Translations under genes and position numbers: made by a program
The notes under the pieces: model-generated
Told to the model about the DNA's origin: nothing
Seen by the model: only the letters and a program-made list of their open reading frames with translations
Databases searched by the model: none
Shown here: piece by piece, positions 1 through 64,000 of the stretch
Layout: the number at the start of each line of letters is the position of its first letter
How positions within the stretch are numbered: the first letter of the stretch is position 1
Origin: an uncultured Gammaproteobacteria bacterium
GTDB lineage: Bacteria; Patescibacteriota; Microgenomatia; UBA1406; HO2-37-13b
Assembly: GCA_964413645.1 (NCBI GenBank)
Contig: CAYPSA010000003.1
Coordinates: 19,328-83,327 of the forward strand
Length of the DNA: 64,000 nt
Direction of reading: 5' to 3'

Positions 1-168
1 ATCGTCATTACGAGTACCGCGGTCGAAAAAAGTCCAATTGTAATAAAGCGATGGAGCATGTTTGGGACAATATTAGAATTCTTTGTATGATGGTCCATAC
101 TTCTATGGTACCTGATTGCGCAATTTTATGCCAGAGCGTGTAAGGTTTTTGTGAAGGGAATGCCCTTT

Positions 169-915
169 TTAATTTTCAGGTTCTAATAATCCCTTTATTT
201 TCTTTCTCAAATCGAACATGGCTTTATCAGTAGACCTTGGATTTAGCCCTATGACTTCTGCAATTTGCTGATTAGATTGGCCTTGCAGTATGAGTCCAAG
301 CATAGTTTGTTGACGCGGGTTTAAGGATGGTATTATGCGATATAACAGAGCTATATTTCCCATTCGTTCAATCCTTTCTGTCGTTTGATCATCTATGGGA
401 ATAGATTCATCGGGAATTTTCTCAAAAAACGGTACTTCTGAGGTGGGATCTACAAAATCGCTTTCAACAAACGTTGCCTTTTGGCTTCTAAATTGGTCTA
501 CAAGGACATTATGGCCTATACGACGAATAAAGCCGGGAAAGTGCCTTGGCATCTTGTCCTCGGGCAAATCATCTGAGATCATTTTACGTCGCCATTCCAG
601 TAGTTTAATTTGTACTTGTTGAGTCAAATCATCAATGTCTGTTGGGGTTTGGCGCTTGGCTGCAAAATATTTTCGCATTTCTTGGTCTACTAAACTCAAC
701 AATACTCCACCATTTTCCCCTCGCATAAAATCATCGCGGAGTGCGGTAACTTGTTCGCTCCACGTTGGAACGCGTACCTGTGCGTCTTTATTCCCAGGTA
801 TAGATGAAGTTCCGGGTATTTTGTTCAGCGAATTATCTGGATCGTTATGAATGTTATCCTGAAAATCAGGCAGTACAGACATAGTATTTGTTTCCAACGT
901 TGATGTATCGGTCAT
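169..915 (-). CDS. RNA polymerase sigma factor, sigma-70/ECF-like family
   Basis: ORF 169..996 is trimmed to the Met at 915 because codons 916-996 read through the antisense of a tRNA. It has a region-2-like segment (FPGFIRRIGHNVLVDQFR) and a C-terminal region-4 HTH (LNPRQQTMLGLILQGQSNQQIAEVIGLNPRSTDKAMFDLRKKI). An alternative start is at 882. Confidence 0.7.
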   Translation of the reverse strand: MTDTSTLETNTMSVLPDFQDNIHNDPDNSLNKIPGTSSIPGNKDAQVRVPTWSEQVTALRDDFMRGENGGVLLSLVDQEMRKYFAAKRQTPTDIDDLTQQVQIKLLEWRRKMISDDLPEDKMPRHFPGFIRRIGHNVLVDQFRSQKATFVESDFVDPTSEVPFFEKIPDESIPIDDQTTERIERMGNIALLYRIIPSLNPRQQTMLGLILQGQSNQQIAEVIGLNPRSTDKAMFDLRKKIKGLLEPEN

Positions 916-918
916 AAG

Positions 919-1002
919 TGCCAGGGGAGGGACTTGAACCCTCACCTCATTGCTGAGACACGGTTCTGAACCGTGCGCGTATGCCAATTCCGCCACCCTG
1001 GC
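919..1002 (-). tRNA. tRNA-Leu (anticodon CAG), class II with long variable arm; CCA not encoded
   Basis: The reverse complement reads GCCAGGG-TG-GCGGAATTGGCATACGC-G-CACGG-TTCAGAA-CCGTG-TCTCAGCAATGAGGT-GAGGG-TTCAAGT-CCCTC-CCCTGGC-A. All four stems pair and the anticodon loop is TT-CAG-AA. Confidence 0.9.
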
Positions 1003-1026
1003 TTAATTATATATTATACTAGACAC

Positions 1027-1569
1027 ATGAGACTGCTTATTGGTCTAGGAAATCCGGGGGAAAAATATGAGAAAACGCGACATAATGTAGGCGTTATGCT
1101 AGTGGAAAGGGCGGGGGAGATTCTCCTGCCTGCCGGCAGGCAGGTCGGTTCCGTTCAGAATGACAAGGGTAACGCTCAAAATGACAAGATTAATTGGAAA
1201 GCCGTGAAATTAAAATGTTTTATGAATGATTCTGGTATAGAAGTTCGACAAGTAATGAATTTTTATAAAGTTGAACCAAAAGATCTGATTATCGTTCACG
1301 ATGATTTAGATATAAAGCTCGGTGAATTCAAAATTCAACATGGAAAAGGTCCGTATGGGCATAATGGGATTCTTTCAATCGAGCGCGAATTGGGAACAAA
1401 AGAGTTTACTCGAGTTCGAATTGGTATTGAAAATCGAGATCCGGAAAATAAGGTTGCAGGAGTAGAATACACGCTTCAAAATTTCACGTCCGAAGAGTTA
1501 ATTATTATCGAGAAAACTTTTGATCAGATTTTTTCCCAACTGCCCCCAATTCTTTCAGTTTCCACATAA
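1027..1569 (+). CDS. pth: peptidyl-tRNA hydrolase
   Basis: The N-terminus MRLLIGLGNPGEKYEKTRHNVG is present, followed by FMNDSG, VHDDLD, HGKGPYGHNG and RIGI motifs in the canonical Pth order. The start is moved to the ATG at 1027. Residues about 33-55 are encoded by a dispersed repeat (see findings). Confidence 0.9.
   Translation: MRLLIGLGNPGEKYEKTRHNVGVMLVERAGEILLPAGRQVGSVQNDKGNAQNDKINWKAVKLKCFMNDSGIEVRQVMNFYKVEPKDLIIVHDDLDIKLGEFKIQHGKGPYGHNGILSIERELGTKEFTRVRIGIENRDPENKVAGVEYTLQNFTSEELIIIEKTFDQIFSQLPPILSVST
1125..1188. repeat. dispersed repeat copy (20-bp palindrome plus two CAGAATGACAAG-type modules) inside the pth coding sequence
   Basis: CCTGCCTGCCGGCAGGCAGG lies at 1125-1144, followed by ttcagaatgacaag and ctcaaaatgacaag. 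The same modules occur in intergenic copies at 3156, 13839, 19331 and 32990. Confidence 0.85.
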
Positions 1570-1789
1570 ATAGTGCGCCTTTTTTACGGGCGCCTGAATC
1601 AATTACGAATCGTAATGCTTGTTCTAAAATAGGGCGGGGGACCGTTTTTGACATTTTAATATACAAACTTTTATGTTTTTCATCTTCAAGCTTTGATGCT
1701 AAATGAACGCCGAATGATTGAAATTCCCGAGAAACATATTTGTCAGTTTTAGGGTTGTACTTGGTAAGAACCGTTTTTATTGAGTCCAT
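1505..1789 (-). CDS. hypothetical protein (94 aa)
   Basis: An intact ORF with no recognised motif. Its 3' end overlaps the convergent pth 3' end by 65 nt, so one of the two models may be shorter. Confidence 0.4.
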   Translation of the reverse strand: MDSIKTVLTKYNPKTDKYVSREFQSFGVHLASKLEDEKHKSLYIKMSKTVPRPILEQALRFVIDSGARKKGALFMWKLKELGAVGKKSDQKFSR

Positions 1790-1810
1790 ACAGGTATTAT
1801 ACAGAGTTTA

Positions 1811-1912
1811 TCCGAGATTTCTCCTCACTGTCTTAAGACAGATCGTCGAAATGACAAACAAATATGTCATTTCGAGCGCCTGCCTGCTTGCAGGCAGGTA
1901 GCGAGAAATCTC
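1811..1912. repeat. dispersed repeat cluster (GAGATTTCTC / CGAAATGACA / GTCATTTCGAGC / variant palindrome / GCGAGAAATCTC)
   Basis: The cluster reads tccgagatttctcctcactgtc...gtcgaaatgaca...gtcatttcgagcgCCTGCCTGCttGCAGGCAGGtagcgagaaatctc. An almost identical left half is found at 12599-12644. Confidence 0.85.
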
Positions 1913-1995
1913 AGCTCACTCATATATCGAGATTTTAAGGTAAGAAATCTTGGATAGTTATTGACTCCCAGTAGCAGTTCATGTAATACTAATGT

Positions 1996-3144
1996 ATGCG
2001 CAAACATAGAAAAGGGCACATCAAGAAAAAGCCTGCACATAAGATGCTTGTTTACTCCCTTGTGCTCGTGCTATTTGCCGCTACGCTTTGGTATGGAAAT
2101 CATTCCAGAAGTGTTTTGGGTATTGCTACAGAAACCGGAATTGACACAGGTGGAGTGTTTATTCCTCCCGAGGAGCCGTTGCCAACTTCTCAAATAGGTC
2201 AGGTAACCATTGCTCCAACTATTCCTCTTCAGCCAACCAACGTGATAATTCCTACCGATGTATTGTTGCCTACAACTGCCCCAACCAGTCCCCCTGTTCC
2301 TACACCGGTTCTAGTAGTACCCGATGAGCCAGTATATGTTGAAATAATTGATGAACCAGGAGATGGATTGAAGACGGGGGGTGGATTGGTAGATATTGGA
2401 AAAGATCCGGTAACAGTTGTTATTGAAAACACACCATCGGGTGTGACGACTACAACAGAGAAATTAACTCCACAAACTAAATTAGTAGATTCATCTGCGG
2501 CAATAATTACTTCGCAAACAGGTGGAAATACGACCGTTTCGCAAAAAAATATTTCAACACTTGATCGACTGTTTTCATTTTTCACCGGGAATTCTGCTGA
2601 CCTAACTGATTCTGCAGCAAAAGGTTCTGTGCAAAAAAAATCAGCATATTCTCAGGTGTATATTTCAAGCGATGGTGGTACTACGTTTGTAACAGATCCG
2701 ACTCAAACTATTTCAGCGCTTGATGAATGGCTTGGATTTAATGGAATTAAGCTTGAATCACTGGGTGATGGATCATTTCGTATTACTCAGGGCGATGTGG
2801 TCGCGATCATGAGGCCAAAAGACAGTAAAATTGCAGTAAATTTGGCACGGATGGAATTATTAGTGAATACCTCGGTCGGATTTCAGCCACTTTCGTACTT
2901 GCCTAAACGAGTTACTGAATATTTGGCAGATTCGGGAATTATTTCACGGCTGAGTGCGCCTATTGAGGTTGTTGAAACACCCACGGAAATGCATTTACAC
3001 ATGAAAACCATTTCGACACAATATTTGGCTGCATTTATTCCAATATCAGTAAAAGTAGAGTATTGTATGTCAGCTACGACTCTTAATCCATGTGGTAAGA
3101 AACAAGGCTTCCTGTCAAGAGCACTGGATTACTTATCTTTATAA
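1996..3144 (+). CDS. hypothetical membrane-anchored protein with a Pro/Thr-rich linker
   Basis: It has a basic N-terminus followed by one TM helix (LVYSLVLVLFAATLWY), then a P/T/V-rich stretch and a non-repetitive C-terminal domain. No known motif was recognised. A possible promoter TTGACT-17nt-TAATAC lies at 1961-1989. Confidence 0.6.
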   Translation: MRKHRKGHIKKKPAHKMLVYSLVLVLFAATLWYGNHSRSVLGIATETGIDTGGVFIPPEEPLPTSQIGQVTIAPTIPLQPTNVIIPTDVLLPTTAPTSPPVPTPVLVVPDEPVYVEIIDEPGDGLKTGGGLVDIGKDPVTVVIENTPSGVTTTTEKLTPQTKLVDSSAAIITSQTGGNTTVSQKNISTLDRLFSFFTGNSADLTDSAAKGSVQKKSAYSQVYISSDGGTTFVTDPTQTISALDEWLGFNGIKLESLGDGSFRITQGDVVAIMRPKDSKIAVNLARMELLVNTSVGFQPLSYLPKRVTEYLADSGIISRLSAPIEVVETPTEMHLHMKTISTQYLAAFIPISVKVEYCMSATTLNPCGKKQGFLSRALDYLSL

Positions 3145-3146
3145 CA

Positions 3147-3238
3147 CCCAGATTCCCTGCCTGCCGGCAGGCAGGCTCACTGCGTTCAGAATGACAAGGG
3201 TGCTCGCTCAGAATGACAATGTAATTTAGAATGACAGG
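3147..3238. repeat. dispersed repeat cluster (palindrome plus three GAATGACA modules)
   Basis: The cluster reads cagattcCCTGCCTGCCGGCAGGCAGGctcactgcgttcagaatgacaagg...gctcagaatgacaatg...ttagaatgacagg. Confidence 0.85.
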
Positions 3239-3242
3239 AGCT

Positions 3243-6200
3243 TTATCTCGTTTTTCTTCCGAAGCTATCTACGATAATTGATCCATCTCGTGCATCTACT
3301 ACGCCATCTTCATTGATGTCCGCTTTGCCCGTGTAGTCCTGTGTATTAACGGCAACAGCATATAAAGCAAAGTCTATACCATTTACCACTCCATCGCCGT
3401 TAATATCGGCTCCTAGACGGTATTCACAGAATGAAAGCATATGATTTTTACTCGCTTCAGTAGGATTGGTGGTGTCGGTTGTAGATTCAACCACATGTAG
3501 CCAGCATGCTGTTTCTTCCTCCGCTCCTAATAGTTGCAAGAAATGAGATTCCGCTCGTGTGCGGACTTCATCAAATGGAGCGGCTAGGATATCAATTAAA
3601 AATTGATTATTATATTTTGGCAAGAATGAAATGCGATAATCTTCTTCTTGAGCAATAACCATGTTTCCTTCAGGATCTGTTGAAAGGGGACTATCCGTAA
3701 TGTCGTTAATATATATACCGTTCAAAATTAATTTACCTTCTTCGGTTTTTTCATAATCTGGGAACGTATCTGCATATCCAATCGGAGCAACACCCTGCGG
3801 AGCAATAGCTCGGCTTGGTGGGAATGGGGGAATGACTTGACGACCTGATGAATGTGCGGGGTCGATTCCTTCAAAGTCACCAGGACACTCGTCTAAATCA
3901 GTTTCCCATGAAACGATTGGGTTGTTTGGCTTGAACTTAGAAACTTCCCATGTGACAACGCTTGCATTACCATTGGCGACAGTTTCCAAATCACCATCGT
4001 CGGTTCGGTCGCCGTTTGGACCAAAAGGATCTTGCTGGCAGTTATCGTCTGTCGGTTCACAACGACTCATCTGCCATCTAATTTGAGCATCATCACCTTT
4101 TTTATTGTGGTAACAAACCGATACACGTTCGACATTTCCCTTAGAATCGCGATCTACGTTACCCGCACATGAGAAAGAGCCGGGAAGTTCGGCACGAATA
4201 TTGCGCTTGCCATCATTATTTGCCACCGACCAACATAAATTGCTATCGCCGCCTTCTTCGAATTCATCAACATCGTACAGGTTAAGTGCGAATGTGTTAA
4301 ATTCTGCAGTGTTTGATCCACTTTCACGAGTAAATTCTGTTTGGCCAGGTTTGGAAATACATTCAGGAACTTCATTGTCACGCGTGTAAAGATTGACAGA
4401 ATAAGGAACGTCGCGTAACCATGTTGATTTGGTTCGGGCGTTTTTACGGCTACTGTCTGTTGGGCTATTGTATTTTAAATTACATCGAGCATCTGTTTCG
4501 CTGGGATCAATGTCGTGTAATGAGCAGACCACAATTCCATCATCGGTAGGTTCTACAATATCTAAGTCGTATGCATCTAATTTACAATCAACATCCTCAG
4601 GTTGATTCCAGCGAAGCTTAACGGATGAAGCAGCTATGTCGTCGCGCTCAATCTTTTCAATAGTTGGTGCGCATCGATCGGTAAGCGTACATTTGGCTGC
4701 TGGTTTGCGTTCTACGACCCATCCATAGGTGTATTCTTGGCCACAACCGATCGGAAGCTTATCAATTCTTCGAGCTTCATTTTGGCTAGCGTTTTCATCA
4801 ATTTCAGTACATTTTCCTTTATGGTCGCATTTTGCAACAATGTTGAACTTATCTTTCGGATAGTACAAGTACACACTAGCGATATCGAACGGTTTTTTAC
4901 GTAAATCGTATGAATCTGCAGGAGTGTCGTTGCTGTCGACACAGCAATATTTTTTACCGGTCAAGTCGCATCCATCAGGTCCGCATGGTTGTAGACGGCC
5001 ATCTTCATCAAATGCTGCGCGATGAAACACGTCATCGCCAAATTTTTTAAGTCGTTTGTCATTTGTGGTGCTCCATTTTTCAGCATCGTCTGCAACCTCA
5101 GGGAACAGTGTATCTTCGCCGTTTTCTCGGATTTTTACATATGCCACTGGATTGAAAATACAGCGAGGCGCATCTGTTGGTTCGACCGTAGGAACGGGTC
5201 CACATTCACTTTGAGGAACCGTGATTGTAAAATCGCGTTTTCCGGATGCTACAACCGGATCTGATTCATGTTCAGAATAGTAAGCCGTTAAATCGTTTTT
5301 CATCGAACTGTCGGGTACCTGATACTCGGCACCTTCTTCAAAACTTTGATTTCGACTATCGGTGACTAAGCGGTAATTAAATACGTACAGATCGTTTTCA
5401 GGATCGCTTTCATCTTCATTTACCCAAATACGATCATCGGCAGGTTTGTCTTCAGATAAATCTGTTTGAACTAAATCTTTACAATCTGCGCGTGTTCCAC
5501 CTTTTTCACAGCGTGACACCCGCATACTTTCGGGTTCTTTGCAACTTCGTACGGTAATTTTTCCTGAAATGTTTGGTTTATCATTGCCTGTTGGTTTTGG
5601 AGGAGTTTTCGTTGGCTCACACATTATTGTTCGAACAATGTGGATATTGCAATCTCTAAATTCAGAAAAAATATCGTCTGCCGTTGCTCCATCGGTCCAG
5701 TTTTGAACAACTGCGGTGTATTCTCCAAATACCTTACGAACTCCCAAACCACTTTGAACGCCACCTTCTGCACTGCTACCGCATGAGCGAAGCGCGGCAA
5801 CATATAGCGTTTCTGCATCGTCGGTAGAGATATCGGCGCCTATTGCACCCTCAATATATGGTTCTACGAAAAGTCGTGCACGTTCTCGGGTTCCAATAGC
5901 GTCGGTAATTATGGTTTCAACTACCGGATGTACCCATAACGAGACCGAACGCATAATAACTCCGTCGCGTCCGCCTTCCATGCCGGCATTTACACTATCA
6001 AATGAAATATCGGCATATCGTTCTGGATTCTTTTTAACTGCGTTTACAATTGCTTCTCGAATAATCTTTTTAACTTCACTATCGATGGTTTGGGTAAGCG
6101 AGCGTACTGAGCCCAGTGGAATAATAGTAAATAAATCGGTTGGTGTTAAATGCTTGTAGTACAAATTTTCTGGATCTTTTACGATTCGTTTGTCGGCATC

Positions 6201-7352
6201 TGAAGGCCCTGCAGCTTGGTCATCAATTAGACAGTCAAGGGCAGAAGTTGGCCACCCACCACTACTATCGCTTGGACAATCAGCATACGCATGTTTTTTA
6301 GCCCAGGTAGAATTTATGAATCGGGTACGATCATTATCAAGCCAGCCCGGTGCGTTTTGTACACAGGCTGCATCGGTTGGTTTTGGCGTAATCGTCAACC
6401 GTACACATCCTCCAGTATTGGTGGGGTTACTACATGGCCTTCTAGTTGGTTGTACTGTTGGAACAACTTTTCCGACGCATCGTGGATCAATAGGAAATCC
6501 AATCGACATACAAACGGTATCTTTCGAGCAGTTTGTTTCTCCCCGAGGACAGGCCATCGTTATGCACTGTAACCCTTTTTCACAAACATTTCCTGGCTGA
6601 GCACATGGTTTTCCACACGCGCCTGGATTTACAGGACCAGTAGTTGGTCTTGTGGTTGGTCCTGTAGTTGGTATGACGGTTATTCCTCCAGTTGGTCGTA
6701 TCGTAGGACGAGTAGTTGGTCCTTCTATACTCGGTCGTGTGGTAGGCCCACTCGTAACCGATGGAACGATCGATGGTTGTACGGTAGGATTTGACGGTGG
6801 GCAAATACCATTCTTATTTACTTTAAATCTTCTAAAATTTGGCCATCGACCTTGGCGGTTACTATATAAGTGTAAATAGACATCAACACATACATCGGTG
6901 AGCGGTTGGCTTACGTTGGAAACTAAACTGAAATTTCGAGCTGCCGTTGCATTTTTATTCGATAATATTGCGTCACCTTCAAAGTCAGGCCTAATACAGG
7001 GGGCAGGGTAATCGCCGGATCCGCCGTTAAATGCTTGTGCGTATACATTAGAAATTACACGTTTCCCAGGAGGATCTTCCGATGCCCACAGAGTTGTTTT
7101 TTCAATACCGCTTCCTAAGCCCGCACCAAAACAGAGTCCTCCGGTAATGGTAAATCGAGTAAGGCTCGGATCGACCGTGACATTAAGTGTTGTTTTTTCT
7201 TCTGTGCGTTCAATTCGAGGAACGGGTGCATACGCATCGCTTCGTAACGTTTTGCTTCCGGCTCCTAGCAAGCTTCCAAATGTAATAACAAGTGCGGAAA
7301 TAATTAAAACAGTCGATAAAATTTCACCGGAATTACGCTTGGCAGAGTACAT
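3243..7352 (-). CDS. giant (1369 aa) Cys-rich surface protein with an N-terminal hydrophobic anchor, an FN3-like module and a C-terminal dockerin
   Basis: The N-terminus is KRNSGEILSTVLIISALVITFGSLLG. There are P/T linkers and many Cys residues. An FN3-like segment reads SSVKLRWNQPEDV...YSVNLYTRDNE. The C-terminus carries two EF-hand-like dockerin repeats: GADINGDGVVNGIDFALYAVAV and ADINEDGVVDARDGSIIVDSF. Confidence 0.8.
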   Translation of the reverse strand: MYSAKRNSGEILSTVLIISALVITFGSLLGAGSKTLRSDAYAPVPRIERTEEKTTLNVTVDPSLTRFTITGGLCFGAGLGSGIEKTTLWASEDPPGKRVISNVYAQAFNGGSGDYPAPCIRPDFEGDAILSNKNATAARNFSLVSNVSQPLTDVCVDVYLHLYSNRQGRWPNFRRFKVNKNGICPPSNPTVQPSIVPSVTSGPTTRPSIEGPTTRPTIRPTGGITVIPTTGPTTRPTTGPVNPGACGKPCAQPGNVCEKGLQCITMACPRGETNCSKDTVCMSIGFPIDPRCVGKVVPTVQPTRRPCSNPTNTGGCVRLTITPKPTDAACVQNAPGWLDNDRTRFINSTWAKKHAYADCPSDSSGGWPTSALDCLIDDQAAGPSDADKRIVKDPENLYYKHLTPTDLFTIIPLGSVRSLTQTIDSEVKKIIREAIVNAVKKNPERYADISFDSVNAGMEGGRDGVIMRSVSLWVHPVVETIITDAIGTRERARLFVEPYIEGAIGADISTDDAETLYVAALRSCGSSAEGGVQSGLGVRKVFGEYTAVVQNWTDGATADDIFSEFRDCNIHIVRTIMCEPTKTPPKPTGNDKPNISGKITVRSCKEPESMRVSRCEKGGTRADCKDLVQTDLSEDKPADDRIWVNEDESDPENDLYVFNYRLVTDSRNQSFEEGAEYQVPDSSMKNDLTAYYSEHESDPVVASGKRDFTITVPQSECGPVPTVEPTDAPRCIFNPVAYVKIRENGEDTLFPEVADDAEKWSTTNDKRLKKFGDDVFHRAAFDEDGRLQPCGPDGCDLTGKKYCCVDSNDTPADSYDLRKKPFDIASVYLYYPKDKFNIVAKCDHKGKCTEIDENASQNEARRIDKLPIGCGQEYTYGWVVERKPAAKCTLTDRCAPTIEKIERDDIAASSVKLRWNQPEDVDCKLDAYDLDIVEPTDDGIVVCSLHDIDPSETDARCNLKYNSPTDSSRKNARTKSTWLRDVPYSVNLYTRDNEVPECISKPGQTEFTRESGSNTAEFNTFALNLYDVDEFEEGGDSNLCWSVANNDGKRNIRAELPGSFSCAGNVDRDSKGNVERVSVCYHNKKGDDAQIRWQMSRCEPTDDNCQQDPFGPNGDRTDDGDLETVANGNASVVTWEVSKFKPNNPIVSWETDLDECPGDFEGIDPAHSSGRQVIPPFPPSRAIAPQGVAPIGYADTFPDYEKTEEGKLILNGIYINDITDSPLSTDPEGNMVIAQEEDYRISFLPKYNNQFLIDILAAPFDEVRTRAESHFLQLLGAEEETACWLHVVESTTDTTNPTEASKNHMLSFCEYRLGADINGDGVVNGIDFALYAVAVNTQDYTGKADINEDGVVDARDGSIIVDSFGRKTR

Positions 7353-7392
7353 AGATTCATTCTAGGATAAACCGAATGTATTAGTCAAGCGA

Positions 7393-7486
7393 ATGTCATT
7401 TGCACTACCTTTGTCATTCCGAACAGAGTGAGGAATCTCAGAATAATCATCAACACCTAGATTCTTCGCTGCGCTCAGAATGACAA
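7393..7486. repeat. dispersed repeat cluster
   Basis: The cluster reads gtcatttgcac...gtcattccgaacagagtgaggaatctcag...agattcttcgctgcgctcagaatgacaa. Confidence 0.8.
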
Positions 7487-10400
7487 TTACTTACATGCAT
7501 TCTGGCCAATGAAGCTCAAGAATAGGGAAGTGTCCGAAGCATTTACAGTTCCATTGCCATCCAAGTCACGCAGACCCGTTGCATCGGCACTCGTTACTTG
7601 ACAATCACGATTAGTATCCGCAGTCTTAAGCGGGGAAAGAACCGTTGTGCTTACTGAATTATTCGCAGCTGCTGTAATGTTAAATTGCAATCCATTGCTG
7701 CCCGTTATTAATTGGGGCGTGCATTGTTTACTAGTTCCATTTGTGTAATTAATTACACAGCTTAATCGTCGAGTGGTACTTAGAACAGAGAACGTTGGTT
7801 TGAATTTGGTATTTGCACCAGCTGCAAGCGCTACAGAAACTGTATTTGACGCACATTTATTTGCCGAGTCGCATGAGGCGATAGAGACGGATTTAATGCT
7901 TTCGTTAGATTTATTAGTTATCGCTACTGTAGATAATAATGATGAATGGTCAGTATAGTCATCGCCTACAGCAGAATAGTAAATATAGCCTCCATGACCT
8001 ATAAATCCACAAGGTCCACTATCAGTATCACACGACCCACTAAGCCCTGTTGTTCCATTTACTCTTTTACCTGACTCATCTATCAAATTAACATATACAT
8101 AATATTTTTCTATATTTGGATTCAATTTGAATACTTTAGTGAAATGGACTCCGTTTTGATTGCTTATAAGATTGGTTAAAAATTCTTCAGAACTTATAGC
8201 ACTGTTCTCAGAATTTTTTGCAAATCCTTCAAGACGGAAGGATAATTTGTACCCCTCATGTCCAGGTTTGATAAAATATTTCCCTTCAGTAGTGATTATT
8301 GATTTGTCAATCGGAAGTAAACACTTCGTCTGATTCTCAGATGCACCGCAGCTATATTTCGACTCATTATTCACTTCGCCTTTATTAATTCTGCAAAATC
8401 TCTCAGTACGTACACATTCCCGGTATTTCTCATTTCCCTTGGGTACTCCATACCACGTTCTTCTGTTAGATGGCTCAGGAGTTGGCTGGGTTCCATTAGG
8501 ATTTAAGGTAATACTCACATTCCAAACGCCTGTTTTAGTGTAGTCTTTTTTATTAACGGTAACTGCAGTAAAAGCCTTTTTTCTTTGTGTTTCTCCCTCA
8601 ATACTGTATTCAAGTTCGACCCCATATGTATATTCTTCTGCTTCTTTGTTGAAGTTGGGTATAGTGTACATAAATGTCCCATTCTCAAAATCAACATTAT
8701 GGATTTGCGCGTCCTTTATATCAGTGTCAGTATTGGTTTGATAAATCACTTTGAATGAGCCTTCATAAGGAGTAAGAGTTTTTTCACTTTCTACAGTAAT
8801 TCTGACTGTACCAGTCACGGTATTTTGGTTTCTTGGATCTGGCTGCTCTCCACCATTCTTAGGTGTGGGTTGTGGTTTATCCTCATTTCGAGGCTGTGAT
8901 GATTTAACTCCTGAGTCACCTTGGGCGCATGGAACTCCACTTCCAACAGATGTGCGTAGATTTTCATCAACCATATAACATTGGCCTTTTTTCAGCGTTA
9001 CTGATGTGTCACCATAAGTAGTATTTACGCCTGGTCCTGCGTTGCATTGTGAGAGTTTGTAAGGATTGCCGTCCTTGTCTTTTAGATCAACTGCTGAACA
9101 AAGAGCGCAATCATCTCTTTTTGGCATTACATCTATAGAATCGGTGTTAGAATCATTTCGGAGTCTAACGACTACTTCGTGTTTTTCATTACGTGGGGCC
9201 AAACAATCAAATCGTTTATCAGTAATGCTTTGTGCCCAGTCGTCGGTACCATTGTATCCGTGTCTACAATCACCATGACTCCACGCTCCCCAACATACAC
9301 CGGTAGAATTATTCACGAGCCAATCTAGTTGTTTAGTCATTACGGTGCCGCCTACGGGTTTATCCGTTGGCTCTGGTTTATCTTCGTCACCTCCATTGTC
9401 ACGTGTAGGGCGTGAAAATCTACCAATTCCATTGCTTCCCGCACATAATTCCATTGATCCAGGAATTTCTTTAATGGCATATACATTTGCTACATAGTTA
9501 TGTCCTCGGATAAAATCGCCCTCACCATTTGCATACGATGAATCAACTCGACACTCTGCTTTTGTTTTGGAAATCTTATCGCATGTCTTAACTACTAAAG
9601 CAGGGGTTTCTGAAATATCTACTAAGTCGATTCGATAGTGGTCGCCTGCAACACCCGCACTGAATGGACATAAAGCGTCAGGGGCGTCCCATGTAACTTC
9701 TACACGACTGCTTGATTTTAGTTTGGTCTTAACGTTTTTAGGAGTGCAAGGAACAACATTTTCTGGAGATCGCATTACACATTGGCTGGGATTGTTATCG
9801 GGGAGTTTTTTCACAACCCATCCGTACTTTGATACATTGGTATCGCAGTCGAAATTGAATCCATCTACTGTGCTTCCATATTGATCAAGCGGTCGACTGG
9901 AATTCTTTCCAGGGCCTTCATTTGGAAATGGACATCCTTTTGAACCAGTGCAAGCAATTTTATTTACAATTTCCCATTTAGAGGTATCTATGTATAGGTT
10001 GACCTGTGCTTTATCACCTTTCATATAAAGTGCATTTGTATCTGTTGGTCGGAATGATAAAGTATCAGTCTTAAATGTATACTTTGATGTTCTTTCGCCA
10101 TTTACCATTTCTCCATAGTTCTTAAATAATGTGGTAGGTTTTAATGGTTGCTTGTCGTTTGCAAGACCCCACTTATTTACATCCCCCATTTGTGATAGGG
10201 GAACGGGCAAGTTGGTTGCCTCGTCGATAACTACGGCTGTTGCGCTATATTTACAAATACCAGGAGTAGGAATAGTCGTTGGCGCTTCGGATGGTTTTAC
10301 GCTTGGTGAAACCGGTGGGCACACAATGTCATTTTTTGGAACTTCATAATTAATGATTGCTTCACTTTGACTTGATGGAATTGTTGCATATGCGCGCAAA

Positions 10401-11881
10401 TTTCCAATTTGAGAAGGAGGGAATCCAACACGTCCGGCTTCTCGGATTAATCCATTAGATGTATATTGTGCAAATGCTTGCATGTTTTCATATAGTGCAT
10501 TCTTAACGACTGATTCAAGACCTCCATTTGCTCCGGGAGCTTGAAGATGCTCGTAAGAGTAAAGCCATTTATTAGGATTCGTTGGATCTTGTCCGATAAA
10601 TTTTACTGTTGTAGCTGTATCAATACATCGTGTAGGATTGTTTTTTTCACAAATGATCGTACTTACTGCGTCGGGTTTCACACATGAATTCACAATAATG
10701 TCTCCTTTGATTTTAGCTTGAACTGGTTCACCGGTAACTGGCGTACATGCCCGGCATGAATCGAGCCCACGTGGAGGACCATTATTGGTGTTACTACAGT
10801 AAACTCGTGGTGCTTGGCCAGGTGCAGCGTTGTCGCTTGAACATAAGAATGCTTTTCCCTCTGAAAGACAACTATCACATGAAGGTTGCGGTGTGACGGT
10901 TGATTGTGGAGGTGTTGGCGTTGAAGTTGGATTACATTTTGGATTGGTACTTATACATACGCCGATTTGTAATGGATCACTCTTTTCGTGCAGACATGCG
11001 TACCCACGTGGGCACGGATTAGCTTTTGAACAGGTTATATCATTTCTACATTCTCCAACAGGTGTGACTGATGGACATGGCTTTTTTGGATCTGGACATC
11101 GTGGTTTATCAGTAGGTCGCAATTCGATAGTGACATATCCTGACGGAACTACGATATTATCTGTTGGCTTAGCAGTTGGTACTCTAAATGTAGGTTCATT
11201 TGTAGCAGACGGCTGTGTTGATGGAGTAACTGGAGTTGGTGTTGGACCACAATCAACTCCTCGTTGACCCAAATATCGGTGCCATGCGGCCATGTCCATT
11301 TCAATTGGATCGCGTGTAACAAAACTTGATGTTGAACTTACGAATAGTCCTGAACACAAATCTTTAGAATATGGTGCTTGTAATTTAAGTGTGAAGTCCC
11401 ATGCTCTCCAATTTGCTTTTCCCACATTTGGACTATCACAATATGGTCGTGAAGTTTGTGGAGCAATGTATTTAACGGTTCTTCCTTCATGGACAATACA
11501 ATCATCTTTGGTGTCGGCATTAGTATTGTCACAAGCTTTTTGGGGGTAACCTCGATTAGGATCTTGAGGAGTATGTACCCAAAACTGTTGAAGTTGTGAA
11601 GGAATGGTGGTACCAGTAAAACAGAGTGAACCTCGGATTAATGTGTATCCAGAATTAGGTTGACCAGGAATTCGATCTTTCTCTTCAAAGGTAGGTCCTT
11701 TGTAAAAATGAGCTCGATAAGTATTGTCGTATGCAAAACTTCCGAGCTTCAACACATTTTCTTGAACTAATCGTTGTGAACCTAGGAATGTACCCGCAGC
11801 CATTAACGCCAAAGCCGCCACCGTAAAAAGCGTGGCAACTTCTCCGCGTTGCTTCCAATTTTTTAATTGCGATATATTCAT
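7487..11881 (-). CDS. giant (1464 aa) Cys-rich surface protein, paralog of 3243..7352, with a degenerate C-terminal dockerin
   Basis: The N-terminus is KQRGEVATLFTVAALALMAAGTFLG. Segments shared with the neighbouring giant include IRGSLCF versus ITGGLCF and KYGWVVKKLP versus TYGWVVERKP. An FN3-like segment reads SSRVEVTWDAPD...YVANVYAIKE. The C-terminus is ADTNRDCQVTSADATGLRDLDGNGTVNASDTSLFLSFIG. Its start overlaps the upstream stop (ATGA). Confidence 0.8.
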   Translation of the reverse strand: MNISQLKNWKQRGEVATLFTVAALALMAAGTFLGSQRLVQENVLKLGSFAYDNTYRAHFYKGPTFEEKDRIPGQPNSGYTLIRGSLCFTGTTIPSQLQQFWVHTPQDPNRGYPQKACDNTNADTKDDCIVHEGRTVKYIAPQTSRPYCDSPNVGKANWRAWDFTLKLQAPYSKDLCSGLFVSSTSSFVTRDPIEMDMAAWHRYLGQRGVDCGPTPTPVTPSTQPSATNEPTFRVPTAKPTDNIVVPSGYVTIELRPTDKPRCPDPKKPCPSVTPVGECRNDITCSKANPCPRGYACLHEKSDPLQIGVCISTNPKCNPTSTPTPPQSTVTPQPSCDSCLSEGKAFLCSSDNAAPGQAPRVYCSNTNNGPPRGLDSCRACTPVTGEPVQAKIKGDIIVNSCVKPDAVSTIICEKNNPTRCIDTATTVKFIGQDPTNPNKWLYSYEHLQAPGANGGLESVVKNALYENMQAFAQYTSNGLIREAGRVGFPPSQIGNLRAYATIPSSQSEAIINYEVPKNDIVCPPVSPSVKPSEAPTTIPTPGICKYSATAVVIDEATNLPVPLSQMGDVNKWGLANDKQPLKPTTLFKNYGEMVNGERTSKYTFKTDTLSFRPTDTNALYMKGDKAQVNLYIDTSKWEIVNKIACTGSKGCPFPNEGPGKNSSRPLDQYGSTVDGFNFDCDTNVSKYGWVVKKLPDNNPSQCVMRSPENVVPCTPKNVKTKLKSSSRVEVTWDAPDALCPFSAGVAGDHYRIDLVDISETPALVVKTCDKISKTKAECRVDSSYANGEGDFIRGHNYVANVYAIKEIPGSMELCAGSNGIGRFSRPTRDNGGDEDKPEPTDKPVGGTVMTKQLDWLVNNSTGVCWGAWSHGDCRHGYNGTDDWAQSITDKRFDCLAPRNEKHEVVVRLRNDSNTDSIDVMPKRDDCALCSAVDLKDKDGNPYKLSQCNAGPGVNTTYGDTSVTLKKGQCYMVDENLRTSVGSGVPCAQGDSGVKSSQPRNEDKPQPTPKNGGEQPDPRNQNTVTGTVRITVESEKTLTPYEGSFKVIYQTNTDTDIKDAQIHNVDFENGTFMYTIPNFNKEAEEYTYGVELEYSIEGETQRKKAFTAVTVNKKDYTKTGVWNVSITLNPNGTQPTPEPSNRRTWYGVPKGNEKYRECVRTERFCRINKGEVNNESKYSCGASENQTKCLLPIDKSIITTEGKYFIKPGHEGYKLSFRLEGFAKNSENSAISSEEFLTNLISNQNGVHFTKVFKLNPNIEKYYVYVNLIDESGKRVNGTTGLSGSCDTDSGPCGFIGHGGYIYYSAVGDDYTDHSSLLSTVAITNKSNESIKSVSIASCDSANKCASNTVSVALAAGANTKFKPTFSVLSTTRRLSCVINYTNGTSKQCTPQLITGSNGLQFNITAAANNSVSTTVLSPLKTADTNRDCQVTSADATGLRDLDGNGTVNASDTSLFLSFIGQNACK

Positions 11882-12474
11882 TGTATAGTGTAAATTCCTC
11901 CGACTGTGCTACCAAGCGTATTTTCGCCATTGATCGCAGTAAGTGTTTTGGTATTGTCAAAATCAATGATGACTGATTTAGCGCCCGCTTTTGGCGTCAT
12001 GGTAAAGCTAAAAACCACACCTTCTTTTCGATCGGTGGGACTTTTTTCAGATAGGGAACCATTATATGTAATCTTTCCATTCTCATTTTTCATACCAATA
12101 ACTTGTGGGAATACCGTTCCATTAGTAAGTGCAGAGATGGTAACCCTTTTTGGATCATATGAAAGTACCACATCTGCTGCTGTTACTGGTAACTTTGAAA
12201 GCATAACTTCTACCGTTACCGCTTCTCCTGCTTTCACTGTTTGCTTTGCAGGTGAAAGAGCAATTGTGGTTGATGGTTTGATATTCTCGATAGCACTTGT
12301 TGTTGGAGTGGTTGTTGTAGGTTCAGAATCAGATTTCTTGGTTACGTTTGCTCCGACAATAATACTTATAATGAAGAGTCCGAAAATAATGGCAATAACG
12401 GCCATTTTTCGGTTTTGATCGAGCTTATTGAACTCGGAAAGGTCTTGTTTGATCGTGCTTGATAGATTTGTCAT
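11878..12474 (-). CDS. membrane-anchored cohesin-domain protein
   Basis: It has one N-terminal TM helix (MAVIAIIFGLFIISIIVGA) and a T/P linker. A single beta-sandwich-type module follows with cohesin-like signatures (VTVEVMLSKLPVTAADVVLSYDPKRVTISAL and GVVFSFTMTPKAGAKSVIIDF). It is the first gene of the operon with the two giants. Confidence 0.65.
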   Translation of the reverse strand: MTNLSSTIKQDLSEFNKLDQNRKMAVIAIIFGLFIISIIVGANVTKKSDSEPTTTTPTTSAIENIKPSTTIALSPAKQTVKAGEAVTVEVMLSKLPVTAADVVLSYDPKRVTISALTNGTVFPQVIGMKNENGKITYNGSLSEKSPTDRKEGVVFSFTMTPKAGAKSVIIDFDNTKTLTAINGENTLGSTVGGIYTIQ

Positions 12475-12556
12475 ATTTATTGATTGTAGATAAAGACTTC
12501 AATCGATGTCAAGTGGGAAAAATACTATATAAACGACGAGGAAGCTGGAATTATTT

Positions 12557-12644
12557 GTCATTTCGAAGAAGCGAAGCGACTAGGAAATATCAATCTATCC
12601 GAGATTTCTCCTCACTGTCAAATTGACGGCTCGTCGAAATGACA
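12557..12644. repeat. dispersed repeat cluster
   Basis: The cluster reads gtcatttcgaagaagcgaagcgactaggaaat...tccgagatttctcctcactgtcaaattgacggctcgtcgaaatgaca. The right half is near-identical to 1811-1856. Confidence 0.85.
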
Positions 12645-12737
12645 TACTATCTGAAATTAATCGTTTATCGGTAGGTAAGTCATCTTGGAGAGGGATTTTG
12701 TGCCTAATATGCGGTACCCCCGTATCGTATAAGTCAT

Positions 12738-12780
12738 GTCATCCTGAGCGTTCTGCCGGCTGGCGGAGAAGGGTCTGCGC
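12738..12780. repeat. dispersed repeat copy (GTCATCCTGAGCG variant with imperfect palindrome)
   Basis: The copy reads gtcatcctgagcgttctgccggctggcggagaagggtctgcgc. Confidence 0.6.
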
Positions 12781-12857
12781 ATTTCCTCCTTGACAACATA
12801 TTACTGATTCTTTTATAGTGAATATACGGATCCGCAATTTGGATCCACAATATATAT

Positions 12858-13790
12858 ATGAATGTAACACTCTATACAATTAATGATACTGAATCAGATT
12901 TTTGTAAGCAGGCTAAGGACTTCTTAAATGCACATAATATTCCGTTTGAAAATAAAGATGTTGAGCACGACAGAACAGCCCTTTCTGAAATGTTGGCTGT
13001 TTCAGACAATTTTTCAGGGGTGCCAGTTATGGTTGTTGGGGAAGGGGACAATAAGCATGTTGTAAAGGGATTCACGCAACAAGAATTTGAACAGGCACTT
13101 GGACTGTCAGTTCAGCCAGAAGCTGTCGTTGAAGCGCCCGTAATGCAAAATTCCGCACCAGTTAGCGAGCCTATGTCTACAGGTGAAGAAAAAATGGATC
13201 AAAATATAGCGCAAGTAGATCAGAATGCGGGAATGTCAGGCGCAGCGCCTGTTATGCCTCCTGTTGATCCGGTAGTCCCAGTAGTTGCTGATGAACCAGT
13301 CGCTCCTGCAACTCCAGCAGCACCTGCATGGAATAATGAACCAGCAACAACTTCAAAACCCGTCGAGCCATTGGTAGTTCCAGAACCCGCAGCTCCTGTC
13401 GTTCCACTTACACCACCGGCAGATGCGACACATGATGATGAGTTAAAAGGAATTATGGATACGTTATCACAAAATGGTATGACATCAGAACCAGTAGCTC
13501 TGGCAGGTGAACCTGCACCAGCACTTGAAATTCCAGTCGATGACCATCCGGTAAATCCTGTAATGGATATATCTGATGCAGAGTCTCAAAAATCGGAATC
13601 TGTAGCTGCTCCGGCAGAATTTGCACCTTCTGCACCTGTGGCGCAAGAACCTGTTACTCCTTCGGTTACAGAGCCTTCAACATGGGCTAATCAACCGGCA
13701 TCTGCAACTCAACAACCAGTCTCAGCTCCTGCTGAACCAGCTGCACCGGTGGCAGATATGCCAAGTGTTCCTGATTTTCCACAGAAGTAA
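12858..13790 (+). CDS. glutaredoxin/NrdH-like domain protein with a long Pro/Ala/Val-rich tail
   Basis: The first ~85 aa have the Grx/NrdH pattern (VTLYT..(active-site position)..AKDFLNAHNIPFENKDV...GVPVMVV...VVKGF). The CxxC position reads SDFC, so only one Cys remains. The remaining ~225 aa are low-complexity P/A/V/E. Confidence 0.6.
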   Translation: MNVTLYTINDTESDFCKQAKDFLNAHNIPFENKDVEHDRTALSEMLAVSDNFSGVPVMVVGEGDNKHVVKGFTQQEFEQALGLSVQPEAVVEAPVMQNSAPVSEPMSTGEEKMDQNIAQVDQNAGMSGAAPVMPPVDPVVPVVADEPVAPATPAAPAWNNEPATTSKPVEPLVVPEPAAPVVPLTPPADATHDDELKGIMDTLSQNGMTSEPVALAGEPAPALEIPVDDHPVNPVMDISDAESQKSESVAAPAEFAPSAPVAQEPVTPSVTEPSTWANQPASATQQPVSAPAEPAAPVADMPSVPDFPQK

Positions 13791-13805
13791 CTCTCTTTAA
13801 GCATT

Positions 13806-13866
13806 GTCATTCTGATCCCGAGCGAAGTTAAGGGAGAACCTGCCTGCCGGCAGGCAGGGAATCTCC
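13806..13866. repeat. dispersed repeat copy (GTCATTCTGA...palindrome...GGAATCTCC)
   Basis: The copy reads gtcattctgatcccgagcgaagttaagggagaaCCTGCCTGCCGGCAGGCAGGgaatctcc. Confidence 0.85.
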
Positions 13867-13951
13867 GCCAACTATATTATTATTGACAATTATTCTTATT
13901 GCTGGTCTAATAGTATTGGTTATCACGCATTCAGGAGAGTTGAACCTACCT

Positions 13952-13977
13952 AAAAGCTCTCGGAAGAGAGTTTTTTT
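13952..13977. terminator. bidirectional intrinsic terminator hairpin between convergent genes
   Basis: The sequence is aaaagCTCTCggaaGAGAGttttttt. The GC-poor stem is extended by A/T runs on both sides. Confidence 0.55.
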
Positions 13978-13979
13978 GT

Positions 13980-15311
13980 TTATTGTTTTGCGCCTTGTGA
14001 GATCCCGAGGGCGAGTAGTAGGGCGGTGAGGGCAGCCACAACACCTATAGTCTTCAAATTCTTATTATATTTTTCACGTGCTTCACGTGCTTTTGTGATT
14101 TCTGCTGCTGTTGCGGTAACTGACGCTTCCGGAGAAGCCATAAGTACCAGTGCTACAATGTCATTTTCTTCGATGGCCTGATTAATCTGCTTTCGTAAAT
14201 CGGCTGACCCTCCGCCAGCCTGCTGAGAAGCCTCAAAGTCATCAACCGTTGTATCCGTAATTTTACTTTGTACTTCTTCGTAAATTTTTGCGGTAGCCTG
14301 AGCAGTATCAAGTCGAGCTTGTAATTGTTTTTTAGCTTCTGGGGTAGAAGCTTGATCGATCATTTTTCTAAGTGTAGATATACCTGCGCGAGCTTGCTCA
14401 AGCGTAGCGGTAATGCCTTTTTTATCTAGGCCGATGAGGCTCATGACATTTTTTTTGTCTTCAGTTGTTGCTAGGTTTTTTCCGTCAAGTTTCTGTTCTA
14501 AATCATCCAATAGATCAGCCTTCTGTTGATTTTCCGCGGTAATTTGTGCGATTTCTTCTGGTGTTGCACCAGTGGGAATTTCTTGGGCTTTGTAATATGT
14601 TTCTCCTGCACGTATCAATGTATCGGTAGTTGTTATACTATGTGTTTCGGCGACTTCGGTGATGAGGGTGGGCAGGCCTTCGTGAAAATCAGGTGGTAGT
14701 TCAGATTTTCCAATAAGTTGAATGTACTTAGTCACAATTTGCTGCTCATTGCCGGAAAAGTTACCGCCAATTTCAGTTGTATCGCGTTTTAACATGAGAG
14801 TAAGCATCGCTGATCGTTCAACCTGTACTGTTTCGCCGGTGGTAGATCCGTGTACTGAGCAAATAAAAGTATCTCCCCTGATTTCAATAATGCCCGAAAG
14901 ACCTTTCTCATTACCGTCTGCATCCGTGTGTACATAGCGAGCTTCCGGATCAGATCGGGGATCAAGATCGATAGGAGTTGTTCGGGTAGAGATTATGTGT
15001 CGATCCCATAAGGCTTTCTTTTTTGGATCCGCAATAATGCGATTTTTTTCTTCAACTGTTTTTGCCGATTCGACTTCTGTAACTACCGCATTTGTTCTAA
15101 GATTCAACAGCATTGCTCCTTCAATGGTTAATTCTTCTTCTAACTTGGCGTGAGGGTTTTCGGGAGAGTCCATGGTTTCGAGATCGTTATCATCATCTGA
15201 ATCCATCATGATTGCAGGCACATCCGGATCAACTGGGGGAGCGTCGACTGGAACAGCTCCAGTATCTATTCCGAGATCTCCTGGTGATAAATTTTCAGTA
15301 TCTAGGCCCAT
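13980..15311 (-). CDS. hypothetical tail-anchored protein (443 aa)
   Basis: It has an acidic, probably disordered N-terminus and a long helical, Q/K/E/A-rich region. A single C-terminal TM helix (IGVVAALTALLLALGI) lies 6 residues from the stop. No known motif was recognised. Confidence 0.6.
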   Translation of the reverse strand: MGLDTENLSPGDLGIDTGAVPVDAPPVDPDVPAIMMDSDDDNDLETMDSPENPHAKLEEELTIEGAMLLNLRTNAVVTEVESAKTVEEKNRIIADPKKKALWDRHIISTRTTPIDLDPRSDPEARYVHTDADGNEKGLSGIIEIRGDTFICSVHGSTTGETVQVERSAMLTLMLKRDTTEIGGNFSGNEQQIVTKYIQLIGKSELPPDFHEGLPTLITEVAETHSITTTDTLIRAGETYYKAQEIPTGATPEEIAQITAENQQKADLLDDLEQKLDGKNLATTEDKKNVMSLIGLDKKGITATLEQARAGISTLRKMIDQASTPEAKKQLQARLDTAQATAKIYEEVQSKITDTTVDDFEASQQAGGGSADLRKQINQAIEENDIVALVLMASPEASVTATAAEITKAREAREKYNKNLKTIGVVAALTALLLALGISQGAKQ

Positions 15312-15354
15312 ATATACCTAATGATACTTGAAATCACATTTTGCTACAAGTAAT

Positions 15355-18111
15355 ATGTTTAGTATGACATCGGGTATACCTCCGGAACAGTCGTTGGGAA
15401 TCGTACCGCCTACAGCGGAGACAGCTACTCCCGTGGTAGAGACTGGTGCAGCTGCTAAAGCTGAGTCTAAGCCACTAGATCCGGAATTAGGAGATCCTCG
15501 AGATGCGACAATTATCAAAAAAGACACTTCGATTGAGGGGGAAAAGAAGCCTTTCTCACTTGAAAAGCAAACCGAGATACGCTTTGCTGGTCTTGTGCAA
15601 AAACAATTTTTAGCTACTGAATCACTTTCTACGGCTGACGGTCTTGAAGATTGGCAAGTTCAATTCAATACTGCATTCCGTCAACGCATTGAACAAGCTG
15701 CGGGACCTAATCGAAGATATGCTGATATAACTCCAGAAGAACGCAAGCGGCTTGTAATTGCAGAAGCTGCTCGTTTTGTTGCGGACACTGCGAATTTACA
15801 AGTAGCAGAAATGATTTCACAACGAACAATAATGACCTTGCAGCGAAGACTAAAAATGAAGATTGATTTCATAAAGCGAGCAACTCCAGATAAAGCTATC
15901 GATAAAGTAGGAGTAATAAATGATCCACGAGGAAATCAAACTGAAAAATATGTGCCAGATAGTTGGGTGGCACGACTAGTTCGCAGAGTAAAAAATGCGA
16001 CTCCGATTAAAACTCCCGTAGCGTATGATGCTCATTTGTCTCCAAGCGAAAGAGCTACTGAAGCTATCACTTCTCAGCAAGAGAACTTAGACGAAAGCAG
16101 AGATAAACTTGCGAGGTTTAAAGTAACTTTTGATGATCCAAGTGTTTTAGCGCTTAATCTAGCAGGCATGACAAATGCAGAACGAGCGCTACTCGAACAG
16201 TATGGGATTAATCTTTCTAGTCCGATTTTAAGTCAAACTGTCGGAGATGAGATACTTAAAACAGTTCATGATGCAAGCGAAGCTCGCGGTGATTTTTATG
16301 CTCGAACAGGATTTGATGTAAGTAAGTTAGCTGTCGATTTTCGGGATACGTGGTATCACCAACGCGCCCATTCAGATATTGAAAAACAAGCATGGAAGAA
16401 TCTGACGAGTGGGGGAGCGAGAGTCACTGATGTTGAACAATTGCGACGCGAGATTGGAAAATTAGCCGTAGAACAAATGGAGCGTCGAACTGTGGAAGAG
16501 GTAGAAGAACGCAAACGTACTAAACAGGCAGAAATTGATAATGGTGTTGTAGAAAATAGCATTGTCGACTTAGGAAAACCCAAAAGTAAAGAAGCGGTTG
16601 AAATCGAGCGCGAAAAATTGCAAGCGGAAAGAAACGCAGAAGCAGAACGACTCGAGGAAGCGGAAAATAAAGAGGCTCTTGAAAAGGAAAAGAAAAAATT
16701 GCAAAAAGAAGCGACGGAAGCTGAACGAGCATATAGCAGTGATGACCTTGTTCAATATGAGAAATGGCTTAAGGAAGTGGGCGACTTAGATGTTTCAATT
16801 GTAGATTTGACTGCAGAACAATCCTTTTATCAAGGAGTATTCGACGACATTTCGGCGGAGAATACAAGACTTAAGGAGCACGTTGCGTCTCTACAATCTA
16901 TTCGTACAACTTCCGGCAATCAGGGCAATAGACCGGTGACCGCAGATGATCAAACCGCTGCAGGAAAGCAAATAGAACAACTTAGAACATTAATTTCAAA
17001 TTCACAAGATGAAATAGGACGACTTAAAGAAAACGTTTTAGATCCTGATGGGAAGAAGATTACTTGGGACCAAGTGACTCAACGAGGCAGATTAATTAAT
17101 AGTCAATTGGCACGGGCAAAAGCTAGAAAAGCCATTAGAACAGCAGAAGAACGCCCTGCTGGGTGGGATGAAACTAAACTTACTACGGTAAGTGCGTGGA
17201 AAGAAAAGAAGGATAGAATTGAAGTCATCGATAGGATTGTCAAAAGTATCCCGGCTGGCACAGAAAGTGTAGGGACGATTCAGAGAAAACTCGCAGCTCT
17301 TGACAAGCGAATTTCGAATGTAGAAAATGCAGATGGAATCAATCTCCATCGAAAAGAAGCATATGTTGCATTGAAGAAATATATGCAATCAGACCAGGCT
17401 CGAAGGACTTTCTTAGAAAATCAAATTTTACTAAGAGAAGGAACATTGGCTCATTTGGAAATAAAATTCTATGAGAATTGGCCACCAGCACATATACGGA
17501 TCATTCAAGGTCTTTTTGGTGATGAGGTCTTTAATAGTCCGTCTTCAATAGCCGAGATAAGCCGTATTATTACTCCTGAAAAAGCAATGCAATTGTATAG
17601 TGCCTTGCACCCTGGAGTTATTGTTAACGAAGATAGTTTTGCAGCATTAACAGTTGGCGATATTAGCGCCGCAGACGTTCGCTCAATGTGGGAAACTCTT
17701 TATGGTGAAGCGGTTAAAACAAGAACGCTTGCAAAGATTGATGACGAAGAAGAGAAATTTATAAGCACTATTACCTCATTTAAACCTGATATGTTTATGC
17801 CTCAACCACCCCCTGAACAAGTTGCTAAACTCGAAAAAAGCCTGTACTATTATCGAGATCTTGCAGACTTGCAGCTAAGAATTCTTCAGAAATGGGCCGA
17901 AACGCACCCTGATCCTAGTGTTTTGTTTGACCCCGTTGCAGGAGAAATGTTTATTCAAAGTGCTGCCATTTATGCTAAAGCGGTTGATGAACAACGAAAG
18001 AAGCGACAATATCAGGTATTTGGAAATCCAACTTTCGTTGCTAGCGCTGACAATTCAAAAGTTACTAGTGATAAGGTGCCAGATGTAGCTGGTGTTACTG
18101 CAACAACTTAA
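15355..18111 (+). CDS. hypothetical large coiled-coil-rich protein (~918 aa)
   Basis: The ORF 15328..18111 begins at a TTG, and the first ATG is at 15355. Long charged heptad-like stretches are present (EVEERKRTKQAEI...REKLQAERNAEAERLEEAENKEALEKEKKKLQKEATEAERA). No TM helix and no recognised catalytic motif were found. It is divergent from 13980..15311. Confidence 0.6.
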   Translation: MFSMTSGIPPEQSLGIVPPTAETATPVVETGAAAKAESKPLDPELGDPRDATIIKKDTSIEGEKKPFSLEKQTEIRFAGLVQKQFLATESLSTADGLEDWQVQFNTAFRQRIEQAAGPNRRYADITPEERKRLVIAEAARFVADTANLQVAEMISQRTIMTLQRRLKMKIDFIKRATPDKAIDKVGVINDPRGNQTEKYVPDSWVARLVRRVKNATPIKTPVAYDAHLSPSERATEAITSQQENLDESRDKLARFKVTFDDPSVLALNLAGMTNAERALLEQYGINLSSPILSQTVGDEILKTVHDASEARGDFYARTGFDVSKLAVDFRDTWYHQRAHSDIEKQAWKNLTSGGARVTDVEQLRREIGKLAVEQMERRTVEEVEERKRTKQAEIDNGVVENSIVDLGKPKSKEAVEIEREKLQAERNAEAERLEEAENKEALEKEKKKLQKEATEAERAYSSDDLVQYEKWLKEVGDLDVSIVDLTAEQSFYQGVFDDISAENTRLKEHVASLQSIRTTSGNQGNRPVTADDQTAAGKQIEQLRTLISNSQDEIGRLKENVLDPDGKKITWDQVTQRGRLINSQLARAKARKAIRTAEERPAGWDETKLTTVSAWKEKKDRIEVIDRIVKSIPAGTESVGTIQRKLAALDKRISNVENADGINLHRKEAYVALKKYMQSDQARRTFLENQILLREGTLAHLEIKFYENWPPAHIRIIQGLFGDEVFNSPSSIAEISRIITPEKAMQLYSALHPGVIVNEDSFAALTVGDISAADVRSMWETLYGEAVKTRTLAKIDDEEEKFISTITSFKPDMFMPQPPPEQVAKLEKSLYYYRDLADLQLRILQKWAETHPDPSVLFDPVAGEMFIQSAAIYAKAVDEQRKKRQYQVFGNPTFVASADNSKVTSDKVPDVAGVTATT

Positions 18112-18113
18112 AT

Positions 18114-18470
18114 ATGAAGACATTTAGTATTGAAGAAATAATAAAAATTCTTTTTAGTAATAATACTGCAAAGCAAAATGAGCTGCTTACTGAATATGGC
18201 TCGGCAGACGAAATGCACAAGGCTGAGTTAACCCAAATAATGTCAGATCAATTTCTAACGTTATTCGATGAATTAGCTGTATTAAAATATGAAAAATTCA
18301 TGGATGAAGTGTCTAATGGTGCTAGACAGATAGAGTCAAATATGATGCAAGAAGCATACCGGGCAGTTCATGAAGATTTAGCCAAAGTTCTAACGGGCGA
18401 GCATTCTGATAACCAAGAAATCAAAGCACTTCAGCAGAAAATTCAGAGTTTATCAATTGCTTCTCAGTAA
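18114..18470 (+). CDS. hypothetical small helical protein (118 aa)
   Basis: It starts 3 nt after the stop of the preceding gene, so it is likely co-transcribed. No motif was recognised. Confidence 0.5.
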   Translation: MKTFSIEEIIKILFSNNTAKQNELLTEYGSADEMHKAELTQIMSDQFLTLFDELAVLKYEKFMDEVSNGARQIESNMMQEAYRAVHEDLAKVLTGEHSDNQEIKALQQKIQSLSIASQ

Positions 18471-18474
18471 GGGC

Positions 18475-18545
18475 GGGGATTTCTCGCCTTCGGCTCGAAA
18501 TGACACGGATAGCTCAGAATGACAAAGGTACTTTAGGATGACAGG
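18475..18545. repeat. dispersed repeat cluster
   Basis: The cluster reads ggggatttctcgccttcggctcgaaatgacacgg...gctcagaatgacaaagg...ttaggatgacagg. Confidence 0.85.
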
Positions 18546-18550
18546 TAAGT

Positions 18551-18808
18551 TTATTCCTCAATCTCAACCCCCAACAATCGTTGGATGACTTCTTTTTTGT
18601 ATCGGCGGTCGCCGCGGGAATTAATTCGAATAGCAGGAAGTTTTCCTCGTTTGCCCCAGCGTTTGATGGTAAGGGGGGAAACACGTAAAATATCGGCAAC
18701 TTCTCGGATTGTCAGAAGATCGGGTAAATCGGTAAGTGATACCTTGTTATTACTTTTGTTTGATATCGACATGGTGGGAATTATAAAGTATGTAGTAGAT
18801 GATGTCAA
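18551..18808 (-). CDS. helix-turn-helix DNA-binding protein, excisionase/MerR-like family
   Basis: LLTIREVADILRVSPLTIKRWGKRGKLPAIRINSRGDRRYKKEVI matches the Xis/AlpA-type HTH_17 pattern. An alternative start is at 18772. Confidence 0.6.
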   Translation of the reverse strand: MTSSTTYFIIPTMSISNKSNNKVSLTDLPDLLTIREVADILRVSPLTIKRWGKRGKLPAIRINSRGDRRYKKEVIQRLLGVEIEE

Positions 18809-18907
18809 GAAGAATATGAGGCGCTAAAAGTAGGGTAGGCAGTGCTCAGAGATGGGAAATTGATGCCTAAAGATGAAAAATAATAAAATGTACTGTACTA
18901 TTAAAAT

Positions 18908-19204
18908 ATGTTTGTCGGACCATTCTATTTTGATTCAAAAGAGCTGTTTTTAATACTTGCCGCCGTGCTTCTTTTTACTGCTCGATTTGTAGGATGGGAA
19001 CCCGTGTGGTTTGATGCGGATAAGCTGTTAACGCTGTTGCTCCTTATAATAATAGTAAAGGGACTCGTGCCAAGTATTCATAATCAGGCGTTTTTTGTGG
19101 TGTCGATCGTGGCGTTGTGTGCAACCTTGTATCTCTCGTTACCACAGGTATTACTATTCTACTTATTCACATTCTTATTCTTGAAGATCTTTCGAGTGAT
19201 TTAA
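18908..19204 (+). CDS. small integral membrane protein (98 aa, ~3 TM)
   Basis: Three hydrophobic segments are present. No motif was recognised. Confidence 0.5.
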   Translation: MFVGPFYFDSKELFLILAAVLLFTARFVGWEPVWFDADKLLTLLLLIIIVKGLVPSIHNQAFFVVSIVALCATLYLSLPQVLLFYLFTFLFLKIFRVI

Positions 19205-19209
19205 AACAA

Positions 19210-19233
19210 AAAAGCTCCCTTGCGAGAGCTTTT
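19210..19233 (+). terminator. putative intrinsic terminator
   Basis: The sequence is aaAAGCTCccttgcgaGAGCTTtt, immediately after the stop at 19204. Confidence 0.45.
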
Positions 19234-19253
19234 AGGTGAGTTCGAAAACTCCC

Positions 19254-19396
19254 TGTACGACTGATAAACACTATTATATTAACAAATATTAAGGTTAATT
19301 GTCAATAGTAAATGTGGGCGGAGGGCGAGGCCTGCCTGCCGGCAGGCAGGGAGTCGAACCCTGACCCTTACGGGTCGATACGTTTATCAGTCGTAC
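19254..19396. other. 143-bp element bounded by 15-bp perfect inverted repeats, containing the family palindrome and a tRNA-like T-arm
   Basis: GTACGACTGATAAAC at 19254-19268 is mirrored by GTTTATCAGTCGTAC at 19382-19396. The interior holds CCTGCCTGCCGGCAGGCAGG (19331-19350). On the minus strand it also holds GACCC-GTAA-GGGTC followed by CAGGG-TTCGACT-CCCTG. No complete cloverleaf could be built. Confidence 0.4.
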
Positions 19397-19479
19397 TCCG
19401 AAACCGTTCGGAAACGCTCTCCAACCAACAGGCATACTATCAGTCAATTCTTAAATTCTTATTAAATTTACCAAGGTAC

Positions 19480-19565
19480 TTGTAAATTTCTTTCCCGTTC
19501 GTTATAATACTTCTATTCTCAAAGACCAGTGGCAGCCCGCTTAAGACCACTGCGAGAGAAATACT
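19480..19565 (+). promoter_or_regulatory. sigma70-type promoter and structured 5' leader of rplJL
   Basis: TTGTAA (19480-85) is separated by a 17-nt spacer from TATAAT (19503-08). The leader carries the hairpin CAGTGG-cagcccgcttaaga-CCACTG (19527-19552) just upstream of the rplJ ATG. It could be an L10-leader-type autoregulatory site, which is inference. Confidence 0.45.
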
Positions 19566-20084
19566 ATGCCAAACAAAGCTAAACTTGATTTTGTATCTTC
19601 GTTATATTCCACATTAAATGAATCTAAGAATTTCGTCGTAATCGGTTTTGCTGCAACATCGCATAAAGATTTGGAAGAATTGCGAAAAAGTCTTCGTGAA
19701 GCTGGTAGTAGTATGACCGTAGTCAAAAATTCACTTTTTAAAGTAACTGCGGAAAAACTTAAACACTCAGAATTACTTGAAACCATTGATTTAAAAGGCT
19801 CTTCAGCCGTTATTACCCTCCCATTGGATTGGACCGCAGCGTTAAGCGCATTCTACAAGTTTGCTAAATCACACGATACCGTCGGATTCAAAGCGGGAAT
19901 CATTGAAAGCAAAACATATGGAAAAGACGATTTGATGAAATTGGCTCAGCTTCCAAGCAAGGAAGAATTGGTTGTTAAGATCATTCTTTCACTGCGAAGC
20001 TCACATACCAGCTTGGTACGAAGCCTCAACTTTAACACGCAAAAATTAATACAAGTTATTCAAGCAGCAGCAAATAAAAGCTAA
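19566..20084 (+). CDS. rplJ: 50S ribosomal protein L10
   Basis: The protein is L10-like throughout (VVIGFAATSHKDLEELRKSLREAGSSMTVVKNSLFKVT...) and lies immediately upstream of L7/L12. Confidence 0.9.
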   Translation: MPNKAKLDFVSSLYSTLNESKNFVVIGFAATSHKDLEELRKSLREAGSSMTVVKNSLFKVTAEKLKHSELLETIDLKGSSAVITLPLDWTAALSAFYKFAKSHDTVGFKAGIIESKTYGKDDLMKLAQLPSKEELVVKIILSLRSSHTSLVRSLNFNTQKLIQVIQAAANKS

Positions 20085-20119
20085 TACGATTAGCATTTAC
20101 ACGAAAGGTGGTGACATGT

Positions 20120-20503
20120 ATGGCAGAAAAAAATATTGAAAAAATTGCAGAAGATATAAAAGGATTAAACGCGTTGGAACTTTCGGAACTTGCCAAACAC
20201 CTTGAGGATGTATTCGGTGTAACCGCCGCTCCTATGATGATGGCAGGTGCCCCAGTTGCAGCCGCAGCCGGTGAAGCAGCCGAAGAAAAAACAAATTTTG
20301 ACGTTGTTCTAACCGATGGAGGAGCAAATAAGCTAGGAGCTATTAAAGCAGTTCGTGAACTTAAACCCGACTTAGGGCTTATGGATGCGAAGAAACTAGT
20401 CGAAAGTGCACCTCAAACTATTTTAACTCAAGCTAAGAAAGAAGAAGCTGAAGCAGCAAAAGCTAAGCTCGAAGAAGCAGGAGCTAAAGTGGAACTTAAG
20501 TAA
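20120..20503 (+). CDS. rplL: 50S ribosomal protein L7/L12
   Basis: Diagnostic segments are IAEDIKGLNALELSELAKHLEDVFGV, an Ala-rich hinge, and KLGAIKAVRELKPDLGLMDAKKLVESAP...AEAAKAKLEEAGAKVELK. The start is taken at the ATG at 20120. Confidence 0.95.
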   Translation: MAEKNIEKIAEDIKGLNALELSELAKHLEDVFGVTAAPMMMAGAPVAAAAGEAAEEKTNFDVVLTDGGANKLGAIKAVRELKPDLGLMDAKKLVESAPQTILTQAKKEEAEAAKAKLEEAGAKVELK

Positions 20504-20547
20504 AACTTGACTTTAATGCCACCCGCATACTACACTGAAGATACCAT

Positions 20548-21096
20548 ATGGAATCTCAGGGAAAAATGTTGGTGGCATTGTCGGTTTTAGCGGTATTAAC
20601 CGGATTTTCTGCTATTGGCTACGTTGCGGTTCAGCAAAATGCGAATGTGGTTTCAAAAGCAGCTCCATCTGATTCAATTACCGATGCCGCAGCGGCAATG
20701 GCGTGTACTACCGATCAGTATTGTATAGATTTAGCAATGTCTTTTGGCTTCTGTATGGCGGGCTATGTTTGCCCGAAGAGCGGAGACTCGATATCATGTG
20801 TAAAAGGAATGTGCACTTTTTCCCTAACCGATTCAAAGTTCGTAAAGCTGCCAAAGTCTCTGGATGATACAAAAAACTGCTCGACTCGTACGGAAGGTGA
20901 TTATGATTGTAGTGGCGCCGTTGACTGTGCTGATTTGTCTCTTTTTGTCAGTGAATTTACCGGTCGAACTTCAACCAAAACTGCAGATATTTCTGGCGAC
21001 GGTAGAGTTTCACTTATCGATTTTGAACATGTCCGTGCACGAGTATTTGCTGGGAGTAGCTCGCGAGATGGCACCCGAGCCACGTGTCAACTATGA
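20548..21096 (+). CDS. membrane-anchored Cys-rich protein with a C-terminal dockerin
   Basis: It has an N-terminal TM helix (MLVALSVLAVLTGFSAIGYVAV). The dockerin pair is GDYDCSGAVDCADLSLFVSEF and ADISGDGRVSLIDFEHVRARVF. Confidence 0.65.
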   Translation: MESQGKMLVALSVLAVLTGFSAIGYVAVQQNANVVSKAAPSDSITDAAAAMACTTDQYCIDLAMSFGFCMAGYVCPKSGDSISCVKGMCTFSLTDSKFVKLPKSLDDTKNCSTRTEGDYDCSGAVDCADLSLFVSEFTGRTSTKTADISGDGRVSLIDFEHVRARVFAGSSSRDGTRATCQL

Positions 21097-21443
21097 AATT
21101 GAAGCTCATTATTATTGTTTTAGTAGCTGTGTTGTCGGGAATTTTTTTTTGGCAGACAACAAACAGATTTTTGTATCCCTCGCGGGCAACGGGTCCATCG
21201 CTAGTAACGCCTTCAATAGACTCTACGACCAATGGAGGGAGTGTGGGCGTGACTCCCGCGGCAGGTTGTTCGCTGAAAGGAAAAGGCGATTACAACTGCG
21301 ACAGTAAAATCGATATCGCTGATTTTGATTTGTTCCGACGAGAATACACTGGAGCACTCACTACGAAAGATAGCGATGGAAATGGTAACGGAATGATTGA
21401 CGTGGGCGACTTTGATATATTGCGCCGAGGTATGTTTTCTTGA
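21084..21443 (+). CDS. small membrane-anchored dockerin protein
   Basis: It has an N-terminal TM helix (LKLIIIVLVAVLSGIFFW). The dockerin pair is GDYNCDSKIDIADFDLFRREY and DSDGNGNGMIDVGDFDILRRGMF. It overlaps the upstream gene by 13 nt. Confidence 0.65.
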   Translation: MSTMKLKLIIIVLVAVLSGIFFWQTTNRFLYPSRATGPSLVTPSIDSTTNGGSVGVTPAAGCSLKGKGDYNCDSKIDIADFDLFRREYTGALTTKDSDGNGNGMIDVGDFDILRRGMFS

Positions 21444-21455
21444 TATAAATAAAGT

Positions 21456-23165
21456 ATGGAATTTACGCCGAAATTTAAACTATTAGTATTGGGAATTTTC
21501 GTTTTTGTAAGCACGGTGGTGTTTTCGATGGCTATTCACACGTATGTATTGCGCTCACGAGCTGCTGGCACTAACATGCCGATTCGAATTACTGAAAAAA
21601 CGGGCTCAATTTCTGGTACGAAAGACGTGGCTGTATCATTTACCAATGCAGAAAAAATTTCAGCATTTACATTGGTATTCAAAACAACGGGCGCGGTGAA
21701 AGTGCAGGGTACGCGAGAACCAAGTATTTTGGGAAACCCTTCAACTCCTGCAGGATTCTTTAATGAGTTTATTAAGACAACCGAAAAAATCTCTTATGGA
21801 GTTTTAAAAGCAGATGCTGAATTGCCTGCGGGAATTACTGTTCCGGTTACATTGCGATGCGAAGGTACCGGTGCGGGAACATTTACTATTGCAGCCGCAG
21901 AAAGTAAAGTTGTAGGATCGGGTCAAGATTATCCACTCGACCCAATTGATGAGGGAAGTTATACATGTGCTTCGGCAGGGACGAGTCCAACAAGTGGACC
22001 AAGTGCGCCATCGGGAATTCGAGCGCATTTTTCACCGGCTTCAGCACAATTAACGGTGGGGCAACAGATCACAACAAATTTATTGATTGATGGATTTACA
22101 GCAGAGCAAAAAGTTTCAGCATTTGATGTGAAAATGAAAGTAGATGCGGGAGTTGATGTGATCACCACATCGGGTACCAATCCTGATCCAACTGATAAAG
22201 CTCCAAAAACTACGATTGCTCCAACGGCACCTGTTCCAGGCTCATCAAATTGCGATTCTGCGGCTAATTGCGGCGGAGCGGGAGCACCCGGAGCGCCAGG
22301 AGCTCCAGCGCCTGGTGGTGGAGGTTCCACAACCAGTCCATTTGCTCCGGTACCGGTTACAATTGATGCATCAGATTGTAAAACGGTTATAAACGATTGG
22401 AATTCATCAACACGCATTTTACGACTATCGCAACTTTGTACTGCTCCTACACTGTTAAGTTCGGTTACCATGCCGATTACACTTAAAGGAGTAACGAACG
22501 GCAGTGGTACTGTTTCTATTTTGGAACATGAAGTAGTAGGACCTATTTCACCAGTTGGAGGTTACGTAATCGCAAAAGAATCGTTTTCATTCACTGTGGG
22601 AAGTGGGGGAAATGGAGGGCCGGGACAATCGGGAAATATCCAATTAAAACTCAAGGTGCGTTTGCAGGGAATACAATCAAAACCGCGTAATGCTAGTGGA
22701 TTGCAATTCAAGGTAGGTGCAGGCATAGGTTCGGCCGAACCTGTTTTTCAAAATGCTTCGTTTACCCCAAATGATTCAGGGCTATATGAAGGTAGCGTGA
22801 GCATAAACACTACAGCTGGGACTGGATTTTGCATTTATATCAAAGGTCCACAACAACTTCAAAAGAAAGTCTGTGATACTCAACCTTCTGAGTTGGCAGC
22901 AGGATCGTATAAAGGAGATAAGGGGACGATCACACTTAATAATGGAGAAAATGTCTTTGACTTTAGTAGAATCTATTTAATGAGTTGTGATTTGCCGGTG
23001 CAAGATGGTATTTGTAATTCGCAAGATTTAGTTAAAATTCGTGCGTCGATTGGTAAAAACGACACAGTTTCAAATGCGATTACAGATTTGAATAGAGACA
23101 CTACCACCAATGGAACCGACTGGGCACTTGCTCTTTCTTCATTATCAATAAAAGTTGACGATTAA
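21456..23165 (+). CDS. membrane-anchored protein with two cohesin-like modules and a degenerate C-terminal dockerin-like module
   Basis: It has an N-terminal TM helix. Module 1 reads VAVSFTNAEKISAFTLVFKTTGAVKV...VPVTLRCEGTGAGTFTI. Module 2 reads QQITTNLLIDGFTAEQKVSAFDVKMKVDAGVDV. A G/A/P linker is present. The C-terminus is CDLPVQDGICNSQDLVKIRASIG...TDLNRDTTTNGTDWALALSSL. Confidence 0.55.
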   Translation: MEFTPKFKLLVLGIFVFVSTVVFSMAIHTYVLRSRAAGTNMPIRITEKTGSISGTKDVAVSFTNAEKISAFTLVFKTTGAVKVQGTREPSILGNPSTPAGFFNEFIKTTEKISYGVLKADAELPAGITVPVTLRCEGTGAGTFTIAAAESKVVGSGQDYPLDPIDEGSYTCASAGTSPTSGPSAPSGIRAHFSPASAQLTVGQQITTNLLIDGFTAEQKVSAFDVKMKVDAGVDVITTSGTNPDPTDKAPKTTIAPTAPVPGSSNCDSAANCGGAGAPGAPGAPAPGGGGSTTSPFAPVPVTIDASDCKTVINDWNSSTRILRLSQLCTAPTLLSSVTMPITLKGVTNGSGTVSILEHEVVGPISPVGGYVIAKESFSFTVGSGGNGGPGQSGNIQLKLKVRLQGIQSKPRNASGLQFKVGAGIGSAEPVFQNASFTPNDSGLYEGSVSINTTAGTGFCIYIKGPQQLQKKVCDTQPSELAAGSYKGDKGTITLNNGENVFDFSRIYLMSCDLPVQDGICNSQDLVKIRASIGKNDTVSNAITDLNRDTTTNGTDWALALSSLSIKVDD

Positions 23166-23167
23166 TT

Positions 23168-24004
23168 ATGCATATACCAAAACGAGTGTGGGCGCTAACC
23201 GGAACCATGTTTTTGGGGGCTCTTGCGCTTTCGCTTGTGTATATGTATTTGCAACTTCACGCGCTTCCCGATGTTCCTAAAAATGCACTTAATCCGCTTA
23301 TCGTCGCAACACATCCAGGCACACTTAAACTTGAAACAGATTCTCGGGGAGTAGCATTTGAAGCTAACAAGGAAATTGAGGTTATTCTAAGCGGAGATTC
23401 CAAAGAAGTACCCGTTGGAGGGTATGATGCGGTTATCAACTATGACCCAACCATGCTCGAATTTATAAGCGCCAAAAATGAAATGGATGACTTCAATTTT
23501 TTCACAACTCAAAAAACAAATCAGATTACATTTACCTCGAGTGTTAAACTTTCCAGACGACCGTCGCCGATAGCCGACGGAATTCTTGCAACGCTTCGAT
23601 TTAAGGCTAAAAAGGAAGGGCAAACCATGCTTACATTTCAATATGAACCCGATGCTACCATAGATTCAAACATGCTTTCTAATAAAATGAAGGATATTTT
23701 AGGTACGGTAGGCGATTTGAAGCTTGTTATCGGAAAAAAACTTATTCTTACGCCGAATAAACCTGTTGTTTTTGAAGGTAAAACAATTACACTTGTTGAA
23801 TTAAGTATTCCTGCGGCTGATTGTAGTGATTGTTTAAGTTTGGTACGTGTTGCTGTAGAAGAAAACGGGAAAACCGATATATTATCGTATAAGAATGGGG
23901 GTATTGAGGGTTTAGTTGAACGGGAAAAGAATATTGGTGGTTCTCTGTATCGGCTTGAAGATGCGAACGATGCAGCGGCGATTTTAATAATAGGGAAAAA
24001 GTAA
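23168..24004 (+). CDS. membrane-anchored cohesin-like protein
   Basis: It has an N-terminal TM helix. Cohesin-like signatures are IEVILSGDSKEVPVGGYDAVINYDPTMLEFISA and GILATLRFKAKKEGQTMLTFQY. Confidence 0.6.
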   Translation: MHIPKRVWALTGTMFLGALALSLVYMYLQLHALPDVPKNALNPLIVATHPGTLKLETDSRGVAFEANKEIEVILSGDSKEVPVGGYDAVINYDPTMLEFISAKNEMDDFNFFTTQKTNQITFTSSVKLSRRPSPIADGILATLRFKAKKEGQTMLTFQYEPDATIDSNMLSNKMKDILGTVGDLKLVIGKKLILTPNKPVVFEGKTITLVELSIPAADCSDCLSLVRVAVEENGKTDILSYKNGGIEGLVEREKNIGGSLYRLEDANDAAAILIIGKK

Positions 24005-24005
24005 T

Positions 24006-26861
24006 ATGGAAGAGCCACAACAACATATAAAAGTCGAAAAAAAAGAAATTTTCATTATTGGATCCCTTATGGCAGGCGTACTAATGCTCATGGTGCTCAC
24101 GTCACTTCGCGACGCTCGCACCCGACAAAAGTCGCAAGCTCAAACACCGGTTGAAATAGGTGTGCAGGCACTTTCGCCTCTTTCTGAAGTAGAACTTTCT
24201 ACACAGTCGGCAAGCGTAGATTTGCGATCCAAAAACGATAACGAAACCCAAGTTCTGTATGATGCGGCAGCGACTGGTGAAGCCGCCGTATTGGAATTCA
24301 TGGATAAAAACCCCGTAATAGATGTTGCGGCACTTTCAAACAATGCCCAAGTTCAAGGAATTACGACTGAAGGTACTAAACAACGCGTGCTTCCATCAAA
24401 TTTTAGAAAAAATTCGCAGCTTTTGCGAACTCATACGAGCAAAACAAATATAGAACGAAAACAGATAAAACGCTACTATTACACGCAGAAGGTCAAAAAC
24501 ATACCTGTTTTTGGCGCAGAAGTTCGGTTTGATGTAGAAGGGGAAGATAAAATTGTTGGAGTAGATGGTGATTATACGCTCGATGAAACTATTACCGAAG
24601 CAAAATTGACCGATGAACAAGCTTTGGAAATCGCTCGAAAAAAAGCACAGGACAGTCTCATTGAAAGTGGTTCTAGTCAAAGCGTAATGGTGTGTAGCGG
24701 CCAAACACCTTCACGCCAAATTTTGAATAAAAAGCTTTTGGGTATCGGAGATGATGAGCGTAATAGATTAGCATTCGTTGTCTCATTTTGTAATAGCCCA
24801 ACCGAAGCGACTTTTTACCGTATATATAATATTGCGCTCGACACAGGTGAAGTTCTTTCAGACGCGAATGGAATTCTACATGTTCTTAACAGATCAATTC
24901 TGAATTGTAATTCAAGTGGGTGTCCTGTAGGAAGAAGTGAGGGAAGCTCTCCTTCGGGCGATGCGGAGGTTGATCAATCATACGACATTTTAGGCGAGGT
25001 TTATAACTACTTTTTCAATACTTTTGGTCGCGACAGCTATGATAACCGAGGATCAACCATTAAAGCAAAGGTGCATTTTAAAGGCGAAGGTCAGATGAGA
25101 TGTCCAAATGCTTTTTGGTATCCGGCAACTGAAATGATGTATGCTTGCAATGGATTTGTTACTAAAGATATTTGGGCACATGAATTAACGCATGGAATAA
25201 CGTCAAAAACATCTCGTCTAGATCCTCAAGGAAATATACCACTTGCAGGAGCGTTAAATGAAAGCATTTCAGACATGTTTGCCTACGCTCTTGACCCAGA
25301 TTGGACTTTGGGGGAAGAGAAGAATATGACAATACGTGACATGTCAGATCCAAGGCGCAAAGGACATCCGGATAGGATTTTTGCAAGTAATTTTAGCTGC
25401 CGGGGTGAAGTGCATATAAATGCTGGCCCTACAAATAAGGCATTCTACTTAATGGTTGAAGGTGGAACGTTTAATGGATGCACATTAAATGGGGTTGGAA
25501 GTGAAAAAGCTTTAGCAATAATCTACAAAACTAATACGGAATATTTGCGCTCAAGTTCTGGTTTTTTTGATTTTAATAACAAGGTCAATCAAGCCTGTGG
25601 CGAATTGTATGGCGCATCTTCAGCAGAATGTTCGAATGTAAAAGCTGCTTTGCAAGCCACCGAACTTGATCAAGATCGATGTGGAGCAGGGAAGTCACGA
25701 TCAACTCCTATTTGTGCTGGCGGTACACAGCCAACGGTTGGTCCATCAACTCAACAGCCGCAAGCTACCGTGGCTCCGACAACGCAACAAACGCAACCTA
25801 CTGTAGGAGCTAATCCAACATTACCACAAGGAGGATCTGTAATTGATCCTACCGCAGTCCCACAAGCAGTACCAACGGCTATTCAAACTTCGGGCGGACC
25901 AAGTTTGCAATTTAATCCTTCAACGCTACCTACAGAAGTTGGCGCTACCGTTCAATCAGATATTATTGTCCGAGCTGGTTCACAACAGATCGTAGCAGCT
26001 GATGCGCGTTTGGAATATGACGAGGATATGCTTGAGATAATAGACGTTATCGACGGAACTTTTTTTGATACCGTTAGAAAGACGTCTCCTGCTGCAGGCA
26101 AGATGTATGTTGGTGGTCTTGTGCGTGATACTTCTAGCCCAATTACGGGTTCAGGTATTCTTGCAAAGGTTATCTTTAAAGTAAAAGCGAATGGTCAAGC
26201 GAAAGTATCGTTTGCATGTGCTCCGGGTGTAATAACGACCGATTCAAATATCGGAACAGACTATCCGATTACCAAAGACGTTATACAATGTTCAAATAAT
26301 ATACCAGCTACAATTACTGCTGGAAAAGGGATAACGCTTGATTTGGCACTTAAATTTCAAGGTGTTGGAACTGCATTGGGCCGAAGTGGTGGGTCGATTC
26401 CGATTCAAGTTGGCATAACAGGAGACTCTATTCAAGAAACACTTACGCAGCTCGTGCAATTTAGCTCCAATAATGTAGGAATTATTAACGGTACTGTTTC
26501 ATTCCCAACGGCACCGGCAGGAAATTATTGCGTATTCATAAAAGGCCCGCTACATAGTCGCAGAAAAGTGTGTCACACAAAGCCACTTGAAGCCCAAATT
26601 GGTGAGTATCGTCGAGGGAATTCTACTATTCCATTAGCCATAGGTGAAAATGAACTTGATTTTACTGGAATCAGTATGATGAGCGGAGATGTTGATCAAA
26701 ATGGTGTCGTCAATTCATTCGATTTACTTTCAGTGTATAACAGTATCGGAAGTACAAATCCTTCGGCAATTGATCGATGTGATGTTAACTATGATGGTGC
26801 ATGTGGTGCTCTCGATTACGGCTTGATCGTGTCGGCATTGACGGTGAAAACGGATGAATAG
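24006..26861 (+). CDS. secreted/anchored M4 (thermolysin-like) zinc metallopeptidase with cohesin-like and dockerin modules
   Basis: It has an N-terminal TM helix. The HExxH motif is WAHELTHGIT (HELTH at 25179-25193), with the downstream third-ligand motif GALNESISDMFA typical of M4. A Q/P/T linker follows. The cohesin-like module reads VQSDIIVRAGSQQIVAADARLEYDEDMLEIIDV...GILAKVIFKVKANGQAKVSF. The C-terminal dockerin reads SGDVDQNGVVNSFDLLSVYNSIG and CDVNYDGACGALDYGLIVSAL. Confidence 0.8.
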   Translation: MEEPQQHIKVEKKEIFIIGSLMAGVLMLMVLTSLRDARTRQKSQAQTPVEIGVQALSPLSEVELSTQSASVDLRSKNDNETQVLYDAAATGEAAVLEFMDKNPVIDVAALSNNAQVQGITTEGTKQRVLPSNFRKNSQLLRTHTSKTNIERKQIKRYYYTQKVKNIPVFGAEVRFDVEGEDKIVGVDGDYTLDETITEAKLTDEQALEIARKKAQDSLIESGSSQSVMVCSGQTPSRQILNKKLLGIGDDERNRLAFVVSFCNSPTEATFYRIYNIALDTGEVLSDANGILHVLNRSILNCNSSGCPVGRSEGSSPSGDAEVDQSYDILGEVYNYFFNTFGRDSYDNRGSTIKAKVHFKGEGQMRCPNAFWYPATEMMYACNGFVTKDIWAHELTHGITSKTSRLDPQGNIPLAGALNESISDMFAYALDPDWTLGEEKNMTIRDMSDPRRKGHPDRIFASNFSCRGEVHINAGPTNKAFYLMVEGGTFNGCTLNGVGSEKALAIIYKTNTEYLRSSSGFFDFNNKVNQACGELYGASSAECSNVKAALQATELDQDRCGAGKSRSTPICAGGTQPTVGPSTQQPQATVAPTTQQTQPTVGANPTLPQGGSVIDPTAVPQAVPTAIQTSGGPSLQFNPSTLPTEVGATVQSDIIVRAGSQQIVAADARLEYDEDMLEIIDVIDGTFFDTVRKTSPAAGKMYVGGLVRDTSSPITGSGILAKVIFKVKANGQAKVSFACAPGVITTDSNIGTDYPITKDVIQCSNNIPATITAGKGITLDLALKFQGVGTALGRSGGSIPIQVGITGDSIQETLTQLVQFSSNNVGIINGTVSFPTAPAGNYCVFIKGPLHSRRKVCHTKPLEAQIGEYRRGNSTIPLAIGENELDFTGISMMSGDVDQNGVVNSFDLLSVYNSIGSTNPSAIDRCDVNYDGACGALDYGLIVSALTVKTDE

Positions 26862-27528
26862 TGTGATGGGTCAGCTTGACTTTTACGTCAAAATTTTTCA
26901 TAATCAATCTATGCAAGAAAATTATCACGGACGACTTTTTATGACGGGCATTTTGTCGCTCATCGTTATTTTAGTAATCGTACTTATTGGCGTAATTTTT
27001 ATAACGTATCGAACTGGGAATCCTGCTAATCAAACAACTGTTGATGTAACAACTACAGAAAAAGAGCCCGAGACCGAAGCTCCAGTTGCTGTGCAAGCCA
27101 AATACAAAGGAACATTTTTTATGCAGACCGCAAATGATGCTCGAGAATTTTCTGTTGGCGATCAGATCGAGGTTGAAGTATTTGCAGATTCCGATGGACA
27201 AAATATTGTTGGGTACGATTTAGATATTGATATTACCGGCGGTGCTCAATTTGCAAGCGCTCAGACCAGTATAGAAAATTTTGATATGCATCCAACGTCG
27301 CGTGAAGGGGGAGTGTATTTAACAAGTTTGAAAGACTTATCTTCTCAAACACCGACAACTTTTGCAGATAGTCAGATTGCAACGATTACACTCACCGCCA
27401 CTGCTCCAGGAACAGTAACTATTACGCCAAAATTTATTCTCGGCGAGACCCGACATTCGAACTTAATGAGTATTACCAGCGAGAGTGTGTTAGCTTCGGT
27501 TGAAGGGGTAACGGTAACTGTTCGATAA
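26854..27528 (+). CDS. membrane-anchored cohesin-like protein
   Basis: It has a TM helix (ILSLIVILVIVLIGVIFITY). A beta-rich module reads DQIEVEVFADSDGQNIVGYDLDIDITGGAQFASA...QIATITLTATAPGTVTITPKF. The start overlaps the M4 gene stop, and a later Met start is possible. Confidence 0.5.
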   Translation: MNSVMGQLDFYVKIFHNQSMQENYHGRLFMTGILSLIVILVIVLIGVIFITYRTGNPANQTTVDVTTTEKEPETEAPVAVQAKYKGTFFMQTANDAREFSVGDQIEVEVFADSDGQNIVGYDLDIDITGGAQFASAQTSIENFDMHPTSREGGVYLTSLKDLSSQTPTTFADSQIATITLTATAPGTVTITPKFILGETRHSNLMSITSESVLASVEGVTVTVR

Positions 27529-27541
27529 GCGGATTTTAATT

Positions 27542-28237
27542 ATGCAAATTTTACTAAATACAAAAAAAATGATTGCCCTAATTATGCTCATGGGAGGAGT
27601 TTTTTTTGTGTCGGGTTCTTATACTTCTGTGCGTGCCGCGACGCTTTTGTTTGACCCTGCGACAGGGAATGCAGCAATCGGAGAACCTATTGAACTGGGT
27701 ATCGTTGTTAATGCGGGGTCTGATGAGATTTTGGCAGTAGACGCGCAAGTTCGATACGATAAGAATTTTCTGGAAGTAGTAAATTGTGTTGATGGCACCT
27801 ATTTAAAAGTTGCGCGAACTGATTTTGGAACTCCAGGCCAGGTATATATTGCAGGAATTGTTGAAGATCCCGGAAAACCAGTTACTGGAAGAGGAATAAT
27901 GGCCACATGCACATTTAAGGCAAAAGGGAACGCAACAACTAATATTACCTATGCATGTACTCCCGGAGAAACCGCCAGTGATTCAAATGTAGCTAAAAAT
28001 AATGCAGATGCAACCGACGTAATTCAATGTCCTGACAACGGAGTTGCGGTGATAACTGCCGGCACCGGAGTAGGTGGTGTTCCTACGGCTACTCCTTCGG
28101 GAACCATAGGTGGAACGGGTAACGTTCCTTCAGAACTTCCCAGAACAGGTATTATAGATGAACTTATGAAATTTGCAGTTCCCGGTGCTATACTTGTTGC
28201 TATTGGCTTGGTAAGTAAGGTGCTTTTGCGACTATGA
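27542..28237 (+). CDS. secreted cohesin-domain protein with an LPXTG-type cell-wall sorting signal
   Basis: It has a signal peptide ending VRAAT. The cohesin signature is IELGIVVNAGSDEILAVDAQVRYDKNFLEVVNC and GIMATCTFKAKGNATTNITY. The C-terminus carries LPRTG (28136-28150), a hydrophobic helix and the tail KVLLRL. Confidence 0.7.
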   Translation: MQILLNTKKMIALIMLMGGVFFVSGSYTSVRAATLLFDPATGNAAIGEPIELGIVVNAGSDEILAVDAQVRYDKNFLEVVNCVDGTYLKVARTDFGTPGQVYIAGIVEDPGKPVTGRGIMATCTFKAKGNATTNITYACTPGETASDSNVAKNNADATDVIQCPDNGVAVITAGTGVGGVPTATPSGTIGGTGNVPSELPRTGIIDELMKFAVPGAILVAIGLVSKVLLRL

Positions 28238-28857
28238 ACAACGAAAAATTAATCAAATGGGCAGCTGTCGGGGTTGGTTTGGTAATTTCTTTGGCTGTTG
28301 TGTGGTTTGGTTTTTCATTGGTTAGTCAGCGATTTGGTAGGGCAGCCGACTTGAATATTTCAAATTTTAATTGTGAGCCAACAGGGGAAAATACACTATT
28401 GGTAACATGGGAAGATTCATCCAAGGATAAAGGGGCTGTGTATTATCGCCCCGCAGGAACGAGTAATAATCTGATTAGTCTTGAAGAATCTACACCGCAA
28501 GAAGGTAGTTCGGGGAATATGCACGAGGTCACACTCAGCTTGCTTACTCCAGGGACTACGTATGAGGTGCAAGTGGGAGCAGGTGATGAGACTGATGATG
28601 AATCTCATTCATGCAGTACTAAAGGAGCAACAAGCGTAGATACACTTCTTCCAACTTCATCTCCGGCTCGACCCACAACATCGCCCGCACCCACAACTGC
28701 TTCAAAATTAAGCGTCGATGAAATTAAAGATCGACTTCGAGATGGAACATTTAAAGATGGAGAAGATTGCGCGAGTTCTTCACAAACGACTGCGCTTGAC
28801 TGTGCTAAAGCGGCTCGAGCATTGTATGCTCCAGCAGGGAAATCGCTGAGTAACTGA
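28234..28857 (+). CDS. membrane-anchored FN3-like domain protein
   Basis: It has an N-terminal TM helix. The FN3/PAP-N-like module reads NTLLVTWEDSSKDKGAVYYRPAGTS...HEVTLSLLTPGTTYEVQVGAG. A P/T/S linker and a small Cys-containing C-terminal domain follow. Confidence 0.55.
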   Translation: MNNEKLIKWAAVGVGLVISLAVVWFGFSLVSQRFGRAADLNISNFNCEPTGENTLLVTWEDSSKDKGAVYYRPAGTSNNLISLEESTPQEGSSGNMHEVTLSLLTPGTTYEVQVGAGDETDDESHSCSTKGATSVDTLLPTSSPARPTTSPAPTTASKLSVDEIKDRLRDGTFKDGEDCASSSQTTALDCAKAARALYAPAGKSLSN

Positions 28858-28916
28858 TAATATATCATTCTGATCTGGCAGCTTACAGAGAAAGGAATCT
28901 GGGTGTTATGGTATAT

Positions 28917-29213
28917 TTATGCCTGGATAGGTTCTGGAGTTTTGGTTGCAGGAGCTTTAACATGAGCTAGCATTACGATTGGTTTTTTGTCTTCTGAAAC
29001 GTCTTTTTTGACTCGTTTAATACACTTGGTACACATTTTTACGGATAATTTAACGTCTTCCAAAATAACACTAACCCGTTGAAGGTTTGGTTTGAAAGCT
29101 CGTTGGGTTTTAACCGCTCTTTTTTTCCAGCGTCCTCCGGCAACACCTCGGTGGTGAGTGTGTGAACGACCCATGACGGTGCCTTTGCCGCAGACGAAAC
29201 AAATGTTATTCAT
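28917..29213 (-). CDS. rpmB: 50S ribosomal protein L28 with a C-terminal extension
   Basis: MNNICFVCGKGTVMGRSHTHHRGVAGGRWKKRAVKTQRAFKPNLQRV matches L28. The start is taken at the ATG at 29213. Confidence 0.85.
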   Translation of the reverse strand: MNNICFVCGKGTVMGRSHTHHRGVAGGRWKKRAVKTQRAFKPNLQRVSVILEDVKLSVKMCTKCIKRVKKDVSEDKKPIVMLAHVKAPATKTPEPIQA

Positions 29214-29260
29214 AATTTGATTACTGTATAATAACATAATTACCCACGTAAATCAATGAA

Positions 29261-29911
29261 ATGTTACTTTCAACTCTTTTTCAAAGCCCACTATCATTCG
29301 TAATTTTTGTAGGAGTACTGCTTATTACGCTCGCGGTGCACGAATATGCACACGCTCGCGCCGCAGAAGAGCTTGGTGACCCAACGGCTCGACTTATGGG
29401 ACGTTTGACTCTTAATCCACTTGCGCACCTTGATCCAATCGGTTCACTCATGATCTTATTGGTCGGCTTTGGATGGGGGAAACCGGTACCTTTTGATCCG
29501 TATAACTTAAAAAATCCCCGTAAAGATAGCGCAATAATTTCGATTGTAGGTCCGATATCGAATTTTGTTATGGCAATTATCGGAGCAGTTTTGCTTCGGG
29601 TGCTTATGAGCGTAGATATGGGAGTTTTGTCGTCATTGGCAATTTTAGTATTGCCATTTTTTATTCAAATAAATTTAGTCTTAGGTTTATTCAACCTTCT
29701 CCCGTTTGCTCCACTTGATGGTTTTAAGGTGGTTGCGGGAATTATTCCAGAAGATCAGACGAGAGAATGGTATTCACTTGAAAAATATGGGTTCTTGTTT
29801 TTGCTAGCGTTCATTTTGCCGCTTATGGGTAATCGTTCGATGCTTGATATTGTTCTTGATCCGGCAGTGAGTTACTTCTATAACCTCTTGGTTCCTCGCC
29901 TGGCTTTCTAA
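29261..29911 (+). CDS. site-2 protease family (M50) membrane zinc metalloprotease
   Basis: HEYAHARAAEELGDPTARLMGRLTLNPLAHLDPIGS contains the HExxH motif. The protein has multiple TM helices and an LLPFAPLDG motif. Confidence 0.8.
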   Translation: MLLSTLFQSPLSFVIFVGVLLITLAVHEYAHARAAEELGDPTARLMGRLTLNPLAHLDPIGSLMILLVGFGWGKPVPFDPYNLKNPRKDSAIISIVGPISNFVMAIIGAVLLRVLMSVDMGVLSSLAILVLPFFIQINLVLGLFNLLPFAPLDGFKVVAGIIPEDQTREWYSLEKYGFLFLLAFILPLMGNRSMLDIVLDPAVSYFYNLLVPRLAF

Positions 29912-29913
29912 TA

Positions 29914-29955
29914 CAACCTAAGAGGTTGGACAGGCACGGTCAACCTAAGAGGTTG
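29914..29955. terminator. two tandem copies of the hairpin CAACC-TAAGA-GGTTG between convergent genes
   Basis: caacctaagaggttg occurs at 29914-29928 and again at 29941-29955. Related hairpins lie at 52675-52690 and 58141-58184. Confidence 0.45.
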
Positions 29956-29967
29956 CCAAATTTATCC

Positions 29968-30501
29968 TTAGAAAGTAACGAGCTCTCCATCTTCTTCGCG
30001 GTATAATGTGTGTCCCTGCTCAAGTACGCGCTTCGTAAACAGTATTCCATTTAAATGGTCCATTTCGTGCTCAATAATCGTAGCTTCAAAGCCAGAAAAC
30101 GTTTCGGTTTGGGTTTTATTTTCCAAATTTGTATACTCCAAAACAACTTTTTTTGAGCGAACTACTTTCCCCCAAATGCGGGGAATTGACAGACATCCTT
30201 CTAGGCGCGAGGTTTCATCACTTTTCGGCTTTTTGGCAGTTTCGCTCTGCGCGACCTGTGTAGATGGGACAATCTTTGGATTAATAAACGTTTTTACGGG
30301 TGCTTTTTTATCTTTTTTGATAATAAACAGCCGAATTCCTTCATTAATTTGTGGTGCCGCAAGCCCGACTCCTTCCGGATCGCGTTGAGCTAGTAACGTT
30401 ATAACCATGTCATCTACCAGTTTTTTAATTTTTGCATCAATTTTTTTAACCGGCTTTGATGGTGTGGCTAAAACGGTATGTGGGGCATGAACTATTTTCA
30501 T
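29968..30501 (-). CDS. def: peptide deformylase
   Basis: All three PDF motifs are present: GVGLAAPQI, EGCLSIP and HEMDHLNG. Confidence 0.95.
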   Translation of the reverse strand: MKIVHAPHTVLATPSKPVKKIDAKIKKLVDDMVITLLAQRDPEGVGLAAPQINEGIRLFIIKKDKKAPVKTFINPKIVPSTQVAQSETAKKPKSDETSRLEGCLSIPRIWGKVVRSKKVVLEYTNLENKTQTETFSGFEATIIEHEMDHLNGILFTKRVLEQGHTLYREEDGELVTF

Positions 30502-33413
30502 AATCTCTTAGTTATTATACTAATTCCGATGACGGCAATAGCTGCAAAACCGACATACTCTAATAGTTGTGGCCAGAAAAATACCCGAACACTTCCATTT
30601 GAATTTGCTGGAACAACCCAGCCGTTCGCCCAGTTATTGATTTTTACATGGTTTTTAAGCTCTTGACCGTTTAAATATGCCTTCCAGCCACGATCATATG
30701 CCTGGTTATACACAATAGTTTTTGTATTCTTATCACTGCTCGCATGAGCGAAATACAGCGCTTTTAGTTGTTCAAGGGGCATATGGTATACCTGCAAGCT
30801 AATCAAGGCGTTCTCGCTATTTAAACCCACATGTGAGTTATTCAGGAAACCAAGGGTATAACCTCTGTCATAACGATTTCCTGAAGGTAATATGTAGTAT
30901 TGTGTATCTGAACTTAAACGATCTTCTATTACCGTGTTTCCGGTAGTAATATTTTGTGCGTAAAAGAACAATCGCTGGCCAGAAACATGCTCATTTTCCA
31001 CTTTAACAATGTATGCCTGATCGTGGGCTATGTCAGGAAGGGAATAAGTAATGCAGACTGTTAACTTGAGACATTGGACAGGCTTAGCACCAGTGGTATC
31101 AATGGTCACGTATGAATGTTTTTGAAATGAAATTGTCAGCGTTTGTTCCTGTATAGCGCCTTGCAGTAATGATGTATCAGTTGTCGAAAACAGAGAGTAC
31201 TTGTCGGTGTTAAACGGTAATTGCGTTGATAATGAAAATGTATTAGGATTTTCGGTAAGTTTCCACGTTGGTGGGTTTATGTTTTTTTGGCTAAACAGGT
31301 CTAAAAACGGGTAGTAATAGTCATAATTCTCCTTATTGGCAGAGAGAGGACTTCGGTAATCTCCTAGAGAGGCATACGCAGAATCATCGTTCGTAATCGC
31401 TCTGTCGGGTCCAATCACAGGTAAATTCTGTATACGCGTTACAAAGGGAGCGGCGTCTATTACTTTGTAGATCGAGATCGTGCCAAATGATTTTTCAAGT
31501 TGCACTAATTCATTTGAAGCTAAAAGTTCCTTGATTTTGCTTGTCAAAAATGCTTTCTGGTGGGTCGAGGAGGCAAGTACACTCTCATCAACCAATAGGT
31601 AGTGTATATTGTATTTTTTAAGAACAGCTGTTACTTTTGGGGCTTCTCCTAAAGCCAGAGCCTGCTTCATTTCCCACAAATAACTCTCGCTATGTGCACT
31701 CCATACATCAAACGTAGGCGACACAATGGGCTGCTCAATTCCATACCATAAAAAACCAGATCCGGAATATCCCCAGGAATAGTGATACCATCCCCAGAAT
31801 GAATCTTGGGGCAACAGGGCAATGCGACTTTCCTTTGGAACGGCTTGAAAATATTTCATAGTTTGGAAATAGTCGTTTGGAATTTTTACGCGCACATGAT
31901 CGGAAAACAGGTTTCCGGTGAAAACAGGGAAGGAGACGAAAATAAGGAGCATGGTAATAAGGTAAAAAGGAAGTCTTGTGTCATTTCGAACGAAGTGAGA
32001 AATCTCGGATAGTTGAGATGGCTGAGATTTCTCGCCTACGGCTCGAAATGACAAAGGATCGTCTCCAGAGAGGCGGCTTAGAATGACAGCGAGTCCATAC
32101 ATGAAAAAATAACTCGAAATGAGTGCCCAGGGAATAGCAAATTTTGTAAATGGCGCACGGAACATTTGGGCAATGAAGCTATTTCGGGAAATAAGCTCGT
32201 TCAACTGAGAAAATATAGGTGTATTTGAAAGCAGCGCGACGGCGCATAGAAGCCATATTCCTAAAAATGGCGCACGATACGCACTTTTGCGAGTTATTCC
32301 AAGCAAAATGATGGCGAAAATGCCCCATGTGGCGACTATGGTCACAGGGTTTTCCAAATGCTTGCTCCATGGTTCAAACAGGAGTTTTTGATCGGTTCCA
32401 TTTAAGTCGTAATAAAAGCTCTTAAACGTGGCAAATGAAGAAATATCTCCTCGAGCTTTGTTTTGTACTTGAACATCTTGCGTGGCAAGTTGATTGATTT
32501 TGGCATTAGCTACCGTTTGAGAACCACCATTTATTAGAAAGTACGCTTGGGGAAGAATCCAGAAAAGGTTGGCGATGATGATAATAGCAAACATTGCAAA
32601 GAGAGTGCGAAGGCGAGGAATACTCTCCGAGCTCCGGGGGCTCGTAAATAGGCGCCATGTTCCAATAACTCCTAACACGAGCATGTACACGACAAACAAC
32701 GTTTGTACATAAAAGCTCGGCGTTGCTAACAAGTTGATTAAAAATAAGAGAAAGTAGGGTGATTGGAAAAGGGAGAATTTTGTGTCATATCGACCGCCCT
32801 GTGGGCGAGGAGAAATCTCGGATAAAGTGCGTAAGAATATCCATATTAACCAGGGAAGGGAAGCAAAGAAAATTGAAAAAGGTTCAAATGGAAGGAAGAA
32901 AAGTTGAATGGTGGCAAAGTTAAGGAGGTAAAAAAGAGATCCTGTGAAGGCTAAAGGTTTGTCATTCTGAGGGAGAGAATCGACCCGAACCTGCCTGCCG
33001 GCAGGCAGGGAATCTGGGTGTGAAAACGTAACACCGAGATTCCTCGTTTCACTCGGAATGACAGCTGCGTCATGCTCGAGGAGCTTAAACATACCAAGCG
33101 CGCCCACGGCCAACATTCCAATATGAACAACATATCGAATTAGGCTCTGCGGAAGTATAAACGACAGTACCCATACGCCAATCGCTCTCAATAAGTCACT
33201 CGCGTGTGCCATGCCTCCAACCAGTCCAAAACTCTGATATTCTTGCCATACGGCAAAAACCGCTCGCTTCACTCCTAGTACAGGAGCAAGTTCTGTTTGT
33301 AAGTTATCCCATCCGGTCAAATACGTTCCAAAACGGTAATTTACTAGTCCAATAATGGCTACTACAAGGATAAGTAAAAATTGATACCAGTATATTTTTA
33401 GTAAGTTTTTCAT
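30498..33413 (-). CDS. large polytopic membrane protein (971 aa), possibly a GT-C-type glycosyltransferase
   Basis: About 12 or more TM helices occupy the N-terminal two-thirds, followed by a soluble C-terminal domain. It is translationally coupled to an upstream GT2 gene and to downstream def through ATGA overlaps. Three loop segments are encoded by dispersed repeat copies. The functional assignment is weak. Confidence 0.55.
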   Translation of the reverse strand: MKNLLKIYWYQFLLILVVAIIGLVNYRFGTYLTGWDNLQTELAPVLGVKRAVFAVWQEYQSFGLVGGMAHASDLLRAIGVWVLSFILPQSLIRYVVHIGMLAVGALGMFKLLEHDAAVIPSETRNLGVTFSHPDSLPAGRQVRVDSLPQNDKPLAFTGSLFYLLNFATIQLFFLPFEPFSIFFASLPWLIWIFLRTLSEISPRPQGGRYDTKFSLFQSPYFLLFLINLLATPSFYVQTLFVVYMLVLGVIGTWRLFTSPRSSESIPRLRTLFAMFAIIIIANLFWILPQAYFLINGGSQTVANAKINQLATQDVQVQNKARGDISSFATFKSFYYDLNGTDQKLLFEPWSKHLENPVTIVATWGIFAIILLGITRKSAYRAPFLGIWLLCAVALLSNTPIFSQLNELISRNSFIAQMFRAPFTKFAIPWALISSYFFMYGLAVILSRLSGDDPLSFRAVGEKSQPSQLSEISHFVRNDTRLPFYLITMLLIFVSFPVFTGNLFSDHVRVKIPNDYFQTMKYFQAVPKESRIALLPQDSFWGWYHYSWGYSGSGFLWYGIEQPIVSPTFDVWSAHSESYLWEMKQALALGEAPKVTAVLKKYNIHYLLVDESVLASSTHQKAFLTSKIKELLASNELVQLEKSFGTISIYKVIDAAPFVTRIQNLPVIGPDRAITNDDSAYASLGDYRSPLSANKENYDYYYPFLDLFSQKNINPPTWKLTENPNTFSLSTQLPFNTDKYSLFSTTDTSLLQGAIQEQTLTISFQKHSYVTIDTTGAKPVQCLKLTVCITYSLPDIAHDQAYIVKVENEHVSGQRLFFYAQNITTGNTVIEDRLSSDTQYYILPSGNRYDRGYTLGFLNNSHVGLNSENALISLQVYHMPLEQLKALYFAHASSDKNTKTIVYNQAYDRGWKAYLNGQELKNHVKINNWANGWVVPANSNGSVRVFFWPQLLEYVGFAAIAVIGISIITKRL
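31980..32088. repeat. dispersed repeat cluster inside the coding sequence
   Basis: The cluster reads gtcatttcgaacgaagtgagaaatctcgg...gagatttctcgcctacggctcgaaatgacaaagg...ttagaatgaca. It is translated as LSGDDPLSFRAVGEKSQPSQLSEISHFVRNDT. Confidence 0.85.
32784..32819. repeat. dispersed repeat copy inside the coding sequence
   Basis: The copy reads gtcatatcgaccgccctgtgggcgaggagaaatctc. It is translated as EISPRPQGGRYDT. Confidence 0.7.
32961..33063. repeat. dispersed repeat cluster with the perfect palindrome, inside the coding sequence
   Basis: The cluster reads gtcattctgagggagagaatcgacccgaaCCTGCCTGCCGGCAGGCAGGgaatctgggtg...gagattcctcgtttcactcggaatgaca. It is translated as VIPSETRNLGVTFSHPDSLPAGRQVRVDSLPQNDK. 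Confidence 0.9.
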
Positions 33414-34303
33414 AATTCAAATGCCAATCGTTCTTTTGCAGGAGCGCTATGGTATTTTGCTAGTGTAAAAAAAGGTGTAGAATGACGCATGTTTTTATAG
33501 AGCCATAAGATTGTTTTTTCGGGAAGAGTTAAGATTAATAATGACTGTAAAAAAGTACTGCAAATTCCTAAAACTGTTGGGCGATAGCCATAATAAGCTA
33601 CTGCTTTAATGCGACTCAAAAGCGTAAGGAGGAATGTTTGTTTGATATTTGCAAAAGATGTATTGTTGCTATGGGTTCGATACTTCAATAATACGTCGGG
33701 CATATTTTCCACTTTTCCGTAGCTAAATAATTTAAAGAATAGCTCAACTTCTTCAGCGGTGTTGAAGCCGTTTTCATATAGAATTACGTCTTTGGGAAGT
33801 CGTTTAAGTGCGATCATGAGGGTGGGTTGTTGAATTGGAATAAAGGTAAAAATATATGCTTGGATATCTTCGAATGAAAGAGGGAAGTTTTTCATACCAA
33901 CTCGTCGGCCCTTTTCGTCGATCATAATACATTGACCCCCAACAGCAACTGTTTCCTTGTTTTTGCGAAGGTATTTAAGCTGTTTTTCAAGTCGGTGAGA
34001 ATCGGCAATATCATCGCCGTCCATGCGGGCAACAAATTTTGTAGTTACATGAGAAAGTGCCTTGCGCATAGATTTAGAAACTCCCTGATTCGTTTGGTTG
34101 CGGTAAATGTGAATTCGTGGATCACGTTTAGCGTAACGGTTCATGATTCTCCAGGTAGTATCTGTTGAGGCATCGTCGACGATAATAAATTCGAATCTAT
34201 GATACGACTGACGAAGAATACTTTCAATTGCTTCTACGAGAAAGCCGCCTGCATTATATACAGGCATAACAACGGAAACGATTGGTTTTTGATTTTTTAT
34301 CAT
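33410..34303 (-). CDS. family 2 glycosyltransferase
   Basis: VSVVMPVYNAGGFLVEAIESILRQSYHRFEFIIVDDASTDTT is a GT2 signature, with the motif DGDD further downstream. The start is trimmed to the ATG at 34303, and the alternative at 34339 lies in the GC-rich flank. Confidence 0.85.
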   Translation of the reverse strand: MIKNQKPIVSVVMPVYNAGGFLVEAIESILRQSYHRFEFIIVDDASTDTTWRIMNRYAKRDPRIHIYRNQTNQGVSKSMRKALSHVTTKFVARMDGDDIADSHRLEKQLKYLRKNKETVAVGGQCIMIDEKGRRVGMKNFPLSFEDIQAYIFTFIPIQQPTLMIALKRLPKDVILYENGFNTAEEVELFFKLFSYGKVENMPDVLLKYRTHSNNTSFANIKQTFLLTLLSRIKAVAYYGYRPTVLGICSTFLQSLLILTLPEKTILWLYKNMRHSTPFFTLAKYHSAPAKERLAFEL

Positions 34304-34556
34304 GGCAGTGCCTCTGGACACAATCGAGATTATGTCCATAGGAACTGCCCGAAGTGGTGATGAGGATTGACGAGGTGTCAAACCAAACCATGATCCACTT
34401 CGGGCGGGGGTTCTCTGCAAAAGCAGCGGGCGTATGGCAAACGTGAGCCATAGCTTACTGCGAAAGCAGCGGGTTTACGAAGGTTACTCCTTTTGAACTA
34501 GATGTTCAGATAGATCCAGGTAGGATCTGTGCGTATCGGCGGCTTTGGGGCAGCGT

Positions 34557-36953
34557 TTAGAACGTGCAGGGCGGATAGTCCAGCCAGACTTCCTCGGAAA
34601 CTACCATATGGTCGCCTTGTCCATCCTTGCCCGTGTATCGGCAGCCGTTTGAATCACCAGTGGCAGAGCCATCGGTGAAGTTGACTGAATAGCAGATGAC
34701 AAAGTCACCGCTACTAAACGGACCGTCGATTCGGACAGGTTGCGGTTCAGGCGCAGGCGGCGGTGGAGCTTCCACAACGGGGTCGCCATTAGGCACGACC
34801 TCGTACTGGGTCTCCTGGGTTGGCGGAACTGTGGTGGCAACTACGATCAGTCGCCGCTGGGTGGCCTTCGGGATGATCCGAAGGTTCGGCTTGTTGGCCT
34901 TCGGGATGATCCGAAGGTTTGGTTTGTTTGTCCAAACGACCGGTGGGATGACGCGGCTTGCGTCGCAAACGGGCCGAAGCTCGTTGCAGTCCGGACAGAT
35001 TACTCCATCCAGAACTTTCCCGCCCAAAGGTGCCGATTTGAAGCTACAGTCGCCATAGACCACCCCACTGCTGAGTGTGATCCGGTAACCGACAACTTCG
35101 TCGCCTGCATTGAATGTCCTTGGTGGTAAACCTTTTCCCTTACCAGTTGCATCGCGAACACACATTGCTGTGGTCGAGCACCAGGGAAGGGTCGGGTTTC
35201 CTACACCGTTCCAACGTCGCAGGTTGGCCCGCAACGTTGTTTCATCGCAGTGATGGTTACGGATTTGAGTTTGCATTTCAGCCTCAATGAGACTTTCAAT
35301 CCACCCGTTACGATCGCAGTTGTCGATCTTATACAGAACGACTCGTGCTTCTCGAACGATAAACTCGAATTGTCCGTTTTCCAACACGTTGATTCTGCAG
35401 CTGGTGCTAAGACACTCGTTGCTACCAACTGGTGTTGTTTCCCAACCAACAAGGATGCCGACGTATCCTTGCGGAACGTCGATCTTCAAAGTCGCCTTGT
35501 CGCTTGGGATCCAGGTGCAGTCTTTCACCATGACGGGGGGCACTGACGGACATTCCGTCGGGCTTGCCGTTGGTGTCTTGGTCGGCGTGCGCGTCGGCGT
35601 GGGCGTCGGAGTTTCGGTCGGACACTCGGTCGACGTCGCGGTCGGCGTGGGCGTTTCGGTCGGACACTTCATGGGCCAAATACAAGGCCACCATGGCGTG
35701 TTGGTCGGGCTTGGCGACGGTCTCGGTGTTGGGCCAGGCGTTGGCGTGCACAAGCCTGGGAAGGCTTCGCACGGGTCGCCAATTGGCGGTTTCGGTGTAG
35801 TCGTCGGTGTTTCCGGACACTCGCCATTCGGTCCCGGGTAGGGACAGCTTGGCTTGTCCGTTGCCTTCGGCGTGTTCGTCGGTGGATTCACCGGCGTGTT
35901 CGTCGGCGTCCGGGTGGACGTCGAGGTCGTGGTGGCTGTGGCCGTGGCGGTCGCGGTCGCAGTCGCAGTCGGGCTGGCCGTGCTGGTGGCCGTGGCGGTC
36001 GCCGTGGGCGTGGCGGTGGCCGTGGGCGCAGTGGCGCTTGGACCGGGGGTCGGGCTCGACGTAATCGTCGGACTGGCCGTCACAGTCGGGCTGGGCGTCG
36101 CCGTGGCGGTTGCGGTAGCCGTAGCCGTGGCGGTTGCCGTGGCAGTCGCCGTCGAGGTCGCGGTCCGTGTGGCTGTCGCCGTGGCGGTGCCGTTGGGCGT
36201 TGCCGTGATGACAGTCGGGCCGGTCTGTGGGGTCGCGGTGACCTGAACCACTATCTCATACCGCTTGAAAAGCTGGTAATCGTCGTGGATCTCGTCCCCT
36301 GGGAAGTAGTAGAATCCGCCACCCAAGTTGTAACCCTTCTTACCGGGAAGGGGTGCGGGAAGCCGCGGCACGTCGTGCATTTGGGTGCAGTACAGGTTGA
36401 TAACGACTGTGCGTCCGTCTTCCGTCACCCGGAGGGTGTCGGGGTTAGCGGCATTCAGGCCGGTGGTCTGCGACCGAACGGTCACAGTTGGCTCGGTCCG
36501 CGCAAAGAGTTCGGGATGTGCCTTCAAATAGGCGGCTGCCAGCTCCGAGAACCGGGTCTCAGTGATGGGCTGGGTCGCCGCCAGGCGAAGCTCTGCGAGC
36601 TCTTCGTCCTGCGCTGCGTCCTTCGCGTTGGCCGTGGCCATCGCGTCCGCAAGCTTGTCGCTGCGGGTGTTGTCAACTGCGCGTTGGGTGGCCTGGGCGT
36701 CGGCGTTGTCGGTCAGCAGCTGGTCGATGCCATCGAGAGCGGCTAGTGCCTCCTCGCTGTTGGCGAGAGATGTCTCACTATTCTTGATAGCCACCTGACT
36801 GTTGTCGATCGCTCGCTGTTCAGCGGCAGTCGGGGTCGGCTCACTCTCGGCGCTTGCCGTGTCCGCATCGTCGCGGCCAAGAAAGTAGAAAATGGCAAGC
36901 CCGACTGAAACGGCGACAGTCGCTACGATAGCGACCAGCGTCCTGGTGGACAT
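34557..36953 (-). CDS. GC-rich membrane-anchored/secreted protein with a long (Thr-Ala)n/Thr-Pro linker and a Cys-rich C-terminal region
   Basis: The start is chosen at the second ATG because AAGGAG lies 5 nt upstream (atgAAGGAGaaccccATG). It has an N-terminal TM helix (LVAIVATVAVSVGLAIFYFL). About 130 aa of TATATATPT-type low complexity follow, then a C-terminal region with many Cys. Composition is very different from the neighbours. Confidence 0.75.
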   Translation of the reverse strand: MSTRTLVAIVATVAVSVGLAIFYFLGRDDADTASAESEPTPTAAEQRAIDNSQVAIKNSETSLANSEEALAALDGIDQLLTDNADAQATQRAVDNTRSDKLADAMATANAKDAAQDEELAELRLAATQPITETRFSELAAAYLKAHPELFARTEPTVTVRSQTTGLNAANPDTLRVTEDGRTVVINLYCTQMHDVPRLPAPLPGKKGYNLGGGFYYFPGDEIHDDYQLFKRYEIVVQVTATPQTGPTVITATPNGTATATATRTATSTATATATATATATATATATPSPTVTASPTITSSPTPGPSATAPTATATPTATATATSTASPTATATATATATATTTSTSTRTPTNTPVNPPTNTPKATDKPSCPYPGPNGECPETPTTTPKPPIGDPCEAFPGLCTPTPGPTPRPSPSPTNTPWWPCIWPMKCPTETPTPTATSTECPTETPTPTPTRTPTKTPTASPTECPSVPPVMVKDCTWIPSDKATLKIDVPQGYVGILVGWETTPVGSNECLSTSCRINVLENGQFEFIVREARVVLYKIDNCDRNGWIESLIEAEMQTQIRNHHCDETTLRANLRRWNGVGNPTLPWCSTTAMCVRDATGKGKGLPPRTFNAGDEVVGYRITLSSGVVYGDCSFKSAPLGGKVLDGVICPDCNELRPVCDASRVIPPVVWTNKPNLRIIPKANKPNLRIIPKATQRRLIVVATTVPPTQETQYEVVPNGDPVVEAPPPPAPEPQPVRIDGPFSSGDFVICYSVNFTDGSATGDSNGCRYTGKDGQGDHMVVSEEVWLDYPPCTF
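34863..34928. repeat. 33-nt tandem duplication inside the GC-rich gene
   Basis: ggccttcgggatgatccgaaggttcggcttgtt is followed directly by ggccttcgggatgatccgaaggtttggtttgtt, with 2 substitutions. It encodes KPNLRIIPKAN twice. Each unit contains the hairpin CTTCGG-gatgat-CCGAAG. Confidence 0.9.
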
Positions 36954-37571
36954 GGGGTTCTCCTTCATTATTGGGCAGTGCTATAAAAGCAACTGCAACG
37001 GGCGGGGGGGTCTTGTACAGTCCTGTTCGAGCGACTGATTGTTTCCGAAGAAAATAATACTGTCTGCAGTATGATATCGTCAGGTCGACGAGTACCGGTG
37101 CAAACGTTTAACTGAGTTTTAAACTCAGGTTGTTTTCCTGCAGTGCGAAAAATTGAACTGTCCGTCTTCCGATATTTTCCGACTCACTCCTTTCTTGTTT
37201 TTGAAAATGGGGAACCTCAGAACTTAGGATGTATATTTCATAAATCCTCAGATTCCCCATCTTCACTCTTAATATAGTTAATTTAGTAACCTTTTCCACA
37301 AAAGGAGATCCTTAGGCTTGCGCTGTTAGGATACAGATTTTTGTGGAAGTAAACCCAATTGTAAAAGTGCTTATTTGGAAACTATGAGTGGAAAATAAAT
37401 CTCCACCATCTTTCCCAAAAAATCCAACATTTTACCTGACTTGGGCCGGATGCAAAACCCGGCTTTTCGGGTAGAAAATGTAACCTATAGTTTATCAAAA
37501 AAAGGTGTAATTGTCAAGTTGGGACGCATTTACTTGTACTCATTATTATTTTGTATGCTAAAATACTTTTT

Positions 37572-38771
37572 ATGTTTACTCCGTCACAAAAAATGCTTTC
37601 AAACTACGCGCATGTGTTAACCGATTTTGCTTTGGGAAGTGGGGAGGGAATTAAGAAAGGTGAAGTTATTTTTGTACAATTCGATTCTCCAGCTCTTCCT
37701 TTGGCTCAAGAGGTATACCGCGCAATTCTTCAAAAGGGTGCGCATCCGATGGTAAAAATGAACGAAGATAGTTTTGGTAAGATTTTTTATGATGAAGCAA
37801 GTGATGAGCAGCTTGAATTTTTTCCTAAGAAATACCAAAAATCGCTCATTGAAACCATGGATCACCGCATGTATTTAATGGCCGATCGTGACCCATTGCA
37901 CCTAAAAGGGGTTGATCCGGTCAAAATGATGAAGGCTAATAAGAGTCGAAAAACGCTTAAAAAGTGGCTTGATCAAAAAGAAGATGCTGGAAAACTAACG
38001 TGGACATTGTGTTTATACGGTACGCCAGGAATGGCAAAACAAGCAGGCTTGAGTTTAGAAAAGTATTGGGAGCAGATTGCTGCAGCATGCTTTCTAGAAG
38101 AAAAGAAGCCTATAGCTAAATGGCAAGAGGTGTTCAAAAAAGTTGAACAGACCATGGCTAAATTGAATGCATTACCAATCGATAAGCTCCATGTTGTGGC
38201 TAATAAGACTGATTTATGGATTAGCATGGGAGAAAAGCGAAAATTCATTGGGGGGAGTGGTCGAAATATTCCGAGCTTTGAAATATTTACGTCGCCCGAT
38301 TGGCGAGGTACGAATGGCCATGTATACTTCGACTTCCCATTGTATCGATACGGCAACATTATTGAGGATATTAGCCTTGAATTCAAAAATGGACATGTAG
38401 TAAACGCATCGGCTCGTAAAAATGAAAAGTTGATTAAGGAACTTATTAAGCAGAAAAATGCCGACAAAATAGGTGAATATTCGCTGACCGACCGACGATT
38501 TAGCAAAATCACTAAATTCATGGCTAATACGCTATTTGATGAAAATTATGGAGGGGAATTTGGAAATACTCATTTAGCCTTGGGTTCTTCGTATCATGAT
38601 ACCTATACCGGAAATGCTAAAAAGCTAAAAGATGCCGATTGGACAAAATTAGGATACAACTCGAGTGCCGAACATACCGATATTATCGCCAAACAAGACA
38701 GAGTTGTAACTGCAGTGCTTAAAGACGGATCAGAAAAAGTGATCTATAAAGGTGGGGAATTTAAGGTTTAA
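37572..38771 (+). CDS. aminopeptidase, M29 (AmpS/PepS/aminopeptidase T) family
   Basis: The N-terminus is LSNYAHVLTDFALGSGEGIKKGEVIFVQFDSPALPLAQEVYRAILQKGAHP. C-terminal motifs are GNTHLALGSSY and SAEHTDII. The start is taken at the ATG at 37572, because the ORF track start is a TTG. Confidence 0.75.
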   Translation: MFTPSQKMLSNYAHVLTDFALGSGEGIKKGEVIFVQFDSPALPLAQEVYRAILQKGAHPMVKMNEDSFGKIFYDEASDEQLEFFPKKYQKSLIETMDHRMYLMADRDPLHLKGVDPVKMMKANKSRKTLKKWLDQKEDAGKLTWTLCLYGTPGMAKQAGLSLEKYWEQIAAACFLEEKKPIAKWQEVFKKVEQTMAKLNALPIDKLHVVANKTDLWISMGEKRKFIGGSGRNIPSFEIFTSPDWRGTNGHVYFDFPLYRYGNIIEDISLEFKNGHVVNASARKNEKLIKELIKQKNADKIGEYSLTDRRFSKITKFMANTLFDENYGGEFGNTHLALGSSYHDTYTGNAKKLKDADWTKLGYNSSAEHTDIIAKQDRVVTAVLKDGSEKVIYKGGEFKV

Positions 38772-40924
38772 GACTTTCTTCCATACTTCTCCTTACTCGT
38801 GGTAATAATCTTTTCTCGATTATCATTTTTTAGGTGGGGTAAGGGAAGCGTGAACGCGGGGAATGGCTGGGAAGTCATATTATCGACCGATAACTTCATA
38901 ACAATTTCAAACTTTCCTAAGGAAACCAAATCGGCTTCCGTGTATAGTTCCCCGAATTCCTTAGACAAGAAATAGGCGTCGCGTGCGCCTAACACAAACG
39001 ACATGAGTGTGCCTACATTTCCAAAAATGGCGCGTTGAATTTCAAGTTCCAGCTGTTCGGTATATTGATTAGCCAGGGTAAGTGATAATCGGTATTTTCG
39101 TGCCTCAGATAGGATCTTAATGAATGAATTCGTGGCAAAATTTTGAAACTCATCAACGTACAAGAAAAAATCTCGTCGATTTTCTTCTTTACTAAACGAT
39201 CGTCCCATCGCCGCAAGCTGGATTTGAGTAATAATCATGGCTCCAAGTAGAGATGCATTGTCTTCTCCGAGCTTTCCTTGCGACAGATTTAAGATGAGGA
39301 TTTTTCCTTCATCCATAATTTCAGCTAAATTAATTGATGACTTTGGAGATCCGATAATATTACGAATCATGGTAGAGGTTACGAATTGACCAACTTTATT
39401 TTGAATAGGGGAAACGGCTTCGGCACGCAACTTATCGCCCATTTTGGCAAATTCGGCATTCCAGAAGTTTTTGAGCACCGGATCGTTAATTTGAGGCACA
39501 ACTTTTGCCCGATATTCGTCGTCGGAAAGGATTCGAAGCGCGTCAACCAGCGTTGCATTTGGAATTTCCAACAGTGTCAAAATAACGTTTCGCAAAATAT
39601 ACTCGAGTCGTGGTCCCCAGCTTTTTCCGTATAACTTGGAAAAAATAGAGACAATTCCTGAAGCAACTAAGTGTTTTTGTTCGGGGTGGTGCACTTCCAA
39701 AACGTTCAGTTTAAATGGTCTTTCACTGTCAAATGGTTCTAAATATACCACGTCGTTTATACGACGCTTAGGAATATAATCCAAGATAATTTCAGAAAGA
39801 TCTCCGTGCGGGTCGATAATGCCAATTCCGCGGTCGCGACGAATGTCGTCGATTGCCATATTAGCGATAAGCGTAGATTTTCCTGCTCCTGTTTTTCCGA
39901 TAATATACATGTGCTTGCGGCGATCAGCGGTTTTTATACCAAAAATCTGATCCTTATTCTTAAATTCTGTTTTTGCAAAGAAATTAATGTCTTTCTTCTG
40001 TTCTTCGTCCATTTCTTCAGAAATTGGCAAGTCGTCAGGCGGTTCCCCCGAAAGTGCCTTACCCCAAGCAATATTTTTAACACCTTTGAGTAGAATTCCC
40101 GGTGGGTGCCATAAACTTGCAAGTTCTTGGGCATTTAGAATTTGATCTTGGCGTTCGAGCATGTACGTGGTTCGTTTAACCATACGGTCAAGTAACTGTT
40201 TTTTGAGCATTTTGCGTTTTTTAAAGCCAAATTGATTTCCGTCGCCTAGTGAAAACGTTCCAAATGTGCCTGCTAAATTGCTTAAGTAGCTCATGGCGCC
40301 CTCGTCGGTTGTATCGGCAGTAAGGAGTCGGATTAAGGCTTTGCCGCCTGAAAAAGCAGTTTTTCGAGAAATAATCATTTTTTGTGGGTTCATACCGTAT
40401 TTATCGGCACCTTTGTCGTAGCTCATTTTTTGAGCAAATGAAGCTGCGGCCTTTCCCCAGGCAAACGAAGCAGGCGTAATAAGGATCTGAATAGCAGCTT
40501 TTTGTTGAGGAGTTGAGCGTGCTAGAAAGCCTAAAATAGAAGAGAGAGGGTCGACATCTTTAAAATCGTAATACGTTTTAATGGGAAGGTAAAAAGACGA
40601 TGAAAGGGCAACTTCACCAAGAGCCGTATATGGGGAACTGGTTAGGTATGAAAGGGGGTCTTTGGTTTTGACGATTTTTGAGTTGGTAAACGATGAAGTA
40701 ATAAGGCTTTTTACGAACGTTTCACTTTTTTCACTTGTGGTGGCATACATATAAATGGTTTGACCGAGTAAATAGATTTCAAACGCATAATATTTTGGTT
40801 GAATATATAAGCGTTTAAGAGGGGGTAGGTACGAAGGAAGTAGAGAGGCGAAAATCTGACTTGCCGCTTCAATAGGCGTTTCGTCGTCTTTTGGATTGCG
40901 AACCTGTAAATGAACAAGGGACAT
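38768..40924 (-). CDS. P-loop ATPase of the VirD4/TraG/TraD (FtsK-HerA superfamily) type
   Basis: Walker A is MYIIGKTGAGKST and Walker B is FFLYVDEFQNF. A ~330-aa N-terminal domain of unknown function precedes the ATPase, and no TM helix is evident. Confidence 0.7.
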   Translation of the reverse strand: MSLVHLQVRNPKDDETPIEAASQIFASLLPSYLPPLKRLYIQPKYYAFEIYLLGQTIYMYATTSEKSETFVKSLITSSFTNSKIVKTKDPLSYLTSSPYTALGEVALSSSFYLPIKTYYDFKDVDPLSSILGFLARSTPQQKAAIQILITPASFAWGKAAASFAQKMSYDKGADKYGMNPQKMIISRKTAFSGGKALIRLLTADTTDEGAMSYLSNLAGTFGTFSLGDGNQFGFKKRKMLKKQLLDRMVKRTTYMLERQDQILNAQELASLWHPPGILLKGVKNIAWGKALSGEPPDDLPISEEMDEEQKKDINFFAKTEFKNKDQIFGIKTADRRKHMYIIGKTGAGKSTLIANMAIDDIRRDRGIGIIDPHGDLSEIILDYIPKRRINDVVYLEPFDSERPFKLNVLEVHHPEQKHLVASGIVSIFSKLYGKSWGPRLEYILRNVILTLLEIPNATLVDALRILSDDEYRAKVVPQINDPVLKNFWNAEFAKMGDKLRAEAVSPIQNKVGQFVTSTMIRNIIGSPKSSINLAEIMDEGKILILNLSQGKLGEDNASLLGAMIITQIQLAAMGRSFSKEENRRDFFLYVDEFQNFATNSFIKILSEARKYRLSLTLANQYTEQLELEIQRAIFGNVGTLMSFVLGARDAYFLSKEFGELYTEADLVSLGKFEIVMKLSVDNMTSQPFPAFTLPLPHLKNDNREKIITTSKEKYGRKS

Positions 40925-40966
40925 GTATTGATTATATATCAGACTTACAAGCGAGTGGAGAGCTGG

Positions 40967-42118
40967 TTACGTAATGGGTGTAGCCGTAGGTGTAGGCGTA
41001 GCCGTCGGTTGCATAAGTGAAATAACCGAATCGAATGAGGCTTTGGGAGTACGATCGGCTTTTAGAATGCCCCAATGGCCATCTTTACCAAGCCACAGCT
41101 CATCGGTTAGCGTGTTAACAAAGACCATGCGCGGATTGTATTTACCTTTTTGCAAAGCCGCAAGTGCTTTGCCAAGGTATACTCCCTGATCGGCGGGCGT
41201 TACATTAGGATCGATTGTCGATACACCTATTTCAGGAATTGCAAGTTCATGGTTCGGGAATTGCTCGTGGAGGGCATCAATTTCGATAGGGAGGCGTGCG
41301 ATTTTAGCTTCATCTTTTCCGGCATAGTAGTCAAACCCCAATATATCAACATGGGGTGCGAGGGCAGTAAGTACTCGCATGTCCATTCCTATTCTATCAG
41401 TTCGTGAAGCGGTCATATTTATTGATGTTTTTGCTGCAGGATCGGCTGATTTTACTCCTTCGTTTGCTGCTTGAATGATTTGTTGCAGTTGGCTGAGTTG
41501 CTGATCGGATATATCGCTACGCCACGTGTAATTTCGAACTTCACGAGTATCGGGTTCATTAAATAATTGCCATACGGCAATTTTGCCTTTGTAGCGTGCC
41601 GCAAGAGATTCAAAGTATTCACGTGTGAATTGAACGTATTGTTCGTGGGGAACGTCTTGTAAAACTTCAGGAGTATTTCCAATGAGATTAATATCAAGTC
41701 CGCGTGAACGGGCATAGTCTATAACCTCATCGTATTTGGCTAAATTTTCCTCATTTAGTGCGTATCCTGTATCTGTTTTTGAAGCAGTTTCTGAGCCCCA
41801 TATATTGAAACGAATCCATTTTTGACCTTTTGAAGCCAGCAGGTCAATGTTTTGTTTAAACATATCAACCGTCATGTTGTTTCCTTCTTCTGGATTTACG
41901 AATACATGTGTGGCAAAACCAAATTCAGTAGGGTGTTCTCGTACAATTTCAGGCGTAATGGACGTAGGAGAAGTGTCGGGAAAGTGCTGGGCGAGTCTAC
42001 TCATGACTCCTCCAAGAATTGAGGGGCCTTTTATTGCAGCTAAAGCTCCTGCTGCGGCAAGACCGCTTGCGGTTAAAAATTGTCTGCGTGTAGGGACGAA
42101 TCGTTCGTTATCACTCAT
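40967..42118 (-). CDS. secreted TIM-barrel glycoside hydrolase-like protein (GH5-like) with a twin-arginine signal
   Basis: It is trimmed to MSDNERFVPTRRQFLTASGLAAAGALAA, which has the Tat motif RRxFL. The candidate acid/base is WQLFNEPD and the candidate nucleophile is AIPEIGVS. A C-terminal PTATPTPTATP tail is present. Confidence 0.6.
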   Translation of the reverse strand: MSDNERFVPTRRQFLTASGLAAAGALAAIKGPSILGGVMSRLAQHFPDTSPTSITPEIVREHPTEFGFATHVFVNPEEGNNMTVDMFKQNIDLLASKGQKWIRFNIWGSETASKTDTGYALNEENLAKYDEVIDYARSRGLDINLIGNTPEVLQDVPHEQYVQFTREYFESLAARYKGKIAVWQLFNEPDTREVRNYTWRSDISDQQLSQLQQIIQAANEGVKSADPAAKTSINMTASRTDRIGMDMRVLTALAPHVDILGFDYYAGKDEAKIARLPIEIDALHEQFPNHELAIPEIGVSTIDPNVTPADQGVYLGKALAALQKGKYNPRMVFVNTLTDELWLGKDGHWGILKADRTPKASFDSVISLMQPTATPTPTATPIT

Positions 42119-42360
42119 GGAAATATTGTAACAGATATGACGGGCGATTGAATCTAAGCCCATAGCATAGTATAATGATCGCAGTTTTTTTATGGTTTGA
42201 AAAAACGAACGCCGCGCATTTGCTGTTCGGATAGTTTGTTCTTTTAAGCACCTTACCAATGAGGGTAGATTATTATTTGTTTCATTTTTGGAAACAGACA
42301 GGCTTTTTTGGGCACAAAAACAACACGGAACCCATTTCCGTTTAACCGTCAACATCCGCT

Positions 42361-42393
42361 GTAGACCAAAGGTCTACTGAGTCCTAGGAGGAC
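42361..42393 (+). promoter_or_regulatory. conserved leader: hairpin GTAGAC-caaag-GTCTAC followed by the SD box GTCCTAGGAGGAC
   Basis: An almost identical unit lies at 43081-43115. SD-box-only copies lie at 42554-42567, 42880-42893 and 43784-43796. Each sits 2-5 nt upstream of a start codon. Confidence 0.7.
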
Positions 42394-42397
42394 GACT

Positions 42398-42517
42398 ATG
42401 ATGTTCATGTTCATATTGCTGGTAGTCCTGTTGATCTTGTGTCTTGCTGCTGCAAAGCTGCTTCAATGGCTTTTTTTAGATGGCAATCCACCAGATGATC
42501 CAGGCAACTACTTCTGA
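42398..42517 (+). CDS. small hydrophobic peptide (39 aa, 1 TM)
   Basis: It is not in the ORF track because it is under 60 aa. The sequence is MMFMFILLVVLLILCLAAAKLLQWLFLDGNPPDDPGNYF. It is preceded by AGGAGGAC 4 nt upstream. Confidence 0.55.
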   Translation: MMFMFILLVVLLILCLAAAKLLQWLFLDGNPPDDPGNYF

Positions 42518-42571
42518 TCCACCATCCGCCGGACGGCTTTGAAAGTGTCATATGTCCCAAGGAGGACAACC

Positions 42572-42847
42572 ATGAAACGGACAAAGAGCGAATGGATCTC
42601 ACTGGTTGTGTATGCACTTCCAGTACTGATTGGCGCTTTCGGATACTGGCTGACTAGGGAGGGATCGCTTTTGCTTCTAGCACTCGGTTTTGGCTTTATC
42701 CTCGTTATCGAAGTCTTCGGTAACACGGGCATTGCCGACACGGATATGAACGACGATGATCCCATTGTGTTTTCAGGACCTCCGACCCGTCAAGGTTCTA
42801 CGCCTGATCGGTTTCGTGGCCGCCACGACAACATTTCCTTAAGATAG
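42572..42847 (+). CDS. small membrane protein (91 aa, 2 TM)
   Basis: ORF 42539..42847 is trimmed to the ATG at 42572, which follows gtcccAAGGAGGACaacc. The sequence begins MKRTKSEWISLVVYALPVLIGAFGYW... Confidence 0.6.
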   Translation: MKRTKSEWISLVVYALPVLIGAFGYWLTREGSLLLLALGFGFILVIEVFGNTGIADTDMNDDDPIVFSGPPTRQGSTPDRFRGRHDNISLR

Positions 42848-42895
42848 GAAATCCGCCGCAGACATTCGTGTCTACTAGAGTCCCAAGGAGGACAA

Positions 42896-43066
42896 ATGAG
42901 AATCTGTCTGGACTTGCAACTCGCCTTTCCTATTGCACTCATACTAATGTCTGTTGGTATGGTGCTCGGAACGACGCTCTCGTTCACCCTGCAATTAGCA
43001 ACGCACTTCGTACTTGCCATGCTCAAAGATTCAAATGAGGAGGTGAAGACCGCCAACGAGCCGTGA
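42896..43066 (+). CDS. small membrane protein (56 aa)
   Basis: It is not in the ORF track. The sequence is MRICLDLQLAFPIALILMSVGMVLGTTLSFTLQLATHFVLAMLKDSNEEVKTANEP. It is preceded by gtcccAAGGAGGACaa. Confidence 0.55.
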   Translation: MRICLDLQLAFPIALILMSVGMVLGTTLSFTLQLATHFVLAMLKDSNEEVKTANEP

Positions 43067-43080
43067 CATGTTCCATCCGC

Positions 43081-43115
43081 GTAGACTTTCAAGTCTACTT
43101 GAGTCCTAGGAGGAC
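43081..43115 (+). promoter_or_regulatory. second copy of the hairpin plus SD-box leader
   Basis: The unit reads GTAGAC-tttcaa-GTCTAC-ttga-GTCCTAGGAGGAC, 5 nt upstream of the ATG at 43121. Confidence 0.7.
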
Positions 43116-43120
43116 GCACA

Positions 43121-43282
43121 ATGACCTTCAGATTGAAGGGGCTAGGTTTGACAGTTAGTCTCTGCGGAAGCGTCGTCTTGTGCGACTGGCTTTTTCGTAA
43201 CGGACACCCTTATTGGGGGACTGTTGCCATACTTCTGCCAGTCGTCAACTTGGCCTTCCTGTTCGACTTTCTGGAAAACTAG
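43121..43282 (+). CDS. small membrane protein (53 aa, 2 TM)
   Basis: It is not in the ORF track. The sequence is MTFRLKGLGLTVSLCGSVVLCDWLFRNGHPYWGTVAILLPVVNLAFLFDFLEN. Confidence 0.55.
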   Translation: MTFRLKGLGLTVSLCGSVVLCDWLFRNGHPYWGTVAILLPVVNLAFLFDFLEN

Positions 43283-43371
43283 AAACCCGCGCCACCGTCA
43301 GATCATCCGATCTGGGCACCAATTCAGCATTCTCCGAACTCCTTTGGAGTTCTAACAGAAAGAAGAGAGCC

Positions 43372-43731
43372 GTGCTTCGAAGACTAGTCGTAAACTTGAC
43401 GCTTATTCTGAGTGTCGTCGCTATGTGGTTGGTCTTTGATCAGCCCAACGTGGCGTTCGCACAGAACCCGACCCCGGCCGTTTCGTCAAGCCGTACCTTC
43501 ATCGGTCCGGCTCCGTCCAGCTTGGACACCAAAGAACCTGTCGGCAACTCGTCGATGCCTGCGACTGAGCAGCGTGCAAAAGTGACCCCATGGTCATTCG
43601 TCTGGCGACTCGCTACCACCTACATCTTACTTGGTGGGGCGATCGTTCTCATTACACTCCTTCGCAGGAGCTATACAAAGCCGAAGTCGCGCAAGCGAGG
43701 AGAGCCGAAGTTCGATCAGCGACACTTCTGA
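43372..43731 (+). CDS. small secreted/membrane protein (119 aa; N-terminal signal-like helix and C-terminal TM)
   Basis: ORF 43213..43731 is trimmed to the GTG at 43372 after a purine-rich stretch. The N-terminus is VLRRLVVNLTLILSVVAMWLVFDQPNVAFAQ and the C-terminal TM segment is YILLGGAIVLITLL followed by a basic tail. The start is uncertain. Confidence 0.45.
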   Translation: MLRRLVVNLTLILSVVAMWLVFDQPNVAFAQNPTPAVSSSRTFIGPAPSSLDTKEPVGNSSMPATEQRAKVTPWSFVWRLATTYILLGGAIVLITLLRRSYTKPKSRKRGEPKFDQRHF

Positions 43732-43799
43732 TCGCACGACAACTCTTTTCGCCACTGACCCGGGTCAAACGACTTGATCACATGTCCAAGGAGGACACC

Positions 43800-43970
43800 G
43801 TGAAACAGTGCCTCGTATACCTGGTCTTAAGCGTTTTGTTGGGAAGCCTCCTGTTGTTTGGACAGACCTGTCCAACAATGATTGAGAGACTCATCGGGGG
43901 CTTCTTCCTGGGTATGTCCGGCGTATACACTGCGTTCTTCGCAGTCCTGCGAAAGCTGCAGAGTCCTTAA
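43800..43970 (+). CDS. small membrane protein (56 aa, 2 TM)
   Basis: ORF 43590..43970 is trimmed to the GTG at 43800, which follows gtccAAGGAGGACacc. The sequence is VKQCLVYLVLSVLLGSLLLFGQTCPTMIERLIGGFFLGMSGVYTAFFAVLRKLQSP. Confidence 0.55.
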   Translation: MKQCLVYLVLSVLLGSLLLFGQTCPTMIERLIGGFFLGMSGVYTAFFAVLRKLQSP

Positions 43971-44118
43971 GGGATTCGGCGACTAGGCTTGGGGGGGGCG
44001 GGTGACCGTTTCGTAGTTGCACAGCTTTGTGCATACGGTCATTCGCCCCTTCGCGTTCTTTTTTCCAAAAACCAATAACAAACAGTTTCTACCCTCATAA
44101 TTTCTTCTGAGAATATTT

Positions 44119-44167
44119 GAGATCTCTCACTGCGTTCGAGATGACATGGGCAGTGGTTCAGAATGAC
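44119..44167. repeat. dispersed repeat copy
   Basis: The copy reads gagatctctcactgcgttcgagatgacatgggcagtggttcagaatgac. Confidence 0.7.
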
Positions 44168-44272
44168 CCTTCGACACTCTGTTCACTCAGGGCTAAGAGT
44201 AAGAATGTGCTTTTCCAACAATCTAAATATTCATTTATGGGACTTCTAGTCCGTTGACGTAGAAATATTCTG

Positions 44273-44473
44273 TTGTATTATGTAATCGAAATGTCGCCAA
44301 TTGCAAAAAATGTTCTTTCAGATCTCTTTATTAATATCGCTGCTGGATGGTGTGGAGTTATATTTATTAGTCCTTTCTTCGGTTCTGATTATCTTTTGTT
44401 GCTATCTAGAATAGTTTTTGCTATGGTATTCCTATGTGGTGGATACTCTTTAAGGAAGGGGGCGATTCGATGA
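44273..44473 (+). CDS. small membrane protein (66 aa)
   Basis: Two hydrophobic helices are present. Its stop overlaps the next small ORF start (ATGA). Confidence 0.4.
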   Translation: MYYVIEMSPIAKNVLSDLFINIAAGWCGVIFISPFFGSDYLLLLSRIVFAMVFLCGGYSLRKGAIR

Positions 44474-44595
44474 ACTCCTTTGATTTTAATCAAGCAGCTA
44501 ATAATGCTCAATTACAAATGGTTCTTGCGGTGATTGCTTTTACACTCGTTTATTGGGTATTTGACCGAAGAGGCGATAAAAAGACGAATAAGTGA
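44470..44595 (+). CDS. small membrane peptide (41 aa)
   Basis: It is not in the ORF track. The sequence is MNSFDFNQAANNAQLQMVLAVIAFTLVYWVFDRRGDKKTNK. It is coupled to 44273..44473. Confidence 0.3.
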   Translation: MNSFDFNQAANNAQLQMVLAVIAFTLVYWVFDRRGDKKTNK

Positions 44596-44600
44596 GTTAG

Positions 44601-45197
44601 TTACGCACTTTTTCGAAGTTTCAATCCAAAGTATCCGGCTACTGCGCTTAAAGCGGTCATGCCTAATCCAAATTCTGGACCTGCATTAGGAATGGTTTCT
44701 GGAGGAGCCATAACTTTTCGAATACATACACTTGCTGTATCTTGAGCACTTGTTTTATCATTTGACACATGCGCGGTGTTTGTAACACACGTCATGGCTT
44801 GGTTAGGTGTATTTTGTTGCACACGAGCTTGAATAATATATTCTTTTTCTTCTTGGGGTTGTAATGTTCCCACATTAATATGAGTAGTATAAACGTCAAC
44901 GTACTGTGGAGCGTAGTCTTTTAAGACAACATTATCCAAATTGGTACTTGATGTGTTTTTTACTTTGACTTTAAAGAAAATGTATCCACCAGGAGTGTAG
45001 GTGTAATCGTTTGATCCCAAGTTATCAACATAGGTATATACGGTTTTACCATCTTTAAGTTCCGGATACGAAACTTGTTTGTCGATAGCAATAGAATATG
45101 ACTGTTGTGGGACACTGTACGAATCGGCCATAACAGCGCTTGCCCCGTTAACCAATAGGGAGGTCGTGATTGCAAATGTGAAAGCTATGTTTTTCAT
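44601..45197 (-). CDS. secreted DUF11/CARDB-like beta-sandwich protein with a C-terminal sorting-signal-like tail
   Basis: It has a signal peptide (AFTFAITTSLLVNGASAVMA). The segment FFKVKVKNTSSTNLDNVVLKDYAP...GTLQPQEEKEYIIQARV is typical of DUF11-type repeats. The C-terminus is IPNAGPEFGLGMTALSAVAGYFGLKLRKSA, a motif followed by a TM helix and a basic tail. Confidence 0.55.
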   Translation of the reverse strand: MKNIAFTFAITTSLLVNGASAVMADSYSVPQQSYSIAIDKQVSYPELKDGKTVYTYVDNLGSNDYTYTPGGYIFFKVKVKNTSSTNLDNVVLKDYAPQYVDVYTTHINVGTLQPQEEKEYIIQARVQQNTPNQAMTCVTNTAHVSNDKTSAQDTASVCIRKVMAPPETIPNAGPEFGLGMTALSAVAGYFGLKLRKSA

Positions 45198-45259
45198 ACA
45201 GGGGGTATTATACTATAAGATGAAACGTTTGTCAACTATAGGATTTAAAGAAGGTTTAG

Positions 45260-45637
45260 CTATTTACAAAGCTCTTTTTTTATCTTCTCTTGATCGGACT
45301 TAGGAAGCTTGTTGAATTTCTCTAAGACAGGGTTAATACTTTTGGCATATACGAAGTCAGCTGCTTTAGAGGCTACTTGTTCCTTTTTTTCTTGAACATA
45401 TCCAGATATTTTTTTAGTCGTTCCGGTTCGGAAAGAATCAAATGTATTTCCAACATTTTTTACTTCATTTACAATTGATTCCCCCAAGACCGCCGGCTTG
45501 CTATTAGATGGATTATCTTTGATTGGAGGATTAGTATTGCTTATAAAAATACCTGCAATTATTAGTGCAATAATGAAGCCAATTTTGACCAGAGCGGAGC
45601 CAGGAATACTTTTCTTGTCTTCCACGGGTTTTAGCAT
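45260..45637 (-). CDS. hypothetical membrane-anchored protein (125 aa)
   Basis: ORF 45260..45748 is trimmed to the Met at 45637 because the upstream codons are the antisense of tRNA-Thr. One TM helix is present (IGFIIALIIAGIFI). Confidence 0.5.
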   Translation of the reverse strand: MLKPVEDKKSIPGSALVKIGFIIALIIAGIFISNTNPPIKDNPSNSKPAVLGESIVNEVKNVGNTFDSFRTGTTKKISGYVQEKKEQVASKAADFVYAKSINPVLEKFNKLPKSDQEKIKKELCK

Positions 45638-45673
45638 AACTTTATTGTATAATACATTTCGAGAATTAATATT

Positions 45674-45745
45674 GCCGACGTGGCTTAGTGGTAAAGCATC
45701 TTCTTGGTAAGAAGAAGAGCATGGGTTCGATTCCCATCGTCGGCT
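45674..45745 (+). tRNA. tRNA-Thr (anticodon GGT)
   Basis: The sequence reads GCCGACG-TG-GCTTAGTGGTAAAGC-A-TCTTC-TTGGTAA-GAAGA-AGAGC-ATGGG-TTCGATT-CCCAT-CGTCGGC-T. All stems pair. Confidence 0.9.
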
Positions 45746-45877
45746 CACGAATTATCCGTATAAACTCCGCATAATACATGTTTTTCAACCAGAGTGAGAC
45801 CGCCTCAATTTTACACACAATCAAAGTAGCAGTCTCAACTGGTCTCAAAACAGTATTATGCTCCGTTAATGTATGAA

Positions 45878-46579
45878 TTACTCTGAAACGACGATACCTA
45901 GTTCAAGAGGATTTTTAGAAGAAATGGGTTTTAATTGGGGATCGTTTGTAGATTCAGTTTCTTGGGCGCTTTCTATGTAAAAGAATACGCGATCTACACT
46001 CGAACGGGTAGGGAATCCAGCAACTCCCGAGGTTGGTAAGTATTTATCCGCGGTTTTGAGATCGATAAATGAAATTCGAACATAATCGCTCTCGCTACTC
46101 TCTAACTGACTATTCATAGCTTTTATAACAACCATAGATTGTACTTGATTCAATCCTAGTTTTCCGGTAATAAATACCATAAACCCTTCCACCTCATTTG
46201 TTCTCAAAACGAAAGCAGGCGCACTTGTTTGAGCTTTTTGAATTGAGGAAAGTGTTTTGCTTACATCGTACTCGTACGAAAGGGGAATAGTTTGAGAGCT
46301 TGAATTGAATAAAAATGCTTGAGCATTTGTACTTGCACCTAAAACAGTAGTCTGCGCAACTTGTTCCGTTCTGTTTTCTACTACTAGTCCTGCGTGCTGC
46401 AGTACCATTGATCGTAATTGGTCAATTGACGGGGTAAACGATTGGGAAGAGAATAGAATTACGATCATTGCACTTAATAATAAGAAAAATGCCAGGGCAA
46501 ACAACGCGAATAGCTTTGTTTTTGCAACCGCACGCAAACTCGAGACAGCAGTAGGACTCATAAGCCCATTGTATACCAC
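45878..46579 (-). CDS. hypothetical membrane-anchored protein (233 aa)
   Basis: An N-terminal TM helix is present (LFALFALAFFLLLSAMIVILF). No motif was recognised. Confidence 0.55.
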   Translation of the reverse strand: MVYNGLMSPTAVSSLRAVAKTKLFALFALAFFLLLSAMIVILFSSQSFTPSIDQLRSMVLQHAGLVVENRTEQVAQTTVLGASTNAQAFLFNSSSQTIPLSYEYDVSKTLSSIQKAQTSAPAFVLRTNEVEGFMVFITGKLGLNQVQSMVVIKAMNSQLESSESDYVRISFIDLKTADKYLPTSGVAGFPTRSSVDRVFFYIESAQETESTNDPQLKPISSKNPLELGIVVSE

Positions 46580-46588
46580 TAAATAAAT

Positions 46589-47224
46589 TTAGTCAATTTT
46601 CGCGAATTTTTGGCGAAAATACGCTATTAGGCGGGGAATTTCCAAAAGAATGAGCGCGACCAGAGCGATTGTAAAGATTCTAGGAATAAGCGCGGAAAGG
46701 TCTGCGAAATGCTCGCCAAGAAGCAGTGCATGGGTAATAATCAGCATTGAGGCAAGGTACACACTTCGATGAAGCCATTTCCACTTAGGAAATGTCATTT
46801 TTCGCATTACAGAATCGAAAGATGTTGCCGCTAGGAGCGTAAGAATAAAAAAGGCGATAGATCCAAAACGCATAGGAAACTGTACTTGTGCAGGCAGAGC
46901 AAGGAAATTGGAAAATCCACCTATGTTGATAAAGATAACAATATACATGTGTAAAAATGCAAAGATATATGCGCCAATTCCTAAACCCCGACGAGCTTTT
47001 ACGAGTGTTCCAGCATAGGGAATTGAACGAAATGAGTGAAGGAGTGGGCTAACCAGAAGGGCGAAGTAGAGATATATTGTGGCTGAAAGGCCATATATTT
47101 GCACAAGTCGAGACATCTGTTGATCTACGGGCACAACATTTAACACTACTATATATAGTATGAGTGCGAGTAATAAGGTCGATGAAATGATGTAAAATCG
47201 TACATTTCTTAAAAGACTATTCAT
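46589..47224 (-). CDS. ferric-reductase-like transmembrane (MsrQ/YedZ-like) heme-binding membrane protein
   Basis: The pattern RRGLGIGAYIFAFLHMY and TSFDSVMRKMTFPKWKWLHRSVYLASMLIITH parallels the conserved His-bearing helices of YedZ/MsrQ. Confidence 0.55.
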   Translation of the reverse strand: MNSLLRNVRFYIISSTLLLALILYIVVLNVVPVDQQMSRLVQIYGLSATIYLYFALLVSPLLHSFRSIPYAGTLVKARRGLGIGAYIFAFLHMYIVIFINIGGFSNFLALPAQVQFPMRFGSIAFFILTLLAATSFDSVMRKMTFPKWKWLHRSVYLASMLIITHALLLGEHFADLSALIPRIFTIALVALILLEIPRLIAYFRQKFAKID

Positions 47225-47769
47225 ACAAGTTTATTATATACGTGAAAACCTACGATTGCAGCAGATACAATAACATTGAGTGATTTATTTACTCCGTGCA
47301 TGGGAAGTTCCACGATTGCGTCGGATGCTTTAAGAGCATCAGCACACACTCCATGCGTTTCATTTCCAACAATGAGCGCAAGGGGGAACGAAAAATTATA
47401 CTCTGTATATGGAATAGATCCTTCAGCTTGTTCGATAGACACAATTTTCAGATTATTCTGGTTATTAGTCGATGCGTACTGGGCGCGTAATTGCTCAATT
47501 GCCTCAACGGTTGTACTGCGATATTCCCAGGGAACAATTTTGTATGTACCTACAGAAGCTTTTGCGATCTTATGATTCGGTGGAATTTCACTTTGTCCAC
47601 AAATATAGATTTTCTCAACCGCAAGCGCGTCGGCCAGGCGAAAAATGCCGCCAATATTGTACGTATCCCACACGTCATCGAGAATAAAATACAGTGGAAA
47701 TCTTTTAATAGGCTCAACCGTTTCATTCGGGTCAAGCTTGCGAAGCTGGTCGGCATTAAACTTTGTCAT
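47221..47769 (-). CDS. SpoU/TrmH-family RNA 2'-O-methyltransferase
   Basis: Family motifs are LYFILDDVWDTYNIGGIFRLADA, LIVGNETHGV and LPMHGVNKSLNVIVSAAIVGFHV. The start is trimmed to the Met at 47769. Confidence 0.8.
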   Translation of the reverse strand: MTKFNADQLRKLDPNETVEPIKRFPLYFILDDVWDTYNIGGIFRLADALAVEKIYICGQSEIPPNHKIAKASVGTYKIVPWEYRSTTVEAIEQLRAQYASTNNQNNLKIVSIEQAEGSIPYTEYNFSFPLALIVGNETHGVCADALKASDAIVELPMHGVNKSLNVIVSAAIVGFHVYNKLV

Positions 47770-48310
47770 AATAATGTACCGTGGCCCATCCAATAAGCAA
47801 TCCGAAAAGAGCTCCAAAAAAAACATCACTCACATAGTGAAAGCCTAAATATACTCGCGAGAACGCAATTACGGTAGCAATGCTATAGAAGTATAGGGAG
47901 TTTTTTTTATAAAAATATGAAAAAATAAATGCTGCGCAAAATGCGAGGGAAGCATGACCGGAAGGGAACGCGTAGTCACTGGGGTACGTTTTTGAAATAA
48001 AAAGGAAAGGAATAGAGTCTGCCATAGAAGGAATGTATGGGGTTAGTGAAAGGGGGCGTGGGCGATCTACAATGTTTTTCATAACAAAATTAACGAAAAT
48101 AGTTGTTGAAAGTAGACTAAGAAAAAGTAATCGTGAAAATTTTCCATTGCGCTCGTGATATTTCATGAATAAGAGGAATGCAACAAGCCATACGAGTGCA
48201 AAAATGCCACGTAATGAAAAGAAATTGAAAATGATATCTATAAATAGAGGATGGGGAAGTAAATGAATTGCGTGTGAAATTGTGTGATCGAATGAGACAA
48301 GTGATTCCAT
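47756..48310 (-). CDS. PAP2-family lipid phosphatase
   Basis: The three PAP2 motifs are present: KNIVDRPRP, FPSGHAS and SRVYLGFHYVSDV. The protein has multiple TM helices. Confidence 0.85.
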   Translation of the reverse strand: MESLVSFDHTISHAIHLLPHPLFIDIIFNFFSLRGIFALVWLVAFLLFMKYHERNGKFSRLLFLSLLSTTIFVNFVMKNIVDRPRPLSLTPYIPSMADSIPFLFISKTYPSDYAFPSGHASLAFCAAFIFSYFYKKNSLYFYSIATVIAFSRVYLGFHYVSDVFFGALFGLLIGWATVHYYDKV

Positions 48311-48321
48311 GATTGTTATTA

Positions 48322-49374
48322 TTAAATAATTATGAGTTCGCGATTATAATTAGTAAGCGTTGTGACTGTTTGATCAGGGTTTATTACAATCGTGTCTTCA
48401 AGCCTCATTCCCCATTTGTCAGGTAGATAAATTCCCGGTTCCACAGTAATAACATGCCCTGGTTTTATTGTATCAGTACTAATAGGCGAAAAACGCGGAT
48501 TTTCGTGTACTTGAATGCCAATTCCATGCCCAGTAGCGTGGGAATATACGGAAAAACCGGCGTTTTGGAGTGTAGCGCGGCACAGTTGGTCAACTTCCTT
48601 GTACGTTGAGAGCGTAGAAAGCGCAGTAATGGCTTGTTGCTGAGCCGTAAAGAGCGCCGTATACGCTTCTTTTACTTCCGTGCTTGGCTCTCCCACAGAT
48701 ATCATTCGAGTAATGTCGGAGCAATAATTATTATATCGAATGCCGTAGTCTATGAGTATTAGTGATCCTTGCTTGACTCTCTTATCCCCATGAGTCTTGG
48801 TGTCGTAATGGGCGATTGCGCTATTCTCATCAACGGCAACGATGGGAGTAAATGCGTGCTCGATCATCTCTGTTCCGAGCCCCCGGAGCTCGGAATAAAG
48901 TAATGACAAAATCTCTTTCTCGCTCATTCCCACTTTTATACAAGGAATCACGTTTTTAAGTAGAGAATCGACAAGCTCACAAGCCTTCTTTATATGCAAA
49001 ATCTCTTGTTCATTTTTAACCTCTCTTAGAGTATAACTCTCATATTCTCCGTTTAATTTCACCCCTTTTTTTCTAAATTGCTCCCATTCTGAAACTGTCA
49101 AATCATTCTTCTCAAACGCAATCTCATTTTCGCCTACAAGCTCTACGAGCTGATGCGCCAATCTCTGTTCTGCAGATAGGAGTCTAAACTCGATATTTTT
49201 ACCAGCAAGCTTCTCTACAAGAACCTTACTTTCAAATCGTCCATCGGTAAAAAAATATGTTTTCTGGGGTGTTAATAACATCCACGCATCGCGTTCTTGG
49301 CCTGTAGGATCACCGAATCCGGTTTTATAAAATATAGTGGTCGCACTCGAAATAAGTACAAATTGGGTTGACAT
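48322..49374 (-). CDS. M24-family Xaa-Pro aminopeptidase/dipeptidase
   Basis: A creatinase-like N-terminal domain precedes an M24 core with motifs LIDYGIRYNNYCSDITR, GHGIGIQVHE, VEPGIY and RLEDTIVI. Confidence 0.8.
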   Translation of the reverse strand: MSTQFVLISSATTIFYKTGFGDPTGQERDAWMLLTPQKTYFFTDGRFESKVLVEKLAGKNIEFRLLSAEQRLAHQLVELVGENEIAFEKNDLTVSEWEQFRKKGVKLNGEYESYTLREVKNEQEILHIKKACELVDSLLKNVIPCIKVGMSEKEILSLLYSELRGLGTEMIEHAFTPIVAVDENSAIAHYDTKTHGDKRVKQGSLILIDYGIRYNNYCSDITRMISVGEPSTEVKEAYTALFTAQQQAITALSTLSTYKEVDQLCRATLQNAGFSVYSHATGHGIGIQVHENPRFSPISTDTIKPGHVITVEPGIYLPDKWGMRLEDTIVINPDQTVTTLTNYNRELIII

Positions 49375-49405
49375 GTACCTATTATACTGCTATCATGTTC
49401 CCACC

Positions 49406-50053
49406 ATGGATATTAAATACCTCGGACATGCTTCGTTTTCAGTAAAGTCAAAACTCGGTTCGGTTGTTATGGATCCGTTTGATACGAAAAAGGTCGGACT
49501 AAAGTTTCCCGCACAAGAAGCCGATGTGGTAACGGTTTCACACGAGCACGATGACCATAATTACCTTGCCGGAGTTACTGGAACTCCATTGGTCGTTAAT
49601 ATTCCTGGGGAATATGAAAAAAATGGCATTCGTATTTATGGCTATGAATCGTATCACGATGGTAATAAAGGTGCGGATCGAGGGAAAAATACACTGTTTA
49701 AAATAGTAGCCGAAGATATTTCCGTATTACATTGTGGTGATTTAGGCCACACGCTTACGGAAGAAGCACTTGAGGAAATTGACACCGTTGATGTACTTAT
49801 GATTCCCGTTGGAGGTCATTACACAATTTCTGCCGATGAAGCCGCGAAGATCATTTCAAAAATCGAACCATCAATTGTTATTCCCATGCATTATAAGACC
49901 GATGCACATAATCCAGATACGTTCAAGGACGTGGCGCCACTTTCTGACTTTTTAACAAAAATGGGCGCTAGTACTGTGGAACCTGTAAAGAAACTTACCA
50001 TCAAAAAAGCTGATTTGACCGATCAAATGCAGATTGTTGTAATGGAAGTCTAA
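49406..50053 (+). CDS. MBL-fold metal-dependent hydrolase
   Basis: Motifs are MDIKYLGHASFSVKS...VVMDPF and VVTVSHEHDDHN. The start is trimmed to the ATG at 49406. Confidence 0.75.
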   Translation: MDIKYLGHASFSVKSKLGSVVMDPFDTKKVGLKFPAQEADVVTVSHEHDDHNYLAGVTGTPLVVNIPGEYEKNGIRIYGYESYHDGNKGADRGKNTLFKIVAEDISVLHCGDLGHTLTEEALEEIDTVDVLMIPVGGHYTISADEAAKIISKIEPSIVIPMHYKTDAHNPDTFKDVAPLSDFLTKMGASTVEPVKKLTIKKADLTDQMQIVVMEV

Positions 50054-50056
50054 TTT

Positions 50057-51397
50057 ATGCCAAGTGGCTCGTTGACCAAAACTCCTCCTCATGATACCGA
50101 AGCAGAAAAAGCCGTTTTAGGTGGTATTCTTATTGATCCCGCTGCCGTTTCCTTAGTCGCGGAAATTATTGGAGCTCAGCATTTCTATGTTCCGGCTCAT
50201 GGAATTATTTTCACGAGCATGCTTACATTGTTTGAAAAAAATCAGCCAGTCGACGTGGTCACGCTCTCAGCCGAACTTAAAAGACAAGGAGAGCTTACTA
50301 AAATCGGCGGCGGAGCGTATTTGGCAGATTTGATTGATACTGTGCCTACCAGTGCGTACGTAGAGCATTATGCACGAATTGTAAAAGCTGCGTATGTAAA
50401 GCGCTCTCTTATTACCATGGCTAGCCACTTAGTTGAGCGGTCATTTGAAGAAACAGGAGATGTGAAAATTTTACTAACTGAAGCCGAAACGGGGATTTTT
50501 TCACTTTCGCAAGCGTATTTGCATCAAGATTTCGTAACACTCAAAAGTATTTTGGCCGAAAGTTTTGAGCGACTTGAGGCGGCGAGTAAGGGTGATGGTC
50601 TGCGGGGTATTGGGACAGGATTTAAGCATTTGGATAACAAGTTGGCCGGCATGCAGGATTCAAATTTAATTATCTTAGCTGCTCGACCTGGTATTGGAAA
50701 AACAAGTATGGCCTTGAATGTGGCTCTTCATGCGGCGCTTGTTGAAAAACAACCCGTTGGAATATTTTCTTTGGAAATGAGTAAGGAAGAGTTGGTAGAC
50801 CGTTTATTAGTTGGGCATGCCGATATAGATGCTTGGCGACTTAAAACAGGCAAACTAACAGACGATGATATGGGGAAGCTCACTCAAGCCATGGGTGATT
50901 TATCGGATGCGCCTATTTACATTGACGACACTCCAGGAGCAACTATTTTGGAAATGCGCACAAAAGCGCGAAAATTAAAAATCGAAAAAGGTTTAAGAAT
51001 GGTTATTATCGACTATTTACAGCTTGTAAACCCAGGCAAAAGGGTAGAGAACCGTGTTCAAGAAGTTTCGTATATTTCCCAAAACCTTAAAAATCTTGCC
51101 CGTGAACTCAAAGTTCCAGTATTGGCGCTCTCACAGCTCTCGCGAGCCATTGAACATCGGGGTGAAAAGAAGCCGCAATTGGCCGATTTGCGCGAATCCG
51201 GATCAATCGAGCAGGACGCAGACGTAGTTATGTTCTTGTATTATGAAAAAGAAACTGAAGACTTGCTTGATGAGACTAAAAAAATGATAAAACTTTTTAT
51301 TGCTAAGCATCGAAACGGCTCAACGGGCGAAATCGACCTCATGTTCCGAGGAGACCGTGTGAAATTCTATTCAGTGGATCATACTGCGGGGATTTAG
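50057..51397 (+). CDS. dnaB: replicative DNA helicase DnaB
   Basis: The N-terminus is PPHDTEAEKAVLGGILIDP and Walker A is ARPGIGKTSMALN. Other motifs are IFSLEMS, IDYLQL, LSQLSR and RESGSIEQDADVVMFLY. Confidence 0.95.
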   Translation: MPSGSLTKTPPHDTEAEKAVLGGILIDPAAVSLVAEIIGAQHFYVPAHGIIFTSMLTLFEKNQPVDVVTLSAELKRQGELTKIGGGAYLADLIDTVPTSAYVEHYARIVKAAYVKRSLITMASHLVERSFEETGDVKILLTEAETGIFSLSQAYLHQDFVTLKSILAESFERLEAASKGDGLRGIGTGFKHLDNKLAGMQDSNLIILAARPGIGKTSMALNVALHAALVEKQPVGIFSLEMSKEELVDRLLVGHADIDAWRLKTGKLTDDDMGKLTQAMGDLSDAPIYIDDTPGATILEMRTKARKLKIEKGLRMVIIDYLQLVNPGKRVENRVQEVSYISQNLKNLARELKVPVLALSQLSRAIEHRGEKKPQLADLRESGSIEQDADVVMFLYYEKETEDLLDETKKMIKLFIAKHRNGSTGEIDLMFRGDRVKFYSVDHTAGI

Positions 51398-51399
51398 TG

Positions 51400-51482
51400 T
51401 GCCGGGGGAGGGACTCGAACCCTCATGTCCTTGCGAACACCAGTTTTTGAGACTGGTCTGTCTACCATTTCAGCACCCCGGC
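51400..51482 (-). tRNA. tRNA-Leu (anticodon CAA), class II
   Basis: The reverse complement reads GCCGGGG-TG-CTGAAATGGTAGACAG-A-CCAGT-CTCAAAA-ACTGG-TGTTCGCAAGGACAT-GAGGG-TTCGAGT-CCCTC-CCCCGGC-A. Confidence 0.9.
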
Positions 51483-51542
51483 GTGCCTACTTATTATACC
51501 ACCCGATTTGCCAAAAGTGCCTTGTTGGATTATACTTACCCC

Positions 51543-52322
51543 ATGCTACCAATACTGTTTGTTTCAGGTGTCTTGAAAATTTATACCATGGGATTTTTCT
51601 TAGTTTTGGCGCTCTTTTTTAGCCTATTTTTATTGTGGAAATTGATCAAGCTTACATCGTATCGCGAAGAAGATGTGTTTGATACATATTTCGTATCGCT
51701 CTTTGGCGGCCTGTTTTTTGCTCGTTTCGTATATGTTCTATCAAATTTTGAAAAATTTGGTTTTGATTTTCTGAAATTCATTCTTATTAACGGCTATCCG
51801 GGACTGTCGCTATTTGGGGCTTTATATGGGGGAATGCTAACCTTCTACCTATATCTTTTCCGTAAGAAAATTGCGTTTATGGAACTGATAGATTATTTTG
51901 TCCCGCCGCTTTTTTTGGCATTGGGGATTGGGAAAATTGGTAGCTTCTTATCGGGTGAAGAGTCGATGGTGGCTATTATTGAAAGTGTATTTTTTTTTAT
52001 CTTTGCATTTATTGCGAATCGGGTTGTTCGGGCAATTCGTCGAGGGAAATTAAGTATGGGCTTTTCGCTGTATATATTTCTCCTTTCATTCTCCGGAGTA
52101 AATCTGTTACTTGACAATCTAAAATTAAATCATTTATACTTCTTTGGGTTCAGCATGAACTTTGCGGTAAGCTTGGTAGTATTTTTAGGAAGCTGCGCAT
52201 ACTTTGTGCATTATTTCCGAAAGGAAATTATGCATGCGCTGAATACATTAAAAGGAAAAATTAAACGACATGACAAACCTAACACCACAAGTAACAGCAA
52301 GTCTTCACAAAAGACTGATTGA
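51543..52322 (+). CDS. polytopic membrane protein, divergent prolipoprotein diacylglyceryl transferase (Lgt)-like
   Basis: ORF 51399..52322 is trimmed to the ATG at 51543, because the upstream part is the antisense of a tRNA. GYPGLSLFGALYGGML and LALGIGKIGSFLSGEE resemble Lgt motifs. The assignment is tentative. Confidence 0.4.
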   Translation: MLPILFVSGVLKIYTMGFFLVLALFFSLFLLWKLIKLTSYREEDVFDTYFVSLFGGLFFARFVYVLSNFEKFGFDFLKFILINGYPGLSLFGALYGGMLTFYLYLFRKKIAFMELIDYFVPPLFLALGIGKIGSFLSGEESMVAIIESVFFFIFAFIANRVVRAIRRGKLSMGFSLYIFLLSFSGVNLLLDNLKLNHLYFFGFSMNFAVSLVVFLGSCAYFVHYFRKEIMHALNTLKGKIKRHDKPNTTSNSKSSQKTD

Positions 52323-52632
52323 CGAAGAAAAGGCTATTTTAGCACGCGTTGAGGAGCTTAAAGTTGATGATCCTTTTAGTAATCCCGATCATGTTTCTGA
52401 CAATGCTGCCGTGGATACTGATATACGTGAACAAGTAGGTCACGATACAATTGAAGCGCAAATCGTTTCATTGGAAAAAAGACTAGCAAATATTCATGGA
52501 GCAGTTAGGAAAATAACCTCTTCAGGCTATGGAATCTGTGAAAATTGTAAGAAAGAAATTCCAATTGCTCGACTTGAACTTGTCCCCGAGACCAAATATT
52601 GTGTAGACTGCGAAAGCCAATTCGTACAATAA
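52270..52632 (+). CDS. DksA/TraR-family C4 zinc-finger protein
   Basis: The C-terminal motif is CENCKKEIPIARLELVPETKYCVDC (CxxC-17-CxxC), preceded by a coiled-coil region. Confidence 0.75.
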   Translation: MTNLTPQVTASLHKRLIDEEKAILARVEELKVDDPFSNPDHVSDNAAVDTDIREQVGHDTIEAQIVSLEKRLANIHGAVRKITSSGYGICENCKKEIPIARLELVPETKYCVDCESQFVQ

Positions 52633-52714
52633 CCTCTTTATATCACACCGCTCGATGGTGTTGTTAAGACATCGTCCACCTGGAAGGTTGACTTGTTTAT
52701 GCTATCATTAATGT

Positions 52715-54439
52715 ATGGGTGATATTGAACCACATTTTTTATTGCAATTTCTAACGTTTATATTCTTTCCCTTAGCCGGTGGATATGTTGCTCATAAACT
52801 CAGATTACCTTCAATTGTAGGGTACATTACTGGTGGAATGGTTTTGGGATTTTTGGGTGCACATGCGCTTTCGGGGGAATTTTTAAGCCAATTTGCCAGT
52901 ATTGGAATTATATTTCTGCTTTTTACTGTAGGGTTGGAAGTTAATTTAGACGCTTTAAAACGCTTTGGAAAATTTACGATTTATGGAGGCTTAGCTCAAA
53001 TAGTGCTAACCAGCCTGGTAGTATTCTTGCTTTCATTTTTATTCCAGTTCGACATTAAAACCTCAATTATTTTGGGTTTGGCGTTTAGCTTGTCGTCAAC
53101 GGCTGTTGTTTCTAAAATTATCCAGGAAAAAGGAGAAGAAAGCTCGCTTACCGGTAATTTAGCTTTGGGAATTCTTGTTTTGCAAGATTTAGCCGCAATT
53201 CCGCTTATTATCCTTGTCGCTGCAATGGGAAATAATGACGGTGTAGGGGCATTCTTTAAAGCATTTGCATTTGGATCATTTCGTGCGGTACTCGTATTGG
53301 TGAGTATATTTTTCATTGGAAAAAAGGTAGTTCCGTTTGTTTTTGCAAAGGTAACTAAAATTTCTCGTGAATTATTGAATTTATTTACGATATTCTTTAT
53401 TTTCGTAGCTGTCTATGTATTTTCACTGTTGGGTCTTTCAGGGGGAATTGCCGCATTTATTGCCGGAGTCCTTGTGGGTCAAACACTGCAGCATTACCAT
53501 ATTTTTTCTCAAATTCGTCCACTTCGCGACTTATTTACGGTACTTTTCTTCGTATATTTAGGTATAACATCCCATATTGGGAGCATTCTGGGAAATCTTC
53601 CCGCAATTCTGGCCTTCGTAGTTCTACTCACTATCATTAAGTTCCTGGTAATTTTTATTATTTTCACGAAGCTCAAATTTCATACGCGCAGCAGTTTCTC
53701 ACTGGGACTCATGCTTACTCAGGTAGGGGAATTTGCGTTTGTGTTGCTTACTCAGGCTATGGATGCTCGTTTGTTGAGTGAGGACACATATCACTTCGCA
53801 ATCGCTACTACGCTCTTTACAATCGCGATTTCTCCTATGCTTATACAGAAGCGCAGTAAACTATACTCAGGCACCAAGGCATTTATTAAAGCTCGGCTTC
53901 CCGATGTAGATGCATATTTAACCGCAAATATTGATCGTGATATTTCTCCTATTGATGTTTTGGAGCTTAAGGACCATGTAGTTTTATGTGGGTATGGAAG
54001 TGTAGGAAAGTATATTGGTCGAGCCTTAATGCTTTCAAAAATCCCATATATTGCTATTGACTACAATTATCACTCTGTCGAGCATGCGCGTCGCGCAGGA
54101 ATCGACATTATTTATGGTGACTGTACTGATATAGATATTCTTGATTATGCGCAGGTTGATACTGCAGCGGTGCTTATCTGTGCGGTTCCAAGCAAGCAAG
54201 CGCAAGAAATGATTTTGCTCAATTCCAAAACATTGAATCGAAAATTACTCCTTCTTACTCGAGTTAACGATGAAGACCAACAGCAAAGAATGAAGGACCT
54301 CGGAGCTGAAGTAGTAATTCAACCTGAATTTGAAGCGAGTTTGGCAATTATTCGAAAAACATTTCTGTCTTTGAATATTCCAAAAGAAGAGATTGCTGGA
54401 AAGATTAAACGCCTTAAGATTGAGCATGGAATGGAGTAA
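52715..54439 (+). CDS. CPA2-family cation:proton antiporter with a C-terminal RCK/TrkA-N domain
   Basis: LRLPSIVGYITGGMVLG is present, with about 12 TM helices. A Rossmann motif VVLCGYGSVGKYIGRAL follows. Confidence 0.8.
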   Translation: MGDIEPHFLLQFLTFIFFPLAGGYVAHKLRLPSIVGYITGGMVLGFLGAHALSGEFLSQFASIGIIFLLFTVGLEVNLDALKRFGKFTIYGGLAQIVLTSLVVFLLSFLFQFDIKTSIILGLAFSLSSTAVVSKIIQEKGEESSLTGNLALGILVLQDLAAIPLIILVAAMGNNDGVGAFFKAFAFGSFRAVLVLVSIFFIGKKVVPFVFAKVTKISRELLNLFTIFFIFVAVYVFSLLGLSGGIAAFIAGVLVGQTLQHYHIFSQIRPLRDLFTVLFFVYLGITSHIGSILGNLPAILAFVVLLTIIKFLVIFIIFTKLKFHTRSSFSLGLMLTQVGEFAFVLLTQAMDARLLSEDTYHFAIATTLFTIAISPMLIQKRSKLYSGTKAFIKARLPDVDAYLTANIDRDISPIDVLELKDHVVLCGYGSVGKYIGRALMLSKIPYIAIDYNYHSVEHARRAGIDIIYGDCTDIDILDYAQVDTAAVLICAVPSKQAQEMILLNSKTLNRKLLLLTRVNDEDQQQRMKDLGAEVVIQPEFEASLAIIRKTFLSLNIPKEEIAGKIKRLKIEHGME

Positions 54440-54445
54440 CTTCGT

Positions 54446-55252
54446 ATGAAAAAGAACATGACAAAAAAACAGCGGATTATTGTTTTAGTGCTTGTGGCTA
54501 TTAGTCTATATGTGCTTATGACTATCATTCGATCATTTTCTGACTCGCTATTTTTTTCTCGCCCAGGTCGAATTACACTCCTTTACTACTCCGATGTGCC
54601 TAAAATAGTCTCAATTGGTCGTTCAGACGGAGTAAGTTACGAGCTTTTTTTCACATCGGATAAAAGAATTTTGGTGCCAGGTGGATATGGACGATATCGA
54701 ATTGGGGCTTTGCAGCGGCTTTCGGATATCGAAAAAAAACCGGAATTGCTTACTCGAGCCTTTTCTAGTGCGCTTTCTGCACAGGTTGATTACACGATGA
54801 CTAATAATGCACATATTCCACTATTAGATAGACTGTATTTATATTTTCTTCTTTTCCAACAGAATAAGAGCGATTTTATTACACTTAATACCCGTTATGT
54901 AGATCCGGTAAACAATAGCGATTATTCCGAAAATAGTTTTCAAAAGAAATACAAAGGGTTTTTTTATGATAAACAATTGCGTATGGAAGGGAAGAATGTA
55001 TCAATTGTATATGCAACATATACAAGTGCAAAAACGCTTTCGCGTATTCTTGAAGGTGAGGGGATTCGGGTTGTTGACATAAGCTATATCGCTAAGGCAG
55101 CACCAAAATGTTATATAATTGAACATGGAGCTCAGTCATTGACGGCAAGTTATTTAGCGAATATGTTCAAGTGTGATGTGAAAGAGGGAACGGTTAAGGG
55201 AGCAGATATTCAGCTTGTCTTGGGAAGTCGTGTGGAGCGGGAATGGGAATAA
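54446..55252 (+). CDS. hypothetical membrane-anchored protein (possibly a degenerate LytR-CpsA-Psr-like protein)
   Basis: An N-terminal TM helix is present. RITLLYYSD...ILVPGGYGRYRIGAL loosely resembles the LCP core. The family assignment is weak. Confidence 0.45.
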   Translation: MKKNMTKKQRIIVLVLVAISLYVLMTIIRSFSDSLFFSRPGRITLLYYSDVPKIVSIGRSDGVSYELFFTSDKRILVPGGYGRYRIGALQRLSDIEKKPELLTRAFSSALSAQVDYTMTNNAHIPLLDRLYLYFLLFQQNKSDFITLNTRYVDPVNNSDYSENSFQKKYKGFFYDKQLRMEGKNVSIVYATYTSAKTLSRILEGEGIRVVDISYIAKAAPKCYIIEHGAQSLTASYLANMFKCDVKEGTVKGADIQLVLGSRVEREWE

Positions 55253-55255
55253 CAT

Positions 55256-55456
55256 ATGGCGGATATTATTTTTCCACTAGTAATCATTTTTTTAGTATCG
55301 CTTTTGATGGCATTGTATTCAATGCGTGACTTGGATTTTGCTGCTGAAATTAGAAATATTGTACATCGACGTAAAACTCGCGGAGCAATCGTATTTTTTG
55401 ATGAAGGAATAAAGCATTATCACCATCATTCATCTTCGTCGTCAAAGTCAGAATGA
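55256..55456 (+). CDS. small membrane protein (66 aa)
   Basis: It has one TM helix and a His/Ser-rich tail. It starts 4 nt after the upstream stop. Confidence 0.4.
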   Translation: MADIIFPLVIIFLVSLLMALYSMRDLDFAAEIRNIVHRRKTRGAIVFFDEGIKHYHHHSSSSSKSE

Positions 55457-56280
55457 CCGACGTGCATGAATTCGTCATCATCTTTATCGGCCAAAGCTTC
55501 AAGATCAACTTCAGATTCATGCATGCCCGCTTCCTCTTCATCGGGAATATGTTCTGATGACTCATCGCTTTCATGATTTTCTTCGGAATCTGAACTCATA
55601 TCTTTCAAATCATCTTGAATGTTTTTTGGAAACGATGTGTAGCCTTTAACTTTTGCTCCCTTTTTCTCTTCTTTAATAAAAATATCGACCACATTTTTTG
55701 AAGCAGATTTTATATATACAATAAACGTACTTCCAGCATCTAAAAAGAAGATGAGACGTTTTGAAATATCATCAGGCAACGCTCCGATATATTCGTTTGC
55801 ACTGTCACGTACTTCTACACGGCGTTTTTTAACTTTAAGCTCAACGTATTGACCGATTTTAAGAGTTGCCAACACATCTGCCCGGCCAATATTTACCAGT
55901 GTTATTTCCTTTGTTTTGCCTAAAATGTTCAGGAAAAGATTTGGGTTCAATGACATGTCTTGATCGGAGTGATCAAGTAAATGTGCATTAGGGCCTTTTT
56001 CAAGAATTTTTATTTTATCAAGGTTGTTGCGGGCAATCTGATTTATTGGTTCAAGCTTTAGAGCTTGTTTGTAGGCTTTTTTTGAGTTTTCAAGTTCTTT
56101 TTTTTGTAAGAATGCAAAACCTAGTCGAAGGTATGCGTCGACATCGTTGGGAGCTAATGTGATAATTTCTTCGTTCAAGCGGATTGCTTCTGTAAAGTTT
56201 CCTGCTACAGCTGCATTGTTTGCCTGATCGTGGAGTTGTGATAAATGTTTATTCATAGACCTGGGCATTATACCATGCAA
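55426..56280 (-). CDS. TPR-repeat protein with an acidic C-terminal tail
   Basis: TPR-like repeats are present (AGNFTEAIRLNEEIITLAPNDVDAYLRLGFAFLQKKELENSKKAYKQALKLEP). The C-terminus is rich in D/E. Confidence 0.6.
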   Translation of the reverse strand: MHGIMPRSMNKHLSQLHDQANNAAVAGNFTEAIRLNEEIITLAPNDVDAYLRLGFAFLQKKELENSKKAYKQALKLEPINQIARNNLDKIKILEKGPNAHLLDHSDQDMSLNPNLFLNILGKTKEITLVNIGRADVLATLKIGQYVELKVKKRRVEVRDSANEYIGALPDDISKRLIFFLDAGSTFIVYIKSASKNVVDIFIKEEKKGAKVKGYTSFPKNIQDDLKDMSSDSEENHESDESSEHIPDEEEAGMHESEVDLEALADKDDDEFMHVGHSDFDDEDE

Positions 56281-56357
56281 ACAGTGTTTTGCAACATAGC
56301 ATATCAGTATAGGGGAAATGTAGGAAATGTCAATGTGGGAATATTACTTCAAAACCT

Positions 56358-56409
56358 GTCATTCTGAGCTCACCCGTCATCACGAACTTCGCCCAGAGGG
56401 CGAGCACCC
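56358..56409. repeat. dispersed repeat copy
   Basis: The copy reads gtcattctgagctcacccgtcatcacgaacttcgcccagagggcgagcaccc. Confidence 0.7.
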
Positions 56410-56631
56410 TTTAGATGTTGTTTCAGGATCCCACGCATATACCTCTTGATAACATGATTCTCAACCATGGGTCCTGCTCGTGGGTCCTGCCCCTCCCTCG
56501 TCCCACCGGTCGGCGCACCCACTCGAGCATATCCAACTCCGATATAGATAGAGTTTATGTCTATGTTGGCTTTTACAATGTTGCCTTGTAAGTTACGAGT
56601 CTCATATTTCCCATATTGTATAATAGCCTAT

Positions 56632-57324
56632 ATGTCAGGACATTCTAAATGGTCACAAATTAAGCGTAAAAAGGGAATTACCGATCAGAAACGGGGGCTC
56701 GTCTTCTCAAAGCTGTCTCGTCTTATTACGGTTGCTGTAAAAGATGGTGGGGGAATGGGAGACCCGGACAAAAATGTTCGGCTTCGCTTGGCTGTACAAC
56801 AGGCTAAAGAAGAAAATATGCCTCGTGAAAATATTGAACGGGCAATTGAGAAAGGTAAGGGTGGGGGAGCCGATTCTCTCAAAGAAGTCGTTTATGAGGG
56901 GTTTGGACCTCAGAGCGGTTCGTTTTTAATTGTAGCAACTACCGATAATTCCAACCGAACCCATGCGGAAGTGAAGCTTGCACTTGAAAAAAATGGAGGG
57001 AAAATGGGAAATATTAATTCGGTCGCATATAATTTTCAGAAGTGTGGGCTGGTATTGCTTCCTAAGAGTTCTACGACTGAAGTAGACGCCTTTGCAATAG
57101 GTGAAAAACTCACCATTCTCGATATGGAAGAAGATGATGAATCGTATATTCTATATATACCGTTTGAAAAAATTGGAGAAGCAACCGACATGTCTGTAGA
57201 AATTTTTTACCGCCCCCTGACTGCAATTTCAATTGCAGAGGAGTCTCAAGAGAAAGTTCACAAGCTTCTAGACATACTGGAAGGGTTAGATGATGTTGCG
57301 AAGGTGTACACTAATTATGCTTAA
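56632..57324 (+). CDS. YebC/PmpR-family DNA-binding transcriptional regulator
   Basis: MSGHSKWSQIKRKKGITDQKRGLVFSKLSRLITVAVKDGG is diagnostic of the family. The start is trimmed to the ATG at 56632. Confidence 0.9.
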   Translation: MSGHSKWSQIKRKKGITDQKRGLVFSKLSRLITVAVKDGGGMGDPDKNVRLRLAVQQAKEENMPRENIERAIEKGKGGGADSLKEVVYEGFGPQSGSFLIVATTDNSNRTHAEVKLALEKNGGKMGNINSVAYNFQKCGLVLLPKSSTTEVDAFAIGEKLTILDMEEDDESYILYIPFEKIGEATDMSVEIFYRPLTAISIAEESQEKVHKLLDILEGLDDVAKVYTNYA

Positions 57325-58132
57325 CAGAAAAGATATTGCAAAAAATTTGTTTAAATTGTTTATACGCATTGAAAAACGTCGACGATTCATTATTTCCACT
57401 TTTTTTCTAACGCTTCTCATGATTGTTTCTACCTATTTTAGTTTTGAAGCAGCTAGTTTCTTTGTTATTCCCATTATTGTATTGGTATATTTTCTAACGT
57501 ATTTTTCAATTCTTGAGGGAATTACGGATAAAGAGTGGCTCATGTTATTTGTTCCTCCTTTATATTTTTCGGTGGTTTTTTACTTGTTCTATTTTTTCTT
57601 GCCGCAGCGATGGTTGGCACGTGCGCCGTTTGCCGTTTTGTATTCAATATCAATTTATGCACTGTTGTTGTCGCAGAATATTTTTAATGTGGGAGTAGAG
57701 AAGAGCCTGCAGTTATATCGCGCAGCATTTTCGATTAACTATTTATTCTTAACACTTACAATGTTTTTGGCGACGAGTTTGCTATTCTCATTGCGATTAC
57801 TGTTTGTGGTGAATGGGCTACTTATTTTTGTAATGTCACTGCCACTTGCTCTGCACTTTGTATGGTCAATCAGTCCACAGGAGCATGTCGAGCGGTCGGT
57901 ATTTAAGCATGCACTGGTTGTTTCCGTTATTTTAGCACAGGCAGTTATGGTGTTCTCGTTTATTCCGATTACGCCCAGTGTATTTTCATTAGTCGTGACT
58001 GCATTGTTTTATAGTTTGTGTGGACTTTTAAGCGCGCATTTAACATCGCGGTTGTTTAGAGAGCGTATTCGGGAATATTTATTCGTATTGGGTGCTGTGT
58101 TTGTGATTACGCTCCTGACTGTTAAGTGGTAA
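57317..58132 (+). CDS. hypothetical polytopic membrane protein
   Basis: About 8 hydrophobic helices are present. The start at 57317 overlaps the upstream stop, and the ORF track alternative is 57290. Confidence 0.6.
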   Translation: MLNRKDIAKNLFKLFIRIEKRRRFIISTFFLTLLMIVSTYFSFEAASFFVIPIIVLVYFLTYFSILEGITDKEWLMLFVPPLYFSVVFYLFYFFLPQRWLARAPFAVLYSISIYALLLSQNIFNVGVEKSLQLYRAAFSINYLFLTLTMFLATSLLFSLRLLFVVNGLLIFVMSLPLALHFVWSISPQEHVERSVFKHALVVSVILAQAVMVFSFIPITPSVFSLVVTALFYSLCGLLSAHLTSRLFRERIREYLFVLGAVFVITLLTVKW

Positions 58133-58140
58133 TTTAGATC

Positions 58141-58184
58141 GTCCACCTTCCAGGTTATCTACGCACTGTCCACCTTCCAGGTGG
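58141..58184 (+). terminator. two copies of GTCCACCTTCCAGGT; the second forms the hairpin CCACC-TTCCA-GGTGG
   Basis: Copies lie at 58141-58156 and 58167-58184, directly after the stop at 58132, followed by a T-rich tract. The same motif occurs in reverse orientation at 52675-52690. Confidence 0.45.
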
Positions 58185-58615
58185 CGAGTTTTGTGCCTAA
58201 TTCATGCCTAGGCCGTGCCTGACGCATCCTTGTGAGACTCTTAAAATACTTCTTAGTAAATATGGCTCAATTTCTTCAGCACTTGCTTACAATATCTCGA
58301 TACGAGACGAATTTAATGCGTAATTATAAAAAAATCGTGCCTAGATGTTGAGATCCTAGGCATAAAGTAGGGAGGAGGGGAGTAGGAAAAGTGACGGACG
58401 TGAGTTTTCCGTATAATTTGCTATAAGACAATATACTATCCTGTAGTATTTGATAATTTATGCGTAATTTGAACAAAATATGGAATTATTTAAATATTTG
58501 TTTTCAAAAGTATGTTCAGAATTCTTTACAAATAGCGATGTGCTACACTCCGACTTAGTGTGCTAACAATGTGGATAACGTAATAAAATAGGCATAAAAG
58601 TTACAGAATGGCTTA

Positions 58616-58912
58616 TTATAACGCTCTAAAGTGTTGCTAATAGAAACGTCCAAAGTTCAGTAAATTAGCCACGAAAATATCAAGATAGATTGTTATAAGG
58701 CTCTAAACAGGGCCCCTGTAGGATCGACGTACAGCACGTATACTCTAAACGAGGCTATATCCATGCGTACAACATGAAAACGAGCCTAGAAGTTAGCTAT
58801 AAAATGGTTCAAACGGACTGTCACTACGCTCCAAAACACGCTGGTACTTTGTTTGCTAAACATGCAAAATTAGGCATAAAAAGCACAAAACGGAGCGTTA
58901 TAACGCTCCAAA
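58616..58912 (+). repeat. five same-orientation iteron-like repeats (TTATAACGCTCYAAA consensus), the last embedded in an 18-bp perfect palindrome
   Basis: The five copies are ttataacgctctaaa (58616-58630), ttataaggctctaaa (58693-58707), gtatactctaaa (58738-58749), ctacgctccaaaa (58824-58836) and ttataacgctccaaa (58898-58912). The palindrome GGAGCGTTATAACGCTCC spans 58892-58909. Confidence 0.6.
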
Positions 58913-59450
58913 TAAACACGTGTAAAAGCCCTCCGAGTACTCGTTCTGGGGAGTACCGCCAAAACGCAATAATTACGAAATTGTAGAACGACCAACTTAT
59001 TAAAAGAGAACAGTAATTTGCATGCCAAACATTCTTCTCCTCCTTTTCATTTGTCGTAGAATATTCACATAACCGACTACTTGTATATAAGGCGTATTTG
59101 TAGCCAGGGAAACAAGGATCTACAACGTCGTAAATTGTATCTTTTACGACGTTTCGTCTTGACGTCTTCAGGGAAGTGCTATTTTTGCAGTTCATTAGTT
59201 ATCTGCTATTAATGTATTAATTTCTCCCCTTGCGCCGCTGGCCAAATTAGCCTATTTGCTCCCTAACGGTATTAATCCAAAATTTTGGGTCTCCCCCTAT
59301 TATAGGCCATTTGGGGAAGTACTAATATGTTGATATAACAAGCCAAACTGCCCTGTTCCCTGGCATTTGTTGGGGTCGGGGACTTGCATTTTCAGGCCTG
59401 TCTGCCGACAGGCAGGCACAAAATAGGCATAAATTTGCACCTTGCAAGGT

Positions 59451-61868
59451 ATGTCTCTCTATGTATATAATCGTAGGTATATGGTCTTTGCCAGAAGCTT
59501 TAAACGTATCTTTGCAGCTCCTAAACAGGGGGAAATAGCACTCACTTTAACCGTAATCTCGTTAGTAACAATGCTTTTTGGAACAGTAATTGGATTAAAT
59601 CGTCAAGCACCACAAGATGTGCGAACAAGCGCCGCCGGAGGGGTTCAATGTGGGAGTTTTGGTTGTACTAAGAATAGTGATTGCGCCCAAAGTCCCATTA
59701 AGACCTTATGTCATCTTGCTTCTGGACAGTGTAGGCCTATGTCAACAAAGGATTCTTGTCCGGGCGTTACGGCACGTGTCGGCGGGGATACTAAGCAAGA
59801 CGTTGGTGGGTCGTGTATTACCGCAACAGATTGTAAAACAGGTCTTACATGTCCGGCACGAGTTTGCGTTGCTCCTGTTGGGGGAGGATCTGGAGGTACT
59901 GGTGGCACCGGAGTCACGGGTAATCCAGAGTCACCAATTCCTACGGGAACCACAGGGTCCGGAGTTGGAACTGCATTTTCAGTGTTAGAATTACCCTGTA
60001 AAGTCGACTTTACGTTTAGATGGGACCCGCAATTGCTTTCATTGACAATATCTGATCCAGACAATCCAGTAAATGTTTTTGTCGCTGATAATTCAAAGGT
60101 ATTACATAAAGATCCTGCGGGAGTAGAAGGTCCAATTGGAAAAACAATTACCTATCCGAGTGGTGGAAGTGCTGGAATTTTTGTTACATTTGACCCTACC
60201 AAATCTGATGAGATTTCAATTACATTAAATGGTGGGGGTGGTGGTTTGGAATCAGTAGGACGCTATTATTTCAGAATGCCTTCATGGATGATCGGATCAG
60301 CTCGTTATAGAGTCGATATTACCTATGAAGGTAAAGTGGCAGGAGTAAAGCACCAGTGGTCCCAACAAGGTCGTGCAAAGATTTGCACCAATGTGACACC
60401 TACTGTGACAGTTCCTCCTGCACAAGTGGCCTGTGGAAATGAATGTGAGACTACAGCTCAATGTGCCGATCCTGAAAGAAGAGGGATAACGTGTAGATTT
60501 CCTTCGACGACATATGTTCGTTTAACACCAAATCCTGCTGATAAAAAGTATTGTTTATTACCTCCACCACATAATTCTCGTACATGTGTGCCAAATACTC
60601 CTACCCCACCTACCGGGACGCTTACACCTACTAAAACGCCTACGCCAACTGCAACCGTAACGCCTACTCCTCCTACTAGTACCCCTACCCCACCTGTTTG
60701 TAGAAAATCCGTGTATTTTATGATTGATAATACGGCGTCACAAACTAATAATATTTTATATCTTCAGGATGAATTGAATAAATTCTTTACCGCGTTCAAG
60801 AGTTCGTATGTAATAGATTATTCGTATCAAACATTTAACATAACAGCACCTGATGAGAGTGGATCAGGATCGAACACTATTAATTTTCAATTCTCAAGAG
60901 ATAGAAACTGGACCAATATTGGTATGGCATTTAAAGAAATGAAAAAAGCAGTTGCAGATATAAAGATTTTTGTATCTGATGGTGTTGTAACGGTGTCTGG
61001 TGATGAAACGAAGAGTGAGATTATATGTGTATACGATGATAACGGAAATAAAATAAATGGTTGTGACCCAGTTGCTAAAAATCGAGATCCCGCCACTAAC
61101 CATAAGACAATTGCGGAATGTGTTGCGAAATATGGAGTAGACTATTATAAAGCATGTCGTGCACCAAATGATCCAGGAAAATCTAATGCCAATCACGCTA
61201 TCGGAGCTCTTGGTGCGGGTGGGGCTGGAATCGACACAGATAATATGAATAAATCACTAGCCAATGGTGGGAAATATCATCCATCTATAGATTCATTTAT
61301 TAAAGAGTTGCCATCGATACTTGCTAATCTGTGTCCTGCTGGTGGTTCCCCGGTGGGCCCAGCACGTCGGTTATCAACATCATTTAGCTTGCAAAACAAA
61401 TCCACCAAAACTATTCAGAAAGTTACTGTTAAAACCTGTTCTGATCAAGGCACCGAATGTAGAGACTTTGTAAATCCTGTTCAGGTTGCTCCTCAGCAAA
61501 CCAAGAGCTTTTCACAGGTAATTCCGGATAGTGTTCCGGTAACAAGTCGAGAATTACTTACCTGTAGCATTGGCTATACCGATGGCTCTTCCCTGCCCTG
61601 TCCGCGAAAAGAAACACAAAATGAAAGTGTTCAGTTTAAATTAAGTACAACAAATCGATTAGTATCGGGATCTGCTCAAACATATTTACAGGCTTCGGAT
61701 ATTAATAATGATGGTCGGGTGAATGCGATTGATTATGTGTTGTGTCAGCGCCAGATCGCTGGATCAGGCGCTAAATCATGTGATATTATTCCCGATAATG
61801 TGATCAATGCTCAAGACTTCTCTGTCGTTACCGAACGATTTGGTCAAAGTACGCAAATAAATCAATAG
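59451..61868 (+). CDS. large Cys-rich surface protein with a TadE/G-like N-terminal anchor, a vWA-like domain and a C-terminal dockerin
   Basis: The N-terminus is KQGEIALTLTVISLVTMLFGTVIG. Cys-knot-like repeats and a TPTPT linker follow. The vWA-like core reads VYFMIDNTASQ...IKIFVSDGVVT. A 4-Cys module reads LQNKSTKTIQKVTVKTCSDQGTEC...LTCSIGYTDGSSLPC. The dockerin reads SDINNDGRVNAIDYVLCQRQI and CDIIPDNVINAQDFSVVTERFG. The start is ambiguous (59442 TTG, 59451 or 59481 ATG). Confidence 0.75.
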   Translation: MSLYVYNRRYMVFARSFKRIFAAPKQGEIALTLTVISLVTMLFGTVIGLNRQAPQDVRTSAAGGVQCGSFGCTKNSDCAQSPIKTLCHLASGQCRPMSTKDSCPGVTARVGGDTKQDVGGSCITATDCKTGLTCPARVCVAPVGGGSGGTGGTGVTGNPESPIPTGTTGSGVGTAFSVLELPCKVDFTFRWDPQLLSLTISDPDNPVNVFVADNSKVLHKDPAGVEGPIGKTITYPSGGSAGIFVTFDPTKSDEISITLNGGGGGLESVGRYYFRMPSWMIGSARYRVDITYEGKVAGVKHQWSQQGRAKICTNVTPTVTVPPAQVACGNECETTAQCADPERRGITCRFPSTTYVRLTPNPADKKYCLLPPPHNSRTCVPNTPTPPTGTLTPTKTPTPTATVTPTPPTSTPTPPVCRKSVYFMIDNTASQTNNILYLQDELNKFFTAFKSSYVIDYSYQTFNITAPDESGSGSNTINFQFSRDRNWTNIGMAFKEMKKAVADIKIFVSDGVVTVSGDETKSEIICVYDDNGNKINGCDPVAKNRDPATNHKTIAECVAKYGVDYYKACRAPNDPGKSNANHAIGALGAGGAGIDTDNMNKSLANGGKYHPSIDSFIKELPSILANLCPAGGSPVGPARRLSTSFSLQNKSTKTIQKVTVKTCSDQGTECRDFVNPVQVAPQQTKSFSQVIPDSVPVTSRELLTCSIGYTDGSSLPCPRKETQNESVQFKLSTTNRLVSGSAQTYLQASDINNDGRVNAIDYVLCQRQIAGSGAKSCDIIPDNVINAQDFSVVTERFGQSTQINQ

Positions 61869-61884
61869 TGTGTATAATGATAGT

Positions 61885-64000
61885 ATGGCTATGCGTCGTC
61901 GATATTCTACTCGTGGTGAAATTGCTTTAACATTCACTGTCGCTTCCCTATTTGTAATGGTGGTTGGATCTATTTTTGGATTAGGTGTGAATAAAAGTCA
62001 AGACGTGCGTTCACAAGCCGCAGGAGCAGTGTGTGGAAAAACATGTTCAACTAGTGGAGATTGCGGCTTGGATTCTACGACCGGAACACAAACTACATGC
62101 GATCGATCAATTGGTAAATGCGTAGCTGTTCGTGACCCTAAAAATCCGCCTTGTAATGCAACCGGTCCCAATTCACTTGGACAATGTAATCAGAGTTGCA
62201 GGAATACAGAACAATGTAATGGTATTGACCATGCCACCGGTATTTCGCTTGCATGCGATTTAAGCACGTATACATGTCAGCAGAAATATGTAAATGATAC
62301 GCGCCAATGTCCTGGGTATGTGCGCCCAACTCCACGTACTAGTGGTTCATCGGGAAATCCAGGCGGATCATTCACATCGCGATCGCTTGTTTGCGGAGCA
62401 GCATTTAGAGTCGTTGTAGACCCATTAATCAATAAAATTACACTTTCTGCAAAAGGCCAAAGCTACGACATTGGTTTGGCTGATGTAGTAGTCCCCGCCT
62501 CAAGCGGTTTTACTGGTCCTAACAGCCCAATTCCCTATCGAATGTGGAAGCCTGCCCCAAATGATCCTTTGGATAATTTATTAATAGAATGGAATCCAAA
62601 TACTTCATATACTGCTCCCGGAGTACCCAAAGGCGCGCTTCATGTGCAGGTTCGAAGCGGAAATGATGCTAATCCCCATTCAAAAGTAAACCCACAAGTT
62701 GATTTCTATTATTTCAGAAACCTGCCGACATGGCTTAAAGATGGTAGCCCGGTTACGGTAACATTCTCGTATTACACACTTTCAGGTGCTCAAAGTAAGC
62801 AAGTACGGACGGATTATACGATTACAGAAAATGCAAAGGCGTGTGTGGGAGTTGTGGTAACGCAGACGCCAGTTAGTACTGTGGTACCTACGACCATTAC
62901 ACCAACAGTAGTGCGACCAACGGGAATAACACCTACTGGTGTGCTTCCAAGCAGAACACCTTCTATTCCGCCTACAAATCCTCCTACCCGAGTACCAAGC
63001 AGAATTCCTACAGTACCACCAACTAATCCCCCCACGCAAATACCAAGCAGAGTCCCCACTCCCCCATCGTGTAGCGCCAAAATTACTTTCATGATCGATG
63101 CATCAGAAACCACACAAGAAAAATTAAAGGAATATCAGAGCGATATTACATCGGCTGTTAGATCGTACGGTACTGCACATCCACAAGACAAAATCGACTT
63201 TTACACTAATTATTTTGCCCGCGATGTAAGTAATCCATCGGGTCCGTTTACTGCGAGTGCATTTCAATTCCCTATTACGCTTGGACTACACTGGACGAAT
63301 ATGAAAGAAGCTCTTGAAAAAAGTTCAGGTAAAACCATATTTATTTCCGATGGGTTACCTTCGGTAGTTCGTTATGGCGGTGCACGAAATGCATTCTGCG
63401 TATATGCTGATGGTGGTGCGATGCGAGGTCAAGATACTAATCGAAAAGCCGATGGATGCGATCCTGATCAGAATGTTTCTGACAAGTATAATCGAGACAT
63501 TGCAGGATTTTGTGACAGAATTTGTACAACTAAAAAATACGGGAATGCTCGTGTCGATTCTCTAGTAATGAGAAACAAAGATAATACGTATGGTATTTTC
63601 GTGAACACTGGAGCTTATTCAGATCGTGGTTTCATGGAGGAAATTTCAAAAGAAGTAATTAATATCTCTGAATTGCCAGCTACGATAGCAGAAATTTTTG
63701 ATGATGTATGTGGCCGAGCTGCTATTGCTCCACGACCCCGAACGGGTTCAGGAAGATCGAAAGGTCCCGGTTCCAGTTCCGGTCCTCTATCTCTCACATC
63801 AACATTCGTAATCACCAACCAATCGACCGAAAAAACAGTCGAATCGGTTAGTGTAAAGGCATGTGATATTGCAGGAAATAATTGCCAAACGTACGATAAT
63901 GAAGTGTTAATTGTTCCCGGAGCAACAGGTCGCTTTTCTCAAACAATTCCAGCTACTGTTCCTGCGCAAAATCGAGCAATGATAACGTGCGATGTTAATA
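61885..64000 (+). CDS. paralog of 59451..61868 (partial; runs off the window end)
   Basis: It is not in the ORF track because there is no stop before 64000. The frame stays open from the ATG at 61885. The N-terminus is MAMRRRYSTRGEIALTFTVASLFVMVVGSIFG. Cys-rich repeats and a P/T linker follow. The vWA-like core reads KITFMIDASETTQ...TIFISDGLPS. The 4-Cys module begins FVITNQSTEKTVESVSVKACDIAGNNC. Confidence 0.7.
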   Translation, partial: MAMRRRYSTRGEIALTFTVASLFVMVVGSIFGLGVNKSQDVRSQAAGAVCGKTCSTSGDCGLDSTTGTQTTCDRSIGKCVAVRDPKNPPCNATGPNSLGQCNQSCRNTEQCNGIDHATGISLACDLSTYTCQQKYVNDTRQCPGYVRPTPRTSGSSGNPGGSFTSRSLVCGAAFRVVVDPLINKITLSAKGQSYDIGLADVVVPASSGFTGPNSPIPYRMWKPAPNDPLDNLLIEWNPNTSYTAPGVPKGALHVQVRSGNDANPHSKVNPQVDFYYFRNLPTWLKDGSPVTVTFSYYTLSGAQSKQVRTDYTITENAKACVGVVVTQTPVSTVVPTTITPTVVRPTGITPTGVLPSRTPSIPPTNPPTRVPSRIPTVPPTNPPTQIPSRVPTPPSCSAKITFMIDASETTQEKLKEYQSDITSAVRSYGTAHPQDKIDFYTNYFARDVSNPSGPFTASAFQFPITLGLHWTNMKEALEKSSGKTIFISDGLPSVVRYGGARNAFCVYADGGAMRGQDTNRKADGCDPDQNVSDKYNRDIAGFCDRICTTKKYGNARVDSLVMRNKDNTYGIFVNTGAYSDRGFMEEISKEVINISELPATIAEIFDDVCGRAAIAPRPRTGSGRSKGPGSSSGPLSLTSTFVITNQSTEKTVESVSVKACDIAGNNCQTYDNEVLIVPGATGRFSQTIPATVPAQNRAMITCDVN

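Follow-up and report, generated by a model that had tools for sequence, protein, structure and literature searches.

Stem-loops between the cistrons of an operon are known to shape its mRNA, as REP/BIME stabilisers do in E. coli and RNase III sites do in the early mRNA of phage T7; in Firmicutes, RNase Y cleaves upstream of a hairpin. REP/BIME elements are often accompanied by a RAYT transposase. At the DNA level, MIC231-type mobile insertion cassettes reportedly consist of passenger genes flanked by IS-derived inverted repeats and contain no transposase, and CALINs are attC clusters without an integrase. The locus described here, island B, is carried by a member of the CPR (Patescibacteria), uncultured episymbionts in which attachment to the host is thought to depend on envelope genes that vary between strains; to our knowledge, little is known about how this envelope-gene variation arises. 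Island B offers a concrete architecture for such variation, namely a fixed expression platform with exchangeable cassettes equipped with translation signals of their own. A literature search returned nothing on this element or on the usage of Shine-Dalgarno (SD) sequences in Patescibacteria.

An accessory transcription unit on a Roizmanbacteria chromosome

Island B (positions 42148-44098 of the window, the whole 64-kb stretch of DNA that was analysed) is one accessory, strain-variable transcription unit on a Candidatus Roizmanbacteria (CPR) chromosome; one genome carrying a related island (L010) is likewise a Ca. Roizmanbacteria MAG. The surrounding 64 kb is ordinary chromosome, with genes for L10, L7/L12, DnaB and deformylase; no phage or plasmid genes were found near the island in this window, and Pfam scans of 40 ORFs of at least 100 aa across it gave no integrase, recombinase, transposase or invertase. 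A gene for a VirD4/TrwB-like ATPase lies 1.4 kb from island B, flanked by this island and a second GC-rich one (island A). The sequence-only reading had called the block GC-rich and foreign, and the silent sites proved foreign as well, with a GC3 of 0.59 in the island versus 0.31-0.40 in host genes and an island intergenic GC of 50-56%. Because the GC3 of ribosomal-protein genes is only 0.27-0.33, the island's excess is not an expression bias.

The unit opens with a candidate promoter and a long leader and closes with a terminator (Table 1). The promoter-like site is kept in the two other haplotypes compared below (E and R), and the promoter scan detected no further plus-strand site inside the island; the six ORFs would be transcribed as one polycistronic mRNA. 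The leader holds a start-stop mini-ORF (ATG GTT TGA, 42192-42200) and a motif, AAGCACCTTACCAATGAGGGTAGA, common to islands A and B; its fold has a z of -2.35, and it had no match in Rfam. A match to this A/B leader motif in a Woesebacteria genome (L013) was within the chance expectation of the scan and was set aside, and no further inverted copy was found in that genome. As had been proposed, the block ends in a hairpin and T-run, with a fold of -45.5 kcal/mol (z -3.64); the terminator tail CCTTCGCGTTCTTTTTTCC is kept in the related locus L004, where the stem differs. The sequence-only reading had overlooked this promoter, the conservation of the leader and an ATCCGC(C) box, itself conserved 5' of the hairpins described below, as well as the inverted repeats around the cargo and the exchange of cassettes among strains.

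Table 1. Positions of the features of island B within the window
Feature	Positions	Strand	Description
Candidate sigma-70 promoter	42148..42176	+	TTGAAT-17-TATAAT; promoter scan, 10/12 matches
5' leader	42183..42397	+	AT-rich, ~215 nt; 88-96% identity between haplotypes of differing cargo
IR-L, left arm	42259..42295	.	~38-nt imperfect inverted repeat bracketing cargo; 11-nt perfect core ATGAGGGTAGA
J1	42350..42397	+	ATCCGC 42354-42359; hairpin H1 42361-42377 (GTAGACC/GGTCTAC); SD mini-hairpin 42381-42393
P1	42398..42517	+	39 aa, one hydrophobic helix; SD box 4 nt upstream
J2	42520..42571	+	Box CCACCATCCGCC (ATCCGC 42524-42529); bulged hairpin 42531-42549; SD box 42554-42567
P2	42572..42847	+	91 aa, two hydrophobic helices, acidic Pro-rich tail; orphan
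J3	42848..42895	+	Box 42851-42857; hairpin 42858-42875, one mismatch; SD box 42880-42893
P3	42896..43066	+	56 aa, hydrophobic
J4	43067..43120	+	Box 43075-43080; hairpin 43081-43098 (GTAGACT/AGTCTAC); SD mini-hairpin 43103-43115
P4	43121..43282	+	53 aa, two hydrophobic segments
J5, double junction	43283..43371	+	CCACCG and hairpin 43299-43314 (CAGATC/GATCTG); then hairpin 43336-43352 (GAACTCC/GGAGTTC), CTAAC, purine-rich SD 43357-43369
P5	43372..43731	+	119 aa, GTG start; signal-peptide-like N-terminus, C-terminal TM helix
J6	43732..43799	+	CGCCAC box; palindrome 43756-43767 (TGACCCGGGTCA); SD box 43784-43796
P6	43800..43970	+	56 aa, GTG start, two hydrophobic helices
Intrinsic terminator	43992..44064	+	Nested hairpin 43992-44052 and T-run 44056-44064
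IR-R, right arm	44062..44098	.	Overlaps terminator T-run

Small membrane ORFs and their junction modules

All six ORFs run in the same direction and, as first read, would encode small membrane peptides, each with one or two Kyte-Doolittle hydrophobic segments. Their coding frame is backed by a GC1 > GC2 < GC3 pattern, and they remain open across haplotypes, with synonymous and non-synonymous changes at about 1:1. P5 keeps its architecture throughout: an N-terminus (..AFA-QNPTP) that resembles a signal peptide, a Ser/Thr/Pro linker, a C-terminal TM helix and a basic tail. Several of the ORFs are called differently by different gene callers (there are overcalls of 172 aa and 126 aa, and P1 and P6 went uncalled), as might be expected of an assembly chimera, of non-coding DNA or of a locus with its true genes on the minus strand. 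Such an artefact is nevertheless hardly credible here. The antisense ORFs have no Kyte-Doolittle hydrophobic segments, no family matches and the wrong GC-by-position pattern, the island's DNA is present at 100% identity in two Logan assemblies, and homologous islands are found at this locus in assemblies from ENA, Logan and GTDB; assemblies made from different samples (NCBI, Logan, ENA and GTDB) repeat the junctions with the host flanks.

The peptides had been said to match nothing nameable, and this impression held: no significant match was found for the six in Pfam, PHROGs, PADLOC or NCBIfam, nor for P2 and P5 in the PDB, and Rfam contained no relevant family (whole window at the gathering threshold, 36800-44300 at an E-value threshold). 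A phmmer search of 1.84 billion representatives with P2 returned P2 itself and two repetitive, non-membrane proteins, judged spurious after reading, and a word-indexed search with P5 gave three matches, all in this lineage. By sequence comparison, no homologues of the peptides outside this lineage were found in the databases searched. These results bear on the suggestion that the island was left behind by a prophage, plasmid or toxin locus and that its products are holins, superinfection- or entry-exclusion factors, type I toxins or bacteriocin-immunity proteins. Small hydrophobic peptides in a compositionally foreign, variable locus, with the VirD4/TrwB-like ATPase gene close by, are in keeping with such an origin, which we nonetheless consider improbable given the empty family searches, the ordinary chromosomal surroundings and the failure to find a strong antisense promoter. 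Additionally, blastn of the island against 50,697 phage and 72,556 plasmid records showed nothing similar, and scanning IMG/VR for four junction patterns turned up either no match or chance palindromes, seven in all, whose contexts were unrelated. In the JGI metagenomes the leader core pattern was not found, and the class-i junction pattern hit three contigs, which share an unrelated element of their own and were rejected. The pattern scans need exact matches, and therefore diverged relatives would be missed.

What the ORFs have in common lies upstream of them. The sequence-only reading had described a duplicated cassette of leader plus peptide; the repeated unit is real, but only a junction of ~50 nt is duplicated and the peptides are mostly unrelated. 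A junction module precedes each ORF, with a length of ~45-50 nt for P1-P4 and 68-89 nt for P5 and P6, and in its full form consists of a C-rich box CCA(C)CATCCGC(C), a hairpin, CUA and the strong SD AGGAGGA. The C-rich boxes of P5 and P6 are variants, and the P5 junction has a purine-rich SD with neither SD box nor mini-hairpin. The five near-identical SD boxes reported earlier (GTCCTAGGAGGAC at 42381 and 43103, GTCCCAAGGAGGAC at 42554 and 42880, GTCCAAGGAGGAC at 43784) are all present, ending 2-5 nt upstream of an ATG or GTG, and occur nowhere else in the 64 kb, in which 0.03-0.04 matches are expected by chance. A strong SD is found before five of the six island ORFs versus one of 39 host genes, the host count allowing any candidate start within the first 60 codons of each gene. 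The host genes' want of SD sequences is a further feature that had gone unremarked.

The module hairpin has 5-8 bp (4 bp before P6), and across related genomes its sequence varies while the pairing is kept. The GTAGAC..GTCTAC hairpins already recognised before P1 and P4 were recovered, with a degenerate copy before P3; hairpins overlooked at that stage occupy the equivalent place before P2, P5 and P6. The J2 hairpin belongs to a GGACG family with two more occurrences in L004, and the GAACTCC module of J5 also stands before the P5 homologues in L004 and L010. In the window, L004 and L010, modules combining ATCCGC with a hairpin occur nowhere but inside the GC-rich islands. In the window and related loci together, H1 takes the form of 11 distinct stems, all at the same place after the box. 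In a formal count, both partners had changed in five of the six pairs. The H1 positions were paired in 98.3% of cells versus 66.6% in shuffles (0/500), a percentage inflated by an alignment that was chosen by looking for complementarity; the covariation score was 0.82 versus 0.20, and slid controls were 22-47% paired. The fixed position of the hairpin after the box is a stronger argument than the pairing percentage. Folds of single junctions were no better than those of shuffles (z +0.7 to -1.5).

The AGGAGGA SD sits 4-7 nt before the start codon, and its 3' half is paired in a mini-hairpin of 4-5 bp. This structure, originally proposed from the GTCC...GGAC pairing, is kept in related loci with differing loops, and three different stems occur (GUCC(U)/(A)GGAC, UUACCC/GGGUAA and GCC/GGC), also in island A of L004 and L010. 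Since the SD is half paired in every class-i module and the arrangement recurs with compensating stems, the mini-hairpin could be taken for a translational switch (an RNA thermometer, or an operator gated by protein or RNA) under which the peptides are made only once a signal has come; the conserved upstream C-rich box (CCACC, CCGCC), as read from its letters, could also pair imperfectly with GGAGG. The energetics speak against this. The mini-hairpins have little stability at 37 °C (-3.5 to -4.6 kcal/mol), and the thermometer-like behaviour suggested by the sequence-only reading fails in silico. In ViennaRNA partition functions at 5, 15, 25, 37 and 45 °C, the predicted unpaired probability of GGAGG (0.28-0.60) is nearly flat with temperature: P1-P3 show a change of no more than 0.02, P4 and P6 show a rise solely between 5 and 25 °C, and no melting transition is predicted. 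Additionally, P5-type modules dispense with the mini-hairpin, and no regulator candidate was found. We therefore regard a switch as a poor prospect.

Cassette exchange and the flanking inverted repeats

The comparison set comprised three haplotypes (W, that of the window, R and E) and one mosaic (L001). The three haplotypes, known from independent assemblies, have the promoter, leader and terminator tail in common and mostly different cassettes, and homology between them mostly breaks at junction modules, several times at the ATCCGC box. W and R are 95.6% identical in the leader, 93% in the P5 cassette and 100% in the right flank, with nothing common in between, and R and E have only the leader and the a/a' cassette in common. 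P5 is the sole cassette common to all haplotypes, and P6 is missing from R and E. L001, an independent ENA contig, is a mosaic of W and E and encodes an identical P4 protein. Where E and R are compared at the first junction, nothing but the hairpin has been swapped. Two breaks fall off-module, one C-terminal inside P5 and one at the left edge of the P5 cassette of W, at which the box is degenerate, so that exchange does not keep strictly to the modules. The whole transcription unit is absent from a related genome (L006), and all assemblies of the three haplotypes show a single island orientation. A search for more haplotypes with a downstream 60-aa host protein as probe returned only the known contig.

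Taken together, island B is somewhat more probably than otherwise a polycistronic, SD-dependent cassette array whose modules act in initiation and stability and double as recombination points. Each cistron would receive from its module an SD-dependent internal initiation site of its own, on an mRNA that would be GC-rich and structured and in a host whose own genes do without SDs. The upstream hairpins may act as intercistronic processing or stability elements, and the mini-hairpin, at about -4 kcal/mol, would tune translation rather than switch it. As the module is repeated, it would offer a crossover point for cassette exchange, presumably with a GC-richer, SD-using gene pool, and the products may be envelope or membrane proteins under rapid turnover.

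It has to be weighed whether these structures act on DNA instead, with the modules as recombinase sites, as in an integron, or with the inverted repeats that flank the cargo as the ends of a non-autonomous transposon or an invertible segment. The repeats themselves are significant: the extended IR-L/IR-R alignment scores 33 versus a null of 12.4 +/- 2.6 (maximum 24; 0/1828 reach it), they are kept in L004, and the cargo of island A is likewise bracketed by a significant, related pair, which together with the two island B arms makes up all copies in the window and fetched loci, where no cognate IS was found. The breaks at the ATCCGC box, the hairpin swapped alone and the presence or absence of the whole unit between relatives also suit a DNA element. 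Other observations count against it. No target-site duplication was detected, the flanks (..CTTACCA before IR-L and AATTTCT after IR-R) not being direct repeats. The empty site in L006 keeps only the outer 9 nt of IR-R (TACCCTCAT), and L006 also lacks the promoter region, which lies outside IR-L and yet is gained or lost together with the island. The scans of the window gave no integrase, transposase or invertase, some breakpoints are inside coding sequence, and homologous recombination between 50-nt repeats explains the same data. We consider a DNA-level role of these structures unlikely, and in the favoured cassette array the flanking inverted repeats have no role.

Island B compared with described systems

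Strong SD sequences only on foreign genes, in an otherwise non-SD genome, provide a testable case for the expression of horizontally acquired genes, and the locus points to a donor pool so far unsampled. If the modules prove to be recombination sites, they would represent an integron-like system without an integron integrase. In a more speculative and rather doubtful extension, islands A and B would be landing pads of an undescribed CPR cassette-exchange system, in which a promoter of host type and a structured leader, with related inverted repeats on either side, receive promoterless, SD-equipped cassettes for membrane or surface proteins from a separate, GC-richer pool, with box-plus-hairpin as the exchange site, in the manner of an integron but with neither IntI nor attC. 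If this is true, the episymbiont would gain a rapidly re-assortable envelope proteome.

Overall, island B is best read as none of an integron, a MIC, a REP element or a predicted thermometer. With integrons and CALINs it shares promoterless, co-oriented and unrelated small ORFs behind one resident promoter, a structured repeat between cassettes with conserved pairing and variable sequence, as in attC, and cassettes that are mostly orphans and differ in content between close strains. Unlike integrons, it has no tyrosine recombinase IntI in the window, which is not required of a CALIN, and some of its breakpoints lie outside the repeats. Its repeats of ~45 nt compare with 57-141 nt for attC, an imperfect dyad with extrahelical bases, and lack the attC cores (R'' RYYYAAC and R' GTTRRRY); the modules are flanked by ATCCGC(C) and CTA, with no AAC...GTT cores on either strand, and an identity as attC sites was rejected on length and core sequences. 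Additionally, the island repeats include the SD of the next gene and are therefore 5' rather than 3' cassette elements.

As in a MIC, the passenger genes are bracketed by imperfect inverted repeats of ~38 nt with no transposase inside; unlike a MIC, the island shows no target-site duplication, no cognate IS and only one copy per genome were found in the window and fetched loci, its promoter travels with the unit from outside IR-L, and the IR-R end persists in the empty site. An invertible segment of the Hin/Gin kind would come with an invertase gene and occur in both orientations in the population, whereas no recombinase was found in the window and all assemblies of the three haplotypes show one orientation. 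RNA thermometers (ROSE, fourU) likewise engage part of the SD in a short hairpin immediately before the start codon, whereas the island stem has only 4-5 bp, leaves half of the SD in the loop, shows no predicted melting over 5-45 °C and recurs ahead of five consecutive cistrons. REP elements keep their sequence and are spread through the genome, whereas the island hairpins vary (11 stems) and occur only in two foreign islands. As with intercistronic stem-loops in general, these hairpins separate the cistrons within one operon and keep a fixed distance to a conserved flank, without a terminator T-run and with a strong SD close downstream.

Composition and coding status of island B

Island B is foreign to its host in two independent ways, in its composition and in its translation signals. 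Between about 42340 and 44070 the GC content is 50-58%, up from about 40%, and the six plus-strand ORFs (39, 91, 56, 53, 119 and 56 aa) have a GC3 of 0.59 compared with 0.31-0.40 for host genes; the "compositionally foreign" label of the sequence-only reading is borne out. Expression bias and hydrophobicity were ruled out as sources of the island value, since host ribosomal-protein genes (0.27-0.33) and membrane proteins (mostly 0.26-0.37) are low in GC3. Codon use also differs sharply between island and host (CTG 0.25 vs. 0.07, GTC 0.39 vs. 0.12, TTC 0.66 vs. 0.31).

With regard to translation signals, AGGAGG precedes five of the six island ORFs and a purine-rich tract the remaining one, and strong Shine-Dalgarno (SD) 5-mers reach 12.6 per kb inside the island vs. 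2.4 per kb outside. The five SD boxes noted earlier were all recovered and are absent from the rest of the 64 kb: at up to one mismatch, GTCCTAGGAGGAC has three matches (42381, 43103, 43784; 0.04 expected) and GTCCNWRGGAGGAC has two, both exact (42554, 42880; 0.03 expected), each box stopping 2-5 nt short of an ATG or GTG. Among 39 host genes, one carries a strong SD 5-mer (counting any in-frame candidate start in the first 60 codons) and 10 show, 3-14 nt upstream of the start, a hexamer close to the -10 consensus. These TATAAT-like hexamers suggest leaderless host mRNAs; the regions upstream of the minus-strand genes at 45197, 49374, 30501 and 40924 are examples of the pattern. Across the window, strong SDs upstream of genes are confined to the two GC-rich islands.

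Judged from their sequences, the island B ORFs look like orphan genes. Codon-position GC agrees with the plus-strand frames and not with the antisense ORF, and Kyte-Doolittle analysis gives each of the six ORFs one or two hydrophobic segments compared with none in the overlapping minus-strand ORFs, which argues against the minus-strand coding alternative. An assembly chimera is likewise contradicted by 100% identity of the island DNA on two Logan contigs. Public read sets in which the locus is present are SRR8893623/4, SRR26337526, SRR14932676/96, SRR5306406/7 and ERR14790942. The ORF homologues remain open across haplotypes, and P5 keeps its architecture (signal-peptide-like N-terminus, linker, C-terminal helix and basic tail) despite sequence divergence; synonymous and non-synonymous differences are about equal in number. 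No match to island B was found in family libraries, PDB sequences or Rfam models, and no related sequences were found in phage, plasmid, IMG/VR and JGI searches. P5 has three matches, all within its own lineage, and a search of P2 against 1.84 billion representatives returned itself and two spurious repeat proteins only. These searches left standing the earlier remark that the array matches nothing nameable.

Positions, haplotypes and mini-hairpin stems of island B and related loci
Feature	Position or locus	Strand	Description
Promoter-like site	42148-42176		TTGAAT-17-TATAAT
IR-L (left inverted-repeat arm)	42259-42295		within leader
P1	42398-42517	plus	
P2	42572-42847	plus	
P3	42896-43066	plus	
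P4	43121-43282	plus	
P5	43372-43731	plus	
P6	43800-43970	plus	
IR-R (right arm)	44062-44098		overlaps terminator T-run
Island A	34400-37000	minus	leader 36969-37520; up to 75% GC
Haplotype W	window		cassettes P1-P6
Haplotype R	L010, L007-9		cassettes a, a', g, P5
Haplotype E	L004/5		cassettes a, a', b, c, d, e, P5-like
Mosaic	L001		P4 and P5 N-terminus W-like; P5 C-terminus and terminator E-like
SD mini-hairpin stem			GUCC(U)/(A)GGAC
SD mini-hairpin stem	island A, L004		UUACCC/GGGUAA
SD mini-hairpin stem	island A, L010		GCC/GGC

Leader, junction modules and hairpins

The promoter scan placed a promoter-like site at 42148-42176 and none on the plus strand inside island B. The leader that follows this site (about 215 nt) is AT-rich like the host, retains 88-96% identity across genomes with different cargo, and folds modestly better than its shuffles (z -2.35). 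Near its predicted 5' end, a start-stop mini-ORF (ATG GTT TGA, with TAA in the related locus L004; 42192-42200) is kept in all three haplotypes. Additionally, a CGGAA..TTCCG hairpin at 42325-42341, with a conserved stem and a loop differing between haplotypes, forms with GTTGTTTTTG a minus-strand terminator-like site, which could protect the divergently oriented gene upstream against antisense transcription.

Every cistron is preceded by a junction module, of about 45-50 nt for P1-P4 and 68-89 nt for P5 and P6. The full module runs from a C-rich box (best copy CCACCATCCGCC; the P5 and P6 boxes are variants, not ATCCGC) through hairpin H1, starting 0-3 nt past the box, and CTA to either of two endings: an SD box folding as GUCC(U)-loop-(A)GGAC (class i) or, before P5, a purine-rich SD lacking the mini-hairpin (class ii). 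The computed fold agrees with the GTAGAC..GTCTAC hairpins predicted earlier; these hairpins are real, and an upstream hairpin of some sequence stands before all six ORFs rather than two or three. The block closes, as previously described, with a nested hairpin and T-run (-45.5 kcal/mol, z -3.6).

Comparison among modules points to structural constraint on the H1 hairpins. Eleven different H1 stems, with full complementarity bar one mismatch, occur among the fourteen modules compared, which come from three haplotypes and island A. In an alignment of ten of the fourteen, 98.3% of cells are paired vs. 66.6% after shuffling (0/500), five of six pairs are altered on both sides, and the covariation score is 0.82 vs. 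0.20; sliding the partner along as a control leaves 22-47% paired. The H1 segments were selected because they pair, and the independent argument is their constant position after the box. None of the single-module folds is individually better than its shuffles.

The SD mini-hairpin has varying loops and three stems across loci. It is weak (-3.5 to -4.6 kcal/mol at 37 °C), and predicted GGAGG accessibility between 5 and 45 °C changes by no more than 0.02 for P1-P3 and rises for P4 and P6 over 5-25 °C only. In these models, the mini-hairpin therefore looks like a tuning element rather than the thermometer raised earlier as a possibility.

Haplotypes, inverted repeats and island A

Ordinary chromosome surrounds island B across the 64 kb (L10, L7/L12, deformylase, DnaB, cohesin/dockerin proteins and a VirD4/TrwB-like ATPase), and when GTDB species genomes were scanned by pattern the locus was placed in L010, a MAG titled Candidatus Roizmanbacteria. 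Comparison of the window with related genomes yields three haplotypes, one mosaic and one island-less genome. In block comparisons, W and R are 95.6% identical in the leader, 93% in the P5 cassette and 100% in the terminator plus right flank, and no shared sequence lies between these blocks; R and E have in common the leader and the a/a' cassette (89.5%). Several homology breaks fall at or adjoining the ATCCGC box, and at the first junction E and R differ by a swap of the hairpin alone (GTAGACA..TGTCTAC vs. GATAAGCT..AGCTTATC); some breaks lie outside modules, most clearly within the P5 C-terminal coding region. The duplicated leader-plus-peptide cassette proposed earlier holds for the module, which is repeated, but not for the cassettes, which are mostly unrelated to each other. 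The island-less L006 lacks the entire unit, including the promoter, and of the right inverted repeat it has TACCCTCAT only.

Variability reaches past the islands (window 40967-42118, minus strand; L004 12398-12679 and 1-1750). The GH5 gene that separates the TrwB-like gene from island B is missing in E and R; L004 has an extra GIY-YIG ORF (27% GC) with none in the window, and its DnaB carries an intein with LAGLIDADG that the window DnaB lacks. In some haplotypes, both flanks of the island carry host repeats of the GTCATCCTGAGCG.AGCGAAGGATCTC type (window 44119-44195; L010 4800-4850). Directly downstream of the island, two small membrane ORFs with host-like composition (44254-44595) are kept as a pair in relatives, L006 included; the first ORF has 60 aa (44291-44473), the second ends at 44595 with 41 aa (gene callers) or 53 aa (longest ORF), and a promoter-like site of their own (44254-44281) is placed for a leaderless start.

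The inverted repeats bracketing island B align over about 38 nt with a perfect core of 11 nt, and their score of 33 (null 12.4 +/- 2.6) was reached in 0/1828 comparisons; E has the same pattern. The main rival explanation is a DNA-level role of modules and inverted repeats, as integron-like capture, a MIC-like element or inversion. No target-site duplication was found at island B and no recombinase in the window, and such a role, less likely than the operon reading, is compatible with the data without being required by them.

Island A resembles island B in design, with promoter, leader, inverted repeats and GC-rich cargo. Its promoter-like site, TTGACA-17-TAAACT, was located by eye; its long conserved leader contains the related motif AAGCACTTTTACAATTGGGTTTAC, whose complement lies at the other end of the island (GTAAACCC in the window and AAACCCAATTG in both L004 and L024), and its cargo is a GC-rich orphan with an SD (GAAGGAG). 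The product is an orphan of 803 aa, a secreted or surface protein in which TA/TP-repeat linkers occur together with Cys-rich domains, and a box-plus-hairpin module (CCGCC..CAGATCC/GGATCTA, ~34510-34545) follows its stop; the L004 equivalent encodes four small membrane ORFs and a large protein. Within the leader, 37185-37490 (minus strand) is a conserved, highly structured RNA candidate of ~300 nt (-99.8 kcal/mol, z -6.2; no Rfam match) ending in a long perfect hairpin and UUUUC (37202-37265), which could be an sRNA, attenuator or riboswitch-like leader.

The A and B leaders have the motif AAGCACYTTWMCAATKRGGKTWRM in common (window 42246-42270 and 37338-37361; L004 14259-14282). A match in the Woesebacteria genome L013 (6455-6478), just 3' of a promoter-like site and bordering a low-GC stretch with small phage-like ORFs, is no more than that scan would yield by chance. 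Three JGI contigs (L021 6234-6279, L022 4243-4287, L023 929-973) share a conserved element (..GTGCGCCGAATCCGCG..CTAAAGTCCAGGGAGGACCCAT) that adjoins a promoter-like A-tract and a tRNA, has no relation to island B, and may be an unannotated structured RNA.

Operon reading and known systems

The reading with most support is one polycistronic operon with repeated modules in three roles, for which we infer transcription, processing, translation and a role of the peptides. The modules would supply the GC-rich mRNA with SD-dependent internal start sites in a host whose initiation is otherwise SD-independent; the intercistronic H1 hairpins would most plausibly act as processing or stability elements; and the modules, as 50-nt repeats, could serve as crossover points for cassette exchange. 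Overall, we rate island B as a strain-variable cassette array, on an evidence base of one narrow lineage and three haplotypes, and consider it unlikely to be a distinct cassette-exchange system. Its surprising aspects are the architecture and the SD contrast between island and host.

Among known systems, the integron cassette array is closest in working to island B, although its defining features, IntI and attC, are both missing here. Mobile insertion cassettes have inverted repeats in common with island B, which shows neither a duplication nor a clean empty site. Their variable sequence and their restriction to the islands rule out the hairpins as REP elements.

Follow-up and report, generated by a model that had tools for sequence, protein, structure and literature searches.

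The ORF-free region 3′ of the DUF5656 gene in this Candidatus Roizmanbacteria genome (CPR/Microgenomates) is best read as a deeply conserved chromosome-maintenance locus of Microgenomates-type CPR bacteria, anchored 3′ of yebC-DUF5656. Our preferred explanation, to which we give a probability of roughly 45%, is a Xer/dif site abutting an origin-like module, an arrangement that fits the published hypothesis of an adjacent origin and terminus for some Microgenomates (PMC7143001). The palindrome at 59124-59153 would be the recombination site of a single XerC/D-family recombinase resembling archaeal XerA and would serve as the chromosome's dif site, at which dimers would be resolved through Xer cleavage. 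The DnaA box (58570-58578), the AT-rich tracts (58412-58512 and 59178-59225) and the repeats (58585-58912) would together form a chromosomal origin or a derivative of one, with DnaA binding the box, another protein binding the iterons and the AT-rich DNA opening. Since such an origin would lie within ~0.7 kb of dif, replication would proceed essentially one way round the chromosome. We advance only tentatively the wider proposition that the main chromosomes of many Microgenomates and related CPR bacteria replicate one way, from a DnaA-box/iteron origin abutting a Xer/dif site at the former terminus of a bidirectional ancestor.

An ORF-free gap conserved downstream of DUF5656

Positions refer to the window, that is, the whole 64-kb stretch of DNA that was analysed. 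The ORF-free stretch under study spans 1,309 nt and ranks second in the window after 18112-19565 (1,454 nt), rather than first as originally claimed, and neither of its two track ORFs (58774..58986 and 58824..59195) had a Pfam match. It contains or adjoins the following features:

57290-58132: DUF5656 membrane-protein gene, upstream of the region
58141-58184, + strand: two 15-nt direct repeats GTCCACCTTCCAGGT, peripheral to the module
58189-58221, − strand: three tandem copies of (G/A)TGCCT(A/G) at 11-nt spacing, the reverse complement of the TAGGCA motif
58369-58450, + strand: conserved block 1, with G-rich GGGAGGAGGGGAGTAGG, then ACGGACGTG, then TATCCTGTAGTAT
58412-58512, unstranded: AT-rich tract, 80% AT, from a nearest-neighbour stability scan
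58570-58578, − strand: perfect DnaA box, reading TTATCCACA on the − strand and TGTGGATAA on the + strand
58585-58630, 58662-58707, 58790-58835 and 58867-58912, + strand: four 46-nt bipartite direct repeats, plus a fragment at ~58738-58750
58892-58909, unstranded: 18-bp perfect palindrome GGAGCGTTATAACGCTCC, inside the fourth 46-nt unit
59124-59153, + strand: invariant palindrome AACGTCGTAAATTGTATCTTTTACGACGTT, recognized from alignment, metagenome contigs, xer adjacency and a phage copy
59160-59225, + strand: purine-rich motif CAGGGAAGTG (consensus GAGAAGTGG), then the second AT-rich tract (59178-59225), kept in both lineages
59413-59471, + strand: CAGGCACAAAATAGGCATAAATT, the right-hand inverted partner of 58189-58221, then a promoter-like TTGCAA-N18-TATAAT (59442-59471)

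All ten related genomes have a gap of 0.8-1.45 kb without ORFs after DUF5656, irrespective of the downstream gene; it can be aligned in blocks down to 40% identity of the flanking protein (11 loci including the window). No ORF of at least 120 aa overlaps the palindrome in the ten genome loci (L001-L010), and nearly all metagenome loci are likewise free of an overlapping ORF of at least 110 aa, the exceptions being L043, L081 and L125. Across the broader metagenome set, synteny extends only to the upstream gene. Exact-sequence look-ups returned no match for either P0241 or the DUF5656 protein of the window. Lineage B has the same order of elements (G-rich block, direct repeats, DnaA box, AT-rich tract and palindrome) but repeats of other sequences; short direct repeats vary from lineage to lineage, and one submodule is inverted between lineages. 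Block 1 aligns across all 11 loci, down to the same 40% flanking-protein identity; positions of CCTATAGTA were mapped separately, and the CCTRTAGTA motif of the block occurs in one to three direct copies in relatives. Block 1 also holds a sigma-70-like pair, GTGACG-N17-TATAAT (58391-58419), which on its sequence might conceivably be a promoter.

The edges of the region are less widely shared. The second GTCCACCTTCCAGGT copy folds into a GC-rich stem-loop with a T-rich run behind it (58170-58184), probably the intrinsic terminator of the upstream DUF5656 gene, and the GTCCACCTTCCAGGT repeats are absent from the alignment of distant relatives. The element at 58189-58221 is specific to one clade (window, L001 and L003) and inverted relative to 59413-59435; the element at 59413-59471 is conserved only in L001 and L003 and probably represents the true regulatory DNA of the adhesin gene. 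The TGCCTA cores noted at 58194, 58205 and 58338 are present and make up 3 of the 14 copies in the window. A 13-mer said to be shared with position 12696 is not above chance, the region sharing three 13-mers where random 1.3-kb stretches average 11. Most of the motifs in the original prediction are real, its iterons being confirmed in part.

The original prediction also offered a dense regulatory region for the giant adhesin (dockerin) genes as an equal alternative to an origin. The region does lie directly upstream of 59442-61868, with a copy of the 10-mer TAGGCATAAA 9 nt before the promoter-like site, yet the module is kept in ten genomes whose downstream genes are of quite other kinds and frequently face the other way. 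Adhesin genes are present only in the window and L001-L003, and six of the ten genomes have unrelated housekeeping genes on the opposite strand (ABC transporter, inositol monophosphatase, aldolase). We therefore consider this explanation of the whole region hardly credible; at most the last 60-100 nt, around the promoter-like site, can belong to the adhesin gene.

An invariant palindrome linked to Xer recombinase genes

The palindrome at 59124-59153 has, strictly taken, perfect 11-nt arms (59124-59134 and 59143-59153) separated by 8 nt; the earlier description of a hairpin with a 10-bp stem at ~59125-59151 was correct except that the arms are 11 nt long. Positions 59125-59152 can equally be parsed as 11 + 6 + 11 (ACGTCGTAAAT, TGTATC and TTTTACGACGT), the layout of two arms and a short centre in the published definition of dif (PMC2958812). 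At 55% identity of the flanking protein, the palindrome remains 94-100% identical. At least 120 metagenome contigs contain it, one copy each, and each of 131 sequences (the window and L001-L130, all of them loci or contigs) has a single copy. That this hairpin is the most conserved element of the region, and is tied to a Xer recombinase, had escaped the earlier reading.

RNAalifold predicted eight stem pairs in the palindrome that are invariant across 48 diverse sequences, save one mismatch in one sequence, and none of which covaries, giving the palindrome the look of a protein-recognized DNA site. The same result bears on a structured non-coding RNA or long 5′ UTR, which would account for a conserved, ORF-free region whose + strand is G-rich in L004-L010 and, if the pair in block 1 is a promoter, for that pair as well. 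RNAalifold predicted the palindrome alone, with zero compensatory pairs, and Rfam gave no match either at the gathering threshold across the whole window or at E values up to 10 across 58000-59600. The ~100-nt AT-rich tract, a half-site that flips and the inverted submodule are the behaviour of DNA sites, and we judge an RNA highly improbable. ARAGORN detected three tRNAs, all of them elsewhere in the window.

Of 39 lineage-B loci, 31 have a gene for a XerC/D-family recombinase within 1.5 kb, in most of them 250-520 nt from the palindrome, and xer is also found near the locus in L010, L120, L093 and two contigs of 64-65% GC. The lineage-B neighbour genes match XerD/XerC models with E values of 1e-75 to 1e-73 (1e-75 to 1e-63 for the XerD/XerC/XerA-like genes overall), and the recombinase in L010 reaches the cutoff for archaeal XerA. 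No xer gene was found in the window over the 58 kb to the left and 4.8 kb to the right of the palindrome. Being both the most conserved element and tied to a Xer recombinase, the palindrome points to a terminus (dif) function. It is probably a Xer (dif-like) recombination site, and its 28-30 invariant base pairs make it a strong candidate for dif even if the origin reading is set aside. A limited literature search found no report of a dif site for the CPR radiation, and no papers on dif or oriC in CPR bacteria or on CP066689.1.

Resemblance to the Escherichia coli dif site was dropped as evidence: identity is 14/28 in the window and 15/28 in lineage B, where the best match in shuffled sequences averages 16.3, so that it is not above chance. 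A parallel is offered by XerH/difH of Helicobacter and XerS/difSL of Streptococcus and Lactococcus, in which a single recombinase is likewise encoded next to a near-palindromic site (PMC3325230, PMC1914069). Their site sequences are unrelated to the palindrome, however, the CPR protein scores best on XerD, XerC and archaeal XerA models and not on XerS, and the window's own lineage is without an adjacent xer gene. We know of no conserved DnaA box or iteron module beside difH or difSL. The archaeal XerA/dif system shares the 11-6-11 layout, nearly perfect arms, a unique, intergenic and conserved site, and AT-rich flanks with repeats, and its recombinase, to which the CPR protein is related, does not need FtsK in vitro (PMC2958812); archaeal dif, by contrast, lies in the terminus zone away from xerA, in a system with Orc/Cdc6 and no DnaA.

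The flank of the palindrome is also conserved. A purine-rich motif paired with an AT-rich tract is kept at +25 to +200 nt in both lineages; read in the palindrome's orientation, the AT fraction is 0.80 in group A (+50 to +99) and 0.79 in group B (+100 to +149). One further copy of the palindrome lies 3 nt after terS on a phage contig, which also has portal and TerL genes, as expected of an element that integrates at a Xer site. If this is correct, the palindrome would also be a likely attachment site for CPR phages.

DnaA box, AT-rich tracts and iteron-like repeats

As originally described, a perfect DnaA box is present at 58570-58578; it is the only one in the window, where all other matches need two mismatches. 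The perfect box is kept in 72 of 101 related loci, always in one orientation, and a box with at most one mismatch in 89 of the 101. Perfect copies of TTATCCACA number 72 in 80.8 kb of modules versus 3 in 719 kb of flanks (0.89 versus 0.004 per kb), an enrichment of more than 200-fold. The modules thus carry the conserved high-affinity DnaA box, at least one of which is expected of an oriC. There is no cluster of boxes: modules have only one consensus box, with ~1.1 boxes of at most one mismatch per locus, and the module of the complete Roizmanbacteria genome CP066689.1 has no recognizable box.

The predicted AT-rich tract (~58449-58510) is also real. At 58412-58512 it has the lowest computed stability of any 100 bp in the window, and it is a candidate DNA-unwinding element. 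It lies 60 nt from the box in the window, not 10-13 nt, and the tract of lineage B (~100 nt long) lies 60-70 nt from the box. Compared with the R1 box and unwinding element of E. coli, the lineage-B box faces its AT-rich tract the opposite way. In the basal unwinding system, a box is followed by a spacer of at most 16 bp and then by at least three DnaA-trios (PMC8287927). Inspection by eye revealed no convincing run of trios at that spacing, and any AT-rich DNA yields '.A.' runs. Overall, the module resembles bacterial oriC and its basal unwinding system (PMC8287927) in the high-affinity box, a GC-rich patch by the box in lineage B and an easily melted AT stretch; it differs in having one box instead of a cluster, in the spacing and orientation of the AT tract, which are unlike a spacer of at most 16 bp, and in the absence of an adjacent dnaA or dnaN and of a skew minimum.

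Beside the box stand the direct repeats. The 10-mer TAGGCATAAA occurs exactly as claimed, four times on the + strand (58357, 58589, 58871 and 59424), and the window has no further copy; the chance expectation is 0.21, and none of 100 shuffles reached four copies. The five iteron copies reported as a 15-mer held up less well: those at 58616 and 58898 are exact, those at 58693 and 58821 carry one and three mismatches, and that at 58738 is a mere fragment. Across the window, the 15-mer with up to three mismatches was found 10 times versus 5 expected, a count reached in 7 of 100 shuffles and so not significant. The repeat proper, a 46-nt bipartite unit (AAAWTAGGCATAAAA-N17-TTATAACGCTCYAAA) beginning at 58585, 58662, 58790 and 58867, is longer than the 15-mer and joins the '10-mer' and the 'iteron' of the original prediction. 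Each unit comprises half-sites TAGGCATAAAA and TTATAACGCTCYAAA ~17 nt apart, and the start-to-start spacing is 77 nt within both pairs (58585/58662 and 58790/58867).

Among relatives, the 46-nt units are kept in number and position, the first half-site can be inverted, and unit 2 of L005-L009 reads TGAGGCTA instead of TAGCCTCA; positions of GCTCTAAA were mapped separately. Lineage B has two to four copies of GWTTGTCATA at ~24-nt spacing. The 46-nt units are likely protein-binding iterons. A degenerate CRISPR array (46-nt repeats with 31-nt spacers) was considered and rejected, as unit positions are conserved across genomes and the units are bipartite like protein sites. The 18-bp perfect palindrome at 58892-58909, present as described, is kept in L001, nearly so in L003 and absent in L004-L010.

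Tandem direct repeats, a DnaA box and an AT-rich region thus occur together, the combination that marks iteron-type origins. This raises the possibility that a plasmid-like replicon once integrated here and that its origin survives, intact or as a remnant; the palindrome and recombinase gene could then be a multimer-resolution site. Iteron plasmid origins such as those of pSC101, P1 and RK2 share the single DnaA box, AT-rich region and regular tandem repeats, and pSC101 replicates unidirectionally. The CPR module differs in its longer bipartite repeats (46 nt, 77-nt period), in being chromosomal and vertically inherited, and in having no Rep-type gene among its annotated neighbours (yebC, DUF5656 and varied housekeeping genes). 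More than 100 contigs show deep, vertical synteny of the module with housekeeping genes, at a constant location, and we regard a plasmid-like origin as very unlikely.

Strand skew, gene orientation and the direction of replication

For a replication origin, the original prediction had named a GC-skew minimum near 58-59 kb and a nearby dnaA as checks. No minimum was found there, the skew having the same sign on both sides, and no dnaA occurs within 58 kb to the left or 4.5 kb to the right; near the module, neither dnaA nor dnaN was found in any of the 130 related loci. The claim of an origin is thus supported by the conserved DnaA box, AT-rich tract and iterons and opposed by the lack of a skew minimum and of a nearby dnaA, and it survives only if the origin adjoins the terminus.

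Per-gene regression put third-codon GC skew at ~+0.1 on the DUF5656 sense strand on both sides of the locus, with side effects of only −0.003 ± 0.007 in lineage A and −0.009 ± 0.011 in lineage B. Skew was positive on both sides in 18 of 19 loci, sampled over at most 10 kb per side, so that a position in mid-replichore would look alike locally. In the window, it is positive for genes of either strand throughout the 58 kb to the left, and mild (~+0.06) compared with the extreme G/C disparity in published genomes of another order (UBA1400). One relative, L135, has chiefly a C3 bias at the codon level, with hardly any strand-fixed skew. Raw GC skew had suggested a terminus, all six lineage-B loci being positive to the left and negative to the right, but this was rejected as a coding-strand artefact (strand effect 0.093, side effect −0.013). 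Gene orientation does converge on the locus: in lineage B, ~95% of coding sequence is on the + strand to the left, and 0-20% at 2-10 kb to the right. Rightward replication from the module would therefore meet most genes just to its right head-on.

These patterns bear on a conventional terminus, in which the palindrome is the dif of bidirectional replication and the iterons, DnaA box and AT tracts are accessory or architectural DNA (cer/psi- or Ter-like) serving Xer recombination, fork arrest or the organization of the terminus. Converging genes and the xer gene adjoining the palindrome agree with it, as do archaeal dif sites, whose conserved AT-rich flanks and repeats were proposed to bind partner proteins (PMC2958812), and one-sided repeat arrays of the same orientation would suit polar fork barriers. 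Third-codon skew is nevertheless unreversed in those 18 of 19 loci independently of gene strand, and so behaves like replication skew, unless skew in these genomes is weak or unrelated to replication, which would explain the missing reversal. No role at a terminus is known for a perfectly conserved DnaA box of high affinity, and the known Xer accessory systems do not use DnaA: cer and psi, which adjoin the Xer core site, use PepA, ArgR and ArcA. Weighing both sides, we think a conventional terminus somewhat unlikely, though a serious rival.

A mid-replichore locus would carry a DnaA-binding control site (datA/DARS-like), with the palindrome serving mainly as an attachment or recombination site for mobile elements that exploit Xer, or for a locally acting recombinase, and the sign of the skew set by the conserved yebC-DUF5656 operon always being on the leading strand. 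Like the accessory DNA of cer and psi, datA and DARS are 0.2-1 kb of non-coding DNA that act via bound proteins, and they bind DnaA outside oriC; they differ from the module in having several DnaA boxes and no Xer site. Skew of the same sign on both sides and the phage-borne palindrome would be in keeping with such a locus. The module lies at ~82% of CP066689.1 (~904 kb), ~83% of OZ246401.1 (~777 kb) and ~15% of CAZLGV010000001.1 (~120 kb), neither 0% nor 50% if the records start at the origin. The sharp convergence of gene orientation would go unexplained, and chromosomal dif sites are usually recognized by just these traits of invariance, a single copy and linkage to xer; we consider this location distinctly improbable.

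A Xer/dif site abutting an origin-like module, the explanation we prefer, accommodates a dif site, convergent genes and unreversed skew at once, as these are expected of an origin next to an old terminus. For bacterial main chromosomes, replication in both directions from oriC, with dif opposite, is treated as a near-universal rule, and one-way replication has to our knowledge been documented so far only in plasmids and in a few chromids derived from plasmids. Monotonic cumulative GC skew occurs in complete Microgenomates genomes (Ch65, Collierbacteria and Beckwithbacteria), for which the authors proposed an adjacent origin and terminus or unidirectional theta replication, locating neither (PMC7143001). 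The present locus, with its Xer site, DnaA box, AT-rich tract and iterons, is a concrete and widely conserved candidate on which to test that 2020 hypothesis. If the hypothesis is true, origin-finding and growth-rate (iRep/PTR) tools, which assume bidirectional replication, would have to be applied differently to CPR bacteria, as would skew checks of their assemblies.

A close precedent is found in unidirectionally replicating Pseudoalteromonas chromids, where dif2 adjoins ori2 and GC skew has an atypical, non-V form, an accepted signature of one-way theta replication (PMC7858055). Those chromids are plasmid-derived secondary chromosomes with a RepA initiator, ori and dif 4-27 kb apart and a direction demonstrated by coverage; the CPR locus would belong to a main chromosome, with a DnaA box and the two elements less than 1 kb apart. 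In searches with further proteins, DnaB gave no match from CP066689.1, OZ246401.1 or CAZLGV010000001.1, and a VirD4-like protein revealed a VirD4 gene 30 kb from the module in CAZLGV010000001.1.

Sequence elements of the ORF-free module and its relatives

After re-reading positions 57800-59700 and verifying the motifs mechanically, we located the following features in and beside the ORF-free region (hereafter the module), of which the DnaA box, the 18-bp palindrome, the hairpin and the AT-rich tract had been correctly recognized in the original prediction:

57290-58132, gene for a multi-pass membrane protein (DUF5656 by the database's precomputed annotation), situated behind a yebC-family gene
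58140-59440, ORF-free module
58412-58512, AT-rich tract, where the window has its least stable 100 bp
58570-58578, perfect DnaA box TGTGGATAA, the sole perfect box in the window
58585, 58662, 58790 and 58867, four copies of a 46-nt bipartite unit, AAAWTAGGCATAAAA-N17-TTATAACGCTCYAAA
58892-58909, 18-bp palindrome
59124-59153, hairpin with 11-nt perfect arms separated by 8 nt

Exactly four copies of the 10-mer TAGGCATAAA exist in the 64-kb window, all of them on the + strand and within the module, against a chance expectation of 0.21. The two repeat families described earlier are not separate, being halves of the bipartite unit, which has a 77-nt spacing within each pair. A 13-mer in common with position 12696 is at chance level: the module has fewer 13-mers in common with the remainder of the window than random 1.3-kb stretches do. 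In the window and two reference-genome loci only (L001 and L003), the module ends are bracketed by inverted copies of a TAGGCAY motif (three or four tandem GTGCCTA repeats at 58189-58221 on the left, CAGGCACAAAATAGGCATAAA at 59413-59435 on the right), an arrangement suggestive of a DNA-binding protein specific to the clade, able perhaps to loop or pair the two ends.

Searching reference genomes with the DUF5656 protein revealed 10 loci, all from CPR/Patescibacteria, with 95% down to 40% protein identity to the window's copy; they are labelled Roizmanbacteria, Woesebacteria or Microgenomates, some of these labels being wrong. All 10 have 0.8-1.45 kb without ORFs after the gene, and these gaps align blockwise. 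The aligned blocks are a G-rich one with CCTRTAGTA repeats behind it, the DnaA box, the bipartite units and the hairpin. The last is the best conserved block of all, remaining 94-100% identical, loop included, where the flanking protein is only about 55% identical. Dockerin 'adhesin' genes follow the gap in the window and its three closest relatives alone; at the other loci the downstream gene is an ABC-transporter, inositol-monophosphatase, aldolase or amino-acid-kinase gene, mostly on the opposite strand. Because the downstream genes vary in this way, the suggestion that the region regulates the adhesin genes could hold at most for its last ~100 nt. Our own Pfam scan assigned the 57290-58132 protein to no family, whereas the precomputed annotation assigns PF18900 (DUF5656) to this protein and to most listed homologues, a discrepancy that may reflect a difference in model version or threshold.

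A palindrome with one copy per locus, linked to Xer recombinase genes

A pattern scan of metagenome contigs with the hairpin palindrome (GTCGTAWAWTRTATSTTTWACGAC) recovered at least 120 contigs with one copy each, and no second copy was found in any of the 131 sequences examined (the window and L001-L130, all of them loci or contigs). Two main variants were distinguished. Lineage A, which includes the window, has the form ...TATCTTTTACGAC, with 400-1100 nt between the end of the DUF5656 gene on the left and the site. In lineage B the form is GTCGTATAATGTATGTTTAACGAC, flanked on one side by a gene encoding 317-351 aa and on the other by one for a multi-pass membrane protein of 260-282 aa, which can be aligned over its full length with the DUF5656 protein of the window (22% identity).

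Rfam revealed nothing in the region, and RNAalifold, applied to 48 non-redundant sequences of lineage A that ran from 330 nt ahead of the hairpin to 90 nt beyond it, predicted only the hairpin. Its eight pairs were invariant across these sequences except for one mismatch in one sequence, with no compensatory changes. In L005-L009, the first half-site of one unit is inverted, with TGAGGCTA replacing TAGCCTCA. When each locus was oriented by the asymmetric centre of the palindrome, a patch rich in purines and a peak of about 80% AT appeared 50-200 nt to its right in both lineages, while the DnaA box was 400-600 nt to the left in lineage A versus 200-300 nt to the right in lineage B, which indicates that the palindrome and AT-rich segment are inverted between the lineages. 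Judging from these alignments, invariance without covariation, a flipped half-site and an inverted segment are the behaviour of protein-binding sites, and the module would thus act as DNA, not RNA.

The palindrome can be parsed as 11+6+11 (ACGTCGTAAAT-TGTATC-TTTTACGACGT), the architecture that defines dif sites (PMC2958812). Its 317-351 aa neighbour in lineage B is a tyrosine recombinase of the XerC/D family (XerD, 2e-75; XerC, 8e-74) that also matches the archaeal XerA model at about that model's cutoff. Of 39 distinct lineage-B loci, 31 have xer at most 1.5 kb from the site; the gene is also near it in L010, L120, L093 and two contigs of 64-65% GC. The closest analogues of the site are XerH/difH and XerS/difSL, in which a single recombinase is encoded beside its site, and archaeal XerA/dif, with near-perfect arms and AT-rich flanks. 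Raw identity to Escherichia coli dif (14-15/28) is not above chance, so the assignment rests on architecture, invariance, copy number and xer linkage. Membership of the dif class is partly established: the architecture and a cognate recombinase are present, every sequence examined has a single copy, the sequence consensus is absent and the position relative to the terminus is ambiguous (convergent genes, no skew reversal within 10 kb).

The two GC-rich contigs (L071, 1433-1456; L101, 2412-2435) carry the identical 24-nt palindrome core with an Xer-family gene 0.8-1.1 kb away; their composition is far from that of CPR, and the xer-plus-site pair may extend beyond CPR or be horizontally mobile. 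A phage contig from IMG/VR (L137), encoding portal, large-terminase (TerL) and small-terminase (TerS) proteins, contains the palindrome variant GACGTCGTATATTATATGTTTAACGACGTC at 6021-6044, 3 nt past the terS stop codon. Two metagenome contigs (L070 and L072) have the same variant, preceded at 6 nt by the end of a 183-aa ORF. A phage copy of a unique host site would be expected for an element integrating through the host Xer system; L137 could represent a CPR phage that does so, or the palindrome may have a second role as a packaging signal.

Origin, terminus or both

The second hallmark of the module is its conserved DnaA box, present with at most one mismatch in 89 of 101 distinct loci. Across these loci, module DNA (80.8 kb in all) contains 72 perfect copies of TTATCCACA, in one orientation throughout, compared to three in 719 kb of flanking DNA. 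With the DUF5656 gene set on the left, lineage B has the same order of elements as the window:

Order of elements in lineage B, left to right
1. Gene stop
2. G-rich patch
3. CTATAG motif
4. Two to four direct repeats of GWTTGTCATA, with about 24-nt spacing
5. TGTGGATAAC (25 of 26 sequences), ahead of the palindrome by 129-371 nt, and by 172-232 nt in 23 of them
6. GC-rich patch, often
7. Extremely AT-rich tract of about 100 nt
8. Palindrome

Membership of the module in oriC is nevertheless not established. Modules carry essentially one box each instead of a cluster, that of the complete genome CP066689.1 has none, and the DnaA trios expected of a basal unwinding system could not be demonstrated. 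Two signs of an origin named in the original prediction, a nearby dnaA and a switch in GC skew, also failed to appear: no DnaA-protein signature was detected in the window or 130 loci (1.1 Mb in total), and the locus has no skew minimum.

Raw GC skew in lineage B was positive to the left and negative to the right at six of six loci, as at a terminus, a reading rejected after per-gene regression attributed 0.093 ± 0.007 to gene strand and -0.013 to side. Third-codon (GC3) skew is largely free of the gene-strand effect. With the DUF5656 gene on the + strand, its value on that strand was about +0.1 to the left and to the right alike, up to 10 kb away, in each lineage (side effect, -0.003 ± 0.007 in A and -0.009 ± 0.011 in B), and 18 of 19 loci with enough coding sequence were positive on both sides, revealing no reversal of either kind. 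In the window it is positive over the whole 58 kb leftward, for genes of either strand, and the two adhesin genes that follow show lower values, +0.08 and -0.09. One locus (L135) has coding strands rich in C3 whatever the gene orientation, a codon-level bias with strand-fixed skew near zero, so skew behaviour is not uniform among module carriers.

Gene orientation, in contrast to skew, flips at the locus: in lineage B the + strand carries about 95% of coding sequence on the left and 0-20% at 2-10 kb on the right, compared to 50-94% and 32-43%, respectively, in lineage A. A conventional origin accounts for neither the skew nor the convergent genes and Xer site. The main rival, an ordinary terminus dif site with accessory DNA, would explain the latter two while leaving the skew pattern unaccounted for, and we consider it a serious but less likely alternative. 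A DnaA-binding or attachment locus in mid-replichore is quite improbable; its position would suit the skew at the cost of leaving gene convergence and the dif site unexplained.

Our preferred reading, held tentatively at a probability of about 0.45, is that the module is a combined origin-dif junction of one-way-replicating, Microgenomates-type chromosomes. An Xer/dif-type site would lie where genes converge, as at an ancestral terminus, and the conserved DnaA box, the iterons and a readily melting tract are all no more than a few hundred bases from it; skew would not reverse at such a junction, and dnaA would have remained where the former origin lay, away from the module. Kadnikov et al. found cumulative GC skew to be monotonic round the whole chromosome in complete Microgenomates genomes (Ch65, a Collierbacteria and a Beckwithbacteria) with genes split approximately evenly between strands, and proposed either closely spaced origin and terminus or unidirectional theta replication, identifying neither origin nor terminus (PMC7143001). 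The closest functional analogue is found in Pseudoalteromonas chromids that coverage shows to replicate one way, where dif2 adjoins ori2 (PMC7858055). Our confidence is limited because the published monotonic-skew genomes belong to another order, skew around the module was compared over 10 kb on either side only, the DnaA box is single and missing from the CP066689.1 module, and genes just right of the module would be replicated head-on. The searched literature contained no description of the module or of a CPR dif site, and published speculation on an adjacent origin and terminus now has a testable locus.

In three records that are complete or very long, the module lies at ~82% of the record length in L132 (CP066689.1), ~83% in L005 (OZ246401.1) and ~15% in L135 (CAZLGV010000001.1), the last becoming 85% if the record is flipped; this may reflect a fixed distance from dnaA, or coincidence.

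Other features of the window

The module, first described as the largest ORF-free stretch, is only the second largest. The longest (18112-19565, 1454 nt) lies just upstream of the ribosomal protein L10 gene (19566-20084), includes several of the window's least stable AT-rich spots (18105-18165, 18856-18916, 19253-19313 and 19434-19494) and matched nothing in Rfam at the gathering threshold. GC-rich islands occur at 34000-37000 (0.51-0.55) and 42000-44000 (0.50) in 2-kb windows, against about 41% for the genome. The first contains an 803-aa ORF (34557-36968, - strand; 61% GC) without a Pfam match and not rRNA by Rfam, possibly foreign DNA or a feature that has escaped recognition.

At 38768-40924 (- strand) lies the gene for a VirD4/TrwB-like type IV secretion coupling protein, which is highly conserved (about 70% identity) in many contigs of Roizmanbacteria and other Patescibacteria; the gene is about 18-30 kb from the module in the window and CAZLGV010000001.1. 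The window also encodes a cellulosome-like protein set (3243-12474, 23168-26861 and 59442-64000), unusual equipment for an ultrasmall CPR bacterium: dockerin domains on giant proteins (3243-7352 and 59442-61868), small cohesin proteins (11878-12474 and 23168-24004) and an M4 metallopeptidase with both a cohesin and a dockerin domain (24006-26861).
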